Shown: positions 1-49,473 of the stretch, one piece after another
How positions within the stretch are numbered: position 1 is the first letter of the stretch
How the letters are laid out: each line of letters begins with the position of its first letter
Assembly (NCBI GenBank): GCA_964586535.1
Contig: CAZPJJ010000002.1
Coordinates: forward strand, 1-49,473
Source of the DNA: an uncultured Acidobacteriota bacterium
GTDB taxonomy: Bacteria; Acidobacteriota; Polarisedimenticolia; J045
Reading direction: 5' to 3'
Length of the DNA: 49,473 bases
Notes under the pieces: model-generated
Databases searched by the model: none
What the model was told of the DNA's origin: nothing
Seen by the model: the letters and a program-made list of their open reading frames with translations, nothing else
Position numbers and translations under genes: made by a program

Positions 1-426
1 CGCGAACCCGATCAGGTAACAACCGCCGTCGCGGGCCGGGCCGAGGACGAGCGTGCCACCGGCATCCAACGCATCGAACGCCGCCAGAAGATCGGCGGTG
101 GCGAGTCCCGGCGTGTCGGTGCCCACGACGACGACGTGGTCGTACCCCAGCGCCCTCACGTCGTGGACCGCGGCGGCGAGCCGCTCGCCAAAAGTGCGAC
201 CGCGCTGTCGCAGGCGGCGAGTACTGGATGGGAGAGCCACCGGTCCGACCTGGCCGACGACGATCAGTTCCGTGCGCGGGCAGCCCAGTCCAGCGCGGAG
301 CGTCTGCGCCTGCATGTGGACGAAGAGCCGGGTCAACTGCCCCATGCCGCGCAACTTCGCTTCGAGCGCTGGCGGGCGCGCGAAGACGACGACGGCGCGG
401 CGGGCATCTCGCTCGAACCTGACCAC
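1..426 (-). CDS. DUF2064/TIGR04282-like nucleotide-diphospho-sugar transferase-fold protein, partial (C-terminus runs off the left edge)
   Basis: My own translation of the minus strand, in the frame ending at nt 1, gives ...AVVVFARPPALEAKLRGMG...YDHVVVVGTDTPGL...LGPARDGGCYLIGFA. These motifs are typical of DUF2064 proteins. The gene is absent from the ORF track because it has no stop codon inside the window. The GTG start at 426 (alternative TTG at 438) is a guess. Confidence 0.5.
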   Translation of the reverse strand, partial: MVRFERDARRAVVVFARPPALEAKLRGMGQLTRLFVHMQAQTLRAGLGCPRTELIVVGQVGPVALPSSTRRLRQRGRTFGERLAAAVHDVRALGYDHVVVVGTDTPGLATADLLAAFDALDAGGTLVLGPARDGGCYLIGFA

Positions 427-486
427 CTCGGCCTCCAAAGGCGGTCAGCCTAACATACCGGGCAACCTCATTGACTGATTCCCCCC

Positions 487-586
487 GGACATCCCCGAAA
501 TTCGGGGACAGTCGACTTAGGGGGACAGTCGACTTAGGGGGACAGTCGACTTGGAGGGACAGGCACCCTAGGTCGAATGTCCCCCT
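487..586. repeat. REP/REPIN-like cluster 1: three tandem 17-nt units GGGGACAGTCGACTTAG (504-520, 521-537, 538-554), a partial unit, and one inverted unit (568-584). It is preceded by the palindrome CCCCGAAATTCGGGG.
   Basis: Read directly from the sequence. The same unit recurs at 28781-28816 and 48630-48710. All three sites are intergenic. Confidence 0.85.
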
Positions 587-604
587 ATCTCGACCGTTCT
601 CGGG

Positions 605-2161
605 TCACGGGTGGGTGTAGGTGGACTGCAGGCCGAGCGGGATGCCGAGGGCCCAGTAGCCGAGGAGGAAGAGCGTCCAGCCGACGATGAAGCAGACGGA
701 GTAAGGGAGCATGAGCGCGACGACCGTACCGATTCCCGTGTTCTTCACGTAACGCTTGCAGAAGACGACGACGAGCGGGAAGTAGGGCATCAGCGGCGTG
801 ATGATGTTCGTTGTCGAGTCGCCGACGCGGTATGCGGCCTGCGTGAGTTCGGGGGAGATTCCCAACTGCATGAGCATCGGAACGAAGATCGGACTGAGCA
901 GCGCCCACTTCGCCGACGCGGAACCGACGAGCAAGTTCACGGTGGCGGTGAGCAGGATGATGCCAGTGATCTTCACGCCAGATGGCAGGCCGAGTTCCGC
1001 GAGCGCGTTGGCCCCCTTCACCGCGAGCAGCACGCCGACGTTCGACTTGGAAAAGGCCGCGATGAAAAGTGCCGCGAAGAACGCCATCACCAGGTAGTAG
1101 CCCATCGTCCCCATCGCCGTACTCATGCCGGCGATCACGTCGCGATGCGTCTTGAAACTGCCGGCGGCATAGCCGTACACGACGCCCGGGACCAAGAAGA
1201 AGATCATGATCAGCGGGACGAGCGCCTGCATGAGGGGGGCCGTGAAGGCCGTGAGTTGGCCGTCCGGTGCGCGCAGCGCGGAATCGCCGGGAAGAGCCCA
1301 TAGGAAGAAAGCCAGCGCGGTCAACAATCCGGCAGCGAAGGCGAGCCAAAGCGCACGCTTCTCGCGTGGCGAGATCTCCTCGATGTGCGGCATGTCCGCT
1401 GGATCGCCATCGACGGGTGTTCCCCGCAAACGCGGCTCGATGACGCGATCGGTGAGGTACCAACCCATCAGCGTGATCGGAATGGACGAGAGTCCGGTGA
1501 AGAGCAGGTTCGAGAGTGGATTCACGAGCCGCGCGGGGTCGACGATCTGCGCCGCCTGCTGCGTGAAGCCCTGCAGGAGCGGGTCGATGCCCGAGGGCAG
1601 GAAGTTCGCCGCGAAACCGCCCGAAACTCCCGCGAACGCCGCCGCGATTCCGGCGAGCGGATGCCTTCCCGCAGCGTAGTAGATGGCGCCCGCCAGCGGA
1701 ATCACGAGCACGTACCCGGCATCCGCGGCAGTGTGCGAGACGATGGCGATCATGATCACCATCGGCGTGAGGAGGCGTCGGGGCGTCCACGCAATCAACT
1801 GCTTGAGCCCCGCATTGACGAGTCCCGCCTTCTCGGCGACACCGACCCCGAGCAGCGCGACGAGCACTACTCCCAGCGGGTGGAAGCTCGTGAACGTGCG
1901 CACCATCTCGGCCAGGAATTGCGCCAGCGACTCGCCCGAGAGCTGGTCGATCACGCGGATCGGTTCCCCTGTGGAAGGATGCCGCTCGCTGAAGGCGACG
2001 GGCGCCAAGAGAGCCGACGCGATCCAGGTCAGGCCAAGCATGACGACGAAGAGCACGGCCGGATCGGGGAGCTTGTTGCCAACGCGCTCGATCGCGTCGA
2101 GGGCACGCGTGAGGACCGCCGACCCCTTCTTCTTCTCCGCGATCTCTCTCGAATCTGACAT
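605..2161 (-). CDS. AbgT-family transporter (p-aminobenzoyl-glutamate / antimetabolite efflux family)
   Basis: The 518-aa ORF has the N-terminus LDAIERVGNKLPDPAVLFVVM..., characteristic of AbgT/MtrF proteins. It is polytopic and hydrophobic throughout. The overlapping 554-aa ORF at 585-2249 lies in another frame and is Arg-rich junk. Confidence 0.9.
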   Translation of the reverse strand: MSDSREIAEKKKGSAVLTRALDAIERVGNKLPDPAVLFVVMLGLTWIASALLAPVAFSERHPSTGEPIRVIDQLSGESLAQFLAEMVRTFTSFHPLGVVLVALLGVGVAEKAGLVNAGLKQLIAWTPRRLLTPMVIMIAIVSHTAADAGYVLVIPLAGAIYYAAGRHPLAGIAAAFAGVSGGFAANFLPSGIDPLLQGFTQQAAQIVDPARLVNPLSNLLFTGLSSIPITLMGWYLTDRVIEPRLRGTPVDGDPADMPHIEEISPREKRALWLAFAAGLLTALAFFLWALPGDSALRAPDGQLTAFTAPLMQALVPLIMIFFLVPGVVYGYAAGSFKTHRDVIAGMSTAMGTMGYYLVMAFFAALFIAAFSKSNVGVLLAVKGANALAELGLPSGVKITGIILLTATVNLLVGSASAKWALLSPIFVPMLMQLGISPELTQAAYRVGDSTTNIITPLMPYFPLVVVFCKRYVKNTGIGTVVALMLPYSVCFIVGWTLFLLGYWALGIPLGLQSTYTHP

Positions 2162-2246
2162 AGAGCTTACCTTTGTTAGGCCTGAGTAATTCGGGGAATC
2201 CTAACCTCTGGCCGTCCGGCCGCCACATCCTCCGGTCGCCGAGACA

Positions 2247-2282
2247 CAAAAAAAGAGCGGCGGGACCGCGTCCCGCCGCCCG
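2247..2282 (-). terminator. Rho-independent terminator downstream of the lipoprotein gene
   Basis: The minus strand reads GCGGCGGGAC-GCG-GTCCCGCCGC followed by TCTTTTTTT (plus-strand A-run at 2248-2254). It lies about 20 nt after the stop at 2302. Confidence 0.75.
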
Positions 2283-2301
2283 TTTCGGTGATCCCGGACG
2301 T

Positions 2302-2718
2302 TCAGCCCGTGATCTTCTGCTTCATCTCGTCGATTTCGCGGACGAGCGCGTCGTACTTCTCTTTGAGCGCCTTGCCCTCGTCCGAGAGCATCTCCTGAGC
2401 GGACATGCCTTCGACCTTCTGCTTCAACTCCGCCAGCTGGGACTCCTTCTCGGCGAGAAGGGCCTTCGCGTCCTCGATCGTCTCGGCAACGGCGTCACCG
2501 GCCTGCTCGACCGCATCGCCCACGGTCTCCCCGGCCGCCTCGGCCGCTTCGCCGACGGCCTCTCCCGCCTCTTCGGCCATCTCGCCGGCCTTCTCGCTCG
2601 CGTTCTCGATGGCCTCGCCGACCGTCTCGCCCGCTTTATCGGCGCCCCCGCAACCGGCGAGGGCAACGATCGCGAGCATCGCCATGAAGATCAGGGACAA
2701 TCTGGTTTTTCTCGACAT
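2302..2718 (-). CDS. Small lipoprotein with an acidic Ala/Glu/Gly-rich repeat and a coiled-coil tail
   Basis: The internal Met start (MSRKTRLSLIFMAMLAIVALAGC...) has the lipobox LAGC and the SD GGAGAGGAGAAACC 5 nt upstream. The motif AGE(A/T)VG(E/D)A is repeated. The 44-codon upstream extension in the ORF track is not needed. Confidence 0.75.
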   Translation of the reverse strand: MSRKTRLSLIFMAMLAIVALAGCGGADKAGETVGEAIENASEKAGEMAEEAGEAVGEAAEAAGETVGDAVEQAGDAVAETIEDAKALLAEKESQLAELKQKVEGMSAQEMLSDEGKALKEKYDALVREIDEMKQKITG

Positions 2719-2931
2719 CAGGTTTCTCCTCTCGTCTCCAAGTTGGATCGGGACCGGGCGTCCCAAGCTAGCTAGGAAAGCACAGTTCGCCCTCTGACGC
2801 AGCCGTTCGCCGATATCTCTTTTCTTCGCCCGGGGGACGGGGGCCTGCACGCCATCGGGTGTTCCCCGGTGATCTGGTCAACCAGGCGCCGGGATCGTCG
2901 TCTTGTCGCCAGGGGCCCCTGAGGGCGCGAG

Positions 2932-4341
2932 GTGACCATGGCCGGTGACAGTCCGCTCTTCGAAGCACTCGCGCGGCCGGCCATCCGGTCCCGGACACTC
3001 GCCGGCGGCACCGCTTTTCTCGCCCTCGCGGCGTGTCTCCTCTCGCCCGCCCAAGCGTCCGCGGACGACGTTGTCTGCGGCGGCCCGGCCGACCCCGAGG
3101 CACTCGTCGAGACGCTCGTATTCCCGGCCGACACCGATCCCGCGATCGACGATTGGCTCCAGCCCCATGTCGCCATGCTCGACACCAGCGTCGAAAGGCG
3201 CGATCTCCTTTTCGTCTTCATGCCCGGGTCGTTCGGCAAGCCAGAGAACACCCGGCTCGTGATCGAGAACGCTGCCCGTCAGGGCTACTTCGCGCTCGGT
3301 CTGCGCTACCCAAACTCATGGACCGTGAATACCCTCTGCGGCGCGACCGGCAGCCTCGCTTGCTTCGAGGACGTGCGCCTCGAGATCATCGACGGCGTCG
3401 ATCGCACTCCCCTGATCTCGATCTCGCGGGCCAACTCCATCGAGAACCGGCTCGCCAAAGCCCTCGCTTGGCTCGCGGAGGCGCAGCCCGAGGAAGGCTG
3501 GGCGCGCTTCCTCGAGGGTGGAGAGCCCCGTTGGGACCGCATCATCGTCGCTGGCCACTCGCAGGGCGGCGGCCACGCCCCCGTCATCGCCAAGCACCGC
3601 GAAGTCGCGCGCGTAAACATGTTCTCCGCGCCCAATGACTTCATCGGAAACCGGCTCGCCGACTGGCTCGACGACGCCCACGTCACGCCGGCCGAGCGCT
3701 ACTTCGGCTTCTCGCACGCCCGCGAGAGCGGTCACACGAATCACCTCGCGTCGTGGGACGTGCTCGGACTCGGCGCGTTCGGCGCCGCCATCCGCGGCGA
3801 CGACGCGGCCGATGATTTCCTCGGCTCGCACGAGATCTACACCGAGATCGAGCCCGCCATCGCCGGCAAAGAGCACGGCTCGACCGCCTCGGACAGCGCC
3901 GTGCCTCTCGATGAGAGCGGCGAACCGCGTCACGCTCGCTCGTGGACCTACCTGCTCGTCGCCCCTCTCGCCGACGACGACGCCGACGGTCGCGCGAACG
4001 GTGTCGACTGCGCTCCCCTCGACGCCGGCGCGTGGTCTCGTCCTTCGGCAGCACGCTCGCTCGCCGTGTCGAAGCACTCGGACACGAATCTCACCTGGTT
4101 CGCCCCGATCGAGCCGGGGGCACCCGCAGTGGTCTATGACGTTCTGCGCTCGGAGATGCCCGCGTCGTTCGACGACGCCACCTGCGTGGCCTGGTCGCTC
4201 GACGAGACATCCGCCTTCGACGGCGCGACACCCGCCCCAGGCCACGTATTCGTTTATGTCATCCGAGCGCGCAACGTGTTCGGTACCAACGAGGGCGAGG
4301 CGAGCGACGGTACGAGACGACGCGGGCCGTCGTGTCTTTGA
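2932..4341 (+). CDS. Exported alpha/beta-fold serine hydrolase with a C-terminal FN3-like module
   Basis: A signal-like N-terminus (AFLALAACLLSPAQASA) and a nucleophile elbow IIVAGHSQGGG are present. The last roughly 110 aa show an FN3-type pattern (NLTWFAPIEPG..VVYDVLR...VFVYVIRARN). The start could instead be the ATG at 2938. Confidence 0.7.
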   Translation: MTMAGDSPLFEALARPAIRSRTLAGGTAFLALAACLLSPAQASADDVVCGGPADPEALVETLVFPADTDPAIDDWLQPHVAMLDTSVERRDLLFVFMPGSFGKPENTRLVIENAARQGYFALGLRYPNSWTVNTLCGATGSLACFEDVRLEIIDGVDRTPLISISRANSIENRLAKALAWLAEAQPEEGWARFLEGGEPRWDRIIVAGHSQGGGHAPVIAKHREVARVNMFSAPNDFIGNRLADWLDDAHVTPAERYFGFSHARESGHTNHLASWDVLGLGAFGAAIRGDDAADDFLGSHEIYTEIEPAIAGKEHGSTASDSAVPLDESGEPRHARSWTYLLVAPLADDDADGRANGVDCAPLDAGAWSRPSAARSLAVSKHSDTNLTWFAPIEPGAPAVVYDVLRSEMPASFDDATCVAWSLDETSAFDGATPAPGHVFVYVIRARNVFGTNEGEASDGTRRRGPSCL

Positions 4342-4401
4342 GCAGCCGGTCCTTGCCACGGTTTGCACATCGCGGCCCACCCGATCCCTGACGACGAGCC
4401 C

Positions 4402-5619
4402 TCAGGGAACCAAGACCTCCGCCTCCAGGATCACCTCGAGAGTCCGCTCTCCGCGCTCGACCGTCAGCCGGAGCGGATTCCGATCGCTCTCCCCGTCCGA
4501 CCAGCATCCCCGAGCCGCGGGCGACTTGCCGTCGATGGCAGCGATGACATCCCCTTCGACGAGGCCCGCTCGCTGGGCCGGAGTGTCCGGAAAGACGCGC
4601 AGCACTTCGAGGACGCCCTTCCGGGGGAGAACCGCGATTCCCGTGCCGCGTCGCGACTCCATGACGATCGCTTCTGGTGCCCCCAGCGCTTCGATGCGCA
4701 TGCGACGATTGCGGCGGTCGAAGGTCCACACAAAATGGCGCAGCAGATCGTGACCCGCGAGGCGCGTGGACTCCGCGACCACCTCCAACACGGGACGATC
4801 GATCTCGCGCGGACCGAAGCGCAGCCTGTCCCGCGCCCGTCCCGCTTCGTCGATCTCGACGCTGCGATAACGCACCGAGGCCCCGACCGGGCGCGGCGGC
4901 GACTCCCACGCGGTGATGTCCTCTCGGCGAAGCGTCAATCCCGACGTCGAGCCCGAGTCGATGAGGACCCGCACGGTTCCCTTCGCGGTGACGACCCCCA
5001 GGTGCGGGCGATGCTTGGTGCCGAGGTCGCGAAACACCCCGCGGCCGTCCGGCTCCGGGAGCCGGCCCTCGCCGACGCGCACGACGCCCCTCGGGTAGTC
5101 CAGCGTGAGCAACACGTCCTCGAAGGTCGACATGCCGAGGATGCCATCCATAGGGCCTCCCAGGGCGAGCGCGAGATGGTCCATCTCGTGAACCCACGCG
5201 CGGAGGCTCCGCACGCGAAGCGGCCCAACCCGCGCATCGCGCATCCTGACCGCCTTTCCGGGGGCGACACGCCGCACTCCCAGACGAGCGAGTGCATCCG
5301 GGTCGACGCTCGCGTGCTCCGCGCCCGTGTCGAGCACCATGCGAAGGACCCCGCGATTCGCAACCTCGACGGGAACGATCCACAGTCCGTTGCAGCGCTC
5401 GCTCGGAATGACATGCGATAACGACGACTCGGCGTTCGCCGCGAAGAGCGGAGCCGCGAAGAGAAGAGCGGCGAATCCGGCGGCGACGAGAGCGGCGCGC
5501 CCGAGGCAGCGCAGTCCCGGGAGCGCCAACGTCAGGAGGCTTCGAGCGGAGTCCACGGCGTCGCGCTCCGGGTGGCCCGTCGTACGCCGCGATCGGAAAT
5601 CGCCGCGGCGGCCGAGCAC
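4402..5619 (-). CDS. Retropepsin-like bilobal aspartic protease with a C-terminal PDZ domain, exported
   Basis: There are two Asp-protease signatures, LRMVLDTGAEHASVD and VLIDSGSTSGLTL. The C-terminal PDZ-like segment reads LEVLRVFPDTPAQRAGLVEGDVIAAIDGKS. The N-terminus has a hydrophobic signal/anchor. Confidence 0.8.
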   Translation of the reverse strand: MLGRRGDFRSRRTTGHPERDAVDSARSLLTLALPGLRCLGRAALVAAGFAALLFAAPLFAANAESSLSHVIPSERCNGLWIVPVEVANRGVLRMVLDTGAEHASVDPDALARLGVRRVAPGKAVRMRDARVGPLRVRSLRAWVHEMDHLALALGGPMDGILGMSTFEDVLLTLDYPRGVVRVGEGRLPEPDGRGVFRDLGTKHRPHLGVVTAKGTVRVLIDSGSTSGLTLRREDITAWESPPRPVGASVRYRSVEIDEAGRARDRLRFGPREIDRPVLEVVAESTRLAGHDLLRHFVWTFDRRNRRMRIEALGAPEAIVMESRRGTGIAVLPRKGVLEVLRVFPDTPAQRAGLVEGDVIAAIDGKSPAARGCWSDGESDRNPLRLTVERGERTLEVILEAEVLVP

Positions 5620-5839
5620 CCGCCGAGTCTACGGGCTTCTCGTCGCACCCAATGACGAGATTGCCTCGCCGCTCCGAGCGGACGAGAGCGGAGACACGAG
5701 CGGTCCGCGAGATCGGCGCCATCCGTCCATCGACCGCGCTCCCGAGTCGCGTCGCGTGTTGCTATGGCGTGACGCGCGCGCTAGCATCCCCGCTTGCTCG
5801 TGCCGGGCCCACGCGTCCGGTACGGTCGCGAGAAGGTGA

Positions 5840-5915
5840 GCGGGCGTAGCTCAGTTGGTAGAGCATCAGCTTCCCAAGCTGAGGGTCGGGGGTTCGAGAC
5901 CCCTCGCCCGCTCCA
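5840..5915 (+). tRNA. tRNA-Gly (anticodon CCC), with encoded CCA
   Basis: I folded a 76-nt cloverleaf by hand. The acceptor stem is GCGGGCG/CGCCCGC, the D arm is GCTC-AGTTGGTA-GAGC, the anticodon arm is TCAGC-TTCCCAA-GCTGA, the T loop is TTCGAGA, and the 3-prime end is TCCA. Confidence 0.92.
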
Positions 5916-5954
5916 CAGTCCTCGACCGTCCCCACCCTGTCGATCATGCGTCTC

Positions 5955-6830
5955 TCACGGACACACCTCGTTGACCGCGTCGGGTGTGCCGCGGTCCCCA
6001 CATGTCATCACCGTCGTCGCGGGGCACCAGCGTGACCAGTCGTCGTTGGCGGTGGCGTCGAGTGCGGATGGGGAGACGCCCGATGCGCTGCCCGGCTGGT
6101 CAGCACCGTAGACGACTTCGTCGATGACGGTGCCGCAGTGCAGAAGCGCGATCGTGTCTCCGGAGTTGTTGAGCGTGACGCTTGCGTAGTCGTAGAGCGC
6201 GCCGATACCGCACGCCACGATCTCGGCGGCGTCGATCGCGAGCACGGCGTGAGCACCGGGCGCGACGACGAGAGGTGCGGGACCGTCGATGAGATGCGAG
6301 GACGACGCGTCGCGGAGTGTCCAGCCGCGCAGGTCGATGGGGCGCGAACTCGCGTTGTAGACCTCGATCCACTCGCCGCGGGTATCGGTGAGCGCGACGG
6401 GGTCGATCATGAGTTCGCTGATGACGATGTCCCCTGCCGCAGCGCAGGAGAGCGATGAGACGAGGTACGCGTGGAGCGGCGCTTCGGGCGGCGTGTCGAT
6501 CCACGTGCGGTCGTTGGTCTCGCCGAGCCGATTGGATGCGTCGCCGACGACACGCGGATCGGCAGCGCGATGGACGGCGAAGGGAGGCTCGCTGCCCGTC
6601 CAAGCGAGGGTGAGATCGGCGGAGCCAGGGCCTTTTGTCAGCGTCAGCACGAGGGGCGCGGGGTCGTCCGTCGGCGAGAGCGAGGAGTCGGAGTCGGCTT
6701 GGGCGGAGGGAGAGCACGCGGAGAGAGTCGCGAGCGCGACGAGTGCGAGGATGGACAGTCGCGGAAGCGTAGCGGGACGTGAGGGGGCCGCGGCCATGGT
6801 AGGGGTGATCGAGAGGGGTGTCGTGGGCAC
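5955..6830 (-). CDS. Lipoprotein with an N-terminal FN3-like segment and a lamin-tail domain (LTD)
   Basis: The LTD pattern is DIVISELMIDPV...GEWIEVYNASSRPIDLRGWTL...VTLNNSGDTIALL. The lipobox is LATLSAC. A GTG start at 6830 sits 6 nt after AAGGAG, with an ATG at 6797 as the alternative. The longer 353-aa track ORF has an Arg/Pro-rich extension that is unlikely to be real. Confidence 0.75.
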   Translation of the reverse strand: MPTTPLSITPTMAAAPSRPATLPRLSILALVALATLSACSPSAQADSDSSLSPTDDPAPLVLTLTKGPGSADLTLAWTGSEPPFAVHRAADPRVVGDASNRLGETNDRTWIDTPPEAPLHAYLVSSLSCAAAGDIVISELMIDPVALTDTRGEWIEVYNASSRPIDLRGWTLRDASSSHLIDGPAPLVVAPGAHAVLAIDAAEIVACGIGALYDYASVTLNNSGDTIALLHCGTVIDEVVYGADQPGSASGVSPSALDATANDDWSRWCPATTVMTCGDRGTPDAVNEVCP

Positions 6831-6988
6831 GGGTATCTCCTTTGCGGGGCGCGCGTGAATCGGGCGCTCGCGTGAGGCTACGAACGGAAGTCGGAGGCGG
6901 CGGGTGAGGTGGGCGCGGGGCGTACCGGCCGCGGGATGGGAGCGCGCGGGTCGGCGCCCGCGGCGGGATCTCGCGTTGCGGAGATGAG

Positions 6989-7807
6989 TCAGCGGTGGCG
7001 GCGGTACTCGCGCCACGACGCGCTCTCGCGCAGGTCGCCCTCGTCGAGGAGCGAGAAGCGGGGATCTCCCGCGACGCGATCGACGAGCGGGAGCGCGGGT
7101 ATCACTGCCTGGCCGGCACGGTAGACGGTGGCGCGGTGAACCGCCGCGCGTCCGGCGAGCGTGCGAACGGGCTCGCCACCGTGCTGTCGCGCTGCGCGCA
7201 GGAGCAGCGAGCGCGCTCGGCCGCGCCGCGTGATCTCGGCAACCGTAACGCGCGCGAGGGCGCTGACGGCGGCGCGGAGAGCATCCCAGGATCGCGGATG
7301 CGGCGGAGCAGCGGGTGCGGCGCCGGGGAGAGCGGTGCCTTCAGGTGCGACGGAAGGGTCGGCCGAAACCCACGCATGGAAGCGGGCGGGATCGCGCGCG
7401 GCGGCTACCGGGGACTCGATCGCGAGGCCGCAGAGATCGCGGTGCGTCGAGAGCGGCCAGGCGAGGGGATCGTCGACGAGGCCCTTGCGCACGGGATTGA
7501 GATGGACGTAGCGCATGCTGCGCCTGACGTGCTCCTCGCCACGAACGGGCGTGGCCTCGATCCCCTCGCTCCAGACGGATCCCCGCTCGCCGCGCCTCGC
7601 GTTTCGTGCCTGCGCGTAGGCGACGAGGGCACGTACGAGACGCGCGCGCGCGGCCTCGTCGGGAACGAGCGCGTGCACGTGGTCTGGCATGAGCGCGAGC
7701 GCACGCAGCGGGACGCGGCCGATGATCGTTCGCCACGCGAGGAGTCCCTCGGCCCATGTCCGAAAGACGAGCGTGCGCGGTCGAGCGTGAGCGACGACGT
7801 GGAGCAT
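6989..7807 (-). CDS. REP-associated tyrosine transposase (RAYT)-like HUH/Y1 protein (IS200-like Y1_Tnp fold) with an extra C-terminal helix-turn-helix-like region
   Basis: The HUH motif is LMPDHVHALV and the catalytic Tyr motif is MRYVHLNPVRKGLVDDPLAWPLSTH. The N-terminus MLHVVAHARPRTLVF matches the YHV..RG strand of this family. The Met start at 7807 was chosen because the upstream 124 codons are low-complexity. Confidence 0.75.
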   Translation of the reverse strand: MLHVVAHARPRTLVFRTWAEGLLAWRTIIGRVPLRALALMPDHVHALVPDEAARARLVRALVAYAQARNARRGERGSVWSEGIEATPVRGEEHVRRSMRYVHLNPVRKGLVDDPLAWPLSTHRDLCGLAIESPVAAARDPARFHAWVSADPSVAPEGTALPGAAPAAPPHPRSWDALRAAVSALARVTVAEITRRGRARSLLLRAARQHGGEPVRTLAGRAAVHRATVYRAGQAVIPALPLVDRVAGDPRFSLLDEGDLRESASWREYRRHR

Positions 7808-8176
7808 GAGCGGAGCGTAGCGAGGACTGCTTCCGCGGCGGGGCGTGCCGCAGATGCGTCCTCCACTCTGTGGGATGCCGATCGTCGAACCGTCGTCGCG
7901 AGTCCGTTGCCGCGTCTGACGGCGCGAGCAGCAGAGACCGCTTTGCGTGGGGAGCGGGGCCAGGGCGAGTGGGAGGAGTTGACAGTGTGAACGCCGGAAA
8001 GAGTGCGCGGGGAACGAGGGTGCTGGGGTCACGAGGGTGGGGAGGACCGCGATGGTGCGGGGGCAGTCAATAGCCCGACACACGCCAAGAGTGCGGGCGA
8101 CCCAGCAGCATGGGCGAATGCAGTTGCGCAGCACACTGGTTGCGATCGCGCTGATCTGGCGGCGGCAGGCGCGTCC

Positions 8177-8382
8177 CAACGCGACAAAGCGGGGAGCAGG
8201 TCGGCCTCAACGCGACACCGTGTCGCATTCAACTGCACCTGCGGACCGCAGATGCGGTCGAACGCTACAGATCCAGCCCCGTCGCGAGTTCCCGGACTGG
8301 AAATGTCGCGTTGAGTCCAGCCTGCTCGACGCCGAGTCGCAATCGCGAGGACCTGCTACCAGCGGAGGAGCTTCAACGCGAC
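8177..8382. repeat. Four copies of the 9-mer CAACGCGAC (8177, 8208 and 8374 direct; 8305-8313 inverted), including a perfect hairpin GCGACAC-C-GTGTCGC (8212-8226) flanked by TCAAC on both sides
   Basis: Read directly from the sequence. The copies lie in a roughly 1 kb stretch with no convincing coding frame and locally lower GC. Confidence 0.6.
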
Positions 8383-8400
8383 CGCGTCGGTGACGCTGCG

Positions 8401-8537
8401 CGGAAGATTGTGGTTTGCTGATCGGAAGATTGTGGTCGGTGGACCGCTAAGCCGCCGTGCGCGCTGCGCAGGGGCACCGGTAAGCCGCCGTGCGAGCTGC
8501 GCGGGTGGATCGACAAACCGACGGGCGCGCTGCGCTC
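8401..8537. repeat. Short tandem repeats: 2 x CGGAAGATTGTGGT (22-bp period), then 3 x a roughly 33-bp unit (TAAGCCGCCGTGCG-GCTGCGC)
   Basis: The 14-mer occurs at 8401-8414 and 8423-8436. The 23-nt cores at 8448-8470 and 8481-8503 are near identical, and a degenerate third copy lies at 8515-8537. Confidence 0.7.
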
Positions 8538-8783
8538 TCGGATCTGAGTCCGTGCTGGATTGGAGGACCGGCGTCCGCGCGGATCGCCGGACCAATGGCC
8601 GCTGTGACTCCCCGTAGCCTTCGCCACCCGTCGTCGCGCTCGTTCTCGCGTTGGTGGTCGCGAGTGACCGCGCTTCTCATCCCTTGAGCGATGAAGTGAC
8701 TCGACGTCGTTCCCGGTCATCCCCGCACGCGAATGTCGTTTCCCGCCCCTTGCGATTCGGTCTGTCCGTGCGCGCACCGCATC

Positions 8784-8821
8784 AGAGAAAGGGCCGGCCA
8801 CCCTCGCGGGCAGCCGGCCCC
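8784..8821 (-). terminator. Probable rho-independent terminator after the Cys-rich peptide gene
   Basis: The stem GGGCCGGC/GCCGGCCC (8791-8798 and 8813-8820) has a 14-nt loop and is followed on the minus strand by TTTCTCT. It lies 30 nt downstream of the stop at 8851. Confidence 0.5.
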
Positions 8822-8850
8822 GTGATGAGTCGATCAGGTCGTCAGCGCGT

Positions 8851-9024
8851 TCAGCAGTTGCAATTCGCGCCGCACTCGCAGCAGCTGCACGTCTCGCAGG
8901 AACACTCGACGCACGTGCAGCAACCGCAGGTGGCCGACTCGTTCTGCACGGTGTTGGCGACGACGAACGCACCGCCCGAGAGCACGGCGAGAGCCGCGAG
9001 GGCGATCATCAGCTTCTTCTTCAT
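8851..9024 (-). CDS. 57-aa exported or membrane-anchored peptide with an extremely Cys-rich tail
   Basis: The sequence is MKKKLMIALAALAVLSGGAFVVANTVQNESATCGCCTCVECSCETCSCCECGANCNC. The SD GAGGAG lies 7 nt upstream of the ATG. Twelve of the last 25 residues are Cys, and a terminator follows. Confidence 0.65.
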   Translation of the reverse strand: MKKKLMIALAALAVLSGGAFVVANTVQNESATCGCCTCVECSCETCSCCECGANCNC

Positions 9025-9090
9025 GGGAATACTCCTCGGATCCAGTTGATCCAAACCAACGTGTTCAGGACTCACGACGACGGGGTTCGA

Positions 9091-9501
9091 TCAGCGGGTC
9101 TTCGGAGGGGGCACATCGGGACGATCGGAGTGCGACGGGAGTTGAGCGGCCGAGACACGCTCGATCTCGACGCTCTCGCGAGCCTCGGTGACTGCAGGCG
9201 CCCGAAGCACTGCGACCGCGGTGCTGGGACAGCAGCGGAGGCACTGCATCGGCTGGCAGGGGCTTTCATCCGTCTCGCCGTCGTCGGCCGGCTGCGGCGC
9301 CGGGCACGAGGAGCAGCGAGACATCGACACGCGCACATCGGCGGGCTCGGCGGGATGCTTGGTATCGGGGTGCGAGTCGTCGCAGCAGCACGGCCCGGCG
9401 TGACCCTGGGCCTCGCCCGTGATCATCGGGACGGCTGCCAGCGGCTGACCGACGAGGGCCATCACGACAAGGAGGCAGACGATGCGCGCGGTGATTCGCA
9501 T
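9091..9501 (-). CDS. Exported Cys/His-rich protein, uncharacterised
   Basis: The sequence begins MRITARIVCLLVVMALVGQPLAAV (signal-like), followed by HAGPCCCDDSHPDTKHP, RCSSCP and CQPMQCLRCCP. Third-position GC bias is strong. An alternative TTG start lies at 9540. The gene is co-directional with the peptide gene and 66 nt upstream of it. Confidence 0.6.
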   Translation of the reverse strand: MRITARIVCLLVVMALVGQPLAAVPMITGEAQGHAGPCCCDDSHPDTKHPAEPADVRVSMSRCSSCPAPQPADDGETDESPCQPMQCLRCCPSTAVAVLRAPAVTEARESVEIERVSAAQLPSHSDRPDVPPPKTR

Positions 9502-9842
9502 GGCGACGCGGATTATCGAGCGAGTCACTCGAGCTATCAAGGGAGTTTCCAGAGATTGAGGATCGGCGCGCCGACGGGCGGGAGGAGAGGTCCACGCGCA
9601 TGTCCACCCACGGGAAGGTGCTCAGAAGCTCGCCAATGTTCGTACTTGACCGTAAGACCTGCTCGCGGTGCTCCCTCGCCTCGTAGGCTGGTCCGCGCGG
9701 AACCTCCGAGTCCGCCTTTCCTTCATTGCATCGAAGCACCCGCCCGGCCGAGGATCTTCCGACACCCAGCCGGAGCCGCGCCGCCGCTCCGCCGCCGCGG
9801 CCTGCCGCCGGCCACCGCGGCCCACCGTCCCAGGAGGTCTCC

Positions 9843-11495
9843 GTGCCGCTCCCACACCCGCTACCGTCCGAGGTCTTCAACCAGCCGCCGGCCCTCGAGG
9901 GGGTCAACCGCTTCGCCGGGGATCTGCCGCTCCGCGAGGCGGTCGAGCGTCACGGCGGTGCCGCGATCAACGACGCGGCGAACCGTCTGGGGGCTTGGGC
10001 GGGCTCGGCCGAGGCGATCGAGCAGGGCCGACTCGCCAACGCGAATCCACCGCGGCTCCGCACTCACGACCGCTTCGGCAACCGCATCGATCGCGTCGAC
10101 TTTCATCCGGCGTATCACGAGCTGATGCGGCTCGGGATCGAGGCGGGCGTGCACGCGCTGCCGTGGGAAGGGTCACGGCACGGGCATGTGGAGAGGCTCG
10201 CCCTGATGTATCTGCGCCACCAGGTCGACGAGGGGACGAGTTGCCCGCTGACGATGACGTTCGCGGTGATGCCGTCGCTGCGCGCCGAGCCCGCACTCGA
10301 GGCGATCTGGGCGCCGCGAGTCGTGTCGCGCCGCTACGATCCGCGCTTCGTGCCTGCGGAGCGGAAGGCCGGCGCGCTCTTCGGGATGGCGATGACGGAG
10401 CGCCAGGGCGGCTCGGACGTGCGCGCCAATACGACGCGCGCTGCGCGCGATGGAGAGCACGCGGGTGTGGCGACGTATCGCCTCACGGGGCACAAGTGGT
10501 TCTGCTCGGCGCCGATGAACGACGCTTTCCTCGTGCTCGCCCAGACCGAGGGCGGGCTGACGTGCTTCCTGGTGCCGCGCTTCCTGCCGGATGGCGGCGT
10601 CAACGTGATTCGCATCGAGCGCCTCAAGGACAAGCTCGGCAATCACTCGAACGCGTCGTCCGAGATCACGCTCGACGGGACGTGGGCGCAGCGAGTCGGC
10701 GAGGAGGGCCGCGGCGTCGCGACGATCATCGAGATGGTGCGCCACACGCGGCTCGACTGCGGGCTCGGGTCAGCGGCGACGTTGCGCCGCGCCGTTGCCG
10801 AGGCGATCCATCACGCAGCGCACCGCAGCGCGTTCGGCGCGCGTCTCGTCGAGCAGCCGTTGATGACGAACGTGCTCGCGGACCTCGCGTTGGAGTCGGA
10901 GGCCGCCACGGCGCTCGCTTTTCGCTTGGGCGAGGCGTTCGACAGGGCGGCGGGTGACGCGCGGGAACGCGCCCTGGCCCGTATGGCGACGGCGATCGCG
11001 AAGTACTGGATCGGCAAACGGTCCGTCGCGGGCGTCGAGGAGGCACTCGAGGTGCTGGGAGGCAATGGCTATGTCGAGGAGGGACCGCTTGCGAGGCTCT
11101 ATCGCGACGTGCCGCTGAACTCGATCTGGGAAGGATCGGGGAACGTGCAGTGCCTCGACGTGCTGCGCGCTGCGGCGCGGGAGCCCGAGACGCGCGAGGC
11201 GATGATGGAGGAACTCATCGCGGCGCGGGGCGCCGACCGCCGCTACGACGCGCGGCTCGAGCGCATCCACGCCGCGTGGAGCGATGGCACGGCCCTCGAG
11301 GCGCGAGCGCGACGACTCGTCGAGGATCTCGCTGTCGCGCTCCAGGCGAGCCTCTTGCTCCGCCACGGGCCTGCGAACGTGGCGGATGCATTCTGCGTGG
11401 CGAGGCTCGAAGAGCCGGGCGCGTGCTTCGGCACGTTGCCCGCGGGACTCCCGATGAAGGAGATCGTCGAGCGGCACCGCCTGAGAGAGCCCTGA
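9843..11495 (+). CDS. aidB: AidB-like acyl-CoA dehydrogenase
   Basis: The N-terminus VFNQPPALEGVNRFAGDLPLREAV...GRLANANPPRLRTHDRFGNRIDRVDFHPAYHELM parallels E. coli AidB. ACAD middle and C-terminal domains follow. The GTG start at 9843 lies 5 nt after AGGAGG. Confidence 0.9.
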   Translation: MPLPHPLPSEVFNQPPALEGVNRFAGDLPLREAVERHGGAAINDAANRLGAWAGSAEAIEQGRLANANPPRLRTHDRFGNRIDRVDFHPAYHELMRLGIEAGVHALPWEGSRHGHVERLALMYLRHQVDEGTSCPLTMTFAVMPSLRAEPALEAIWAPRVVSRRYDPRFVPAERKAGALFGMAMTERQGGSDVRANTTRAARDGEHAGVATYRLTGHKWFCSAPMNDAFLVLAQTEGGLTCFLVPRFLPDGGVNVIRIERLKDKLGNHSNASSEITLDGTWAQRVGEEGRGVATIIEMVRHTRLDCGLGSAATLRRAVAEAIHHAAHRSAFGARLVEQPLMTNVLADLALESEAATALAFRLGEAFDRAAGDARERALARMATAIAKYWIGKRSVAGVEEALEVLGGNGYVEEGPLARLYRDVPLNSIWEGSGNVQCLDVLRAAAREPETREAMMEELIAARGADRRYDARLERIHAAWSDGTALEARARRLVEDLAVALQASLLLRHGPANVADAFCVARLEEPGACFGTLPAGLPMKEIVERHRLREP

Positions 11496-11538
11496 GGCGG
11501 ACGGAGGAGAAGCCCGTCATCGATCGTCGACGGGTACT

Positions 11539-11991
11539 TCAGGCGGGCTTCTCCGCGGCGCGCTTGATGTCGTCGAGATCCTTCGCGCAGGTCGAGAGCA
11601 AGGACTTCTTGATCATCGGCGTCATGAGCCAGCCCATGATTCGCGCGGCGAAGGTGAGGGGAGTGGCCTGAAAGTCCATCGTCACACGCGTGCCGGTTGC
11701 TATTCCCGCGAAGGTGAAGCTGCTCTCGTAGCGTGTGCCGTGGCTCAGGGCGAGCAGTGCGACCCGCCGGGGCGCCACGATCTCGGTGACGGTTATCTCC
11801 TCGGTGGCTTCGCGGCCGAACATGACGCGCGTCTCGCGGAAACGCGTGCCGGCGGCGACGGGGCCCGGCGTGAGCATCTCGACGCGCACGATGCCCTCGA
11901 CGACGTTCGCGGCATTGGCGAAATCGGTCGCGAGCCGAAAGACCGCCTCGGGCGACGCGGCGATGTCGGCAGAGATCGTGGCGCGCATCAT
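11539..11991 (-). CDS. SRPBCC (START / polyketide-cyclase-like) family protein
   Basis: The 150-aa protein has the typical N-terminus (ISADIAASPEAVFRLATDFANAANVVEGIV) and the right size. Its start overlaps the upstream stop by 4 nt (ATGA). Confidence 0.8.
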   Translation of the reverse strand: MMRATISADIAASPEAVFRLATDFANAANVVEGIVRVEMLTPGPVAAGTRFRETRVMFGREATEEITVTEIVAPRRVALLALSHGTRYESSFTFAGIATGTRVTMDFQATPLTFAARIMGWLMTPMIKKSLLSTCAKDLDDIKRAAEKPA

Positions 11992-12644
11992 CTCACTCCG
12001 GGTGCGGACGCTCCGCGGCGCGTGAAGACGAACTCGACGACCTTGGCGTTGGTTTCGCCGATAGGGAGGTCGTGGAGTTCATAGATCATCGTGTCGGCGT
12101 TCGGGAATCTCCAGACGTACTTGACCATCTTGTCGTGCTCGCCCGTGAGGTACTCGTCGAGCGTACCGTAGCCGACGAGCGCGCCGGTCTTGGGGTCGAC
12201 GTCGCCCTCCCAGCGCAGCATCGCGGTATCCATCGACGAGACGGCGCTGGAGACGTACGACTGTTTGAAGTTGTCATACCCGAAGATCGCGAACCACTCG
12301 TTCGGCAAACCCATCATCGTTCCGGTACCGCGTGCCTGCAGCCAGCGGCCTTCCATGAGCCACGAGAAAGTCGCGCTTCCCTTCTCGGCCTTCGCGCCGG
12401 GCATCATCACGACGCGCATTTCGGTGTCCCATGTGCCGAGGAAGCGCTCGAGAAGCGCATGCTGAGCGCCGGGCGCGGTGAACTGCTTGGCCTTGGCCAT
12501 CATCTCGGCCATCTGCTTTTCGTCGATGGCCGGTGCGGGCGGTGCCGGTTTGGGGTCAGCGGCGTGCACGGGTGGCGTGGAGGCGGCGAGCGCGAGGGCT
12601 GCGGCGAGAAGGCTCGTGGCGGTGAACGCGGTTCGGAACGTCAT
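11988..12644 (-). CDS. Exported DUF1579-family protein
   Basis: The signal peptide is MTFRTAFTATSLLAAALALAASTPPVHA. The DUF1579-like core reads LLERFLGTWDTEMRVV...WLMEGRWLQ...FGYDNFKQSY. It forms the C-terminal part of the chimeric 654-aa track ORF. ATGA overlaps occur at both ends. Confidence 0.8.
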   Translation of the reverse strand: MTFRTAFTATSLLAAALALAASTPPVHAADPKPAPPAPAIDEKQMAEMMAKAKQFTAPGAQHALLERFLGTWDTEMRVVMMPGAKAEKGSATFSWLMEGRWLQARGTGTMMGLPNEWFAIFGYDNFKQSYVSSAVSSMDTAMLRWEGDVDPKTGALVGYGTLDEYLTGEHDKMVKYVWRFPNADTMIYELHDLPIGETNAKVVEFVFTRRGASAPGVR

Positions 12645-13792
12645 GGCGATTCTCCAGGCGGAGGCGAGTGAGCCTCGGATGGTGCGGCGTCCGCGCCGGC
12701 GCGTTCGGCGGCGAGACGACGGTAGATCTCGTAGCGAAGCAGGAGACAACCAGGGGGGCGCTCGAGAAGAGCACCGACTTCGGCGACGGCGGCCCCCGAA
12801 AACGGCGCAACGGGGACGAAAGCCGCGAAGAGGACCACGGCGACGAGTCCCGTCGTGACGAGCCGGGCGCGGGCGCGCTCCGGCCGCGCGCGCTCGAGAA
12901 GGCGCAAGCGCGCGAGAAGCTGCGAGCGCGGGCTGATGAAGCCGTGGACTCGAGGGCGTGGCTGCTCGACGAGGCGCAGAGCGACATCGAGGAGCGTGTC
13001 GCGATAGGCGCGGGCATCGCCGTCGAGGCGGCGAACGACCGCGCGGTCGCAGCATTGCTCGCGGAGCGCGGCGAGGCGGAATCCTGCGATCCAGACGAGC
13101 GGATGGAACCAGTACACGGCGGTGAGCGCACAGACGAGAGCGTCCCAGAGCGCATCGCGGTGTTTCACGTGGGTGAACTCGTGGAGCAGGACGTGATCGA
13201 GTTGCTCGGGTGAGTAGCGTGTCTCCACGTGGGCAGGAAGGAGCACGAGCGGCCGGAGGATCCCGACGACGCAGGGGCTTCGCACCGCCGGCGCGGAGAG
13301 GACCTGCGGCGTTCGCGCGAGCCCCGCGCGCCCGGCGGCGGCGTCGAAGCGCGCCTGCAAACCGGAAGGCCACGCAGCGCGAGCGCGGGCGCGCAGCGAG
13401 CGGGCGAGGGCAGCGTAATGGAAGACGCCGATCGCGACGAACGCCGCGGCGCCCGTCGCCCACACGAGAAACGCGGTCTCCGCGCCCGCGATCGCCGCGC
13501 TCTCGGCGTCGGCGCTCGCGAAGGCGACGGTGTCGATCGAGCGCGGCCAATAGGGGAGGGCGAGCGAGGCAGCCTGCCAGACGGAGAGCACTTCCGCGGG
13601 CACGATCAATCGCGCGAGAGCGACGACCCACAGCGCCGCACGCAATTCGGGCCAGGCGCGACGCGGGAGAACGGCGTCGATGGCCGCGGCGGCGAGCAGC
13701 GTGACCGTCGCTTGGAGCGCGAGCGGCGGTACGAACGCCCACCAAAACGCGGTTGCCTCGCGGAGGATCGCGGCATCCGAGAAGTCGGTCAT
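12641..13792 (-). CDS. BlaR1/MecR1-type M56 peptidase (membrane signal transducer)
   Basis: There are multiple N-terminal TM segments and the zinc motif LLHEFTHVKHRD. The gene pairs with a BlaI-type repressor through a 4-nt overlap. Confidence 0.85.
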   Translation of the reverse strand: MTDFSDAAILREATAFWWAFVPPLALQATVTLLAAAAIDAVLPRRAWPELRAALWVVALARLIVPAEVLSVWQAASLALPYWPRSIDTVAFASADAESAAIAGAETAFLVWATGAAAFVAIGVFHYAALARSLRARARAAWPSGLQARFDAAAGRAGLARTPQVLSAPAVRSPCVVGILRPLVLLPAHVETRYSPEQLDHVLLHEFTHVKHRDALWDALVCALTAVYWFHPLVWIAGFRLAALREQCCDRAVVRRLDGDARAYRDTLLDVALRLVEQPRPRVHGFISPRSQLLARLRLLERARPERARARLVTTGLVAVVLFAAFVPVAPFSGAAVAEVGALLERPPGCLLLRYEIYRRLAAERAGADAAPSEAHSPPPGESP

Positions 13793-14187
13793 CGGCGGCG
13801 ACCCTTCTTGGTGGGGCGGGGAGCGCTGTCGCGCTCGGCCTCGAGGAGCGCGCGCAGTTCGTCGCGATCCCTCGCGGTGAGCCGCTCGTCATCGACGATG
13901 TGGGAAATGAGCGCGCCGAAGGTGCCGCCGAAGGCTCGGCCCAGGAGGCCACGTACGGCTTGCCGTCGCGCGTCGGATCTTGAAATCAGCGGCGAGAAGA
14001 CGCCGGTGTTCCCGCGCCGCTCGACGGCGACCGCGCCCTTGTCGACGAGGCGCGTGAGCAAAGTCTTCGCCGTGGAATAGGCCCAGCCGGTCTGGTCGAC
14101 GACACGCTCGTGGACCTCGCGGACCGTCGCGGGCGCGCGTTCCCAGAGCGCGTGCATGACCTTCCACTCGGCATCGCTCAGTTCCAC
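13789..14187 (-). CDS. BlaI/MecI/CopY-family transcriptional repressor
   Basis: The sequence (V)ELSDAEWKVMHALWERAPATVREVHERV...WAYSTAKTLLTRLVDKGAV is the canonical winged-helix penicillinase-repressor pattern. The GTG start lies 6 nt after AGGAGA. Confidence 0.9.
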   Translation of the reverse strand: MELSDAEWKVMHALWERAPATVREVHERVVDQTGWAYSTAKTLLTRLVDKGAVAVERRGNTGVFSPLISRSDARRQAVRGLLGRAFGGTFGALISHIVDDERLTARDRDELRALLEAERDSAPRPTKKGRRR

Positions 14188-14195
14188 GGGGGTCT

Positions 14196-14236
14196 CCTGC
14201 TACAAGTGTGGCGGAAACTACGACGGTTGTAGCAGG
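14196..14236. promoter_or_regulatory. Candidate BlaI operator: a perfect 10-bp inverted repeat CCTGCTACAA-N21-TTGTAGCAGG overlapping the blaI-like RBS
   Basis: The arms lie at 14196-14205 and 14227-14236, with TACA/TGTA cores as in BlaI/MecI operators. The repeat sits immediately upstream of the repressor start codon. Confidence 0.5.
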
Positions 14237-14463
14237 CTGTCAATCGAAGATTCGGCAAGATGTGACCCGGTGAGACTAGCGAGATGGTAAGTTGCCACGG
14301 GGGCGCGTTCCCGCGACATGCGACGCGACGCTCCCCAGCCGCGGCGTCGGCCGCGCTGCGCCCGAAGAGCGGCTCTCGCGACCTTAGCGTGCAGGGAGGC
14401 GTGGCAAGCGACCGGCGTCCTCGGTGGAGCGCATCGCGAACACGAGGTTGGCGAGTGCGCTCG

Positions 14464-15942
14464 TCAGGGAATCGCGTCGCAAGCATCGACGTCGGGAGCG
14501 GTATTGGGCGTGAAGAAGAAGCGCTTGAGCTCCGGTGCGCCGGTGCCCTGATATCCATCGCCCCACGACGTGAATTCCCCCGCGTAGCGCGCGAGCATGT
14601 ACCAGGAGTCCCTGAGGTGAGCATCGTCGGGGACGGTCACGCGATCGAAGGGATGCGCTTTCGTCACGCAACGCACATCCGAAATGACGGTGCAGTCGAA
14701 CGCGCGGCTGCAGCCGGGCGCGAGGCGAAGATCCGCGATCGAGCCTTGAATGACGTCGAGAGGCTGGCCGGCCTGGGCGCCCTGACAGGCTCCCTTCGTG
14801 ACGCGGATGACGGGGTCGGCTCCGCTCGCGTCGACGACCTGGACACAGGCTTCCGCGGGAATGCCCTGCGCACGCGACTGGAACGCGAGTTGGACGGTCA
14901 CGGACTTGGTCTCGTTGGGCAGGATCGTGCCGAGATCGAAGCGCATGGAGCCGGCGACCTCGTCGCTCGCGAGGAACGCCTCGTTGGCGAGCGATTGGCC
15001 CTCGATGTCGCAGTGTTCGCCGACGACGGGCTTCATGCCGCCGGTTTGCGGAAGTCCCGCATCCCCGGGATTGTGACCCCGGTAGGAACCGAGGCCGTGC
15101 GCGTTCGGGGCGACGTTCGCCGAGAGTCCGACGTGGTCGGTGAACGTGCTTCCCGTGGGGAAGCCGTCGATGAGCCCGGAGTTGGTCGCGAATCCCGAGA
15201 TGTCGAAGCGATAGTCCTGATGGGCGCCCGCGGGATGCGGCAGATCGTCATAGGCAATCGAGGCCGTCGGCGTCTCGGTGTTGGCGGGGTGAGAGTGCGA
15301 GAGCTGATAGAGATGGATCCCCGTGATCGCTTCGGCGGTGATGTTGCGGATTTCATAGGTCTGCCGGAGCACGAAGGGATTGCTCAGTTCGTAGGGTTCT
15401 TCGCGCGCCATCCCCCGTCCCATGGCGACGCCGGTTCCCGTGTTGTCGAAGTCGTAGCGAATCGTCACCTCGAGGTGATCGTTGGCGATGACGGACGATC
15501 CTTCGAGGATTCCGTCGGCGTCTGGGTCGTCGGGAAATAGGACTTCCTGGAGGATCTGGAAATTGGAGTTCGTTCTCCATTCCGGGTAACGAAAGCACGA
15601 TTCGAGCCAGATCGGCTCCATCCCGTCGTAGGCGATCGCCGCGGCCCACTCCCCCGAGAACATCTCGTGGAGCGGCTCCGGCCCTCCGGGCAGGCGGGGA
15701 TCCGTCCGTGGAAACGGCGGCAGTGTGTAGACGCCGAAGTCGGAGTAGCCCGAGGGCGTGAATTGCATGAGCCAATGCGGATTGGCGTACACCGCGACCG
15801 GAATGGTGTCGAGTTCTTCCTGTGTGCAGACCGTGACCGCGGGAACGCATTCACGGTCGAGCGCCAGCGCGCGCGGAGTCGAGGCGAGGGGTGCGCACGC
15901 TGCGAGGCCAATAACGACGAAAGTGAGAGCGGGGCGCTTCAT
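14464..15942 (-). CDS. Exported hypothetical protein (492 aa), no family recognised
   Basis: The start MKRPALTFVVIGLAACAPLASTPRALA has the SD GGGAGG 7 nt upstream. Coding bias is good. The C-terminal third is Cys-rich. The upstream 376 codons of the 868-aa track ORF are Arg/Pro-rich antisense junk. Confidence 0.7.
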   Translation of the reverse strand: MKRPALTFVVIGLAACAPLASTPRALALDRECVPAVTVCTQEELDTIPVAVYANPHWLMQFTPSGYSDFGVYTLPPFPRTDPRLPGGPEPLHEMFSGEWAAAIAYDGMEPIWLESCFRYPEWRTNSNFQILQEVLFPDDPDADGILEGSSVIANDHLEVTIRYDFDNTGTGVAMGRGMAREEPYELSNPFVLRQTYEIRNITAEAITGIHLYQLSHSHPANTETPTASIAYDDLPHPAGAHQDYRFDISGFATNSGLIDGFPTGSTFTDHVGLSANVAPNAHGLGSYRGHNPGDAGLPQTGGMKPVVGEHCDIEGQSLANEAFLASDEVAGSMRFDLGTILPNETKSVTVQLAFQSRAQGIPAEACVQVVDASGADPVIRVTKGACQGAQAGQPLDVIQGSIADLRLAPGCSRAFDCTVISDVRCVTKAHPFDRVTVPDDAHLRDSWYMLARYAGEFTSWGDGYQGTGAPELKRFFFTPNTAPDVDACDAIP

Positions 15943-16098
15943 GACCGGCCTCCCGTATTCCCCTGCGGGTCGAGCCCGTGGACATGGGCGAGGGCCAGGA
16001 CCCGCTGACCGAAGGTCCCGGCGCCGGCGGCTAACTCGGGAACTCGCAAAAGTTACGGGGAGGGAGTCGCCGGAGCAACGGGCGATAGCGGATCGCTG

Positions 16099-16731
16099 AT
16101 GATCGAGTCCAGCGAGAGCCGCCAGGGGTGCCTGGAAGTACCATCTGGCCCGACGCACGCTCCGCGGGAGCGAGGGGAGGCGGGCCCCATCGTGGGTACG
16201 AGATCCGAGAACGGCATCCCCGCGCCCGATCTCGCCGAGATCCGCGCCGAGGTCGCCCGGGCCATCCGCGAACACTGTCCCCGCGGCCTCGCCTCGCGCG
16301 CGGACGATCTCGCCCAGGACGTGCTGGTCAAAGTCCTCGAACGCGCGCGGGAAAGTGAAGGAGAGCCCGTCCGCCATTCGTCCTACTGGCGAAGGGCTGC
16401 GTACCACGCGCTGATCGACGAGATCCGCCGCCAGCGCCGCCGCCGGGAGGAGAGCTTGGACCACGACTCCGCGGGAGACACCTGGGCCGCTCCGGCGCAC
16501 CACGATCCGGCTCGGCGCGCGCTCGGTCGCGAGGTCGGGGTCGCGATCGAGGAATGCCTGGCGGGGGTGCGCGAAGGACGGCGGCTTCCGGTCTTCCTCC
16601 ACCTGCAGGGGCACAGCGTGCCCGAGGCTTCGGGACTGCTCGGCTGGGCGACGAAGCGCACCGAGAGCGCGCTCCTCCGCGGACTGCAGGACCTTCGGGC
16701 CTGCCTCCGCTCCAAGGGGTTCGGACGATGA
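16099..16731 (+). CDS. ECF-type RNA polymerase sigma-70 factor
   Basis: Region 2 reads DDLAQDVLVKVLERA...YWRRAAYHALIDEIRRQRR. Region 4 reads RLPVFLHLQGHSVPEASGLLGWATKRTESALLRGLQDLRACL. The start is uncertain, and a GTG near 16192 is possible. Confidence 0.85.
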   Translation: MIESSESRQGCLEVPSGPTHAPRERGEAGPIVGTRSENGIPAPDLAEIRAEVARAIREHCPRGLASRADDLAQDVLVKVLERARESEGEPVRHSSYWRRAAYHALIDEIRRQRRRREESLDHDSAGDTWAAPAHHDPARRALGREVGVAIEECLAGVREGRRLPVFLHLQGHSVPEASGLLGWATKRTESALLRGLQDLRACLRSKGFGR

Positions 16732-17372
16732 GCGCCGAGGACCGTGATCTGCGCGATGCGTGGCGCGAGCGCGCCCCGCGCTCGCCCGGCGGTTGTCCCG
16801 ATGCCGAGGCGATCCGCCGCGCCGCGACGGGTCAGGCGCGTCCCGCCGAGGTGCGCGCCGTCGCCGAGCACGCGATGCGCTGCGCCGGCTGTGCGGAGGA
16901 TTGGCGGCTGGCGCGGGCACTCTCTGCGGACGCCACGCCCGCACTCGAGCGCCCGGCGATGCGGCGGCGGGCGTGGCACGCACCTCTCCTGGCCGCCGCG
17001 GCGTTGGTGATCGGCGTCGCGGGGATCGGGCTCGTGGCACTTCGCGCCCCCATGCAGACGGATGCGGCATGGCGCGACGCGACCTCCGCGGCGATTCGCT
17101 CGACGCTCATCGAGAACTCGTCGCTGCCCCGCGACCGTTTTCGACTAGCCTGGACGCCGGGCCCGGCGGGAACGGTCTACGACGTGGAGGTCGGCACTCC
17201 GAGTCTCCAGGTTCTCTCACGCGAGCGGGCGCTGACGTCGCCTGAGTACCTCGTCCCCACGGAGCACCTGACGGATGTCCCCGCCGGCGGAGTCGTCGCG
17301 TGGCGCGTCGAAGCGACGCTGCCCGACGGGCGCCGCGTGGCCTCGGTGACGCATCTCAACCGAGTGCGCTGA
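16728..17372 (+). CDS. Zinc-finger (HxxxCxxC) anti-sigma factor with one TM segment and an extracytoplasmic FN3-like domain
   Basis: The ATG overlaps the sigma stop (ATGA). The zinc-finger anti-sigma (ZAS) motif is HAMRCAGC and the TM segment is APLLAAAALVIGVAGIGLVAL. The C-terminus reads RFRLAWTPGPAGTVYDVEV...VVAWRVEATL. Confidence 0.75.
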   Translation: MSAEDRDLRDAWRERAPRSPGGCPDAEAIRRAATGQARPAEVRAVAEHAMRCAGCAEDWRLARALSADATPALERPAMRRRAWHAPLLAAAALVIGVAGIGLVALRAPMQTDAAWRDATSAAIRSTLIENSSLPRDRFRLAWTPGPAGTVYDVEVGTPSLQVLSRERALTSPEYLVPTEHLTDVPAGGVVAWRVEATLPDGRRVASVTHLNRVR

Positions 17373-17380
17373 GTCGCGTG

Positions 17381-20212
17381 ATGGCGGGTCGTCTCTCCAT
17401 CGTCTTCACCGTGGTGCTCATGCTCTGCGCACAGCCAAGCGTAAGGGCGAGCGACGCGGATCCAGTCTGCTCGAGCCGATACGCAGCGCCTCCCGCGGAC
17501 GTCTGGGACGTCGAGTGCTGGCTCAATCCGCAGGACGGCGTCGTCGATCGCGCGGCGCTCCTGACCCGGCTCCAGGACTGGTTGAAGGATCGCCCCGGCG
17601 ATCCGTGGGTCGCGCTCGCCGCGGCGAGCGAGCAGGTGGAGCGCGCGGGGAAGGGCGTCGAAGCGCACGCCGCGGCGGCGATCGAGATCTTTCAGGAACG
17701 CGGCGACCGCGACGGCGAGGCAATGGCGGAAGCGATTCGCGCGCGCCATTTCCACCGCTATCGGCGCGAGACCGAGCGCGCGGCCTCGCTCGCACGCCTG
17801 AGGGAACTCGCGGCTGACGGCGCCGATCCGCTGATCCGAGCGCGCGCGCTGCTCGCCGACATCGACCTCGCCGAAACCGAAGCGCGCATCGACGATGCGT
17901 ACCAGCTCGCCAAGGCCGCGTCGCTGGTGCCCGATTTCGAGACCTTGCCGCGCACGACCAAGCTCGGCGTTCTCTTGCGGCGGAAGAACACGGCCATCCA
18001 GCTCGGCCGCTACTCCGAGACGCTCGCGCTGATCGATCGTACGCGGGCGATCTGCGGCGAGCGTCGCTTCTGCCTCGACCGCGATGCTCTCGATCGCGCT
18101 CGGCTCGCGCGCTACATGCACGCGAACTGGCAGGAGGACCGTGAGGTCGCCGCCGAGCTGACACGCATCGCATACGAGCGGTCGCACGGATCGGGATCGC
18201 ACTGGGCGAGCCTCATCGAGGCCTGCGAGGCGGGGCGGCTCACGGATCCGCCCGAATCGCTGAAGTGGTTCGAGCGCTGCGGGCAGATCGCCGCGGACCT
18301 TCGCTGCGACGACGTGCGCTTGGTGGCGAAGGGCTTGCACGCCGTGGGTGTGGCGCGTCTCGATCCGAGCCGGATCGACGAGTCGCTCGCCCGGATGCCC
18401 TCGATCGTCGAGGGCCTGCGCCGCGTGGGCGTCGTCCACGAGGAGATCGCCGGACTCGCGAACTGGAGCAGCCTGCTACGCGATGCGGGGCGCATCGACG
18501 AATCGCTCGACGTGCTGCGCCGGGCGGTTGCTCTCGCGGAGAGCATGCACGACCGGCAGCTCGACGCCGACATGCGCGCCGACAAGATCGCGTTCGAGGC
18601 CAAACAGTTCTACGACCTCGCCTATCAACTGGCGCTCGCCCCGGAGACCGCTTCGGCGCACGACCTGGGCGCCGCGCACGAGGTGCTCGAGCGCTTTCGC
18701 GTTCGCGCGTCGCAGCTCGAGCTCAGGCGGGCGGATGTAGGGCTGACGAGTGAAGAGGGCGCGGAGACGGCGAGTCCGCTGCGCGAATCGTTGGCGAAGA
18801 CGCGCGCCGCCATCGTCGAGATCCAGGGCCAGCTTCGCGTGACGACGCTGCCGGACCACGACCGGGACGAGCGGCTTCGCGAACTGGAGCGTCACGAAAC
18901 CGAAGAGCGACGACTCGTCAACCGACTCGCGCGCAGCGACGCCGGGTCGTTCGAGCGCGTGACGCCCTACGTAGCCTCGCTCGACTCGGTACGCGCGGTG
19001 CTCGAACCGCGTGAGGCGCTCGTGACTTTCCAGATTGCCTCGGTGCCGGGCCGCCGTCCGTGGGCTCTCGTCGTCACCCGCGACGAGGCGCGGGCCGTCG
19101 CTCTCGGCAACACGCCTCTCGAGCCGGCGCTGGGACTGCTCACGGGGCTGCTTTCGCGACGCGACGGGTCGGAAAGCGCCGCGCTCGACGAACTCGGTGC
19201 AGCGCTCATCGAGCCCTGGTTCGCGTCTCTCGACGGCTCGCTCGATCGCGTGGTCATCGTTCCGGATGGGCGGCTCTTCGAGATCCCGATCTCCGCGTTG
19301 CCCATCGAACGAGGTGGAGAGCCCGTGAGCGCGCGCGTCAGCGTGGCGGTGGTCGCGTCGGCGACAGAGTTCGCGCTGGGGCGAACCCGCGCGGTGGCCC
19401 GGCCTCCCCGTGCGGCGCTTGCGCTCGCGCACTCGCCAGCGGTGCGCTTGGCGGCGACGCGTTCGCGCGATGCGAGTCTCTTCGCGGCGGACGTTGGCGC
19501 CCTCGCCGAAGCGGCGAGCGAGGCGCGCGCTGTGGCGAGAGCGCTCGGTGCGGAGTCACGGGTGCTCGAGGCGCAGAGCGCGAGCGAGCGCGCCGTCAAG
19601 CGCTTGCACTTCGAGCCCTTCGGAGTGGTTCACGTTGCGGCGCACGCTCTCACCAATCACGAGATGCCGGGGCGCTCGGCGATCATCCTCGCTGCGGGCG
19701 CGCCGGATGAGGATGGCCTGCTTCAACCGCGTGAGATCGCCGCGCTGCGTCTCGACGGGCGACTCGTCGTGCTGGCTGCCTGTGCGAGCGCGGCAGGCCC
19801 CGAGGTGCGCGGAGGCGGACCGCGGAGCCTCGCTGCCGCGTTTCTTCACGCCCGCGCGGGAGCCGTCGTCGGCACCCTCTGGCCTGTTCGCGATGCGGAC
19901 GCGCGGCGCTTCGCCGACTTCTTCTATCGCGAGCTAGCCGCCGGGTCGACGGTGGGGGATGCCCTCGCTCGCGCTCAGCGCACACTACGGGAGCAGGGTG
20001 AACCGACGACGAACTGGGGCGCCTATGTGCTCTACGGGGATGCCCGGCTGAGTTTGCCGACGGCGGAACGAGCATCGAGCGGGGTGACGTCGCTGGCGGC
20101 GCGGGCCGGGTGGATCGCGCTCGTGATCTTCGCGGTGGGGGTCGCGGGAGGGGCGAGCGCGCTCATCTTGCGCGGTCGACGGAAGAAACCCGGAGGAGCC
20201 GCCGAGGCCTGA
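17381..20212 (+). CDS. Exported helical-repeat / CHAT-domain (caspase-like) protease with a C-terminal TM anchor
   Basis: The signal peptide is MAGRLSIVFTVVLMLCAQPSVRA. About 600 aa of Leu/Ala/Arg-rich helical region follow. The CHAT His/Cys dyad context is GVVHVAAHAL and LVVLAACASAAG, then GTLWPVRD. The C-terminal anchor is WIALVIFAVGVAGGASALIL followed by RGRRKK. The gene starts 9 nt after the anti-sigma stop. Confidence 0.85.
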   Translation: MAGRLSIVFTVVLMLCAQPSVRASDADPVCSSRYAAPPADVWDVECWLNPQDGVVDRAALLTRLQDWLKDRPGDPWVALAAASEQVERAGKGVEAHAAAAIEIFQERGDRDGEAMAEAIRARHFHRYRRETERAASLARLRELAADGADPLIRARALLADIDLAETEARIDDAYQLAKAASLVPDFETLPRTTKLGVLLRRKNTAIQLGRYSETLALIDRTRAICGERRFCLDRDALDRARLARYMHANWQEDREVAAELTRIAYERSHGSGSHWASLIEACEAGRLTDPPESLKWFERCGQIAADLRCDDVRLVAKGLHAVGVARLDPSRIDESLARMPSIVEGLRRVGVVHEEIAGLANWSSLLRDAGRIDESLDVLRRAVALAESMHDRQLDADMRADKIAFEAKQFYDLAYQLALAPETASAHDLGAAHEVLERFRVRASQLELRRADVGLTSEEGAETASPLRESLAKTRAAIVEIQGQLRVTTLPDHDRDERLRELERHETEERRLVNRLARSDAGSFERVTPYVASLDSVRAVLEPREALVTFQIASVPGRRPWALVVTRDEARAVALGNTPLEPALGLLTGLLSRRDGSESAALDELGAALIEPWFASLDGSLDRVVIVPDGRLFEIPISALPIERGGEPVSARVSVAVVASATEFALGRTRAVARPPRAALALAHSPAVRLAATRSRDASLFAADVGALAEAASEARAVARALGAESRVLEAQSASERAVKRLHFEPFGVVHVAAHALTNHEMPGRSAIILAAGAPDEDGLLQPREIAALRLDGRLVVLAACASAAGPEVRGGGPRSLAAAFLHARAGAVVGTLWPVRDADARRFADFFYRELAAGSTVGDALARAQRTLREQGEPTTNWGAYVLYGDARLSLPTAERASSGVTSLAARAGWIALVIFAVGVAGGASALILRGRRKKPGGAAEA

Positions 20213-20443
20213 GCGTCCTTCCCAGCAAGGACGGATCGGCGCTCGCGGTGGCAGGACCCCGTGGCTCGATCCGACGCTCGCGTCGCCGCCGAGATCCGTG
20301 CGCGTCCATGATGGGCTCGCTGTCAGCTCGACGGCACCGACAACGACAGCGCGGGCGACAGATTCCTTCCCGACCCAAGGTGATGCGGAGGAGGCGCGAT
20401 AGTCTCGAGGCTCGTTCGGAGAGGCGAGGTCCGAGAATCTGTA

Positions 20444-20878
20444 TCAGCACGGCGGATCGCTCTGGTCGCTGTCATCATGACGCCATCGCCAGATCCTTCC
20501 GCCCAGACCGATGAGCAGCACGAGAAGTGCCGTCGCTGCGAGGATGCGCGCCGTCAAGGGTTCGTGGAAGGCTGCTATCGCGGCCGTGACCACGATGAAG
20601 AGAAACGTCGCGACGTTGAGCGCGTGGTTCAGCTTGAAGACCCCGCGACCGGTGCGTGCGACGGGATGGTCGTCCGGCAACACGGGCCGCTCGAGAGCTT
20701 CGCGTACGCCGCTGCGTTCGGCAAAGGCGAGGATTGCGTACGAGATCAAGATGACGGCTCCCAGACCCAGCATGAGCGAACCCGCGAGCACCACGTTCGC
20801 GTCCTCCGCGCGACCCTCCGCGCTGCTCACATAGAGGAGAAGCACGACTCCACAGGCGAACAGCACGATCGCCATCAC
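20444..20878 (-). CDS. Hypothetical integral membrane protein (about 4 TM segments)
   Basis: The 144-aa ORF has alternating hydrophobic segments and acceptable GC3 bias. No family was recognised. Confidence 0.5.
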   Translation of the reverse strand: MMAIVLFACGVVLLLYVSSAEGRAEDANVVLAGSLMLGLGAVILISYAILAFAERSGVREALERPVLPDDHPVARTGRGVFKLNHALNVATFLFIVVTAAIAAFHEPLTARILAATALLVLLIGLGGRIWRWRHDDSDQSDPPC

Positions 20879-20994
20879 GACGAGGGTCCGGGCACCGCGG
20901 GCGCGCGGTTCTCAGGCGGGCGCGCGGGTCCTTCCCAGCCAGAGGGCCCGCGGGGGCTCGCTCCACCGTGCGTCGAGCGACCTGCGATTTCGGT

Positions 20995-21825
20995 TCATGG
21001 CCTGAGAGGCATCGACCGGCTCGACCATCCGTCGCCGTCGTCTTTCGCTATCGCCACCCCCGCACCTGTAGCGGGCAGTTCTGCGATCACCATTCCTTGC
21101 TCGTTCCAGATCGCGCTGCGGCCTGCGGCCGCGAGCCCACCGGATGGCGATCCGAAGTTGGCGAACGCCACCGCGATGCGGTATTCGCGCGCGAACGCGG
21201 CGAGCTTCGCCGATTCGTCGGAGATGTCGGAGCGGATCGCGAACATGCTCGCCAGCAGTACCGTCGCTCCTCGTGCCACGGCGTTGCCGACGTGCCCCGG
21301 GCGCCCGATGTCCGCGCAGACGGCGATCGCCGCGCGCTCGCCGCCTGGCAGCGCGACGAGTGGGTTCACATCGCCAGGGTCGAAGACGGTCGCCTCGGCG
21401 GGCGGCACCTCGCCGTCGCAGGCGGCGCGGGACGAGAATGCGCCGAGTCGATGCTTCGTGTAGACGTCGACCGCGCCGTCGGGTGAGATCACGAGCGCGG
21501 CGATGTGGAGCCGAGCTTCCCTCCACCACGGCGCGCCGGCGACGATCGTCATTTCATGCACGCGAGCCGCGTCGAGGAGCGGCGGGAGGCGTGCGTCGCC
21601 GGGCGAGAATGCCAACTCGCGGCCGACGTCGATCTCGTAGCCGGTCAGCGAGAGTTCCGGGAAGAGCAGCACGTCCGGCCGCTCCCGCGCCGCGAGTTCG
21701 GCAAGCCGGAGATGCTGCTCCGTGTTCGCCGCGACATCGCCGCGCACCGGCGTCGTCTGTGCAACCGCCAGCACGCGCCGCGCCGGGCGAATCGAGGGGG
21801 AGGATCCCGGAACCGAGTGCGACAT
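20995..21825 (-). CDS. Carbon-nitrogen hydrolase (nitrilase superfamily) amidase
   Basis: The Glu-Lys-Cys triad contexts are LLFPELSLTGY, VYTKHRL and AIAVCADI. The Met start at 21825 was chosen over the longer track ORF. Confidence 0.85.
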   Translation of the reverse strand: MSHSVPGSSPSIRPARRVLAVAQTTPVRGDVAANTEQHLRLAELAARERPDVLLFPELSLTGYEIDVGRELAFSPGDARLPPLLDAARVHEMTIVAGAPWWREARLHIAALVISPDGAVDVYTKHRLGAFSSRAACDGEVPPAEATVFDPGDVNPLVALPGGERAAIAVCADIGRPGHVGNAVARGATVLLASMFAIRSDISDESAKLAAFAREYRIAVAFANFGSPSGGLAAAGRSAIWNEQGMVIAELPATGAGVAIAKDDGDGWSSRSMPLRP

Positions 21826-22159
21826 GCCGATGTTTCCCTTCGCGCTGTGCGATGGAGGGGCAGCATCGATCGTACCCCGCGGCGATGCAACCTTCGGTCG
21901 TGAGGACCGGCGCGGCTTCGGATCGGCCCGCACCGCGACACGAGTCCTCCCTTCATGGCTGCTTCGCCGCACGAGTCCCCCTTCCGAGGCCGTTCTTCTT
22001 CAAGGGCCCCCTGGCGATGGCCGTGAAACGCTCGAAATCATTTCCTCGGGGGGGCATTTGCCGCCACGAAGGAGGGACTCGTGCGGCGTAGCGGCCCAGA
22101 AGAGGGGGCTCCTGTCGAGGAGCGCGACCCGCCGCGCGGCGGGCGAAAGACCGCAGCGC

Positions 22160-23020
22160 TCAGAGCCTCTTGGCGAGACCGTCGACGAAAGCGACGAGCG
22201 CCGGTGGGTGGTGAGGGAAGAAGAGCGACGGCTCGATCAGTTCCAGTTCCATGATCACGGGCTTGCCGTCGTGCCCGGGCGCGACGTCGACGCGCGCGTA
22301 GAGCAACGTCTCGGTGCACCCCGTGGCAAGGGCGACGGCGCGCAGCGCGGCGCTGGCGACGGCGCTCTCCTCCGCGGCGATCGCATCGATGCGCGTCACC
22401 GATTCGTCCTCGCCAGCGAAGCGCGGCGATTTGCGGACGGCGTGGCTGACGGCGCCCTCGATGCAGACGAGCGCGCGCTCGCCGTGTCCTTCGACGGACG
22501 GCAGGTAGGGCTGCACGAGGACGTCGCCCTCGGCGAGGAGCGAGCGCAGATGCTCTTCGCCGCGCGCGTGATCGGCGCGCGTCGCGCGCAGCGTTCGATA
22601 GGAAGCCGCGGAGATCGCCGGCTTGATGACGACGTCGCTCCAGTGCCGCTCGTCGAGGATCGACGCGAGCGTGCGCGCGCTCTCACGCGGGACGAGCGCC
22701 GTGGGCACGATCGGGACGCCGTGCGATTCGAGATCGAGCAGGTAGCTCTTGTGGACGTTCCAGCGCACGACCGCGAGTGGGTTCACGAGGCGGGAGGCGA
22801 GCGCGGTGTGCTCGCACCAGTGCAAGAAGGCGTCGCTGTGCAGGGGGTAGTTCCACGTCGAGCGCAGCACGGTGAGGCGAGCGCGGGAGAAATCGGCCGC
22901 CGGATCGTCCCAGGCCAGGGGAAGAGCGCTCAGGCCGCGGTCCGCGAGAGCCGCGAGCAGCGGTGCTTCGTCGTGGTCGGGTTCGGGTAGGCGAGCGCAG
23001 GTGGCGAGGGCGATGTCCAT
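22160..23020 (-). CDS. ATP-grasp domain protein (RimK / glutathione-synthetase-like ligase)
   Basis: The sequence has WNVHKSYLLDLESHGVPIVPT, DVVIKPAISAASY, VLVQPYLPSV...GERALVCI and LYARVDV...PVIMELELIEPSL. This fits the ATP-grasp layout, but the substrate is unknown. Confidence 0.7.
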   Translation of the reverse strand: MDIALATCARLPEPDHDEAPLLAALADRGLSALPLAWDDPAADFSRARLTVLRSTWNYPLHSDAFLHWCEHTALASRLVNPLAVVRWNVHKSYLLDLESHGVPIVPTALVPRESARTLASILDERHWSDVVIKPAISAASYRTLRATRADHARGEEHLRSLLAEGDVLVQPYLPSVEGHGERALVCIEGAVSHAVRKSPRFAGEDESVTRIDAIAAEESAVASAALRAVALATGCTETLLYARVDVAPGHDGKPVIMELELIEPSLFFPHHPPALVAFVDGLAKRL

Positions 23021-23109
23021 GGCGGCGGATTGTAAGACGGATGGCGAGGGGCGCTTCTTCGCGCGCGGCGCATCGCCCGCGCGGGAGGCCCCCATCGCCA
23101 ACACGCGGA

Positions 23110-23140
23110 CAAAAAAAGGGCGCCCTGCGGGGCGCCCTCT
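23110..23140 (-). terminator. Rho-independent terminator of the RNA-binding-protein gene
   Basis: The minus strand reads GGGCGCCC-CGCA-GGGCGCCC followed by TTTTTTTTG. It lies about 30 nt after the stop at 23169. Confidence 0.8.
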
Positions 23141-23168
23141 TCAATTGTGGTGTGTGAAGCGCGGTGGC

Positions 23169-23513
23169 TCAGCGCCAGCCGCGATCGCCGCCGCGGTCGC
23201 CGCCGCCGCCGCCGCCGCCGCCGCGGTTGTAGCCGCCGCCGCCGCCGCCGCCGCCGCGATTCTCGCGGGCCTGGGCCTCGTTGACCTTCAGGTTACGGCC
23301 CATGAAGTCGGTGCCGTCGAGAGCGCGGATCGCCTTCTGGGCGTCCTCAGCGGTCTCGGTCTCCACGAAACCGAAGCCACGGGGGCGGCCGGTCTCGCGG
23401 TCCATGATGAGGGTCACGGAGGTGACGTTGCAGCCAGCTTCGGTGAAGAGGGCGCGAACGTCCTCGTCGCTGGCTCGGAAGGGGAGGTTGCCGACGTAGA
23501 GCTTGGAACCCAT
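23169..23513 (-). CDS. RRM-type RNA-binding protein with a Gly/Arg-rich tail
   Basis: The sequence MGSKLYVGNLPF (RNP2) ...RPRGFGFVE (RNP1) ...AIRALDGTDFMGRNLKVNEA is followed by the tail GGGGGGGGYNRGGGGGGGGDRGGDRGWR. Confidence 0.9.
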   Translation of the reverse strand: MGSKLYVGNLPFRASDEDVRALFTEAGCNVTSVTLIMDRETGRPRGFGFVETETAEDAQKAIRALDGTDFMGRNLKVNEAQARENRGGGGGGGGYNRGGGGGGGGDRGGDRGWR

Positions 23514-23841
23514 CTGACTCTGTCTCCGATTCGCGTCTGCGAATCCTGCCGAGTCCCGCACCTTGGATCGACTGACCGAGACAAGGAACGAAGCCGCCCG
23601 CCGAAGGCCGGCGAGGCCCGAGGTTGCGGCACGTCACGCTACCGTTTCTGTACGGGAGGATGATGCCGGGACTCGACGGGAAAATCGCAGACAACTGCCA
23701 GTCTGTCAAGAGCTTTTCCAAAAGGGCGGGTCCCGAAACGCCTCGGCGTCGATCCTCCGACGGGGCAGGCGGGGAGGCGAGCTAGACTCTAGGGTCTTGG
23801 GCGCGTCCCAGCCACGAGAGGGAGGCGCGGGAGTCAACACG

Positions 23842-25449
23842 ATGAAATACCGAGCTTTGTGGGTGGTTATTGTTCTGCTGGCCGCGCTGCCTCTCGCTGG
23901 GTCGATGTCGGGCTGCGGCGGCCCTCCGGCCGGCGATCGCTCAGCGACGCCTTCTCCGGTCGCCACCGACGGGCTGGGGGAGATATCCGTCGCCGAGTTG
24001 GCTCGACGAATGGACTCCGGCGAGGCGACCTCGGAGTCGCTCGTCACCGCCTTCCTGCGCCGCATCGAGGCGGGTGACACGGAGCTACGCGCCGTCCTCG
24101 CCGTCAATCCGACCGCTCTCGATGAGGCCCGGGCACGCGACGAGGAGCGAGCCCGCGGCGTCGTGCGTGGTCCGCTGCACGGCGTTCCGGTGCTCCTGAA
24201 GGACAACATCGAGGCGGCGGGGCCGCTGCCGACAACGGCGGGTTCGCTGGCGCTCGCCGAGAACGTCACCGGTCGCGATGCCCCGCTCGTCGCCCGGCTG
24301 AGCGAGGGCGGCGCGGTGATCCTAGGCAAGACGAATCTCTCGGAGTGGGCCAACTTCCGCTCGGAGCGCTCATCGTCCGGCTGGAGCGGAGTCGGCGGCC
24401 AGACGCGCAATCCGCATGACACGGCGCGGACACCCTGCGGGTCGAGCTCGGGTTCGGGCGTCGCGGTCGCGGCGGGGTTCGCTCCCCTGGCGATCGGCAC
24501 GGAGACCAACGGCTCGATCGTCTGCCCTGCGACCGTCAACGGCGTCGTCGGGATCAAGCCCACCGTCGGGCTCGTCAGCCGCACGCACGTGGTGCCCATC
24601 TCGGCGACGCAAGACACCGCGGGTCCGATGGCGCGGACGGTCGCCGACGCGGTCGTCCTGCTGCAGGCGCTAATCGGTCCCGATCCTGCGGACGTCGCGA
24701 CCGCGATCGCCGCCGAGACCGCGACTTGGGATCTCGCGGCGCACCTCAAAGCGGAAGGCCTCGCCGGCAAGCGCGTCGGCGTGCTCCGCTCCGCGACGGG
24801 ATACCACGAGGGCGTCGATGCCCTCTTTGAACGCGCCCTCGAGGACCTCCGCGCGGCGGGGGCGACGATCGTCGACGAGGATCTCCGCCTCGACCCGCCG
24901 CCGGCATTCGGCCAGGCGTCGTACGACGTGTTGCTCTACGAGTTCAAGGACGGTCTCGATCGCTACCTGGCGAGCCTACCCGACGCGCGCCTCGCGTCGA
25001 TGACGCTCGAGTCGCTCATCGCGTTCAACAACGAGCACGCCGATCACGAGATGCCGTGGTTCCGGCAGGAGATCTTCGAGAAAGCTCAGGCCAAGGGCCC
25101 ACTTACCGACCCCGCCTACCTCGAAGCGCTCGCGCTGGTTCGCAAGGTGACGCGCGAAGACGGCATCGATCGCTTGCTGCGCGAGCACGCGCTGGATCTG
25201 GTCGTCGCACCTACCGGCGGCCCGGCGTGGACGATCGATCTCGTCACCGGCGATCACTTCCTCGGCGGCGTTTCGACCTATCCCGCGGTGGCCGGGTATC
25301 CGCACATCACGGTGCCCATGGGCGATGTCCACGGGCTCCCGGTCGGGCTCTCGTTCTTCGCGGGTGCACTATCGGAGCCGGTCCTGATCGAGGCGGCGTA
25401 CGCCTACGAGCAACAATCGCGGCGGCAAGGGCCGCCGGTTTCGCCCTGA
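23842..25449 (+). CDS. Amidase-signature family amidase, lipoprotein
   Basis: The lipobox is LAGSMSGC. AS-family motifs are GVPVLLKDNI and TPCGSSSGSGVAVAAGFAPLAIGTETNGSI. Confidence 0.9.
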   Translation: MKYRALWVVIVLLAALPLAGSMSGCGGPPAGDRSATPSPVATDGLGEISVAELARRMDSGEATSESLVTAFLRRIEAGDTELRAVLAVNPTALDEARARDEERARGVVRGPLHGVPVLLKDNIEAAGPLPTTAGSLALAENVTGRDAPLVARLSEGGAVILGKTNLSEWANFRSERSSSGWSGVGGQTRNPHDTARTPCGSSSGSGVAVAAGFAPLAIGTETNGSIVCPATVNGVVGIKPTVGLVSRTHVVPISATQDTAGPMARTVADAVVLLQALIGPDPADVATAIAAETATWDLAAHLKAEGLAGKRVGVLRSATGYHEGVDALFERALEDLRAAGATIVDEDLRLDPPPAFGQASYDVLLYEFKDGLDRYLASLPDARLASMTLESLIAFNNEHADHEMPWFRQEIFEKAQAKGPLTDPAYLEALALVRKVTREDGIDRLLREHALDLVVAPTGGPAWTIDLVTGDHFLGGVSTYPAVAGYPHITVPMGDVHGLPVGLSFFAGALSEPVLIEAAYAYEQQSRRQGPPVSP

Positions 25450-25468
25450 CGGCGATCCCGCGGTCGCG

Positions 25469-26038
25469 TCATTCGCCGTCGACGCGAGTGAGCAGGACGA
25501 CGTAGCGCTGCGCCGGACGTGCGACGCCCGCGAGCGGGTAGCAGGTCACGAGCGTCAGGCGCGCGGCGCCGTCGTCCTCGAGGCATCGAGTGTCGTTCGC
25601 ATCGACGACGAGGCTCTTCGCGACGGCATAGGTCGTCGAACCTCGCACCGTCGTGACGCGCGCGACATCGCCTGGGCGCAGTTCTCCGAGCCGGCGAAAC
25701 GCGCCGTCGCGATGGGCGGCGAGGACTGCGTTCCCTCTCGAGCCCGGCTGGGCGGTCCCCGCGACGCGCGCGGGTCCGTGCGCGAGGGCATCGCCGAACG
25801 CGCCTTCCAGAACGACATGCCGCTCTCCGAGCCGGGGGAACTCGAGCACCGCGATCGGATGTGTGTCGGCCCACGGCCACGGCCGCACGGGCTCGCCCGT
25901 GACGCGATGGCGGAGCCACGCCGCCTCGACGCACGCTGAGGCGAGGGCACCGCGCACGAAGCGAGCGGCATCGGCGGCGAGGATCGCGGCCCCCGCGATC
26001 AGCAGGCAGGAGGCAAGGGAGAGCGCGAGCCGGGGCAT
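25469..26038 (-). CDS. Sortase (the Gram-negative type that pairs with VIT-vWA substrates)
   Basis: An N-terminal TM segment is present. The His context is AVLAAHRD, the Cys context is LTLVTCYP, and the conserved Arg lies in RYVVLL. The gene starts 11 nt after the stop of the upstream VIT-vWA gene. Confidence 0.85.
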   Translation of the reverse strand: MPRLALSLASCLLIAGAAILAADAARFVRGALASACVEAAWLRHRVTGEPVRPWPWADTHPIAVLEFPRLGERHVVLEGAFGDALAHGPARVAGTAQPGSRGNAVLAAHRDGAFRRLGELRPGDVARVTTVRGSTTYAVAKSLVVDANDTRCLEDDGAARLTLVTCYPLAGVARPAQRYVVLLTRVDGE

Positions 26039-26049
26039 CGCCGCGCGGG

Positions 26050-28095
26050 TCACGGTCGCGATCCCAGGCGCGTCGTCAGGATCCCGAGCGCTCCCAGAAC
26101 GATCACCATCCAACAGATGCGTCGCCACAGCGGCCACGACGTAGCTGTGAGCGGCAGCGTTCCCACGGGGGCGCCGTTCGGCACGTCGATGCTGCGCAGA
26201 GCTCCCGACGCCGTGCGGATCTCCTCGACGGCGACGAGACTCGTGTAGGGCGTGACGAGGCCGTGCGCGAGCGCGAGATCGACGACGCGCGCGCGCGTCG
26301 TCGCGCCGTCGCCATCCTGCGCGTCCTGCAGCGACTCGGCCTCGCGCTGCGCCCAACGCTTGGCGATGAGGCGCGCGACCTCGGGATCCTCGACCGCGAA
26401 CGCGCGCAGAGGGATGCGGATCGAAGCGCCGTGCACGTCCCCGACGAGCGCGGCATCGTCGAGTGCGGGATCCGCATCGGCCGCGGACGCATCGAACTGC
26501 AGCGGCCTCATCATCGGCTCGCCCGCGTGAAGGTCGGCGAAGGCCGCTGGCGCCGCCGCGCCGGAGGGCAGCGACCCACCGGTGAGGACGGGCGACGCGA
26601 GCACGGGTCGCGCGATGCGCTCGAGAAAGCGCTCCATCTCTCGCACACCCGCGTCACCCTCCGCCACGAACTCGGCGAGCCCGCGGCCCGTCGCGGCGAG
26701 GCGTCTCACAAGTCCGCGCTGCGGGGCCTGGCCGATGCCGACGACATGGACGCGCACGCTCTCGCGCGTCGCGGCGAGATCGAGGAGAAGCGCGCGTTCC
26801 GCGGCGACGGCGCCGTCGGTGAGCACGATCACGCGGGCGATGTGCGACGGAGGACTCGTCTTCGCCAAGCGCAAGCCAGCCGCGAGTGCGGGCGCGATCT
26901 CCGTACCGCCGCGCGCGTCGATGCCGCTGATCCAGGCGCAGGCGCGCTCGATCGTCGCGTCGTCGGCGGCCTCGAGGTGGTCGTCGAAGGGCTCGATCGC
27001 GTCGTCGAACGCAACGATCGAGAAGAGGTCGTCGTCACGAAGGGTGCGGACTGCGCTCGTCAGCGCCGCGCGCGCGGCGCGGATCGAAGGTCCGTCCATC
27101 GATCCCGAGCGATCGAGGACAAAGACCGTTGCCGAGGGAAGCGCGGCCCGCGGCGCGAGCGCGAGGTCGGGCGGCACGACATGCACGAGCGCGTAGCGTG
27201 TGCCGTCGTGAACGCCGTGCCAGATGGTCCCGGCAAAGTCTTCCGCAAAGACGGGACGCCACTCGAGCCGGAAATCGCGATCCGCGAGCAGGCTCGCCTC
27301 GCGTGGCTCGACGATGGTGACCTCACCCTCGAAGCGCACGGCGACCTCGTGCGACGGCGAGACGATGCCATCGACGGCGGCCCCGCCCGCCAACCGCACG
27401 GCGATCCGCACACGCGGCACGGAGCGCTCGCGAGCATCCGCGAAGCGCTGTGCGAGCGGCGGCTCGACACCGTTCTCTTCCGAGCCGCGCTCGAGCGGAT
27501 CGACGGGCGCGGCGCGCTGATAGCGCGGCGTGTAAGTGAGCGGCAGCGCGAGTCGGTACCGTCCTTCCTCGAGTGCAATCTCCGCGAGCGTGGTCACGAC
27601 GACGTCGACGCGCTCACGCGGTCCGACGTTCGCGACGGCAATGCGCACGAGATCCCGCCGCCGCGCCTCGACGAGCGCCGCCTTCTGACCCGCGTCCCGC
27701 GCGGCCCGGTACTCGCGCACGGCCTCGGCTTTCTCGCGGACACGGGCCACGACGATGCGTGCGCCGACGCGCACTTCCATCGTGTCGATCGCGGCGCCGT
27801 CGGCCAGCGGGAAGAGATAGCGCGCCTCGATCGTCTCGTCGTAAGGGTTCTCGAAGCTCTGCTCGTAGCGCGTCACGATCAGCGGACCGCGGACATCGAC
27901 CGTGATTGCCGTCTCGAGGAGCGGAAGCGGCTCCAACTCGCCGTCACGTTCGATGACGAGATCCGCGGCGCCGAGCGTGGCCTCGGTGAGGCGCGGTGTG
28001 CCGGGAGCGGGATCGGGCTCGGCGAGTGCCGGGAGCGCGACGAGCGCGACGACGGCGGTGAGAGCGAGGACGGCGAGCGGGCGCGTGCGGGTCAT
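26050..28095 (-). CDS. VIT + von Willebrand factor A domain protein with a C-terminal sortase sorting signal
   Basis: There is a signal peptide, a VIT-like N-terminus (VDVRGPLIVTRYEQSFENP...ARYLFPL), and a vWA MIDAS motif (VFVLDRSGSM). The C-terminus has LPLTAT, then a hydrophobic stretch (WPLWRRICWMVIVLGALGIL), then RLGSRP. The SD GGAGGA lies before the ATG at 28095. Confidence 0.85.
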   Translation of the reverse strand: MTRTRPLAVLALTAVVALVALPALAEPDPAPGTPRLTEATLGAADLVIERDGELEPLPLLETAITVDVRGPLIVTRYEQSFENPYDETIEARYLFPLADGAAIDTMEVRVGARIVVARVREKAEAVREYRAARDAGQKAALVEARRRDLVRIAVANVGPRERVDVVVTTLAEIALEEGRYRLALPLTYTPRYQRAAPVDPLERGSEENGVEPPLAQRFADARERSVPRVRIAVRLAGGAAVDGIVSPSHEVAVRFEGEVTIVEPREASLLADRDFRLEWRPVFAEDFAGTIWHGVHDGTRYALVHVVPPDLALAPRAALPSATVFVLDRSGSMDGPSIRAARAALTSAVRTLRDDDLFSIVAFDDAIEPFDDHLEAADDATIERACAWISGIDARGGTEIAPALAAGLRLAKTSPPSHIARVIVLTDGAVAAERALLLDLAATRESVRVHVVGIGQAPQRGLVRRLAATGRGLAEFVAEGDAGVREMERFLERIARPVLASPVLTGGSLPSGAAAPAAFADLHAGEPMMRPLQFDASAADADPALDDAALVGDVHGASIRIPLRAFAVEDPEVARLIAKRWAQREAESLQDAQDGDGATTRARVVDLALAHGLVTPYTSLVAVEEIRTASGALRSIDVPNGAPVGTLPLTATSWPLWRRICWMVIVLGALGILTTRLGSRP

Positions 28096-28361
28096 GGGTC
28101 CTTCCTCCACGTTCGCCGATCCCCATCGCAATACCCAGGCCAGACCCTGGCCCGCCGCCGGCCCGGCCTGGAATCGGGCTCAGGGCAGGGCTTTTCCGCG
28201 GGATGGCATCGCCGAGAGGGCCGTCGCCGGAACGCAAGTCGTCGCGGGTGGGCCACGGATCCTGTCGTCCGCGGACGACGCGGGAGCGGGAGTCGCGATG
28301 ACGAACTTGTCACGGACCCGGGGGGGACCAAACTTGACCGCTGGAGGCCGAGGAGGTTGAC

Positions 28362-28769
28362 GTGAGCACCATCGTCGTCACGAACAAGATCGTCGCGCAC
28401 TACCGGGACGGTCGTCTGGTCAAAGGCACGACGAACGATTTCTCACCGGCGAAGCCGATCTTCCATGTGCAAGAGACCGATGGCGAGCACGCCATGCGTG
28501 AGGTCTCGATCGTCGACCTCAAGGCGCTCTTCTTCGTGAAGACCTACGAGGGCGACCCCAACCACGAGCGGGACGACCGCGGCACGGGTCCCGCCGGCGC
28601 CGGCCGCCGCATCGAGGTCACCTTCCTGGACGGTGAGGTCATGGTCGGCTGCACAAGCGGCTACAGCCCGCAGAAGCCCGGCTTCTTCGTCGTCCCCGTC
28701 GACGCGGGCGGCAACAACGAGCGCGTCTTTGTCGTCAACGCCGCCGTCTCGAAAGTCCGCTGGCTCTGA
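28362..28769 (+). CDS. Hypothetical 135-aa protein built from two related halves
   Basis: The GTG start lies after GAGGAGG. The two halves share the pattern DG.(L/V).(K/V)G.T..(F/Y)SP.KP.F(H/F)V....... followed by (F/V)F(F/V)V. GC3 bias is good. No family was recognised. Confidence 0.7.
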   Translation: MSTIVVTNKIVAHYRDGRLVKGTTNDFSPAKPIFHVQETDGEHAMREVSIVDLKALFFVKTYEGDPNHERDDRGTGPAGAGRRIEVTFLDGEVMVGCTSGYSPQKPGFFVVPVDAGGNNERVFVVNAAVSKVRWL

Positions 28770-28780
28770 TCCGCCCACCC

Positions 28781-28816
28781 GGGGACGGTCGACTTAGAGG
28801 GACAGGCGACTGTCCC
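28781..28816. repeat. REP-like cluster 2: one 17-nt unit (GGGGACGGTCGACTTAG) and the hairpin GGGACAG-GCGA-CTGTCCC
   Basis: Read directly from the sequence. The cluster starts 12 nt after the stop of the preceding gene and belongs to the same family as 504-584 and 48630-48710. Confidence 0.75.
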
Positions 28817-28964
28817 GGCCCACGGATCGATTCCCCCCTCCTTGCCACTCACCGCGCGAGAGAATCCGCACCGAGAATTCGACCCGTCGTCTGCTGTCGC
28901 TTCGGTGCAGACTCCGCCCATCAAGCCGCGCGCCGCCCACGGGCTCGCCTCAGGAGGACTCTCC

Positions 28965-29507
28965 GTGCGTAACGTCACCGCGATCGCCCTCGCCGCCGCC
29001 TCGTCCCTCGCGCTATCGTCCCTCTCGCTTGCCGCGGAACCCCGCGACGTCCCCACGGGCGGATTCGCCTTCGAGATCGAGGTGGTCGTGCCCGGCACTC
29101 CCGAGCAGACATGGGATGCGTTCACCGCCGAGACGCTCTCGTGGTGGGATCACACATTCTCGGGCGGTCCCAGGGCGCTCTACATCGACACCAAACCCGG
29201 GGGCGGTTTCTACGAGATCTTCGACGACGCGGGCAACGGCGCGATGCACGCCCGCGTGACCTACGCCGACCGCGGCAAGAAGCTCCGAATGGTTGGTCCG
29301 CTCGGTCTTGCCGATCATGCGATCGAACTCGTTTGTACGCTGACCTTCACTCCCATCGACGCCGCAACGAAAGTCGCTCTCTCCGTGCATGCCGCGGGCG
29401 AGGTCCACGAAGGTTGGCCGAAGGTCGTCGAGAGCGTCTGGCGGCACTTTCTCGTCGAGCGCTTCGTGCCCTACATGAACGGGAAGGCCAAGCAGCGTAC
29501 GCCGTAA
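28965..29507 (+). CDS. Exported SRPBCC / AHSA1-like (START-fold) protein
   Basis: The GTG start lies 5 nt after AGGAGG. The signal peptide is AIALAAASSLALSSLSLAA. The segment PEQTWDAFTAETLSWWDHTF...GGGFYEIFDDAGNGAMHARVTY is typical of AHSA1/SRPBCC proteins. Confidence 0.75.
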   Translation: MRNVTAIALAAASSLALSSLSLAAEPRDVPTGGFAFEIEVVVPGTPEQTWDAFTAETLSWWDHTFSGGPRALYIDTKPGGGFYEIFDDAGNGAMHARVTYADRGKKLRMVGPLGLADHAIELVCTLTFTPIDAATKVALSVHAAGEVHEGWPKVVESVWRHFLVERFVPYMNGKAKQRTP

Positions 29508-29702
29508 AGCGCGAGAACTCGATGCCTGCTCCGCCGCTTCCTCGCTCGACCTGAACCAATCGCAACGACCCGGAGAATGACTCTTCTCGCGGACGAGCGT
29601 GCCGTTGCGGAGGCGATGGATCCTCGACCATCGCAGCGCGTCCCCCTCTCTCACCGCAGTTTTCACTTGGCGCTCGCCTGAGCGAAACATGCGCGGGATT
29701 GA

Positions 29703-30515
29703 ATGGCGCCCATCCCAGAGCGCGCCCTTGTCGCGCCATGTCCTGCGAGCGACACCGTTCGACTGGCGAATCACGTGTGGCTTCGCCCCTGGGAGACGTG
29801 TGCCACGAGACAAAGGAAGATCGCCATCATCTCGGCGCTCTGCGCGACGGCCTGTGCCGGTGCGACGCTCGCCAACGACGCGGTTCGCTCCTCGCTGAAG
29901 GCGATTCCGGCTCGCGGCATCGGTAGGGCCTCCGCGGGAGAAGCCTCGCGGCTCATCGATCCCTTTCTGCAGCTCCATACCGAAGACTCGGTCAACGTGG
30001 TCTGGGTGACCGAGTTCGAGGGTGCGAAGCATGTGCTCGTCTACGGGGAAGGTTTCGACCAACTCGCCGCGGGCAGCGCTCGTTCGCTCGCGGCGCTGTC
30101 CGAAGGCGCTTCGACGCCGAAACTGCGCGTCGTCTCCGCCGATACGTTCCAGTTCTCGAGCCTGCGCGAGGTTCAGTCTTCGCGAGTTCCGGGCCGCCGC
30201 TACGACTCCGAGCAGGCTCGTCCGCTCTGGCGCCACGAGGCTTTCGCTGCCGGCCTCACGACCGTTCAGCGAGTTCCCTACGCCGTGATCAGCGTCCGCG
30301 AGGATGGCTCCGTTGCCGTCAGCGATGTCTTCTCGCTCGCGCCCAAGCTTGCGCCGTGGATTCAAGAGAACTACGCGGCGACCGACGATCCCCACGGCCT
30401 CGCGCCGATCGTCCCCAACGTCAGTCTCCTCATTGACGCGAACGGCAACGCCATGCCCTCCGAGGCCGGCAACGACTACACGGTGTTCTCGATCCTCGAC
30501 ACCGCAAAGGCGTGA
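29703..30515 (+). CDS. Hypothetical exported protein
   Basis: The ORF has acceptable codon bias and an internal signal-like segment (KIAIISALCATACAGATLA), which suggests the true start is downstream (GTG near 29775). No family was recognised. Confidence 0.45.
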   Translation: MAPIPERALVAPCPASDTVRLANHVWLRPWETCATRQRKIAIISALCATACAGATLANDAVRSSLKAIPARGIGRASAGEASRLIDPFLQLHTEDSVNVVWVTEFEGAKHVLVYGEGFDQLAAGSARSLAALSEGASTPKLRVVSADTFQFSSLREVQSSRVPGRRYDSEQARPLWRHEAFAAGLTTVQRVPYAVISVREDGSVAVSDVFSLAPKLAPWIQENYAATDDPHGLAPIVPNVSLLIDANGNAMPSEAGNDYTVFSILDTAKA

Positions 30516-30611
30516 TCACGTCCTACATCTACGATGTCCGTGCCCCGCAGGATAGCTTGCGCGTGCTCGACGAATTCCAGATCGACTGAGGATTCGCTCC
30601 GATCGCCAGCA

Positions 30612-30653
30612 GACGGGACTCGGGGCTCGCCCCGCGTCCCGTTCTCATTCTTG
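30612..30653 (+). terminator. Possible rho-independent terminator
   Basis: The stem GACGGGAC...GTCCCGT, with an inner stem CGGGGC/GCCCCG, is followed by TCTCATTCTTGT. It lies about 100 nt after the stop at 30515. Confidence 0.4.
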
Positions 30654-31169
30654 TCACCGCGAGACGAGCGAGAAGGGCGGGTAGTCGTGGATGCGATGAA
30701 AGTCGGGAGCGTCGCCGGAGAGCGGATGAGCCGCCAAGTAACGGCGCTGCTCGCCCTCGCCGTGGATCGCGAACGCGTTCGCGCGCTCGATCGGGCAGGG
30801 TAGGTCGGCGAGCGCGACGTGGGCGACGCCGCGCCAGCGCCCGTGAGCGCGTTCCGCGCGGTACGAGAGCGGAATCTCGGCGCGCACGAGGCGGCGAGCA
30901 CCTTGAAACGCGAGCGCCAGATGGTGGCCGTGAGGGCCCAGCTCGATCTCGACGTAGCGCTCGCCGGGGCCGACGAGGAAGACCTCCAGGACCTCGTGCT
31001 CCCAAAGTCCATCGACGCGGCCCGTGGGCGCGTTGGGAGCGGGATCGTTGAAGAAGGGCGCGTCCACGGCGACGACCAGCGCCTCGCCTCGGGCGAAGAG
31101 GGTCACGTCCGCGACCTCGTCGGCTCCGACGGGTTCCCCGTTCCACTCTGACGCAATGGTGAAGTGCAT
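30654..31169 (-). CDS. Hypothetical 171-aa protein (possible CBM9/DOMON-like beta-sandwich)
   Basis: The Met start at 31169 gives MHFTIASEWNGEP... The segment GLWEHEVLEVFLVGPGERYVEIELGPHGHHL resembles CBM9-like proteins. The assignment is tentative. Confidence 0.55.
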   Translation of the reverse strand: MHFTIASEWNGEPVGADEVADVTLFARGEALVVAVDAPFFNDPAPNAPTGRVDGLWEHEVLEVFLVGPGERYVEIELGPHGHHLALAFQGARRLVRAEIPLSYRAERAHGRWRGVAHVALADLPCPIERANAFAIHGEGEQRRYLAAHPLSGDAPDFHRIHDYPPFSLVSR

Positions 31170-31563
31170 CGCCGTCAGTATCCGTGCAGAGACCGCCTTC
31201 GGGGAAGCGTCACAGCGCCCGGGCGGCTCGAGCCGGTGGGCAAAGACCGAGCGGCGAGTTCGGGAGAGAACTCGCCGCCCGATGGACGGGACTGGGCGAT
31301 TGGGGGTGGAAAACCAGTCCGCGCCCATTGCTGTTCAAGACGCTGGAGCCGATGAACACCACGCAAGATCCTCAGACCTCGGCGGAAAGCCGCCGAGAGC
31401 CGTCGGGCATAGAAAGGATCATCGAAGAAGGGGCTTCCTGGTATCGGGGAAACCCTGATAACAGGCGGCTCAATCCCCGATGGTTCGCGCGGGGGGCCTG
31501 GAGTCGCGCAGCATCGGCGCGCTGGGGCGCACTTCCGCATCTGCCGCGCGACGTTCTCTTCGA

Positions 31564-32208
31564 CTAGTGATCCGGCGAGACGATCCCCTCGCGAATCGCG
31601 AAGCGCACGAGCCCAGGAACGTCGTGAATGCCGAGGCGCTCCATGATCTGGGCGCGATGCGTTTCCACGGTTTTCACCGAGAGCCCGAGATCCGCGGCGA
31701 TCTCTTTGGTGGAGCGGCTTTCTGCGATGAGCTGGAGCACTTCGCGCTGGCGCGGGCTCAGCCGGTCGAGCGGAGTTTCGCGAGGATGATCGCCGTGGAT
31801 GAAGTCCTCGACGAGGCGCCGCGAGAGCGAGGCGCTCAGGAAGAGACCGCCCTTCGCGACCGAATCCAACGCGGCGGAGAGGTCGGAGACCGCTGATTCT
31901 TTGAGCAAGTACCCCGACGCGCCCGCGCGCAGCGCTTGGAGCACGTAGCTCTCGCCGGCATGCATCGAGAGGATGAGCACCTTTGGCTTGGCGCCCGTCA
32001 AGCGCAAGCGCTTCGTCACCTCGAGTCCGTTCAATCCGGGCATCGTGATGTCGAGGAGGACGACGTCGGGCTTCAACTCGGTCGCGAGGCGCAAGGTCTC
32101 CTGGCCATCTCCGGTTTCCGCGACGACTTCGATTCCGGGCATGGACGCGAGGAGTGCACGCAGGCCGCTTCTTACGAGTTGGTGATCGTCGGCAAGCAGG
32201 ACTTTCAA
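31564..32208 (-). CDS. NarL/LuxR-family response regulator
   Basis: The REC domain reads (L)KVLLADDHQLVRSGL...DVVLLDITMPGLNG...ILSMH. The LuxR HTH reads LSPRQREVLQLIAESRSTKEIAADLGLSVKTVETHR. The TTG start overlaps the kinase stop (TTGA). Confidence 0.9.
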   Translation of the reverse strand: MKVLLADDHQLVRSGLRALLASMPGIEVVAETGDGQETLRLATELKPDVVLLDITMPGLNGLEVTKRLRLTGAKPKVLILSMHAGESYVLQALRAGASGYLLKESAVSDLSAALDSVAKGGLFLSASLSRRLVEDFIHGDHPRETPLDRLSPRQREVLQLIAESRSTKEIAADLGLSVKTVETHRAQIMERLGIHDVPGLVRFAIREGIVSPDH

Positions 32209-35200
32209 TGGCCTTCTTCCTTCTTGGAATCCCGAGAACAGGGGAGATCCGCCTGAACGCGCGTTCCTCGGCCTGGTTTCGAGTCGATGCGCCAAGAGCC
32301 GCCGAGATTCTGCGCGCGCTCGTTCATGCCGGGGAGCCCGGTGCTGGGCAGGAGCGCCGGAGCATCCGTGATCGCGGTTGCGTCGAAGCCGACGCCGTCG
32401 TCCTCGACGGTGACGACGAGGCTATCGCCGCTCCGCTTCAATCGAATCACCGCCTTCTTCGCGTGAGCGTGCCGCGCGACGTTCGTAAGCGCCTCCTGGA
32501 CGATGCGGTAGGCGGCCGTCTCGACCTCGGCGGGCAACTCGTCGACGTCGTCACTCGTCTCCAAGCGAATGCTGAGATTCGTGCGCCACGACTGGGAGTC
32601 GATGAGGGCCTGAACCGCACCCTTCAGTCCGATTTCGTCGATGAGCGGCGGGCGCAAGGCAAAGGAGAGCGTGCGGACGAGTCCGATCATGCGGTCGATG
32701 ATCGCCGTCGTGTCGGTGACGCGCAGTCCCGCCGACTCGTCGAGGGGGACCTTCTCCAGCAGCTGCACGTTGATCTTGGCCGCGGTGAGAAGCTGTCCCA
32801 TCTCGTCGTGGAGTTCGCGGGCGATTCGACGGCGCTCGTCTTCTTGTGCGACCTCGAGGCGGCGCGACGTCTCTCGGAGTCTCGCGACCGCTCCCTGCAG
32901 CGCGAGTTCCTTCGCTTGCGCCGCCATGAGCGCGTCCTCGCGAGCGCGCTGCAGGGCGGTGAGTTCCTTGTTGCGGCGCTCGAGAACGCGCGTGCGCCGT
33001 CGATGCCAAGCAAGGCCCGCGCCGAAGACGGCCGCGAGGACGAGTCCGCGGAACCAGATCGTGCGGTAGAAGGGCGGCACCACGCGGAGCGTCAGCGACA
33101 ACGGAGGGTCGCTCCACTCGCCGCGCGCGCTGCGTCCGCGGATCTCGAGGCGGTGCTGGCCCGCCGGGAGGTTCGCGAAGGTCAGTTCCCGCGTGGCGCC
33201 GAGATCCGTCCACTCGGTCGCACCCTCGAGGCCACGGTAGGCGTAGCGATGGCGTCGATGCAGGTCGAAATCGAGCACCGCGAAGCGAAGGGTCAGAATG
33301 TCGCTCTGCGCGAGTCGGATCTCGCGAGGTGGCCACGTCGATGCTGTCTCGTTCGCGGATGCGCCGCGACGGAGAATCTCGCTGAACGCGATCGGCGATG
33401 GTTCGGGGTAGAGAAGAGGCGCCCCGTCCTCGACGACGACGAGTCCGCGTCGCGTACCGAAGAGCGCGCCTCGGCGGGAGCGAGTTCTGGCGCCCATGTT
33501 GACCTCGGCGGATGCCAGACCGTCCGCCGAGCCGTAGCTGAGAAAGAGCCCCGTATCCGGGGCGTGCCTCGTGAGCCCCCGCCTCGAACCGATCCACAGT
33601 GTGCCGTCGAGTTCCTCGACCAGGGCGGTGATGCTGTCGTCGAGGAGTCCATCGCGTGCCGTGATTCGCTCGAACTTGGCCTTCGTACCTGGGCCCACCT
33701 CGAGCGTGCGGAGAAGACCGCCTCCGCTGGTGCCGATCCAGATCGCGCCGTTGCACGTGGACTCGAGGATGTCGGTGATGAAAGGGTGCGGGACGGCTTC
33801 TGGATTCGCGGCGTCGACGGTGAGTCCGAGGGCGATGTCGCGCTCGCGGTCCACCAAGAAGAGCCCCGAGGAGCGCGTGCCCATCCAGAGCCGGCCGGCG
33901 CGATCCTCGTGAAGGGCGGTGACGAAGACGTTCTCGAGGGCCGTCCCGGAAGAATCCTCGATCGGGATCGTCTCGAAGGCCGTCTCGTCCTCGCTGAGGC
34001 GTTGCAAGCCGCTCACTCCCGAGCCGATCCAGACGCGGCCGCCGCGATCGACGAGGAGCGCGTGGTGGTAGCCCGGCGCGAGCGCTGTGGGATCGGCCGG
34101 ATTCGGTTCGTAGGCCGTCACGGAGTCCTCGCTCTGGTCGATGACCAGCACGCCACGCGACGATCCGATCCAGAGACGTCCGTCCGGCGCGCGGGTGATG
34201 CGGAGCACTCCTGTGGCGACGCGCTGCGCGCTGTGCGAAAAACGAAAGCGGACGAGCTCAGTGGCGCCGGGATCGAGACGATCGAGTCCACCTCCGAACG
34301 ACCCGACCCAGAGCGTACCGTCCGGATCCTCGTGAAGAGCCGAGATCTCCGGCACGGACATCAGTGCCAGACCGCCTCCCCGCAGCGAAAGCGTGCGGAT
34401 TGCCGCGGGCCGTTCGCGGACACGAAGTAGTCCGTGACCTGCGCTACCAATCCACAACGTGCCGTCGCGATCGGTGCCGAGCGCGGTCGCGACTTTCCAT
34501 GTCGATAATTCGGGCGGGGCAGCTGGCGTCGCGATCGTCGAAACGGAAGTCGTGCCGTCGTCGAAGCGGTAGACGCCCGAGAAGGAGGCGACCCACACGC
34601 CGCCCGCGGGATCGGCGAGGACGCGGGTCACGATGGACGGCGGACGGGGCTGGCCGTCGCTCCCGAGAAAGATCAGGCGTTCGAGTATCTTTCCATCCGC
34701 CGAAAGCCGCGCTCCACCGTCCCGCAGACCGATCCAGAGGCGCCGTTCCGCGTCGAAAGCGAGCGCGAAGGCGTCCGCCGTCGCGAGCGCATGCGAATCG
34801 TCCGGATCTACCGGAAGCTCGGTCACCGAGCCCGTCGATCGCGCGTAGCGCAAGACCCCGCCCCCGAGGACGGCCGCCCAGACGACATCGTCGGACTCCC
34901 GCGCGAGGGAGAGGACGAACTCCTGTCCCCGGCGTGGATGGTCCTGGGGAAGGAGCGGCACCCTCTCGATGTGGCCCGTGGCGACGTCGAGGAGGTTCAG
35001 GCCGAGCTGCGTACCGACCCAGAGCGATCCGGGATGAGCCGCCGCGATCGCGTAGACGCTGTTGCTGCTCAGCGACGCTGGGTTGCCGGGATCGTGTCCA
35101 AAGGCGACGAAATGCCCCCGCGCGCGGTCGAAGCGATGCAGGCCCCCGGAGTTGGTCCCGATCCAGAGCGTGCCCGACGCGTCCTCGAAGATCGATTTGA

Positions 35201-35504
35201 CCCACGAATCGCGCAGCGAACCGGGATCTTCGACATCGTGCTGGTACCGCGCGAAATCGTAGCCGTCGTACCGGAAGAGCCCCTCGCGCGCGCCGATCCA
35301 GAGCATCCCCGACGAGTCGACGGTGAGCGCTTCGATCGACTCGACCGGCAGCCCGTCACGGGGGCCGAGCACCTCAGGGTCGAGCCGGTCGGCCAACGAG
35401 GCGGATCCGACGACCGAGGCGAGAGCGAGAGCGGCGACACGCACGGCGAACACCTTCCAGCGCCGCCGCGGAGAACTTGCAGGGTGTCCGTGAGCCGATC
35501 GCAT
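32205..35504 (-). CDS. Sensor histidine kinase with a periplasmic double beta-propeller plus Y_Y_Y domain, HisKA_3 and HATPase_c
   Basis: Propeller motifs repeat (LWIGT.-GGL.R(F/Y)). The Y_Y_Y-like segment is YAYRGLEGATEWTDLG...LPAGQHRLEIRG and the TM segment is IWFRGLVLAAVFGAGLAW. The H-box is ERRRIARELHDEMGQLL, followed by N and G boxes. The Met start at 35504 was preferred, with 35597 possible. Confidence 0.9.
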   Translation of the reverse strand: MRSAHGHPASSPRRRWKVFAVRVAALALASVVGSASLADRLDPEVLGPRDGLPVESIEALTVDSSGMLWIGAREGLFRYDGYDFARYQHDVEDPGSLRDSWVKSIFEDASGTLWIGTNSGGLHRFDRARGHFVAFGHDPGNPASLSSNSVYAIAAAHPGSLWVGTQLGLNLLDVATGHIERVPLLPQDHPRRGQEFVLSLARESDDVVWAAVLGGGVLRYARSTGSVTELPVDPDDSHALATADAFALAFDAERRLWIGLRDGGARLSADGKILERLIFLGSDGQPRPPSIVTRVLADPAGGVWVASFSGVYRFDDGTTSVSTIATPAAPPELSTWKVATALGTDRDGTLWIGSAGHGLLRVRERPAAIRTLSLRGGGLALMSVPEISALHEDPDGTLWVGSFGGGLDRLDPGATELVRFRFSHSAQRVATGVLRITRAPDGRLWIGSSRGVLVIDQSEDSVTAYEPNPADPTALAPGYHHALLVDRGGRVWIGSGVSGLQRLSEDETAFETIPIEDSSGTALENVFVTALHEDRAGRLWMGTRSSGLFLVDRERDIALGLTVDAANPEAVPHPFITDILESTCNGAIWIGTSGGGLLRTLEVGPGTKAKFERITARDGLLDDSITALVEELDGTLWIGSRRGLTRHAPDTGLFLSYGSADGLASAEVNMGARTRSRRGALFGTRRGLVVVEDGAPLLYPEPSPIAFSEILRRGASANETASTWPPREIRLAQSDILTLRFAVLDFDLHRRHRYAYRGLEGATEWTDLGATRELTFANLPAGQHRLEIRGRSARGEWSDPPLSLTLRVVPPFYRTIWFRGLVLAAVFGAGLAWHRRRTRVLERRNKELTALQRAREDALMAAQAKELALQGAVARLRETSRRLEVAQEDERRRIARELHDEMGQLLTAAKINVQLLEKVPLDESAGLRVTDTTAIIDRMIGLVRTLSFALRPPLIDEIGLKGAVQALIDSQSWRTNLSIRLETSDDVDELPAEVETAAYRIVQEALTNVARHAHAKKAVIRLKRSGDSLVVTVEDDGVGFDATAITDAPALLPSTGLPGMNERAQNLGGSWRIDSKPGRGTRVQADLPCSRDSKKEEGH

Positions 35505-35684
35505 TCGCCGAATGATAGGTGCGATCGCCCCCCATCTCGCCTGAACAGACTCTAACCAAACTGCTGACCCGGTCTTGGCTCCTGTTATCTCGCACACTTC
35601 CTTCTGGTGCCCACCAACGGTTGGAATCGCGGTCTCATCCGGGCGATATCCGCGTTTCTCGCTGCAATCTCCAGGAGGTTCGCC

Positions 35685-38675
35685 ATGTCCCGCATCGCTT
35701 CCCTCGGGCTGTTCGTGCTCGTCTTCGCCCTTGCTGGTCCGGCGCTCTCCAACGATCGCGATACGAAGGTGCGGACGTCATGGTCCTCCGTCGTGGTCGA
35801 CGTGCGCTTCGCGTCCCCGGCGCTGAGCGAGCGCGGTGACGGGACCGTCCTGGCCTGGGTGCCCACGCTCCGATCTCGCGCCGCGCGACCGGGGGCGCCG
35901 CTGCTCCCCGAGAAGCAGCTCTCAGTGCTTCTGCCTCCGGGGACTCGCGTTGCCTCCGTGCGCATCGACGGGGTCGCGGAGACGCACACCAGCGCCCTCC
36001 GTGTGGCCTGGGGGCAGCCGCCGAGGCCGATCGGGCACGAGGCGCTCGCAAGAGTCCCGGCGGATCCCGAGATCTACGCGAGCGACGCGCTCCACCCCGC
36101 TCGCGTCGCGCAGGTGGCGCGAGTGGGGCGCTTCCGCGGCTACTCCGTGGCAACCCTCGTCCTCGCGCCGGTGCAGGTGAGGCCCCGCCTCGGGAAGATC
36201 GTCTTCTGGTCGCGTATGAGCGTCACCCTGGAACTCGAGAAGGACCCCGCCGCGCTCGCCGCGACGCCGCGCGGACTCGTCGAGGACGCGCTCGCGTTGG
36301 CCAAACTCGTCGCCAATCCGGATGCGGCCTCGCTCTACGACGCGCCCACCGCGAAGAGCGCGAGCGAGCCCTACCTGATCGTCTGCGCGGACTCGCTCTG
36401 CGCCAGTTTCGAGCGGCTGCTCAACCATCGCGCTGCGCACGGCATGGCGGGCCGCATGCTCTCCGTCTCCGCCATCGAAGCCGCCTACAGCGGTCCCGAC
36501 ACGCCCGCGAAGATCCGCGAAGCCATTCGCGAGGCGTACGCGACGCGCGGGACGACGCACGCGCTGCTGGCCGGCGACGACGTCGGCAACGGCGGCGAGA
36601 CGCTCGTCCCCTATCGCGGTTGTCTGCTCGATGCGGGCGGCTACCGCTATACCGACGCGCCCGTCGATTTCTACTTCGGCGCCCTCGACGGCTCCTGGAA
36701 CACCGATGGGGACACGGTTTGGTGCGAGCCCGATGAGATCGACTACTTCTCGGAAGTGCACATCGGGCGTGCCACCGTGGACACGCCTGCAGAAGCCGAC
36801 CGTTTCATCGACAAGGTTCTGGCCTACGAGGCGGGACTCGCGGCCGATCGCCAGCGCGATCTCGTCTGGATCGGCGAGTCGCTCGACGCGTCCACCTGGG
36901 GCGGCGATTCGAAGGACGTGACCGCGGCGCTCGTCCCCGCGGACGAGTACGAGATCTCGCGGCTCTACGATCGTGAGGGCACCTTTTCACGGCAGAACGT
37001 GATCGCGGCGCTCAATCGCGGGCCGCACCTGACGAATCATCTCGGGCACGCCAACTCGAGCTACGTGATGGGCATCTACAGCAGCGACGTGGACGCGCTC
37101 GTCAACGAGTCGCCGTTCTTCTCGTACACGCAGGGTTGCGACGCCGGCGCGTTCGACCAGAAGTTCAGCGGTTCGTCCGAGGCCGTTTCCGAGCATTTTA
37201 TTTTCGCGGAGCACGCGGCGTTCGGCATCGTCGCCAACGTGCGCTACGGGTGGTATTCGCCCGGAGCGACCAACGGCCCGAGCCAGTATTTCGATCACGA
37301 GTTCTACGACGCGCTCTTCACCGAGAATCTCGACACGCTGGGCGCGGCGAACGACGACGCGCGGCACGACAACGCCGCTCTCTCGCAAGGAGACGAATAC
37401 CTGCGTTGGTGCTTCCTCGAAACCAACCTGCATGGCGATCCGGCGACGCCGGTGGCCGTTGGCAGGCGCTTCCGCGTGAATGCGACGCGTGTCATCGACG
37501 TGGACCCGCTTCACGGCAACGCCAACGGCATGGCCGATCCCGGCGAGGTCTTGCGCCTGGCGGTCACGCTCGAGAATACACGAGGAGAGGACGCCGCTGG
37601 CGTCGAAGGGCGGCTCTCGTCGGGTCTCGCCGGGGTCGTGGTTCACGATCCGTATGCGGCGTGGGGACTCGTCGAGGCGCACGCCGCGCAGGAGAACGCG
37701 CCGCCGCACTTCACCTTCGAGGCCGACGTGCCCTGCGGAACCTTCGTCCCCTTCCAATTGGAAATCGTCGACGCCAGCGGCGAGTCCGAGTCGCTCTCTT
37801 TCACCGTGCTCATGGGGGAGCGGACGCAGCGGGTCCTCTTCGAGGACGACTTCGAAGAGGACCATGGATGGGCGCATTCGGGAACGTGCAGCGACGGCGC
37901 GTGGGAGCGCGGCGAACCTCGCGGCACGCTGAACGGCGCGGAGCCCGCGAATCCCGACCTGGATGCGAGCCCGGACCCCGGCACTCTCGCCTTCGTCACG
38001 GGCAACGCGGGGCTCTCGGCGACGGACGACGACGTCGATCACGGGACCGCTTTGCTCACCAGTCCCGCGCTCGATGCGTCGGGCTATCTCGACCTGCGCG
38101 TGTCGTATCAGCGCTGGTACTACATCTCGCCCTACACGACGCCCCCCTCGAACACGCTGCGCGTCGAAGCCAGCGGCGACGACGGCGAGACGTGGGTCGA
38201 ACTCGAGCGCGTCGTGAGCACGGAGACGCCGTGGGCGGCGAAGACGTTCCCGCTCGAGAGCGCGATTCCGCTCGACACCGTGCGTCTGCGCGTCGTGGCC
38301 GAGGAGATAGCGATGGGTACGCGCGACGTGATCATCGAGGCCGGGCTCGACGAGGTGCGCTTCGAGGGGACGTGGACGCGCTGCGAAGACTTCGTTCCGC
38401 CGGCGCTCTCTCCACCCGCTCCCGTGGGCGCGACCCTCACCGCGACCCGCTCGGGCGAACACGTGATGCTCACTTGGCTGGCCCCGCCCGAGGATCCCGC
38501 TCACGGCCCCGCGACTTTCTATCGCGTCGAGCGCGCGTTGCTGCACGAGGCGCTCTGGCTGCCGCTGGGTGAGCCTTTGGCCGAGCAGTGGATGGACTGT
38601 GGCGCCTGCGCGGACGGGATCTCGTATCAATACCTGGTGACGGCGGGCAACGCGGCGGGCCCCGAGGTCCCCTGA
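35685..38675 (+). CDS. Exported peptidase C25 (gingipain-like cysteine peptidase) with a C-terminal beta-sandwich / MAM-like / FN3-like cassette
   Basis: The ATG lies 5 nt after AGGAGG and a signal peptide is present. The C25 core reads YLIVCADSL...LLAGDD...FYFGALDGSWNTDGD...HIGRA, the His context is LTNHLGHAN, and the Cys context is YTQGCDAGAFD. The C-terminal cassette is homologous to that of the M14 gene at 47421-48611. Confidence 0.85.
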   Translation: MSRIASLGLFVLVFALAGPALSNDRDTKVRTSWSSVVVDVRFASPALSERGDGTVLAWVPTLRSRAARPGAPLLPEKQLSVLLPPGTRVASVRIDGVAETHTSALRVAWGQPPRPIGHEALARVPADPEIYASDALHPARVAQVARVGRFRGYSVATLVLAPVQVRPRLGKIVFWSRMSVTLELEKDPAALAATPRGLVEDALALAKLVANPDAASLYDAPTAKSASEPYLIVCADSLCASFERLLNHRAAHGMAGRMLSVSAIEAAYSGPDTPAKIREAIREAYATRGTTHALLAGDDVGNGGETLVPYRGCLLDAGGYRYTDAPVDFYFGALDGSWNTDGDTVWCEPDEIDYFSEVHIGRATVDTPAEADRFIDKVLAYEAGLAADRQRDLVWIGESLDASTWGGDSKDVTAALVPADEYEISRLYDREGTFSRQNVIAALNRGPHLTNHLGHANSSYVMGIYSSDVDALVNESPFFSYTQGCDAGAFDQKFSGSSEAVSEHFIFAEHAAFGIVANVRYGWYSPGATNGPSQYFDHEFYDALFTENLDTLGAANDDARHDNAALSQGDEYLRWCFLETNLHGDPATPVAVGRRFRVNATRVIDVDPLHGNANGMADPGEVLRLAVTLENTRGEDAAGVEGRLSSGLAGVVVHDPYAAWGLVEAHAAQENAPPHFTFEADVPCGTFVPFQLEIVDASGESESLSFTVLMGERTQRVLFEDDFEEDHGWAHSGTCSDGAWERGEPRGTLNGAEPANPDLDASPDPGTLAFVTGNAGLSATDDDVDHGTALLTSPALDASGYLDLRVSYQRWYYISPYTTPPSNTLRVEASGDDGETWVELERVVSTETPWAAKTFPLESAIPLDTVRLRVVAEEIAMGTRDVIIEAGLDEVRFEGTWTRCEDFVPPALSPPAPVGATLTATRSGEHVMLTWLAPPEDPAHGPATFYRVERALLHEALWLPLGEPLAEQWMDCGACADGISYQYLVTAGNAAGPEVP

Positions 38676-38821
38676 TCCCCGGGGGGTGTGCAGGAGGCGA
38701 GGCCGCCCCTTTCTGGTGATGGCGGCTCTCGCCCCGTTCTCGCGTTCTCCCTTTCGAGGACCGGCGGCTAACGGCGTCCAGTCACGCTGTTAGAATGGTC
38801 GTCGGCGACAGAGGGGATGCG

Positions 38822-39415
38822 ATGTCCGCACCGAGCGAAGTCACGGTTCTGCTCCAGGCTTATCGCGACGGAGACCGCGCCGCATTTGATCGGCTCGTCC
38901 CGCTCGTCTACGGCGACCTGAAGCAGATCGCCCGCAGGCTGCTTCGGGGGCGAGCTGTCGGCCAAACGCTCTCGGCGACGGGTGTCGTACACGAGGCCTG
39001 GCTGAAACTCGTCGATCACACCGGCGCGAGTTGGAACGATCGCGGGCACTTCCTCGCGGTCTCCGCGCGCGCGATGCGCCAAGTCGTCATCGACTACGCG
39101 CGCGAAAAGAAAGCCGCGAAGCGCGGAGGCAACGCCGCGCTCGTGACGCTCGACGAGGCCTCGGTCATCGACGACACCGAGACGACGTGGGTGCTCGCAG
39201 TCGACGAGGCCATCCGTAAGCTCGGAGAGCACAGCGAGGATCTCGCGCGGATCGTGGAGTGCCGCTTCTTCGGGGGCTACAGCGAGCAAGAGACAGCCGA
39301 TGCGCTGGGACTCTCGTTGCGTACCGTGCAACGCGGCTGGCCGCGGGCGCGGGCCTGGCTGAAGGAGGTCCTGCGAACCGTGGAGGCCGGCGAGGGGCAG
39401 AGTGGAGGCGGGTGA
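38822..39415 (+). CDS. ECF sigma factor of the kinase-associated Sigma70_ECF (TIGR02999-like) type
   Basis: The sequence VTVLLQAYRDGDRAAFDRLVPLVYGDLKQIARRLL....TLSATGVVHEAWLKL...HFLAVSARAMRQVVIDYAR... is the hallmark of this subfamily. Region 4 reads YSEQETADALGLSLRTVQRGW. An alternative start lies at 38795. Confidence 0.85.
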   Translation: MSAPSEVTVLLQAYRDGDRAAFDRLVPLVYGDLKQIARRLLRGRAVGQTLSATGVVHEAWLKLVDHTGASWNDRGHFLAVSARAMRQVVIDYAREKKAAKRGGNAALVTLDEASVIDDTETTWVLAVDEAIRKLGEHSEDLARIVECRFFGGYSEQETADALGLSLRTVQRGWPRARAWLKEVLRTVEAGEGQSGGG

Positions 39416-42059
39416 CCTCTTCGCGAGGGCCGACGCCCTTCTCGAGCGGGCTCTGGACAGGCCCCGCCAGGAGCGGATCGCATTCCTGAGTCGCGAGGCG
39501 CGGGGCGAACCCGCGTTGCTCGCGCTCGCGCTGCGCCTCCTGGAGGATGCCGAAGAAGACGACCCGCGGCTGGCGACGGGCGCGGCCTTCGCGGGCGGAC
39601 TCGCCCTGGCGCTGGAAGACGACGAAAGCGGCGAGGCCCTGCAAGCCGGGACGCTCGTTGGTGCCTATCGAGTCGTGCGCGAACTCGCCCGCGGCGGAAT
39701 GGCTGTGATCTACCTCGCCGAGCGCGTCGACGGCAGGCTCGACCAGCAGGTCGCCCTCAAGGTCATCAAACGCGGTCTGGACACCGAAGAGGTTCTCGCG
39801 CGCTTCCGTCAGGAGGGGCGCATCATGGCGCTCGCACGCCACGCGAACATCGCGCGCGTCTTCGACGGGGGCGTCACGGCGGACGGGCGGCCGTTCTTCG
39901 CGATGGAGTATGTCGACGGTCAGCCGATCGACGAGTATTGCGATGCGCGGCGCCTCTCGATCGAAGAGCGCATCAAAGTCTTTCTCGAAGCCGCTCGCGC
40001 CGTCTCGTACGCGCATCGGAATCTCGTCGTCCATCGCGACATCAAGCCCTCGAACATCCTCGTCTCGCGTGAAGGACACGTGAAGCTGCTGGACTTCGGT
40101 ATCGCGAAGATCCTCGCCGGAGAGGGCGACGCGGGGCTGACGCGGACCGGCGGACGTTTCGTGACGCCCGCGTACGCGAGCCCGGAGCTGCTCACCGGGC
40201 ACGACGTGTCGACCGCCTCCGATGTCTATCAGCTCGGCGTGCTGCTCTACCTGCTCCTGACGGGCACGCTGCCGCATCGCGCGGAGAGCACGGGGGAGGC
40301 GCTGCTGCGCGCGGTCGCGATCGATCCGCCAGGGCGACCGAGCGACTCGCTCGGTGACGCCGACGACGGCGGCGCGCTCGAATCGTCCCTCGCGGCCTTG
40401 CGGGACACGACCCCGGCGCGCCTGCGGCGCCGGCTCCAGGGCGATCTCGACACGATCGTGCTCATGGCGCTACGGAAGGAGCCCGAGCGGCGTTACGGCT
40501 CGGTGGACCGTCTCGTCCTTGATCTCGAGCGGCACCTCGCGGGCCGCCCGGTCTCCGCCCGGCCGGACACGCTGCGCTACCGCGTTTCGCGGCTCATCGC
40601 GCGCAATCCCGCCGCGTCGTCGCTGGCCGCGGGACTGATCTTCGCGCTCGCGGCGGGGACGTTCGTCCTCGCGCTGCAAGCCGGGCGGCTCGCGCGCGAG
40701 CGCGACCGCGCCAACGCGGAGGCGCAGGCCGCGGAGCAGGTGACGGAGCTTCTCGTCGGGCTCTTCCAAGCATCCGACCCGGAGATCACGCTCGGCCGCG
40801 AACCGAGCGCGCGAGAGATCCTCGAGCGAGGCGCGACGGCGCTGGAAGAGTCTCTCGCCGGCGAGCCGCTCGTCCGGGCTCGCCTCGAGATGGCGATCGG
40901 ACGCATTCGCGAGAACCTCGGGCTCTGGAGTGCGGCCGCGGAGAGCTACGAGACAGCTCTCGCGCTGCGCGAACGGGAACTCGGCGAGCGGCACGTGGAC
41001 ACCGCTCGTTCGCTCGCCGCGCTCGCGCAAGCGCGGCTCTGGGAAGGGCGCCTCGACGAGTCGGAGCGACTCTTCGAGCAGGCGATCGGCGTTCTCGTGG
41101 CTCTGCGCGGCCCGGCGCACCAGGACACTCTCGGCGCGCAACATGGACTGGCCAGCGTGGCGTGGACGCAGGGCCGCTACGACGTTGCGGAGCGGATCTA
41201 CGAGGCGATCCACCGGGCTCGCCGCGAACGACTCGGCGACAAGGATCCGAAGACGCTCGATGCCCTCAACAGCCTCGGGCTCGTCGATCTGCGCCTCGGC
41301 CGGTTCGAGGCAGCGGAAACACGTCTCCGGCAAGTGCTCGAGGCTCGGGAGCGCGTGCTGGGGGCGGATCATCCGCACACTCTGATGTCGCTCAACAACG
41401 TGGGCTATGTCCTCACTCAGCAGGGCCGCCACGACGACGCCGTCGCGCTCTACGAGCGCGCCCTCGAAGCTCAGACGCGCGTGATCGGCGCGACGCATCC
41501 CGACACGCTCAACACGATGACGAATCTCGCGGAGTCGCGCTTCGCGCTCGGGCAGCGCGACGAGGCGACGGAACTCTTCGGGCGCGTTCACGAGGCGCGT
41601 GCCTCGACTCTCGGCGAGACTCACCCGGACACGCTTTCCGCGCGCATCAACCTCGGCGTTCTCGAACGCGAGGCGGGACGGCTCGACCCCGCCCGCGAGA
41701 CGTTGAGCGCGTCGCTCGCGGCGTGCGAGACGAAGCTCGGTTCCGACCATCCGCTGACGATGCTCGCGCTCGAGAACCTGGCGGACGTCCGGCTGCGCCT
41801 CGGCGATCTCGACGAAGCGGAAAGCGCGTACACGCGCTGCTTCGCGGTGAGGTCGGAAGCGTTGGGGCGGGGGCATCGGGACACGCTCGACGCGCAACTC
41901 GGGCTGGCGCAGGTCGCGCTCGCGCGCGGGGATCACGATCGTGCGGCGCTGATCGTCCTCGAGGCGCTCGACGCCGGACTCGAGCCGTCTCGTCTCGAAG
42001 AAACGAGCCGCCTTGCGCCCGTTCTCTCGGATCCCCGCGTCGCGGCGCGGTTACCCTGA
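39402..42059 (+). CDS. Ser/Thr protein kinase with one TM segment and a long C-terminal TPR array
   Basis: The kinase motifs are GGMAVIYLA...VALKVIK, HRDIKPSNILV, DFGIAK and TPAYASPE. The TM segment is AASSLAAGLIFALAAGTFVLAL. There are at least 8 TPR_10/12-like repeats (LGxxHPDTLxxxxNLA). The GTG start overlaps the sigma gene by 14 nt. Confidence 0.9.
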   Translation: MEAGDLFARADALLERALDRPRQERIAFLSREARGEPALLALALRLLEDAEEDDPRLATGAAFAGGLALALEDDESGEALQAGTLVGAYRVVRELARGGMAVIYLAERVDGRLDQQVALKVIKRGLDTEEVLARFRQEGRIMALARHANIARVFDGGVTADGRPFFAMEYVDGQPIDEYCDARRLSIEERIKVFLEAARAVSYAHRNLVVHRDIKPSNILVSREGHVKLLDFGIAKILAGEGDAGLTRTGGRFVTPAYASPELLTGHDVSTASDVYQLGVLLYLLLTGTLPHRAESTGEALLRAVAIDPPGRPSDSLGDADDGGALESSLAALRDTTPARLRRRLQGDLDTIVLMALRKEPERRYGSVDRLVLDLERHLAGRPVSARPDTLRYRVSRLIARNPAASSLAAGLIFALAAGTFVLALQAGRLARERDRANAEAQAAEQVTELLVGLFQASDPEITLGREPSAREILERGATALEESLAGEPLVRARLEMAIGRIRENLGLWSAAAESYETALALRERELGERHVDTARSLAALAQARLWEGRLDESERLFEQAIGVLVALRGPAHQDTLGAQHGLASVAWTQGRYDVAERIYEAIHRARRERLGDKDPKTLDALNSLGLVDLRLGRFEAAETRLRQVLEARERVLGADHPHTLMSLNNVGYVLTQQGRHDDAVALYERALEAQTRVIGATHPDTLNTMTNLAESRFALGQRDEATELFGRVHEARASTLGETHPDTLSARINLGVLEREAGRLDPARETLSASLAACETKLGSDHPLTMLALENLADVRLRLGDLDEAESAYTRCFAVRSEALGRGHRDTLDAQLGLAQVALARGDHDRAALIVLEALDAGLEPSRLEETSRLAPVLSDPRVAARLP

Positions 42060-42062
42060 TCG

Positions 42063-42569
42063 TCAACCGAAACGCAAGCCGAAGCGGCGGCAGATGTCCT
42101 CGGTTTCTTCCATGCGGAACTCGAGTCCGTAGTCCGCCGCGAGTCCTTCGATCGCGATCGGGTCGATGCCGCCTCGCAGCAGTGGCGAGAGCTTTCTGAA
42201 GTAGCCTTCGAATCCCGCCGGGACGATCAACTCGATGAATAGCAGCGGCTCGCTGCCGGCGTTCCAAAACGTATGCCACTGATGCCGCGGTTTGAGCACG
42301 TAGCTTCCCGCGGTCGCTTCGACGACATCGTCGCCGAGGAGCGCTCCGAGCTTTCCCTCGAGAACGATCGAGAGTTCGTCTTCGCGCGAGTGGCGATGCA
42401 GGGGCGCCGCCAGAGCACCGGGCGGAAGGGTGTGCTCGACGATCGCGAGCAACCCCGCGGTGTCGGATCCCGCGACCTTGTGGATGGTGCCCAGTCGGTC
42501 GAGTGGAAGGTCGGCGCCTTGCCCGGGCGCCACGACGAAGGGTCTCGCGTGTGTACGTGACGTTGTCAT
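42063..42569 (-). CDS. Cupin-domain protein
   Basis: The cupin motifs are PLHRHSREDELSIVLEG and PRHQWHTFWN. The protein is 168 aa. Confidence 0.8.
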   Translation of the reverse strand: MTTSRTHARPFVVAPGQGADLPLDRLGTIHKVAGSDTAGLLAIVEHTLPPGALAAPLHRHSREDELSIVLEGKLGALLGDDVVEATAGSYVLKPRHQWHTFWNAGSEPLLFIELIVPAGFEGYFRKLSPLLRGGIDPIAIEGLAADYGLEFRMEETEDICRRFGLRFG

Positions 42570-42720
42570 GGTCTCTCCTCGACGAGAGCGTGTCGAGCCG
42601 CTCTCGATGAGGAGAACGCGAGATCACGCGAAGAAGCGTCAGGTGCGGCCGGCCTCGAACGATCGACGCCGGCGGCAGGAGTGCCACCGGCGTCGGAAGA
42701 TGCGTGCGATCGCGAGGCTG

Positions 42721-43659
42721 TCAGCGGGCTCGGCGGGCTCCGCGCGCGGGACGCGCCTTGGCTTTCGGCTTTGCCTTGCCGCTCTCCGCGCCAGCAGCGG
42801 GTTCGCGCGTGCGGCTGCCCTCGCGCTTGACCTGGTTGCCTTCGCGCGTGGTCGTGCTTTCGCGCGTCGTGCGACCGCCCTTGGGGCCGATGGTCTCACC
42901 TTGATGCGTGACCTGATTGCCGTCCTTCGTCCACGTGTCCTGGCTCTGGACTTGGCCGCCGTTGGGACCGGTGCGCGTCGCATCGCGCGTGACGGTGTTG
43001 CCGTCGCGCGTCGTCGCGGCTTCGCGCGTGCTCGTGCGGCCGTTGGGCCCCGTGGTCGAGCCTTCACGCGTGACGGTGTTACCGTCCTTGGTCCACGTAT
43101 CGGTGCTCGTCACGGTCTTGCCGTTGGGCCCCGTCGTCGAACCTTCGCGCGTGACCGTATTGCCGTCTTTCGTCCACATGGCGTCGTGGGTCGCGGTCCT
43201 GCCGTTGGGCCCCGTGGTCGAGCCTTCGCGGGTGACGGTGTTGCCGTCCTTGGTCCAGGTGTTCTGCGAGGAGACGGTCTTGTCCTCGGGGCCCGTGGTC
43301 GAGCCTTCGCGCGTGACGGTGTTGCCCTCACGCGTCGTCGTCGCTTCGCGGGTCGCGATGCCGCCGTTCGGTCCGACGGTGGTGCCCTGACGAGTCACGG
43401 TGTTGCCGTCTTTGGTCCAGGTGTCGGTGCTGTTGACTTGCTTGCCATTGGGTAGCGTTGTGGTGCCCTGACGGACGGTCTTGTCGCCGTCTTTCGTCCA
43501 CGTCACCTCTTTGGACGATTTGCGGGCGCTCGCGTCGGCGTCGGGCTCGCTCTGGTTGGCGGGCGGGGGATTCTGCGGAGGTTCTTCCGCGAACGCGGGC
43601 AGAGCGACGAGGGCAAAAGCGAGAAGCGCCGTTCCAACGAGTGCGTGATTTCGGTTCAT
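42721..43659 (-). CDS. Exported Thr-rich repeat protein (27-aa repeats WTKDGNTVTREGSTTGPNGKTVTSTDT) with a Lys/Arg-rich tail
   Basis: The signal peptide is MNRNHALVGTALLAFALVALPAFA. There are about 8 repeats, equivalent to 81-bp DNA tandem repeats across 42811-43506. The C-terminus is GKAKPKAKARPARGARRAR. Confidence 0.75.
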   Translation of the reverse strand: MNRNHALVGTALLAFALVALPAFAEEPPQNPPPANQSEPDADASARKSSKEVTWTKDGDKTVRQGTTTLPNGKQVNSTDTWTKDGNTVTRQGTTVGPNGGIATREATTTREGNTVTREGSTTGPEDKTVSSQNTWTKDGNTVTREGSTTGPNGRTATHDAMWTKDGNTVTREGSTTGPNGKTVTSTDTWTKDGNTVTREGSTTGPNGRTSTREAATTRDGNTVTRDATRTGPNGGQVQSQDTWTKDGNQVTHQGETIGPKGGRTTRESTTTREGNQVKREGSRTREPAAGAESGKAKPKAKARPARGARRAR

Positions 43660-44171
43660 TGGTTCGTGTCTCCCTCGGATGACCTTCCGGGAATTTCGGC
43701 CTCGGCTCATCGCTGGGCCATCTCCCGTCCCCTAGTCGGTGCCGCTCCCGCGGCATGCCGACAAGACGGGGGAGACCGGGCCGGGTTGACATCGGCCCGA
43801 GCAAGCGAACGCCGTGAATTCTCGCGAACGGGCTCACTCAGCTTCGGATCGCGGGGGCAAGGGGTTTCTGTGAAGCGTTCACCCGGCCGGGCCACGTCGA
43901 GGGGTCGAACGGTACGCAGAAAAGTGTTGAGCGATTCTCGGACACACAGTACGATCAAAACGATGAAAGCGATCACGAGTAAGAAATAAAGGAAGGTTTA
44001 GCCAAAGCCGAGGATGATCGCCTGCCTGCCCCCGGCGGTATAGAGAGGCCGTTTGGGAGACCCTCCTCCCGCATCGGAGGTAGGACGAGCCATCGTGGGG
44101 GTACGCGTCCTCGGAGAAACCAACCGCGTTCGATGACCGCCGACGCGCGTCGGCGAAGGAGAGTGACGACC

Positions 44172-44912
44172 ATGCCAGCGAAGAACCTCTTCTGGACGGC
44201 CGCGACGATCTCGACGCTGCTCGCCCTTGGATGCGCTCCCGCGCCGGCCCCCGAGACGGCCGCGCCCACCCCGCCGCCCTTGGTGAGCGCGGTCACGACC
44301 GCGGCCGATCAGGCCGCTCTCACGCCGAACCAGGTCCTCGCGGAGCTCAAGGCGGGCAACGAGCGCTTCGTGCAAGGGAACCTGACCGCGCGGGACTATC
44401 GCGCCCAGGTGGCCTCGACGGCCGCGGGTCAGTATCCCAAGGCCGTGATCCTCTCGTGCCTCGACTCGCGGATTCCGCCCGAGATCGTCTTCGATCAGGG
44501 AATCGGTGACCTCTTCGTGGCGCGCATCGCGGGCAACTTCGAGAACGAGGACATCCTCGGTTCGATGGAGTTCGCCACGAAGGCAGCGGGAGCGAAGCTG
44601 ATCGTCGTGCTCGGACACACCGCCTGCGGTGCGGTCAAGGGCGCCTGCGACAATGTTCAGCTCGGCAATCTCACTGCCATGCTCGAGAACTTCGAACCCG
44701 CGCTCGCGGCGAGCCAGGGCGTGGAAGGCGAGAAGAACTCGAAGAACGACGCCTACGTGACTGCGGTCACCGACGCCAACATCCGCCAGACGATGCGCGA
44801 CATCGTCGAGCGCAGTCCGGTGCTCGCCGAACTCGTAGCGGGAGGATCGGTCGCGATCGTGGGAGGTCTCTACGACCTCGGCACGGGCCAGGTGAACTGG
44901 ATCGAGGGCTGA
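44172..44912 (+). CDS. Beta-class carbonic anhydrase, lipoprotein/exported
   Basis: The zinc ligand contexts are SCLDSRIPPE and LGHTACGAVKGA. The lipobox-like segment is LLALGCAP. The ATG lies 7 nt after AAGGAGAG. Confidence 0.9.
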   Translation: MPAKNLFWTAATISTLLALGCAPAPAPETAAPTPPPLVSAVTTAADQAALTPNQVLAELKAGNERFVQGNLTARDYRAQVASTAAGQYPKAVILSCLDSRIPPEIVFDQGIGDLFVARIAGNFENEDILGSMEFATKAAGAKLIVVLGHTACGAVKGACDNVQLGNLTAMLENFEPALAASQGVEGEKNSKNDAYVTAVTDANIRQTMRDIVERSPVLAELVAGGSVAIVGGLYDLGTGQVNWIEG

Positions 44913-45023
44913 TCAGGCACCGATTCTTCGAATCGAGTCCTCGGGAGGCCTTCTCGGGGGCCGGGATCGGCGTATAACCTCTCGGTTCTGCGCCACCCCG
45001 GCCCCTCGCCCAAGGAGCCTCCC

Positions 45024-48000
45024 ATGCTATGTCGTCAACAGGCCCTCTGCTCGCTCGCTCGGATTCTGCTCGCGCTCTTCGCCCTCGCGCTGGTCCCCGC
45101 GGCCTCCGCTCACGGCGGAGGTTCCGTCGAGCCCCGGCTCGAGCAGGGTGCGCTCTGGCGCATCGCGGTGCCGCTGGCGGATCCGGCGCGGCAGCTGCCC
45201 GTGCTGCGCGCGATGGAACTCGACGTCCACGGCTTTTCCAACAAGGAGCAAGAGGCCTACCTGCTCGTGGACGAGCTCGAACTCGCGCGCCTGCGGCTGA
45301 TGGGCTACCAGCCGGCGATCCTCGAGGACATGACGCCCACCGATGCAGGGACCGACGCGCTCTCCGACTACCTCGATCCCGTCGAGGTCATCGCCGCCAT
45401 CGACGACGCGGCTGCTTCGTATCCGGCTATCGCCGAGCGCTTCGACTATCCGTATCTCACGGCCGAAGGCCGCACGATCGCGGGCATCAAGATCTCCGAC
45501 AACGTCACCGACGACGAAGCGGAGCCGCGCATCGTCTTCGTCTCGCAGCATCATGCGCGCGAAGTGATGACGCCCGAGATTCTCGTGGACCTCATCCAGC
45601 GGCTCACCGCGGGCTACGGCGTGGATCCCGAACTGACGCGCTTCGTCGACGATTACCAGATCTACATCGTGCCGAATCACAATCCCGACGGAACGGCCTA
45701 CGTGTTCGCAGGCAACACTGGCTGGCGGAAGAACCGCCGCAACAACGGCGACGGCAGCTTCGGCGTCGACAACAATCGCAACTACGCGTACTCGTGGGGG
45801 CCCGACGGCTGCAATGGTTCTTCGGGATCGCCCTCGTCGGATACGTACCGCGGTCCCTCCGCGGGATCAGAGCCCGAGACGCGCGGGCTCGTCGACCTCG
45901 TGCATTCCTGGCATCCGTCCTTGAGCCTCACCTACCACACCTACAGCGAACTGGTCCTGCATCCCTTCGGCTGCTCGCCGGCTCTCCCGGACGATCCTGA
46001 TCTGCGCGCGCATCGCGAGATCGGCTCGATGCTCGCGGCGTCGATCGAGAACGACGCCGGGACGGGCTGGTACGAGATGGGGACGCCCTACGAACTGCTC
46101 TACGAGGTCGATGGCGACAGCGATGGATGGCTTCATGCCGTCGGCGGGACCGTCGCGTTCACGATCGAGATGAACGCGTCGATCCAGGGATTCCAGCCGG
46201 ACTACGCGACCTGGCGCGACGACACGGTAGCGCGGAACCGCGAAGGGTTGCACTGGCTGCTGCGGCGGCTCGGGCAGGGGGCGGTCGCGGGCGTGGCGCG
46301 CGATGCATGCACGGGTGATCCGCTCGCGGCCGAGGTGGGAATCGTCGAGCAGTCGTTGACGCATCAACAGGAGCCTCGGACGGCAGTACCCAGCAACGGA
46401 TTCTTCCATCGCCTCCTCGAGCCCGGTGAGTACACCTGGTTCGGGACGCGCGGCGGCTATCACGAGCAGCGGTGGCCGGTGACGGTGGCGCGCAAGCCCG
46501 TGGCGCGGGATCTATGGATGGTACCGGTCGGCCAGCGCGGTCTCGATCTGGCGGCCTTGAGCGTCGAAGAGATCGGCGGCGATCTCGACGGGCGGCTCGA
46601 CCCCGGCGAAGAAGCTTGGCTGCGGCCGACGGCCTACGCGACGGGCGACGCGGTAACGGGCGTGACGGCCGTGCTCGCGGGCGCGGATCCCTACGTGGAG
46701 ATCCTGGATGGGGACGCTTCCTTCGCCGACCTCCCTGCTGGCGGGCAGGTCGTCGCGGGTGATGCCTTCCGCGTGCGCGTCCTCGCCGATGCTCCCGACG
46801 GGCACGAGGCGGCGTTCACGGTGACCTTCGCGGCGGCCGAGACGCTCTGCCGAGCGGAGGCTGCGACCACGCTGCCGGTGACGCGAAGTCTCTTCGCGAG
46901 CGCGTTCATCGAGGAGACGCTCGACGTGGATCCGGGCTGGACGGCGACGGGCGGTCCAGACGGCTGGGAGTTCGGCGAGCCGCTGGGAAGCGGCGGCACG
47001 AGTGGGCCCGATCGCGGATATACGGGCGACACGGTCTATGGAACGAATCTCGACGGCAACTACGGCACCGCGGCGACCGAGTATGTCCTCACGACGCTGC
47101 CGTTCGATCTGCAGGGACTGCGCACGGGCGAATTGATCTATCGCCGCTGGCTGAACAACGAGACCGCATACGACATCGCGCGCATCGAGACCTCGATCGA
47201 CGAGAACGAGTGGATCGAGGTGTGGCGCGGATTCGGCCGCGACACGGCGTGGATGGACGAGCGGCTGCCGCTTCCGGAGGCCGTGCTCGGCGCGCCGCAG
47301 GTATGGTTCCGCTTCGTGCTACGGCAGGACGGCGGCGGGAGCGGGAGCGGCTGGTATATCGACGACGTGCTCATTGCCGGGGAGAGCACGCTGACGGCGG
47401 GCGGGCGGTTGAAGTACGAGGCGCACGCGATCGTCGAGAGCGACCCACTCTACGGCAACGCCGACGGAGCGCTCGACGCGAACGAGACCGCGACGCTGCC
47501 GGTGACCATCCGCAGCACGCGCAGCGTCGGTGCGACGGGCGTGACGGCCGTGCTGCGCACGAGCGCGCCCGGCGTCGAGATCAGGAACGGCGTTGCGTTC
47601 TATCCAAGTGTCCCAGCGGGCGGCGTCGTCGAGTCGCTCGCGCCGCACTTCTCTTTCGCCGTGGGGCCGGATTGCGGGCTCGTGATCCCCTTCGACCTGG
47701 AGGTGCGCGCCGACGACGGTTCGACGAGCACGAGCCGCTTCACCGTCGCGGTCGGCACACTGGCGCCGTCGACGCTCCTCGTCGATGACATGGAAATCGA
47801 CCGCGGTTGGATCGCCGAGAGCGACGGAACCGACGGTAACTGGGAGCGCAACGATCCGCGGGCGGCGTACAACTCGGGCGAGATGACCAACCCCGAAGAT
47901 GACCACACGCCGGTGCCCGGCGTCGCGGCGTGGGTGACGCGCAACGTGCCGCCGCCGACGCAGGCGCCGCCCGATGTCGCCGAGGTCGACGGCACGCAGA

Positions 48001-48611
48001 GGCTCGTCTCGCCGGCGCTGCTCGCGGCGGACTTCGCGACGCTGAGGCTGACGTTCTGGCGGTGGTTCTACACGGGCGGCGGGCCCGGCCCCGACCGGCT
48101 GCGCGTCGAGGTCAGCAGCGACGGAGGCTTCGAGTGGGTGTTCGTCGACGAAATCGGCACCAAGGCTAACGTGTGGACGGAGGACGTCTTGGACCTCACG
48201 GCGGTCGTTCCGTTCACCGACGACTACCGTGTGCGCTTCGTGGCCACAGACGGCGGCGGCGAGAGCATCGTCGAGGCCGGCATCGATGACGTGCTGATCG
48301 AAGGCGATGCTTGGTTCTGCGACGTCGTGAGCCTCGGCGACCTCGAGGCCCCCAACCCCGTCGGCGCGACGCTGCTCGTCTCGCGCTTTGGGTTCGACGT
48401 CCGCCTCGACTGGACCGCGCCCGCCCAGGATCCCGCGCACGGCCCCGCGACGCTCTACCGCGTCACACGAAGCGAGAACCCGCAGGGCGGCTTCACCGAG
48501 ATCGGGGCACCGACCGCGCCCCTCCACGTCGACCTCGGCGCGGCGGGCCCCTCGCGACCGTCCCTCTACACCTACCTCGTCACCGCCGAGAACAGCGGCG
48601 GCACCGAGTAA
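45024..48611 (+). CDS. Exported M14 zinc carboxypeptidase with two MAM-like cassettes and a terminal FN3-like module
   Basis: A signal peptide is present. The M14 motifs are VSQHHAREVMTPE, YIVPNHNPDG, WRKNRR and GVDNNRNY. Two C-terminal cassettes lie at about 46540-47390 and 47421-48611. The SD AAGGAG precedes the ATG. Confidence 0.9.
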   Translation: MLCRQQALCSLARILLALFALALVPAASAHGGGSVEPRLEQGALWRIAVPLADPARQLPVLRAMELDVHGFSNKEQEAYLLVDELELARLRLMGYQPAILEDMTPTDAGTDALSDYLDPVEVIAAIDDAAASYPAIAERFDYPYLTAEGRTIAGIKISDNVTDDEAEPRIVFVSQHHAREVMTPEILVDLIQRLTAGYGVDPELTRFVDDYQIYIVPNHNPDGTAYVFAGNTGWRKNRRNNGDGSFGVDNNRNYAYSWGPDGCNGSSGSPSSDTYRGPSAGSEPETRGLVDLVHSWHPSLSLTYHTYSELVLHPFGCSPALPDDPDLRAHREIGSMLAASIENDAGTGWYEMGTPYELLYEVDGDSDGWLHAVGGTVAFTIEMNASIQGFQPDYATWRDDTVARNREGLHWLLRRLGQGAVAGVARDACTGDPLAAEVGIVEQSLTHQQEPRTAVPSNGFFHRLLEPGEYTWFGTRGGYHEQRWPVTVARKPVARDLWMVPVGQRGLDLAALSVEEIGGDLDGRLDPGEEAWLRPTAYATGDAVTGVTAVLAGADPYVEILDGDASFADLPAGGQVVAGDAFRVRVLADAPDGHEAAFTVTFAAAETLCRAEAATTLPVTRSLFASAFIEETLDVDPGWTATGGPDGWEFGEPLGSGGTSGPDRGYTGDTVYGTNLDGNYGTAATEYVLTTLPFDLQGLRTGELIYRRWLNNETAYDIARIETSIDENEWIEVWRGFGRDTAWMDERLPLPEAVLGAPQVWFRFVLRQDGGGSGSGWYIDDVLIAGESTLTAGGRLKYEAHAIVESDPLYGNADGALDANETATLPVTIRSTRSVGATGVTAVLRTSAPGVEIRNGVAFYPSVPAGGVVESLAPHFSFAVGPDCGLVIPFDLEVRADDGSTSTSRFTVAVGTLAPSTLLVDDMEIDRGWIAESDGTDGNWERNDPRAAYNSGEMTNPEDDHTPVPGVAAWVTRNVPPPTQAPPDVAEVDGTQRLVSPALLAADFATLRLTFWRWFYTGGGPGPDRLRVEVSSDGGFEWVFVDEIGTKANVWTEDVLDLTAVVPFTDDYRVRFVATDGGGESIVEAGIDDVLIEGDAWFCDVVSLGDLEAPNPVGATLLVSRFGFDVRLDWTAPAQDPAHGPATLYRVTRSENPQGGFTEIGAPTAPLHVDLGAAGPSRPSLYTYLVTAENSGGTE

Positions 48612-48629
48612 CCCTCTCTCCCCGAGCCG

Positions 48630-48710
48630 CTCGAACAGCGGGGACAGTCGACTTAGGGGGACAGTCACCCTAAGTCGCCTGTCCCCCTAAGTCGCCTGTC
48701 CCCCTAAAGT
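48630..48710. repeat. REP/REPIN-like cluster 3: one full and one partial forward unit, then three inverted tandem units (CTAAGTCGCCTGTCCCC) with a 17-nt period
   Basis: The forward unit lies at 48630-48646. The inverted units lie at 48660-48676, 48677-48693 and 48694-48710. The cluster sits between the convergent 3-prime ends of the M14 and desaturase genes. Confidence 0.85.
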
Positions 48711-48727
48711 CGCCTGTCCTCGGGGGG

Positions 48728-49473
48728 TCAGGCGGCGTCTGAGGTGTCGGCGACGAGGGTGGGGGCGCCCTGGAACGCGCGGCGTTGGTGCGCCGTGCGA
48801 ACTTGGCCGCGGATGTCGGCTTGGCCGATCGCGACGAGCAGGCGAATGAGCCACCAAGCGGGATCCCACTCGCCCTTCGCCATCGCGAGCTTGGGGGCAG
48901 CGGGGTAGGCGTGGTGGTTGTTGTGCCAGCCCTCGCCCGCCGTCAGCCACGCGATCCACGACACGTTGGTCGCGGTGTTGTCGAAGTTCCGGTAGCCGAA
49001 CCAGTGGCAGATGCTGTTGATCGCGCCCGAGAAGCCGATGTAGAGCACCGCGTGGAGCCAGAAGGTGAAGATCCCCGCTCCGACGCCAAGGGCCAGCGAA
49101 AGGACGGTCATCGATGTGACCGGTCCGAGGAACCAGAGCCCGTCGAACACGAAGCGGTCCCAGCGATCGGCGGGCAGGTCGTTGAGGTAGCGGCGCAGGG
49201 TCTCGGGGTTCTTGCCCTCGCGCCGGTAGAGGAAGTAGTTGATCGCGAGCACGCGCCACACGCTTCCGTGCACGTATGGACTGTGCGGATCGCCCTCGAC
49301 GTCGGTATAGCGATGGTGCTTGCGATGCACGGCCACCCACTGCCGCCGACTGATGCCGATCGACAGCCACAACCAGAAGCGGAAGAGCAGGTCGGCACCG
49401 TTCCCAAAGCGAATGCCGCGATGCGCGAGCCCCCGGTGCAGGTAGATCGTCGTAGCGAGCGACGTGATGTAGA
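48728..49473 (-). CDS. Membrane acyl-CoA/acyl-lipid delta-9-type fatty acid desaturase, partial (N-terminus beyond the right edge)
   Basis: Three His boxes are present: HRGLAHR (my own translation of 49373-49473), HRKHHRYTD and HNNHHAYP. The frame stays open to the window end. Confidence 0.9.
   Translation of the reverse strand, partial: YITSLATTIYLHRGLAHRGIRFGNGADLLFRFWLWLSIGISRRQWVAVHRKHHRYTDVEGDPHSPYVHGSVWRVLAINYFLYRREGKNPETLRRYLNDLPADRWDRFVFDGLWFLGPVTSMTVLSLALGVGAGIFTFWLHAVLYIGFSGAINSICHWFGYRNFDNTATNVSWIAWLTAGEGWHNNHHAYPAAPKLAMAKGEWDPAWWLIRLLVAIGQADIRGQVRTAHQRRAFQGAPTLVADTSDAA

Follow-up and report, generated by a model that had tools for sequence, protein, structure and literature searches.

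What would a bacterium do with a predicted exported 57-residue peptide that carries 12 Cys within its final 25 residues, and what is the role of the 136-residue Cys/His-rich protein encoded directly upstream of it? We examined this gene pair in the window, i.e., the whole 49,473-nt stretch of DNA that was analyzed. The original prediction took the peptide as an exported or membrane-tethered metallothionein-like metal buffer with the upstream protein as a partner metallochaperone, or alternatively as a RiPP-like precursor whose maturase is encoded elsewhere. The elements it was built on are all present, on the minus strand: a two-gene operon with a Shine-Dalgarno (SD) sequence, a hydrophobic Lys-rich N-terminus, a 12-Cys tail and a terminator, and an upstream gene with a signal peptide and the motifs RCSSCP and CQPMQCLRCCP. 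In the order of transcription, the operon contains the following.

9512..9540, minus strand: sigma-70-like promoter, with −35 TTGATA at 9535-9540, a 17-nt spacer and −10 GATAAT at 9512-9517
9091..9501, minus strand: partner gene (putative leader), 136 aa plus stop, residue codons 9094-9501; the product is Cys/His-rich, predicted to be exported, and begins MRITARIVCLLVVMALVGQPLAAV
9025..9090, minus strand: intergenic spacer of 66 nt with a small conserved hairpin and the SD GAGGAG
8851..9024, minus strand: peptide gene, 57 aa plus stop, residue codons 8854-9024; the product is MKKKLMIALAALAVLSGGAFVVANTVQNESATCGCCTCVECSCETCSCCECGANCNC
8783..8821, minus strand: intrinsic terminator, a 14-bp stem GGGGCCGGCUGCCC/GGGUGGCCGGCCCU with the loop GCGA, followed by UUUCUCU

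Gene structures, promoter, SD and terminator are read directly from the sequence, as are the conservation, motif positions, codon choice and possible RNA pairing described below. The promoter hexamers match the consensus at 10 of 12 positions (shuffled sequences yield 0.0 such sites), and both are unchanged in L001 and L036, the two other variants of the locus. Only 10 nt separate the −10 hexamer from the partner ATG, which lacks an SD, and we therefore predict a leaderless or almost leaderless transcript. ATG 9501 is most likely the start of the partner; TTG 9540 was rejected because the conserved promoter occupies 9512-9540 and because the N-terminal extension is not kept in frame in L036. 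The peptide gene, on the other end of the spacer, has its SD at 9032-9037, 7 nt upstream of the ATG. The G+C-rich terminator hairpin (8790-8821) begins 30 nt past the peptide stop, has a local fold of −44.3 kcal/mol (z −2.9) and is kept in L001 and L036; a strict terminator scan missed it because its U-run is interrupted. An Rfam search gave no match.

Who else has this pair? Profile and homology searches, as suggested with the original prediction, returned no family and no distant homologue, and two further variants, both in Logan metagenome contigs, in which the gene pair and its 66-nt spacing are kept. A word-indexed search of 5.8e9 proteins gave only a single near-identical cluster for the peptide and a single relative, 72% identical, for the partner. 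No homologue was found in 119 genomes of the class searched with the partner or in 23 genomes of the order searched with the peptide, where the matches were noise, i.e., signal-peptide matches and off-frame Arg-rich ORFs. Likewise, 1.84 billion (1.84e9) representative proteins contain no homologue of either gene, and the partner HMM matches among them, two giant repeat proteins whose alignments include no Cys, are spurious. Two JGI metagenome scans and one GTDB genome scan yielded no relatives, Pfam and NCBIfam gave no match to peptide or partner at E up to 1, and the PDB has no match for either gene. Two other candidates were rejected: an own-genome match on contig C69 (E 4e-4) is off-frame within a real gene of the opposite strand, and a lactococcin-972 NCBIfam match (E 0.15) covers the signal peptide only. 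Judged from their sequences, both genes are lineage-restricted orphans. Please note that the variant set is three, two of them nearly identical, so the conservation and codon arguments rest on very few independent events.

Within this small set, 21 of 21 Cys (12 in the peptide and all 9 of the mature partner) are invariant; the Cys pattern, whose conservation among relatives the original prediction had made a point to check, is thus kept in full in both other variants. The GC content by codon position is 0.71/0.57/0.82 in the partner and 0.46/0.56/0.91 in the peptide, and is 0.74/0.53/0.87 in the neighboring aidB-like gene. Both ORFs are considered real genes because of this bias and because the ORFs, their spacing and their Cys are kept in two other variants. 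Between the window and L036 the partner has a dN of 0.18 and a dS of 0.36, and its residues 38-61 diverge freely (dN 0.72). The dN/dS of the peptide is ~0.7-1.1 on 4-7 differing codons per pair, too few for purifying selection to be demonstrated statistically. It may be argued that the two genes arose recently as orphans within one genus-level lineage, are weakly or never expressed and have no selected function; homologues are indeed absent outside one narrow lineage, and the peptide dN/dS near 1, from very few changes, would fit. However, promoter, SD and terminator are all conserved, the codon-position GC bias is strong, and every one of the 21 Cys is invariant while the partner linkers diverge freely, and we regard this explanation as very unlikely.

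The features of the peptide itself are the following.

8956..9024, minus strand: predicted signal peptide or membrane anchor, MKKK followed by LMIALAALAVLSGGAFVVA, as read from the sequence
8854..8928, minus strand: metallothionein-like tail CGCCTCVECSCETCSCCECGANCNC, residues 33-57, with 12 Cys and 4 Glu and with no His, Met or aromatic residue

Residues 1-23, which have a typical n/h/c signal layout, and their 69 nt show no difference among the three variants; possible signal-peptidase sites are after SGGA19 or VVA23. The tail substitutions among variants (S47N, A53T, N54K and N56D) fall on non-Cys positions only, and 12 of 12 Cys are invariant. Genome-wide, there are 10 stretches with at least eight Cys in 25 residues, and the peptide is the sole plausible ORF of this kind: of the other nine, eight are off-frame, Arg-rich noise and the ninth is part of a 549-aa ORF, i.e., this whole-genome scan gave no credible paralogue. 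In RNA folding, the stability of the peptide ORF is not unusual.

Like metallothioneins (SmtA/BmtA, MymT and the eukaryotic proteins), the peptide is small, has a tail that is 48% Cys with CxC, CC and CxxC arrangements, and lacks aromatics. Operationally, metallothioneins are small, have more than ~15-30% Cys in CxC/CC/CxxC motifs and no aromatics, and hold several metal ions as thiolate clusters; the tail, at 12 Cys of 25 residues, is like them in composition and motifs. The peptide matches no metallothionein family in Pfam or NCBIfam (E up to 1) and nothing in the PDB (E up to 10). By analogy, about 4 divalent or 6-8 Cu(I) ions could be bound by 12 Cys. The known bacterial metallothioneins are, to our knowledge, cytoplasmic, and the peptide is unlike them in having an N-terminal Sec-type signal or anchor. 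A full-text literature search gave no paper describing an exported, periplasmic or secreted bacterial metallothionein, in agreement with the earlier remark that such a class is little described in bacteria. Given its composition, the CxC/CC/CxxC pattern, the invariant Cys and the N-terminal signal or anchor segment, the small gene product is still best read as a metallothionein-like peptide that is exported or tethered to the membrane, and this part of the original prediction stands. Exported metal binders of other designs exist: PcoE and SilE are proposed Cu/Ag sponges using Met and His, and Csp1 of methanotrophs is a Tat-exported, folded four-helix bundle with Cys thiolates that is a proposed Cu store. 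Neither is a 25-residue poly-Cys tail; what they have in common with the peptide is the proposed extracytoplasmic metal-soaking role.

Could the peptide have nothing to do with metal? It could be a secreted disulfide- or thiol-rich molecule (an oxidant or electrophile scavenger, an antimicrobial or signaling peptide, or a membrane-anchored redox element), with the partner as a processing or immunity factor. Export into an oxidizing compartment favors disulfides, no copper or other metal-resistance gene lies within the 49-kb window, and the adjoining region, with its repeats and a RAYT-like transposase, resembles a mobile element. On the other hand, a density of 12 Cys in 25 residues, with CC and CxC, leaves no room for an ordered disulfide fold and is what thiolate clusters typically show, genes for a bacteriocin-type transporter or for immunity are absent, and the leader-like features of the partner described below indicate metal-type sensing; altogether, we find a non-metal role improbable. 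The neighborhood comprises a divergent AidB-type acyl-CoA dehydrogenase, a repeat-rich non-coding stretch, the RAYT-like transposase and a BlaI-BlaR1-DUF1579-SRPBCC operon. The AidB protein has relatives in Acidobacteriota, Chloroflexota, Actinomycetota and Myxococcota, a scattered distribution in which identity does not exceed 66%.

A precedent for a RiPP precursor is provided by the bufferins (BufA1/DUF2282 and BufA2) of Caulobacter vibrioides, small Sec-exported Cys peptides that chelate periplasmic copper, require MNIO (BufB) and DUF2063 (BufC) proteins from the same operon and have Cys converted to thiooxazoles (PMC11626156). They show that Cys-rich core peptides with Sec signals exist, and our peptide resembles them in being small, Cys-containing and predicted to be exported via Sec. 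If it were bufferin-like or ranthipeptide/SCIFF-like, with a maturase encoded elsewhere, it would have to be modified before Sec export. In contrast to the bufferins, MNIO (DUF692) and DUF2063 genes are not adjacent, there is no bufferin family match, and a genome-wide search for MNIO (PF05114), which did detect the Caulobacter control, came back empty for this 90.5%-complete genome. In contrast to SCIFF peptides, ranthipeptides and sactipeptides, there is no adjacent radical-SAM/SPASM maturase and no match to the SCIFF precursor family. The genome does contain two radical-SAM/SPASM genes, which is a point for this reading, but only these two, on contigs C211 and C540; neither reaches any family cut-off, and no Cys-rich ORF was found on either contig. 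The gene survey agrees with the earlier statement that no maturase is adjacent; moreover, in all three variants the genes beside the pair include none for a maturase, RRE protein, protease or transporter. The RiPP reading is not supported and is the least probable of the explanations we considered.

If the peptide is an exported thiolate-type buffer, the partner gene is the remaining part of the question. Its features are as follows.

9430..9501, minus strand: predicted Sec/SRP-type signal peptide, residues 1-24, MRITAR and a very hydrophobic core followed by PLAA
9382..9408, minus strand: first metal-type motif HGHAGPCCC, residues 32-40, of which GHAGPCCC (33-40) is invariant in three variants
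9304..9315, minus strand: CxxC motif C63-S-S-C66, within the invariant SRCSSCPAP
9229..9258, minus strand: Cys cluster C82-QPMQ-C87-LR-C90-C91, within 16 invariant residues DESPCQPMQCLRCCPS
9103..9111, minus strand: PPP motif P131-P133, codons CCC CCU CCG, three residues before the stop

The signal peptide has a best 11-residue Kyte-Doolittle window of 3.54 and an AF2 helix at residues 3-18; the assignment is heuristic, with an inferred cleavage site. Position 32 varies: H in L036, Q in both the window and L001. About 50 nt around the C82-C91 cluster carry no substitution at all among the three variants, and the final 11 residues, DRPDVPPPKTR, are invariant in a protein that is 72% identical overall. 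The AF2 model gives no confident fold (pLDDT 44.7), which is more in line with a transient nascent-chain sensor than with a folded chaperone.

A short exported protein with a Cys motif and a near-terminal PPP recalls CutF of Rhodobacter capsulatus (cutFOG operon), which has 118 aa, ends PEPEGPPPRL and has its Cys motif 45 residues before PPP (PMC9973294). A rule-based definition of CutF-like proteins was given by Ozturk et al. 2023 (PMC9973294), and CutF-type proteins are also treated in bioRxiv 10.1101/2025.02.05.636593. Measured against that definition, the partner is shorter than 150 aa (136 aa), has an N-terminal Sec signal (from heuristic hydrophobicity and the AF2 helix), carries PPP within the last 15 residues (131-133 of 136) and has, in its mature part, a putative Cys/His metal site (GHAGPCCC, C63xxC66 and C82x4C87xxC90C91, all invariant), with a downstream gene nearby across a spacer of equal length, 66 nt, in all variants. 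The recruitment step of the definition, jackhmmer from CutF/DUF2946 seeds, does not reach the partner, as PF11162 gives no match up to E 1, and hhalign against the genome's own DUF2946 family aligns the signal peptide alone. By sequence, then, every rule-based CutF-like trait is found in the partner, with no detectable CutF/DUF2946 homology. Elsewhere in the same genome a DUF2946-type leader ending RGPPSA precedes a protein that reads as a TonB-dependent receptor, which suggests that the lineage uses CutF/DUF2946-type leaders at other loci too.

The likeness to CutF extends to details. Both are small, predicted exported proteins with a Sec-type signal, a Cys motif and a short spacer to the downstream gene; both have a C-terminal PPP flanked by basic residues, with a basic residue directly after it and 2-3 residues before the stop (the partner ends RPDVPPPKTR). 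The distance from Cys motif to PPP is also alike at ~45 residues, the C82-C91 cluster being about 39-48 residues ahead of PPP. As in CutF, the downstream gene would logically be metal-inducible, and its SD might be masked by upstream RNA. There are differences as well: the partner has three Cys/His clusters and CutF one CxxxC; masking here would come from the PPP codons themselves and is predicted to be weak, whereas CutF has a strong intergenic stem-loop; and the lineage lies outside the Pseudomonadota and Bacteroidota. The genes downstream of CutF-like proteins encode multicopper oxidases, RND efflux components, TonB-dependent transporters and PCuAC chaperones (PMC9973294), unlike the 57-aa Cys-rich peptide found here.

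A second known leader, CruR (Bp2923) of Bordetella pertussis, is a DUF2946/PF11162 exported uORF-type leader with a CxxC, a RAPP three residues from the end and a spacing of 45 ± 2 residues between them, and it represses an uptake gene via Rho termination across a 162-nt spacer (PMC9426467). The partner is similar in its CxxC motif, its Pro motif three residues before the end and a spacing of about 45. It differs in having VPPP and not RAPP, with C87xxC90 39 residues before V130 and not 45 ± 2, in having no PF11162 match, and in that an induced detoxifying effector would be expected here and not a repressed uptake gene.

The PPP codons deserve attention in their own right, since they contain the anti-SD CCUCC, able to pair with the SD of the peptide gene. 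CCU makes up only 7% of the Pro codons genome-wide, yet it is found at P132 in all three variants, and L036 has it at P131 too, a synonymous CCC to CCU difference. Ranked for pairing with the SD region, the PPP codon set is the best of 64 in L036 (usage-weighted p 0.002) and in the top 4% in the window and L001. In partition-function calculations for two variants, pairing between the SD and the PPP codons has p 0.5-0.66; in the window variant the SD is instead taken up mainly by small local hairpins. When a ribosome footprint on PPP is masked, the unpaired probability of the SD rises from 0.25 to 0.35, 0.31 to 0.45 and 0.08 to 0.41 in the three variants, a modest gain. The spacer hairpin UUGGAUC-AACUG-GAUCCGA, predicted and conserved, abuts the peptide SD, and its substitutions among the variants are at loop positions or of the G-U to G-C type only; the folding energy of the spacer is no better than that of shuffles (z 0 to +1.9). 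The PPP motif is thus a candidate for being both a ribosome-pausing site and an anti-SD, and the predicted SD-masking RNA structures are weak.

Taken together, we tentatively favor a self-contained two-gene metal-response unit, made of a CutF-type cis leader and an exported Cys-rich effector, a reading we hold to be possible. The first gene would act in cis and be exported co-translationally via Sec, so that its Cys/His clusters reach the periplasmic side while the ribosome decodes PPP three codons before the stop. With metal bound to the nascent chain, the ribosome would stay longer on PPP, whose codons (CCC/CCU-CCU-CCG) would otherwise serve as an anti-SD against the GAGGAG of the second gene; a ribosome parked there would block this pairing and leave the second gene translatable. 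The effector would be carried across the inner membrane by its N-terminal signal or anchor, its 25-residue, 12-Cys tail would form a thiolate cluster with soft metals (Cu(I) and perhaps Cd, Zn, Hg or Ag), and the periplasm would be buffered as by an exported metallothionein. Export, pausing, metal binding, the identity of the metal and the direction of regulation are all proposed by analogy with the known systems, and by the same analogy copper is the most likely metal. Points against this reading are the lack of any metal-resistance gene in the 49-kb window and the tendency that free thiols would have to form disulfides in an oxidizing periplasm.

An alternative closer to the original prediction is a stable exported pair with only ordinary operon coupling, i.e., a metallothionein-like buffer together with a Cys/His-rich periplasmic metallochaperone or redox partner that might keep the peptide thiols reduced or load metal. 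Both products carry predicted export signals and invariant Cys clusters, the three Cys/His motifs of the partner (9 Cys) go beyond CruR and CutF, where one CxxC or CxxxC is enough, and the weakness of the predicted SD-masking structure also speaks for it. It leaves unexplained, however, the invariance of DRPDVPPPKTR, its near-stop position and the rare-codon anti-SD, and it sits poorly with a protein of no confident fold whose inter-motif region (residues 38-61) evolves freely. We consider the stable pair unlikely, if still worth keeping in mind. The CutF-like traits, the invariant RPDVPPPKTR end, the anti-SD in the PPP codons and the absence of a confident fold are our reasons for preferring a leader, and the metallochaperone role first suggested for the partner is in our judgment the less likely one.

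The most specific version of the preferred two-gene unit is a Sec-exported bacterial metallothionein gated co-translationally by a leader of CutF design but unrelated in sequence to DUF2946, in which the pause codons are themselves the anti-SD; we think this version rather doubtful. If true, pausing and unmasking would be one physical event, since the polyproline codons that pause the ribosome are also those that pair with the SD. The ecological weight of the finding is small, as the family is tiny, i.e., three variants of one lineage. Its interest lies in what it may add to the known periplasmic defenses against copper and soft metals, namely efflux pumps, multicopper oxidases, Met/His-rich sponges and enzyme-modified bufferins, among which a plain, unmodified exported poly-Cys peptide is absent, possibly a gap. 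If the leader works as proposed, nascent-chain metal sensing would extend beyond DUF2946 and beyond Proteobacteria and Bacteroidota, and a locus of ~0.75 kb that includes promoter, leader, spacer, effector and terminator would be a compact system for testing the CutF model, one that would let the roles of the Pro residues and of the Pro codons be separated.

Translation of the DNA at 8851-9540 returned both products, a 136-aa Cys/His-rich partner and a 57-aa Cys-rich peptide, exactly as they had been quoted in the original prediction, and the SD and terminator hairpin ascribed to the small gene are also present. The observation is thus confirmed, and the interpretation of the pair is partly supported. 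The features are as follows:

9512-9540, minus strand: sigma-70-like promoter TTGATA-17-GATAAT (one site in the scan versus 0.0 expected from shuffles)
ATG at 9501, minus strand: partner gene, 136 aa, translated as MRITARIVCLLVVMALVGQPLAAVPMITGEAQGHAGPCCC...RCSSCP...CQPMQCLRCCP...DRPDVPPPKTR
9032-9037, minus strand: SD GAGGAG of the peptide gene, 7 nt 5' of its ATG
8851-9024 including the stop, minus strand: peptide ORF, 57 aa, translated as MKKKLMIALAALAVLSGGAFVVANTVQNESATCGCCTCVECSCETCSCCECGANCNC
8783-8821, minus strand: terminator-type 14-bp G+C-rich hairpin followed by UUUCUCU, 3' of the peptide stop
6989-8179, minus strand: RAYT-like Y1 transposase, after the repeat region
11539-14190, minus strand: BlaI-type repressor, BlaR1/M56 sensor-protease, DUF1579 and SRPBCC genes in a single tightly packed operon

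The -10 hexamer ends 10 nt from the partner ATG (9499-9540, minus strand) and no SD is present before this ATG, for which reasons the partner mRNA is probably leaderless or near-leaderless. We took 9501 as the start because the extension from an alternative TTG at 9540, an ORF that would cross the promoter, is not in frame in L036, a Logan metagenome contig carrying the pair; the TTG start was rejected. GC by codon position in the peptide ORF (0.46/0.56/0.91) and in the partner gene (0.71/0.57/0.82) resembles that of the neighbouring AidB-type acyl-CoA dehydrogenase gene, which lies upstream in divergent orientation. Downstream of the pair, a repeat-rich non-coding stretch of about 1 kb is followed by the RAYT-like transposase; genes for peptidases, kinases and an amidase occur in the remaining window, as does an ECF sigma/CHAT operon. 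Neither a metal-resistance gene nor a peptide maturase was found in the 49 kb window. Please note that the DNA 3' of the terminator, at 8395-8535, contains 1.9 copies of a 22-nt repeat and 2.8 copies of a 33-nt tandem repeat, and that five independent sister-strain metagenome contigs (L001-L003, L005, L006) share one end point, exactly 334 bp past the peptide gene, which suggests an assembly-breaking repeat. The BlaI-BlaR1-DUF1579-SRPBCC operon beside the aidB-type gene is kept in the sister strain (L001).

Neither product matched Pfam or NCBIfam, and no PDB chain matched the peptide. The homology search that had been proposed turned up only Logan relatives: a 5.8-billion-protein index returned one near-identical peptide cluster, found on contigs of several runs (L001-L007, one identical sequence syntenic with the window), and one 72%-identical partner on the 1.1-kb contig L036, where a peptide gene follows after a spacer of the same length, 66 nt. 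Searches of 23 genomes of the order with the peptide, and of 119 genomes of the class, 1.84 billion representative proteins, JGI metagenomes and GTDB genomes with the partner, gave no real homologue, and none of either product was found elsewhere in the window's own genome. By sequence the two genes are orphans, confined to a single narrow lineage (n=3 variants: window, L001 and L036). Apart from the peptide tail, a single Cys-dense stretch of the genome is not noise, an Asp-/Cys-rich segment, CRCLDDPDCACRCDCDADPDPDCFCPG, inside a 549-aa ORF on contig C124.

Among the three variants, all Cys are invariant in the peptide (12/12) and in the mature partner (9/9), and substitutions in the Cys-rich tail of the peptide are confined to non-Cys positions. 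The partner is a mosaic: no substitution occurs in the signal peptide, GHAGPCCC, SRCSSCPAP, DESPCQPMQCLRCCPS or the C-terminal 11 residues, DRPDVPPPKTR, and the linker at residues 38-61 is free to diverge (dN 0.72). It is improbable that the two are functionless young orphan genes. Synonymous differences affect 2 of 50 codons in the peptide ORF versus 22 of 95 in the partner (Fisher p 0.002; window 8851-9024, minus strand, against L036:750-923), and dS is about six times lower in the former (0.056) than in the adjacent partner gene (0.36). The synonymous sites are so conserved that no conclusion can be drawn from dN/dS of the peptide. Its ORF is identical over the first 75 nt in 3/3 variants, and has no unusually stable RNA fold and no Rfam match; the low divergence may reflect strong selection on codons, a role at the RNA level, or a recent exchange of the segment between lineages.

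The peptide begins in the n/h/c pattern of a Sec signal (MKKK, LMIALAALAVL, SGGA), with an alternative possible cleavage site after VVA23; if uncleaved, the positive-inside rule puts the tail, by prediction, outside. The tail, C-x-CC-x-C-xx-C-x-C-xx-C-x-CC-x-C-xxx-C-x-C, has four Glu but lacks His, Met and aromatic residues, and is like metallothioneins in composition and spacing but not homologous to them. The proposed metallothionein-like exported peptide therefore stands in composition, spacing and signal layout, not in family homology. A thiolate-metal cluster seems the most economical reading because an ordered disulfide fold could not accommodate Cys at this density; a non-metal thiol or disulfide role is improbable. 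Also unlikely is the alternative originally offered, a RiPP precursor: two unclassified SPASM genes exist in the genome, but on other contigs where no Cys-rich ORF was found, the reported lack of an adjacent maturase holds in every variant (0/3), and no MNIO was found in the 90.5%-complete genome although the positive control worked.

A known leader design may account for the partner. CutF of Rhodobacter capsulatus is small and Sec-exported, with a CxxxC motif and the C-terminus PEPEGPPPRL; Cu bound by the nascent, partly exported chain lengthens the pause at PPP, and a stem-loop masking the SD of the next gene melts (PMC9973294; bioRxiv 10.1101/2025.02.05.636593). In CruR of Bordetella (DUF2946), 45 residues separate CXXC from RAPP, three residues from the end (PMC9426467). 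Every cluster of CutF-like proteins has putative Cys/His metal-binding sites, and most of the leaders with Cys motifs stand in front of copper genes (PMC9973294), which makes Cu(I) our first guess, by analogy, for the metal of the peptide. The partner conforms to all CutF-like rules of PMC9973294 and carries Cys/His motifs: it has 136 aa, a very hydrophobic predicted signal, three Cys/His clusters, PPP at residues 131-133 (flanked by K and R, three residues from the stop) and a 66-nt gap to the peptide gene. The 39-48 residues between its C82-C91 cluster and PPP match the tunnel plus Sec channel span of the CutF model. Homology of the partner to DUF2946/CutF is not detectable, i.e., there is no PF11162 match in a Pfam search, and profile-profile alignment to the family of DUF2946 leaders in this genome covers the signal peptide only.

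That family is represented on another contig of the genome:

C535:47-415, plus strand: DUF2946-type leader, 123 aa (PF11162 E 0.0028; a 90%-identical relative is annotated PF11162)

It contains ARCWLC, its C-terminus is WSPRGPPSA, and the 44 residues between C73 and R118 fit the conserved spacing of the family. Directly 3', an ORF from about 457 reads, judged from sequence alone, as a TonB-dependent receptor, the same arrangement as CruR-BfrG. The presence of this genuine DUF2946 leader indicates that the lineage uses CutF/CruR-type leaders.

Evidence for an RNA switch at the peptide SD is mixed. The PPP codons read CCU-CCU-CCG in L036, and CCC-CCU-CCG in both the window and L001; either version contains CCUCC, a complement of the peptide gene's SD. 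Only 7% of Pro codons genome-wide are CCU, and the L036 partner gene uses it only at its two PPP positions. Among 64 PPP codon sets, L036 ranks best for SD-region pairing (usage-weighted p 0.002) and the window and L001 fall in the top 4%. Partition-function calculations for L001 and L036 give p 0.5-0.66 for pairing between the SD and the PPP codons, and in the window the predicted pairing of the SD is mostly with two small local hairpins. The SD becomes more accessible in 3/3 variants once a ribosome footprint on PPP is masked, the gain being modest; spacer substitutions sit in loops or strengthen pairs, and none of the tested folds is more stable than shuffled controls. Of the proposed partner metallochaperone, the Cys/His motifs are borne out, not the chaperone role: a stable chaperone is possible, but leaves the invariant Pro tail and the rare-codon anti-SD without explanation.

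Our best model, computed from n=3 variants, is a tentative one: the partner, as a leader of CutF design unrelated in sequence to DUF2946, may gate synthesis of the exported metallothionein-like peptide. We found no description of this effector type in the literature searched. The kind of system, CutF-type leader control, is already known; what would be new here is the variant and the type of effector.

Follow-up and report, generated by a model that had tools for sequence, protein, structure and literature searches.

An ECF sigma factor, a single-pass anti-sigma factor and a membrane-tethered TPR-CHAT protein form a conserved gene triad in Acidobacteriota, a probable envelope signalling module

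The window analysed here (i.e., the whole stretch of 49,473 nucleotides) carries, at positions 16099-20212 of its + strand, a three-gene operon for a stress sigma factor, an inhibitor of this factor that spans the membrane, and a caspase-like protease anchored in the membrane. These genes, their parts, the basis of each call and the gene running away from them are as follows:

16099..16731, + strand: ECF (group IV) sigma factor, 210 aa (Sigma70_r2 and profile matches)
16728..17372, + strand: single-pass anti-sigma factor, 214 aa (AF2 model and family search)
16794..16892, + strand: cytoplasmic zinc-binding anti-sigma motif C23...H48-x3-C52-x2-C55, CHCC type (conservation)
16980..17045, + strand: anti-sigma transmembrane (TM) helix, aa 85-106 (hydropathy, AF2)
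17046..17087, + strand: juxtamembrane periplasmic linker, aa 107-120, with the aromatic-Arg motif W115-R116 (pLDDT, conservation)
17088..17369, + strand: periplasmic FN3-like beta-sandwich domain, aa 121-214 of the anti-sigma (AF2, Foldseek)
17381..20212, + strand: exported, membrane-tethered TPR-CHAT caspase-like protein, 943 aa (Pfam CHAT, AF2, Foldseek)
17381..17449, + strand: signal peptide, aa 1-23, ending ...VRA|SD (h-region and AxA-type site)
17549..19000, + strand: helical scaffold of TPR-like repeats, aa ~57-540 (AF2 secondary structure)
19181..20041, + strand: CHAT protease domain, aa 601-887 in Pfam (E 3.8e-46)
19643-19645 and 19781-19783, + strand: catalytic H755 and C801 of the CHAT domain (alignments)
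20108..20188, + strand: C-terminal TM anchor (aa ~910-930) and basic cytoplasmic tail RGRRKK (hydropathy)
14464-15942, - strand: divergent 492-aa ORF with a lipoprotein-type signal, LAAC (sequence read)

The TGA stop of the sigma gene (16729-16731) overlaps the ATG of the anti-sigma gene (16728-16730) as ATGA, and an earlier note on this DNA, which had described three coupled genes and this very overlap, is confirmed by the ORF coordinates (16728-16731 for the overlap). The same note placed the CHAT start 9 nt after the anti-sigma stop, which is right when counting to the first base of the ATG (17381) and wrong as the length of the spacer, since only 8 nt separate that ATG from the stop (17370-17372). 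The sequence is 70% GC and contains many long spurious ORFs. All three genes have a gene-like GC3 above 0.8 and Pfam or fold support. The window contains no cas genes or CRISPR arrays, and no CBASS or CRISPR island lies near the triad.

The sigma factor scores 29.7 bits with Sigma70_r2 (Pfam cutoff 24) and 17.7 bits with r4_2, which is under the Pfam cutoff; its orthologues pass both, and their profile finds SigW (7e-10) and Mtb SigE (1e-9) in the PDB. In the anti-sigma, the HxxxCxxC zinc finger previously assigned to its cytoplasmic part is present (H48-x3-C52-x2-C55), together with C23, and these CHCC ligands (C23, H48, C52 and C55) are kept at 96%, 98%, 99% and 98%, respectively, in 161 members of the family. 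The window protein itself does not reach Pfam zf-HC2, which its orthologues Mor1 (24.3 bits, cutoff 22.2) and L005 do pass. Its only hydrophobic stretch (aa 87-105, hydropathy 2.64) corresponds to the single TM segment expected earlier, and the six K/R residues before this segment, against two after it, place the N-terminus inside, which indicates that the FN3 domain is outside. The AF2 model consists of helices (aa 3-69), the TM helix (aa 85-106) and a beta-sandwich (aa 121-214) with pLDDT above 95; across aa 101-119 pLDDT is below 50. The top Foldseek matches of the sandwich are FN3-type (tissue factor, IL-22R1 and Clostridium Fn3 modules, E 1.6e-4 to 1e-3), in agreement with the extracytoplasmic FN3-like domain of the original description. 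Within the linker, R116 (codon 17073-17075) is kept in 154/161 sequences (96%), after Y, F or W, whilst the rest of this Pro-rich segment is variable, and the aromatic-Arg motif is a candidate cleavage or docking site.

The 943-aa protein has all the parts ascribed to it beforehand, i.e., signal peptide, helical repeats, CHAT His/Cys dyad and C-terminal TM anchor. A signal-peptide-like h-region with an AxA-type site was present in every orthologue whose N-terminus was read, and the Cys pair C30/C46, just past the cleavage site, in 16 of 17 copies (all those with an aligned N-terminus). At the other end, all complete orthologues carry a TM segment near the C-terminus, and an Arg/Lys-rich tail comes after it in each of them except L016; no NCBIfam model of PEP-CTERM or other sorting signals matches the 943-aa protein. 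His755 and Cys801 are invariant, both in the CHAT copies aligned (17/17) and in a diverse set of 34 TPR-CHAT proteins, so that the dyad, too, survives alignment. The TPR proteins PINS, OGT and CTPR are matched by profile over aa ~200-400, and the region around C801 aligns with separase (1.3e-5). The AF2 model (pTM 0.72) resembles Csx29 (3e-14), DdvA (8.5e-12, over ~940 aligned columns) and separase (1e-10) in Foldseek, with SAVED-CHAT as a weak fold match (E ~1e-4). On the basis of hydropathy, AxA rules and the positive-inside rule, both the CHAT domain and the FN3 domain of the anti-sigma are predicted to lie on the same, periplasmic, side, as had been proposed.

Conservation of the triad in related genomes, on which the earlier proposal depended, is borne out by the neighbourhood survey: the order sigma, anti-sigma, CHAT is kept in 15 of the 16 independent loci with enough flank, all the named ones being from Acidobacteriota, and sigma identity among them falls to ~40%. 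The anti-sigma and CHAT codons overlap or lie no more than 24 nt apart in 11 loci, with overlaps of 1-4 nt in L005, L009, L018, L021 and L025, and spacings of 2-24 nt in L004, L008, L020 and L023. L022 has a sigma/anti-sigma pair and no CHAT gene within 7 kb downstream, and two loci have tandem CHAT duplicates. The anti-sigma family is large, an exhaustive HMM search returning 848 cluster representatives (50% identity) at E<=1e-30, the best 150 of which are 200-250 aa long throughout. The three genes are thus conserved together in Acidobacteriota, probably as a module for envelope signalling. The same cannot be said of the divergent 492-aa gene, earlier suggested as a regulon member or signal: no relative of it adjoins any other triad and a search for a shared ECF-type promoter motif found none, so that its membership of the system is not supported.

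Because the triad recurs, the dyad is invariant and the CHAT and FN3 domains lie on the same side, we infer, with good support, a regulatory link between protease and anti-sigma. More specifically, and with a probability of about 0.4, the CHAT protein has the anti-sigma as its target and is probably the site-1 protease for it; the physical interaction, cleavage, signal and regulon that follow are what we infer for such a switch. At rest, the CHCC zinc-finger anti-sigma would keep the ECF sigma factor at the inner membrane, exposing to the periplasm only a short part, made of the Pro-rich linker and one FN3-like domain. The CHAT protein would be exported by its cleavable signal peptide and tethered by its C-terminal TM helix to the outer face of the inner membrane; because of this tether, its CHAT domain (caspase/separase-type, and predicted to be catalytically competent) would be held within ~20 residues of the membrane, close to the linker and FN3 domain of the anti-sigma. 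A periplasmic protein or peptide cue might then bind the large TPR-like scaffold and activate the CHAT domain, which would cut the periplasmic part of the anti-sigma in trans, leaving an RseP-type site-2 protease and cytoplasmic proteases to complete the degradation and free the sigma factor.

Site-1 cleavage followed by site-2 cleavage eliminates RsiW, the ZAS anti-sigma of SigW, and SigW is the best solved relative of the triad sigma. The triad shares with such canonical pathways (RseA with DegS/RseP, RsiW with PrsW/RasP) a single-pass anti-sigma with a cytoplasmic sigma-binding part and a small extracytoplasmic domain. The site-1 proteases known to us, however, belong to the serine or metalloprotease classes (DegS, PrsW, Prc/CtpB-type) and are usually encoded outside the operon, whereas the candidate here is a clan CD cysteine protease from the same operon. 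Protease-gated anti-sigma/sigma logic is also found in the SAVED-CHAT/PCaspase cascade, likewise with a CHAT-family protease, and in CalpL-CalpT-CalpS, where proteases of type III CRISPR signalling release ECF-like sigmas (bioRxiv 10.1101/2023.06.23.546230). Unlike the triad, both work in the cytoplasm, are switched on by cyclic oligoadenylate and are linked to CRISPR. In type III-E Craspase, Cas7-11/gRAMP comes with Csx29 (a TPR-CHAT protein), Csx30, Csx31 and CASP-sigma (PMC10028731). The resemblance lies in the TPR-CHAT fold, Csx29 being the top Foldseek match, and in the ultimate control of an ECF-type sigma factor by a protease, as proposed for the triad; Craspase, however, is cytoplasmic, RNA-guided and CRISPR-linked, and its substrate Csx30 is soluble and not a ZAS, whereas the triad CHAT protein is predicted to be exported and membrane-anchored.

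Csx29/Csx30 had been cited as background to the proposal; the nearest precedent is rather Myxococcus DdvA, a single anti-sigma fusing ZAS, TM and periplasmic TPR-CHAT, and its partner DdvS (Sci Adv 2024, PMC11506125). DdvA is proposed, still as a hypothesis, to cleave its own linker as its own site-1 protease, it becomes exposed to RseP without its TPR-CHAT part, and DdvA-like fusions are reported as rare (PMC11506125). Both systems have an ECF sigma with a CHCC zinc-finger single-pass anti-sigma (the triad's zinc ligands being conserved as in DdvA-Nt), a periplasmic scaffold/TPR/CHAT unit of ~900 aa with a conserved His-Cys dyad and, as proposed, the same logic of a CHAT domain cutting the juxtamembrane linker before RseP acts. 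In the triad, however, these functions are divided between two genes: the anti-sigma keeps only the linker and FN3-like domain, and the TPR-CHAT part is a protein of its own that brings a signal peptide and is anchored by a TM segment at the C-terminus, a polarity opposite to that of DdvA, whose TM is N-terminal and whose CHAT domain lies distal to it. The phyla also differ (Myxococcota versus Acidobacteriota), as does abundance, with hundreds of clusters in the triad anti-sigma family. The likeness is at the level of fold only, no match to DdvA being found by phmmer or profile searches, and Csx29 scores slightly better than DdvA in Foldseek. The triad thus looks like a split, trans version of the DdvA-type switch, and would in effect be DdvA divided into two polypeptides. 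Since DdvA-DdvS is already known, the "stand-alone envelope version" of sigma release postulated before is a variant of a described system. The triad could allow a direct test of a CHAT protease releasing a sigma factor.

The coupling, co-occurrence and same-side topology would equally suit a TPR-CHAT protein acting as co-anti-sigma or sensor, which binds the FN3 domain (typically a protein-binding module) and keeps the site-2 protease away from the anti-sigma by steric hindrance, as RseB or the bulky periplasmic domain of DdvA does, until a signal causes its release, or the cutting of itself or a ligand, and a general protease, not CHAT, trims the anti-sigma. The TPR-CHAT domain of DdvA does block RseP, and the linker Arg does not strictly follow the presence of CHAT, being absent from the anti-sigma of L020, which has a CHAT neighbour, and present in that of L022, which has none. 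We nevertheless hold this unlikely: the invariance of the dyad argues that catalysis matters, and a small FN3 domain alone might need no extra shield. It is similarly doubtful that the CHAT protein is the output of the system and not a regulator, the pair sensing via FN3 alone and the tethered protease serving as effector (e.g., in envelope quality control, surface remodelling or anti-phage defence). A partner encoded in the operon might just as well be an output under regulation. The chief targets of an ECF sigma factor often lie in its own operon, the pair of L022 exists without an adjacent CHAT gene, tandem CHAT duplicates are more typical of effectors, and there is a match, confined to the CHAT domain, with the Borvo defence protein BovA (5e-11). 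Against this, the overlap of stop and start codons points to production in stoichiometric amounts, the arrangement is kept across deep divergence, DdvA has a domain of this type built into an anti-sigma, and the C-terminal anchor would put CHAT beside the anti-sigma linker. A fortuitous arrangement of unrelated neighbours or mis-called ORFs, conceivable given the spurious ORFs of such high-GC sequence, runs against the Pfam or fold support and GC3 of all three genes and is effectively refuted by the recurrence of their order in 15 independent loci.

As to the sigma factor itself, three Cys are invariant among 10 orthologues, and GTG 16192 may, judging from the sequence, be an alternative start: a Shine-Dalgarno-like run (AGGGGAGG) lies 10 nt upstream of it, and the resulting length of 179 aa is like that of the orthologues.

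The ECF sigma factor, anti-sigma factor and TPR-CHAT protein encoded together in this 70% GC window make up a new variant of the periplasmic TPR-CHAT/ECF switch of the DdvA type, one that is split and widespread. Their genes follow each other on the same strand, at 16099-20212:

16099-16731 (+), ECF sigma factor
16728-17372 (+), anti-sigma factor
17381-20212 (+), TPR-CHAT protein

The stop of the sigma gene and the start of the anti-sigma gene overlap as ATGA (16728-16731), an overlap also kept across loci, and the anti-sigma stop (17370-17372) is followed, after a gap of 8 nt, by the ATG of the 943-aa CHAT ORF. The operon ends there with three genes only, since the next gene downstream (20444-20878) is on the opposite strand. 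The overlap, the 8-nt gap and the Pfam and fold assignments of the products confirm the coupled sigma/anti-sigma/CHAT operon proposed in the earlier note, and no description of such a split sigma/ZAS/CHAT operon was found in the literature searched.

The first protein can be assigned, by its sequence, to the ECF (group IV) sigma-70 factors. It matches Pfam Sigma70_r2 above the cutoff (5.5e-7), with r4_2 sub-threshold, and both domains pass the Pfam cutoffs in the orthologue from the Mor1 locus (L005), while the profile of the family matches SigW, SigE, SigL and CnrH with E values between 7e-10 and 8e-6. The ECF assignment is also in line with the candidate cognate anti-sigma found directly downstream, with its start overlapping the sigma stop. 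The main text of Casas-Pastor 2021 makes no mention of a CHAT-linked ECF group. The real start of the sigma gene may be the GTG at 16192, as a AGGGGAGG run is found 10 nt upstream of it and the resulting length agrees with that of the orthologues. Aligned from this start (16192-16731, with its orthologues, alignment A5), the family has three invariant cysteines, one in an N-terminal ‘CP’ motif, one in ‘DCL’ at the start of sigma-4 and one in ‘RACL’ near the C-terminus; these are unusual among ECF sigmas and might be a sign of metal or redox sensitivity.

The second protein has the features expected of a Class I zinc anti-sigma (ZAS), i.e., the zinc-ligand motif with a fourth ligand upstream, a helical domain and one transmembrane (TM) segment. 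In the motif C23...H48-x3-C52-x2-C55, each of the four residues is conserved in 96-99% of 161 family members, and a CHCC zinc site is therefore predicted. The window protein itself has no Pfam match, zf-HC2 included; its L005 orthologue matches zf-HC2 with 24.3 bits (cutoff 22.2). The AF2 model (mean pLDDT 79.6) begins with four helices (aa 3-15, 26-33, 39-51 and 53-69) and a TM helix at aa 85-106, with which hydropathy agrees. The linker is disordered, pLDDT being below 50 for aa 101-119, and leads to a beta-sandwich at aa 121-214 (pLDDT >95) that Foldseek matches, with E about 1e-4, to domains of the FN3 type (tissue factor, IL-22R1, bacterial Fn3 modules). The N-terminus is predicted to be cytoplasmic because six basic residues precede the TM helix and two follow it. 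The linker is variable and Pro-rich except for R116, which is present in 154 of the 161 sequences, after Y, F or W.

The third protein is a predicted peptidase of the CHAT/clan CD (caspase-separase) type, having both the CHAT domain (PF12770, E 3.8e-46, aa 601-887, profile positions 3-289 of 289) and a His-Cys dyad. The dyad residues, H755 and C801, do not vary among the 17 CHAT copies examined, nor among 34 diverse TPR-CHAT proteins, and C801 aligns with the catalytic-Cys region of separase. The protein should be periplasmic by the rules usually applied: VRA|SD closes its N-terminal h-region, and towards the C-terminus RGRRKK comes after a hydrophobic segment (aa ~910-930). An AxA-type signal peptide is found in every orthologue whose N-terminus was read and a C-terminal TM in all the complete ones, with a basic tail after it in all except L016; just past the signal peptide there is a conserved pair of cysteines, as expected of an exported, disulfide-bonded protein. 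A PEP-CTERM-type sorting signal at the C-terminus was considered and rejected, with no NCBIfam match and no conserved PEP or GlyGly motif, and the TM with its basic tail is therefore treated as a plain anchor. In the AF2 model (pTM 0.72), aa ~57-540 form a helical scaffold, and some 20 residues separate the end of the alpha/beta CHAT domain from the anchor; the model was built on the alignment of the 34 diverse TPR-CHAT proteins (A4), broader than the orthologue alignment (A3), and the N-terminal 130 aa are poorly modelled for that reason. Specificity for Arg at P1, as set by Asp2151 of separase (PMC10317155), is not supported, the equivalent position being variable in this family (residues counted by hand). 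Another aspartate, D838, is conserved, and nearly invariant among the 34 proteins of A4. The specificity of the CHAT domain cannot be inferred from either position.

The closest precedent for these proteins is in Myxococcus, where DdvA, the anti-sigma of DdvS, is a single protein in which a CHCC ZAS and a TM helix are joined through a flexible linker to a periplasmic scaffold/TPR/CHAT unit (PMC11506125). DdvA becomes exposed to RseP when it lacks the TPR-CHAT part, and its authors propose that the CHAT domain, activated by a signal, cuts the DdvA linker in trans within a dimer, which in their view can be validated only once the signal is found (PMC11506125). They call DdvA the sole characterised anti-sigma of its kind, and found DdvA-like fusions only in some Myxococcota and one Comamonas (PMC11506125). 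The DdvA type is further marked by a CHAT active site that has no three-helix motif and becomes complete in a dimer. As in DdvA, the TPR-CHAT part of the window system is periplasmic by the above rules, but it is encoded apart from the anti-sigma, as SP-TPR-CHAT-TM next to ZAS-TM-FN3, and, unlike DdvA with its adjacent CBASS/CRISPR island, the trio has no cas genes, CBASS genes or CRISPR array beside it. The resemblance is one of fold: Foldseek aligns the CHAT protein to DdvA (8RW5/8ROT) over about 940 columns with E 8.5e-12 and 15-16% identity, and to Csx29 of Craspase (3e-14) and separases (about 1e-10), these being its best PDB matches, while sequence searches with the CHAT protein found only separase (1.3e-5) and TPR proteins. 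None of the three proteins matched a DdvA chain in the PDB by phmmer or profiles (E<=10 for the CHAT and anti-sigma profiles), and a link to DdvA/DdvS at the level of sequence was hence rejected. The earlier note, which suggested that the CHAT protein may be a site-1 protease or a decoy for the anti-sigma, is borne out in part, with DdvA a closer precedent than the type III-E Craspase it cited; unlike in the latter, the window has no cas genes or arrays and the CHAT protein is predicted to be exported.

Recurrence of the triad, which the earlier note proposed to survey, was indeed observed. Scanned with the anti-sigma alignment, genomes gave six loci, all in Acidobacteriota (Mor1, Holophagae, Polarisedimenticolaceae and, with two paralogous loci, one MAG), and metagenomes five more. 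By tblastn, sigma, anti-sigma and CHAT come in constant order on every contig of sufficient length. Acidobacteria bacterium Mor1 is a culturable carrier, with its locus near 2.439 Mb of CP011806. The triad is also found in more distant members (36-41% identity), two of them with tandem CHAT genes and one with an extra 189-aa gene. Searched exhaustively by HMM, a set of 1.84 billion representatives contains 848 anti-sigma proteins with E<=1e-30, and 1,752 when the limit is set at E<=1e-10, a large, unnamed family labelled ‘hypothetical protein’; the best 150 of the 848 are all 200-250 aa long, and there is thus no fusion among those 150. Six of these anti-sigmas were sampled for context, and five have the triad (L020, L021, L023, L024 and L025). 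In the sixth locus, L022, an HlyIII gene comes after sigma and anti-sigma, and the 7 kb downstream contain no CHAT. Overall, the triad is present in 15/16 informative loci, which have only these three genes in common and vary in their flanks. A wider association of sigma factors with TPR-CHAT genes is not claimed: the two small genes upstream of the more distant TPR-CHAT genes of L001 and L002 have only a weak FecR match in Pfam, and showed no significant similarity to the sigma and anti-sigma profiles in hhalign.

The tight coupling of the genes, their near-universal co-occurrence across deep divergence, the same-side topology, the intact dyad close to the membrane and the fused counterpart in another phylum together make the anti-sigma the most likely partner on which the TPR-CHAT protein acts, in the simplest case as a site-1 protease. 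The site of cutting may then be the conserved aromatic-Arg motif that adjoins the membrane. The full reading, i.e., a widespread Acidobacteriota module, of hundreds of sequence clusters, in which a tethered periplasmic TPR-CHAT protein of the caspase/separase type would be the dedicated, operon-encoded site-1 protease acting in trans on an FN3-bearing zinc anti-sigma, is tentative, and we give it a probability of roughly one in three. It is weakened by L022, which has no nearby CHAT, and by the linker Arg, which is absent in the CHAT-linked L020 and present in the CHAT-less L022. Two other roles are live alongside it, that of a shield or sensor of the anti-sigma and that of a regulated output.

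If the site-1 protease reading is true, a cysteine protease of clan CD would for the first time be shown to initiate the regulated proteolysis of an ECF anti-sigma. The trio would then also realise, in nature and with two components, the self-cleavage model of DdvA, itself still unproven, with no dependence on CRISPR or any other defence island. Confirmation would add clan CD proteases to the known types of site-1 protease, and make periplasmic caspase-like proteases with ECF sigmas a common signalling solution of the Acidobacteriota rather than a myxobacterial oddity. This phylum is a major and poorly studied one of soils and sediments. The large family so far labelled hypothetical also receives an annotation at the level of function. 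The split system is also more tractable, as protease and substrate are on separate polypeptides that can be combined, titrated one against the other and mutated singly (C801A, R116A), which makes the trio a good experimental handle on the open question of CHAT-mediated site-1 cleavage.

What the sigma factor controls was approached through its promoter. Bipartite 5-mer/4-mer motifs with 14-18 nt spacers, sought upstream of 10 orthologous sigma genes, reached 3/10 at best; shuffled controls gave 3-5 sequences and no regulon can therefore be inferred. A scan for sigma-70 promoters and terminators over 14300-20600 was uninformative. The genes around the trio have ordinary metabolic and envelope functions (among others AidB, DUF1579, BlaI/BlaR1, CN hydrolase, amidase, VIT-VWA, C25 peptidase, an ECF sigma and Ser/Thr kinase pair, and M14 peptidase). 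No cas genes, CBASS genes, CRISPR array or S2P gene were found in the 49-kb window, in which the sole PADLOC match is BovA, through the CHAT domain. An S2P protease, such as RseP, makes the second cut in regulated intramembrane proteolysis, after the extracytoplasmic part of the anti-sigma has been cleaved at site 1. Several other features of the window deserve mention:

504-584, 28781-28797 and 48640-48703, copies of the 17-nt repeat GGGGACAGTCGACTTAG, tandem and inverted, between predicted genes
11988-14187 (-), BlaI-type repressor (13789-14187) and BlaR1/M56 sensor-protease (12641-13792) with overlapping stop/start codons, then an exported DUF1579 protein
14464-15942 (-), ORF of 492 aa that has 11 Cys and a signal of the lipoprotein type (VIGLAAC)
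23169-23561 (-), small RRM-type RNA-binding protein with a Gly/Arg-rich tail, partly from a CGC-rich repeat
35607-42059 (+), 1022-aa C25 (gingipain-type) peptidase, then a PF07638-type ECF sigma (38795-39415) overlapping a Ser/Thr kinase (39402-42059) that has a long TPR region
42958-43431, 81/162-nt tandem repeat of about three copies (74-78% matches), inside the ORF 42917-43390

The divergent 492-aa gene, suggested in the earlier note as a regulon member or signal, has no relative beside any other triad and was rejected as a part of the system; it has no family match in Pfam, NCBIfam or PADLOC. The BlaI/BlaR1 genes are another signalling pair gated by a protease, a short way upstream. The ECF-plus-kinase pair at 38795-42059 is an already known arrangement, and in L009 the gene that comes right after CHAT encodes a related kinase.

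Some of the homologous loci have peculiarities of their own. Both tandem-CHAT loci have an ORF of 51-52 aa between the anti-sigma and the first CHAT gene (L015 6900-7055, L024 4793-4951), with the common C-terminus DPYCCTPPD..PGPIGG*, that could encode a ligand, a substrate or a secreted or modified peptide. The CHAT gene of the Holophagae locus L007 (3444-6149) is in two frames near 3839-4011, with its dyad intact, and would be either a pseudogene or a recurrent assembly error; L010, L012 and L013 have the same operon, with identical tblastn identities. In L022 (7001-8560), the anti-sigma is followed by the HlyIII-family membrane protein and a Y_Y_Y sensor, with Fur and catalase-peroxidase upstream. 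Back in the window, the GGGGACAGTCGACTTAG repeat, with eight copies against 0.08 expected, looks like a REP-like element.
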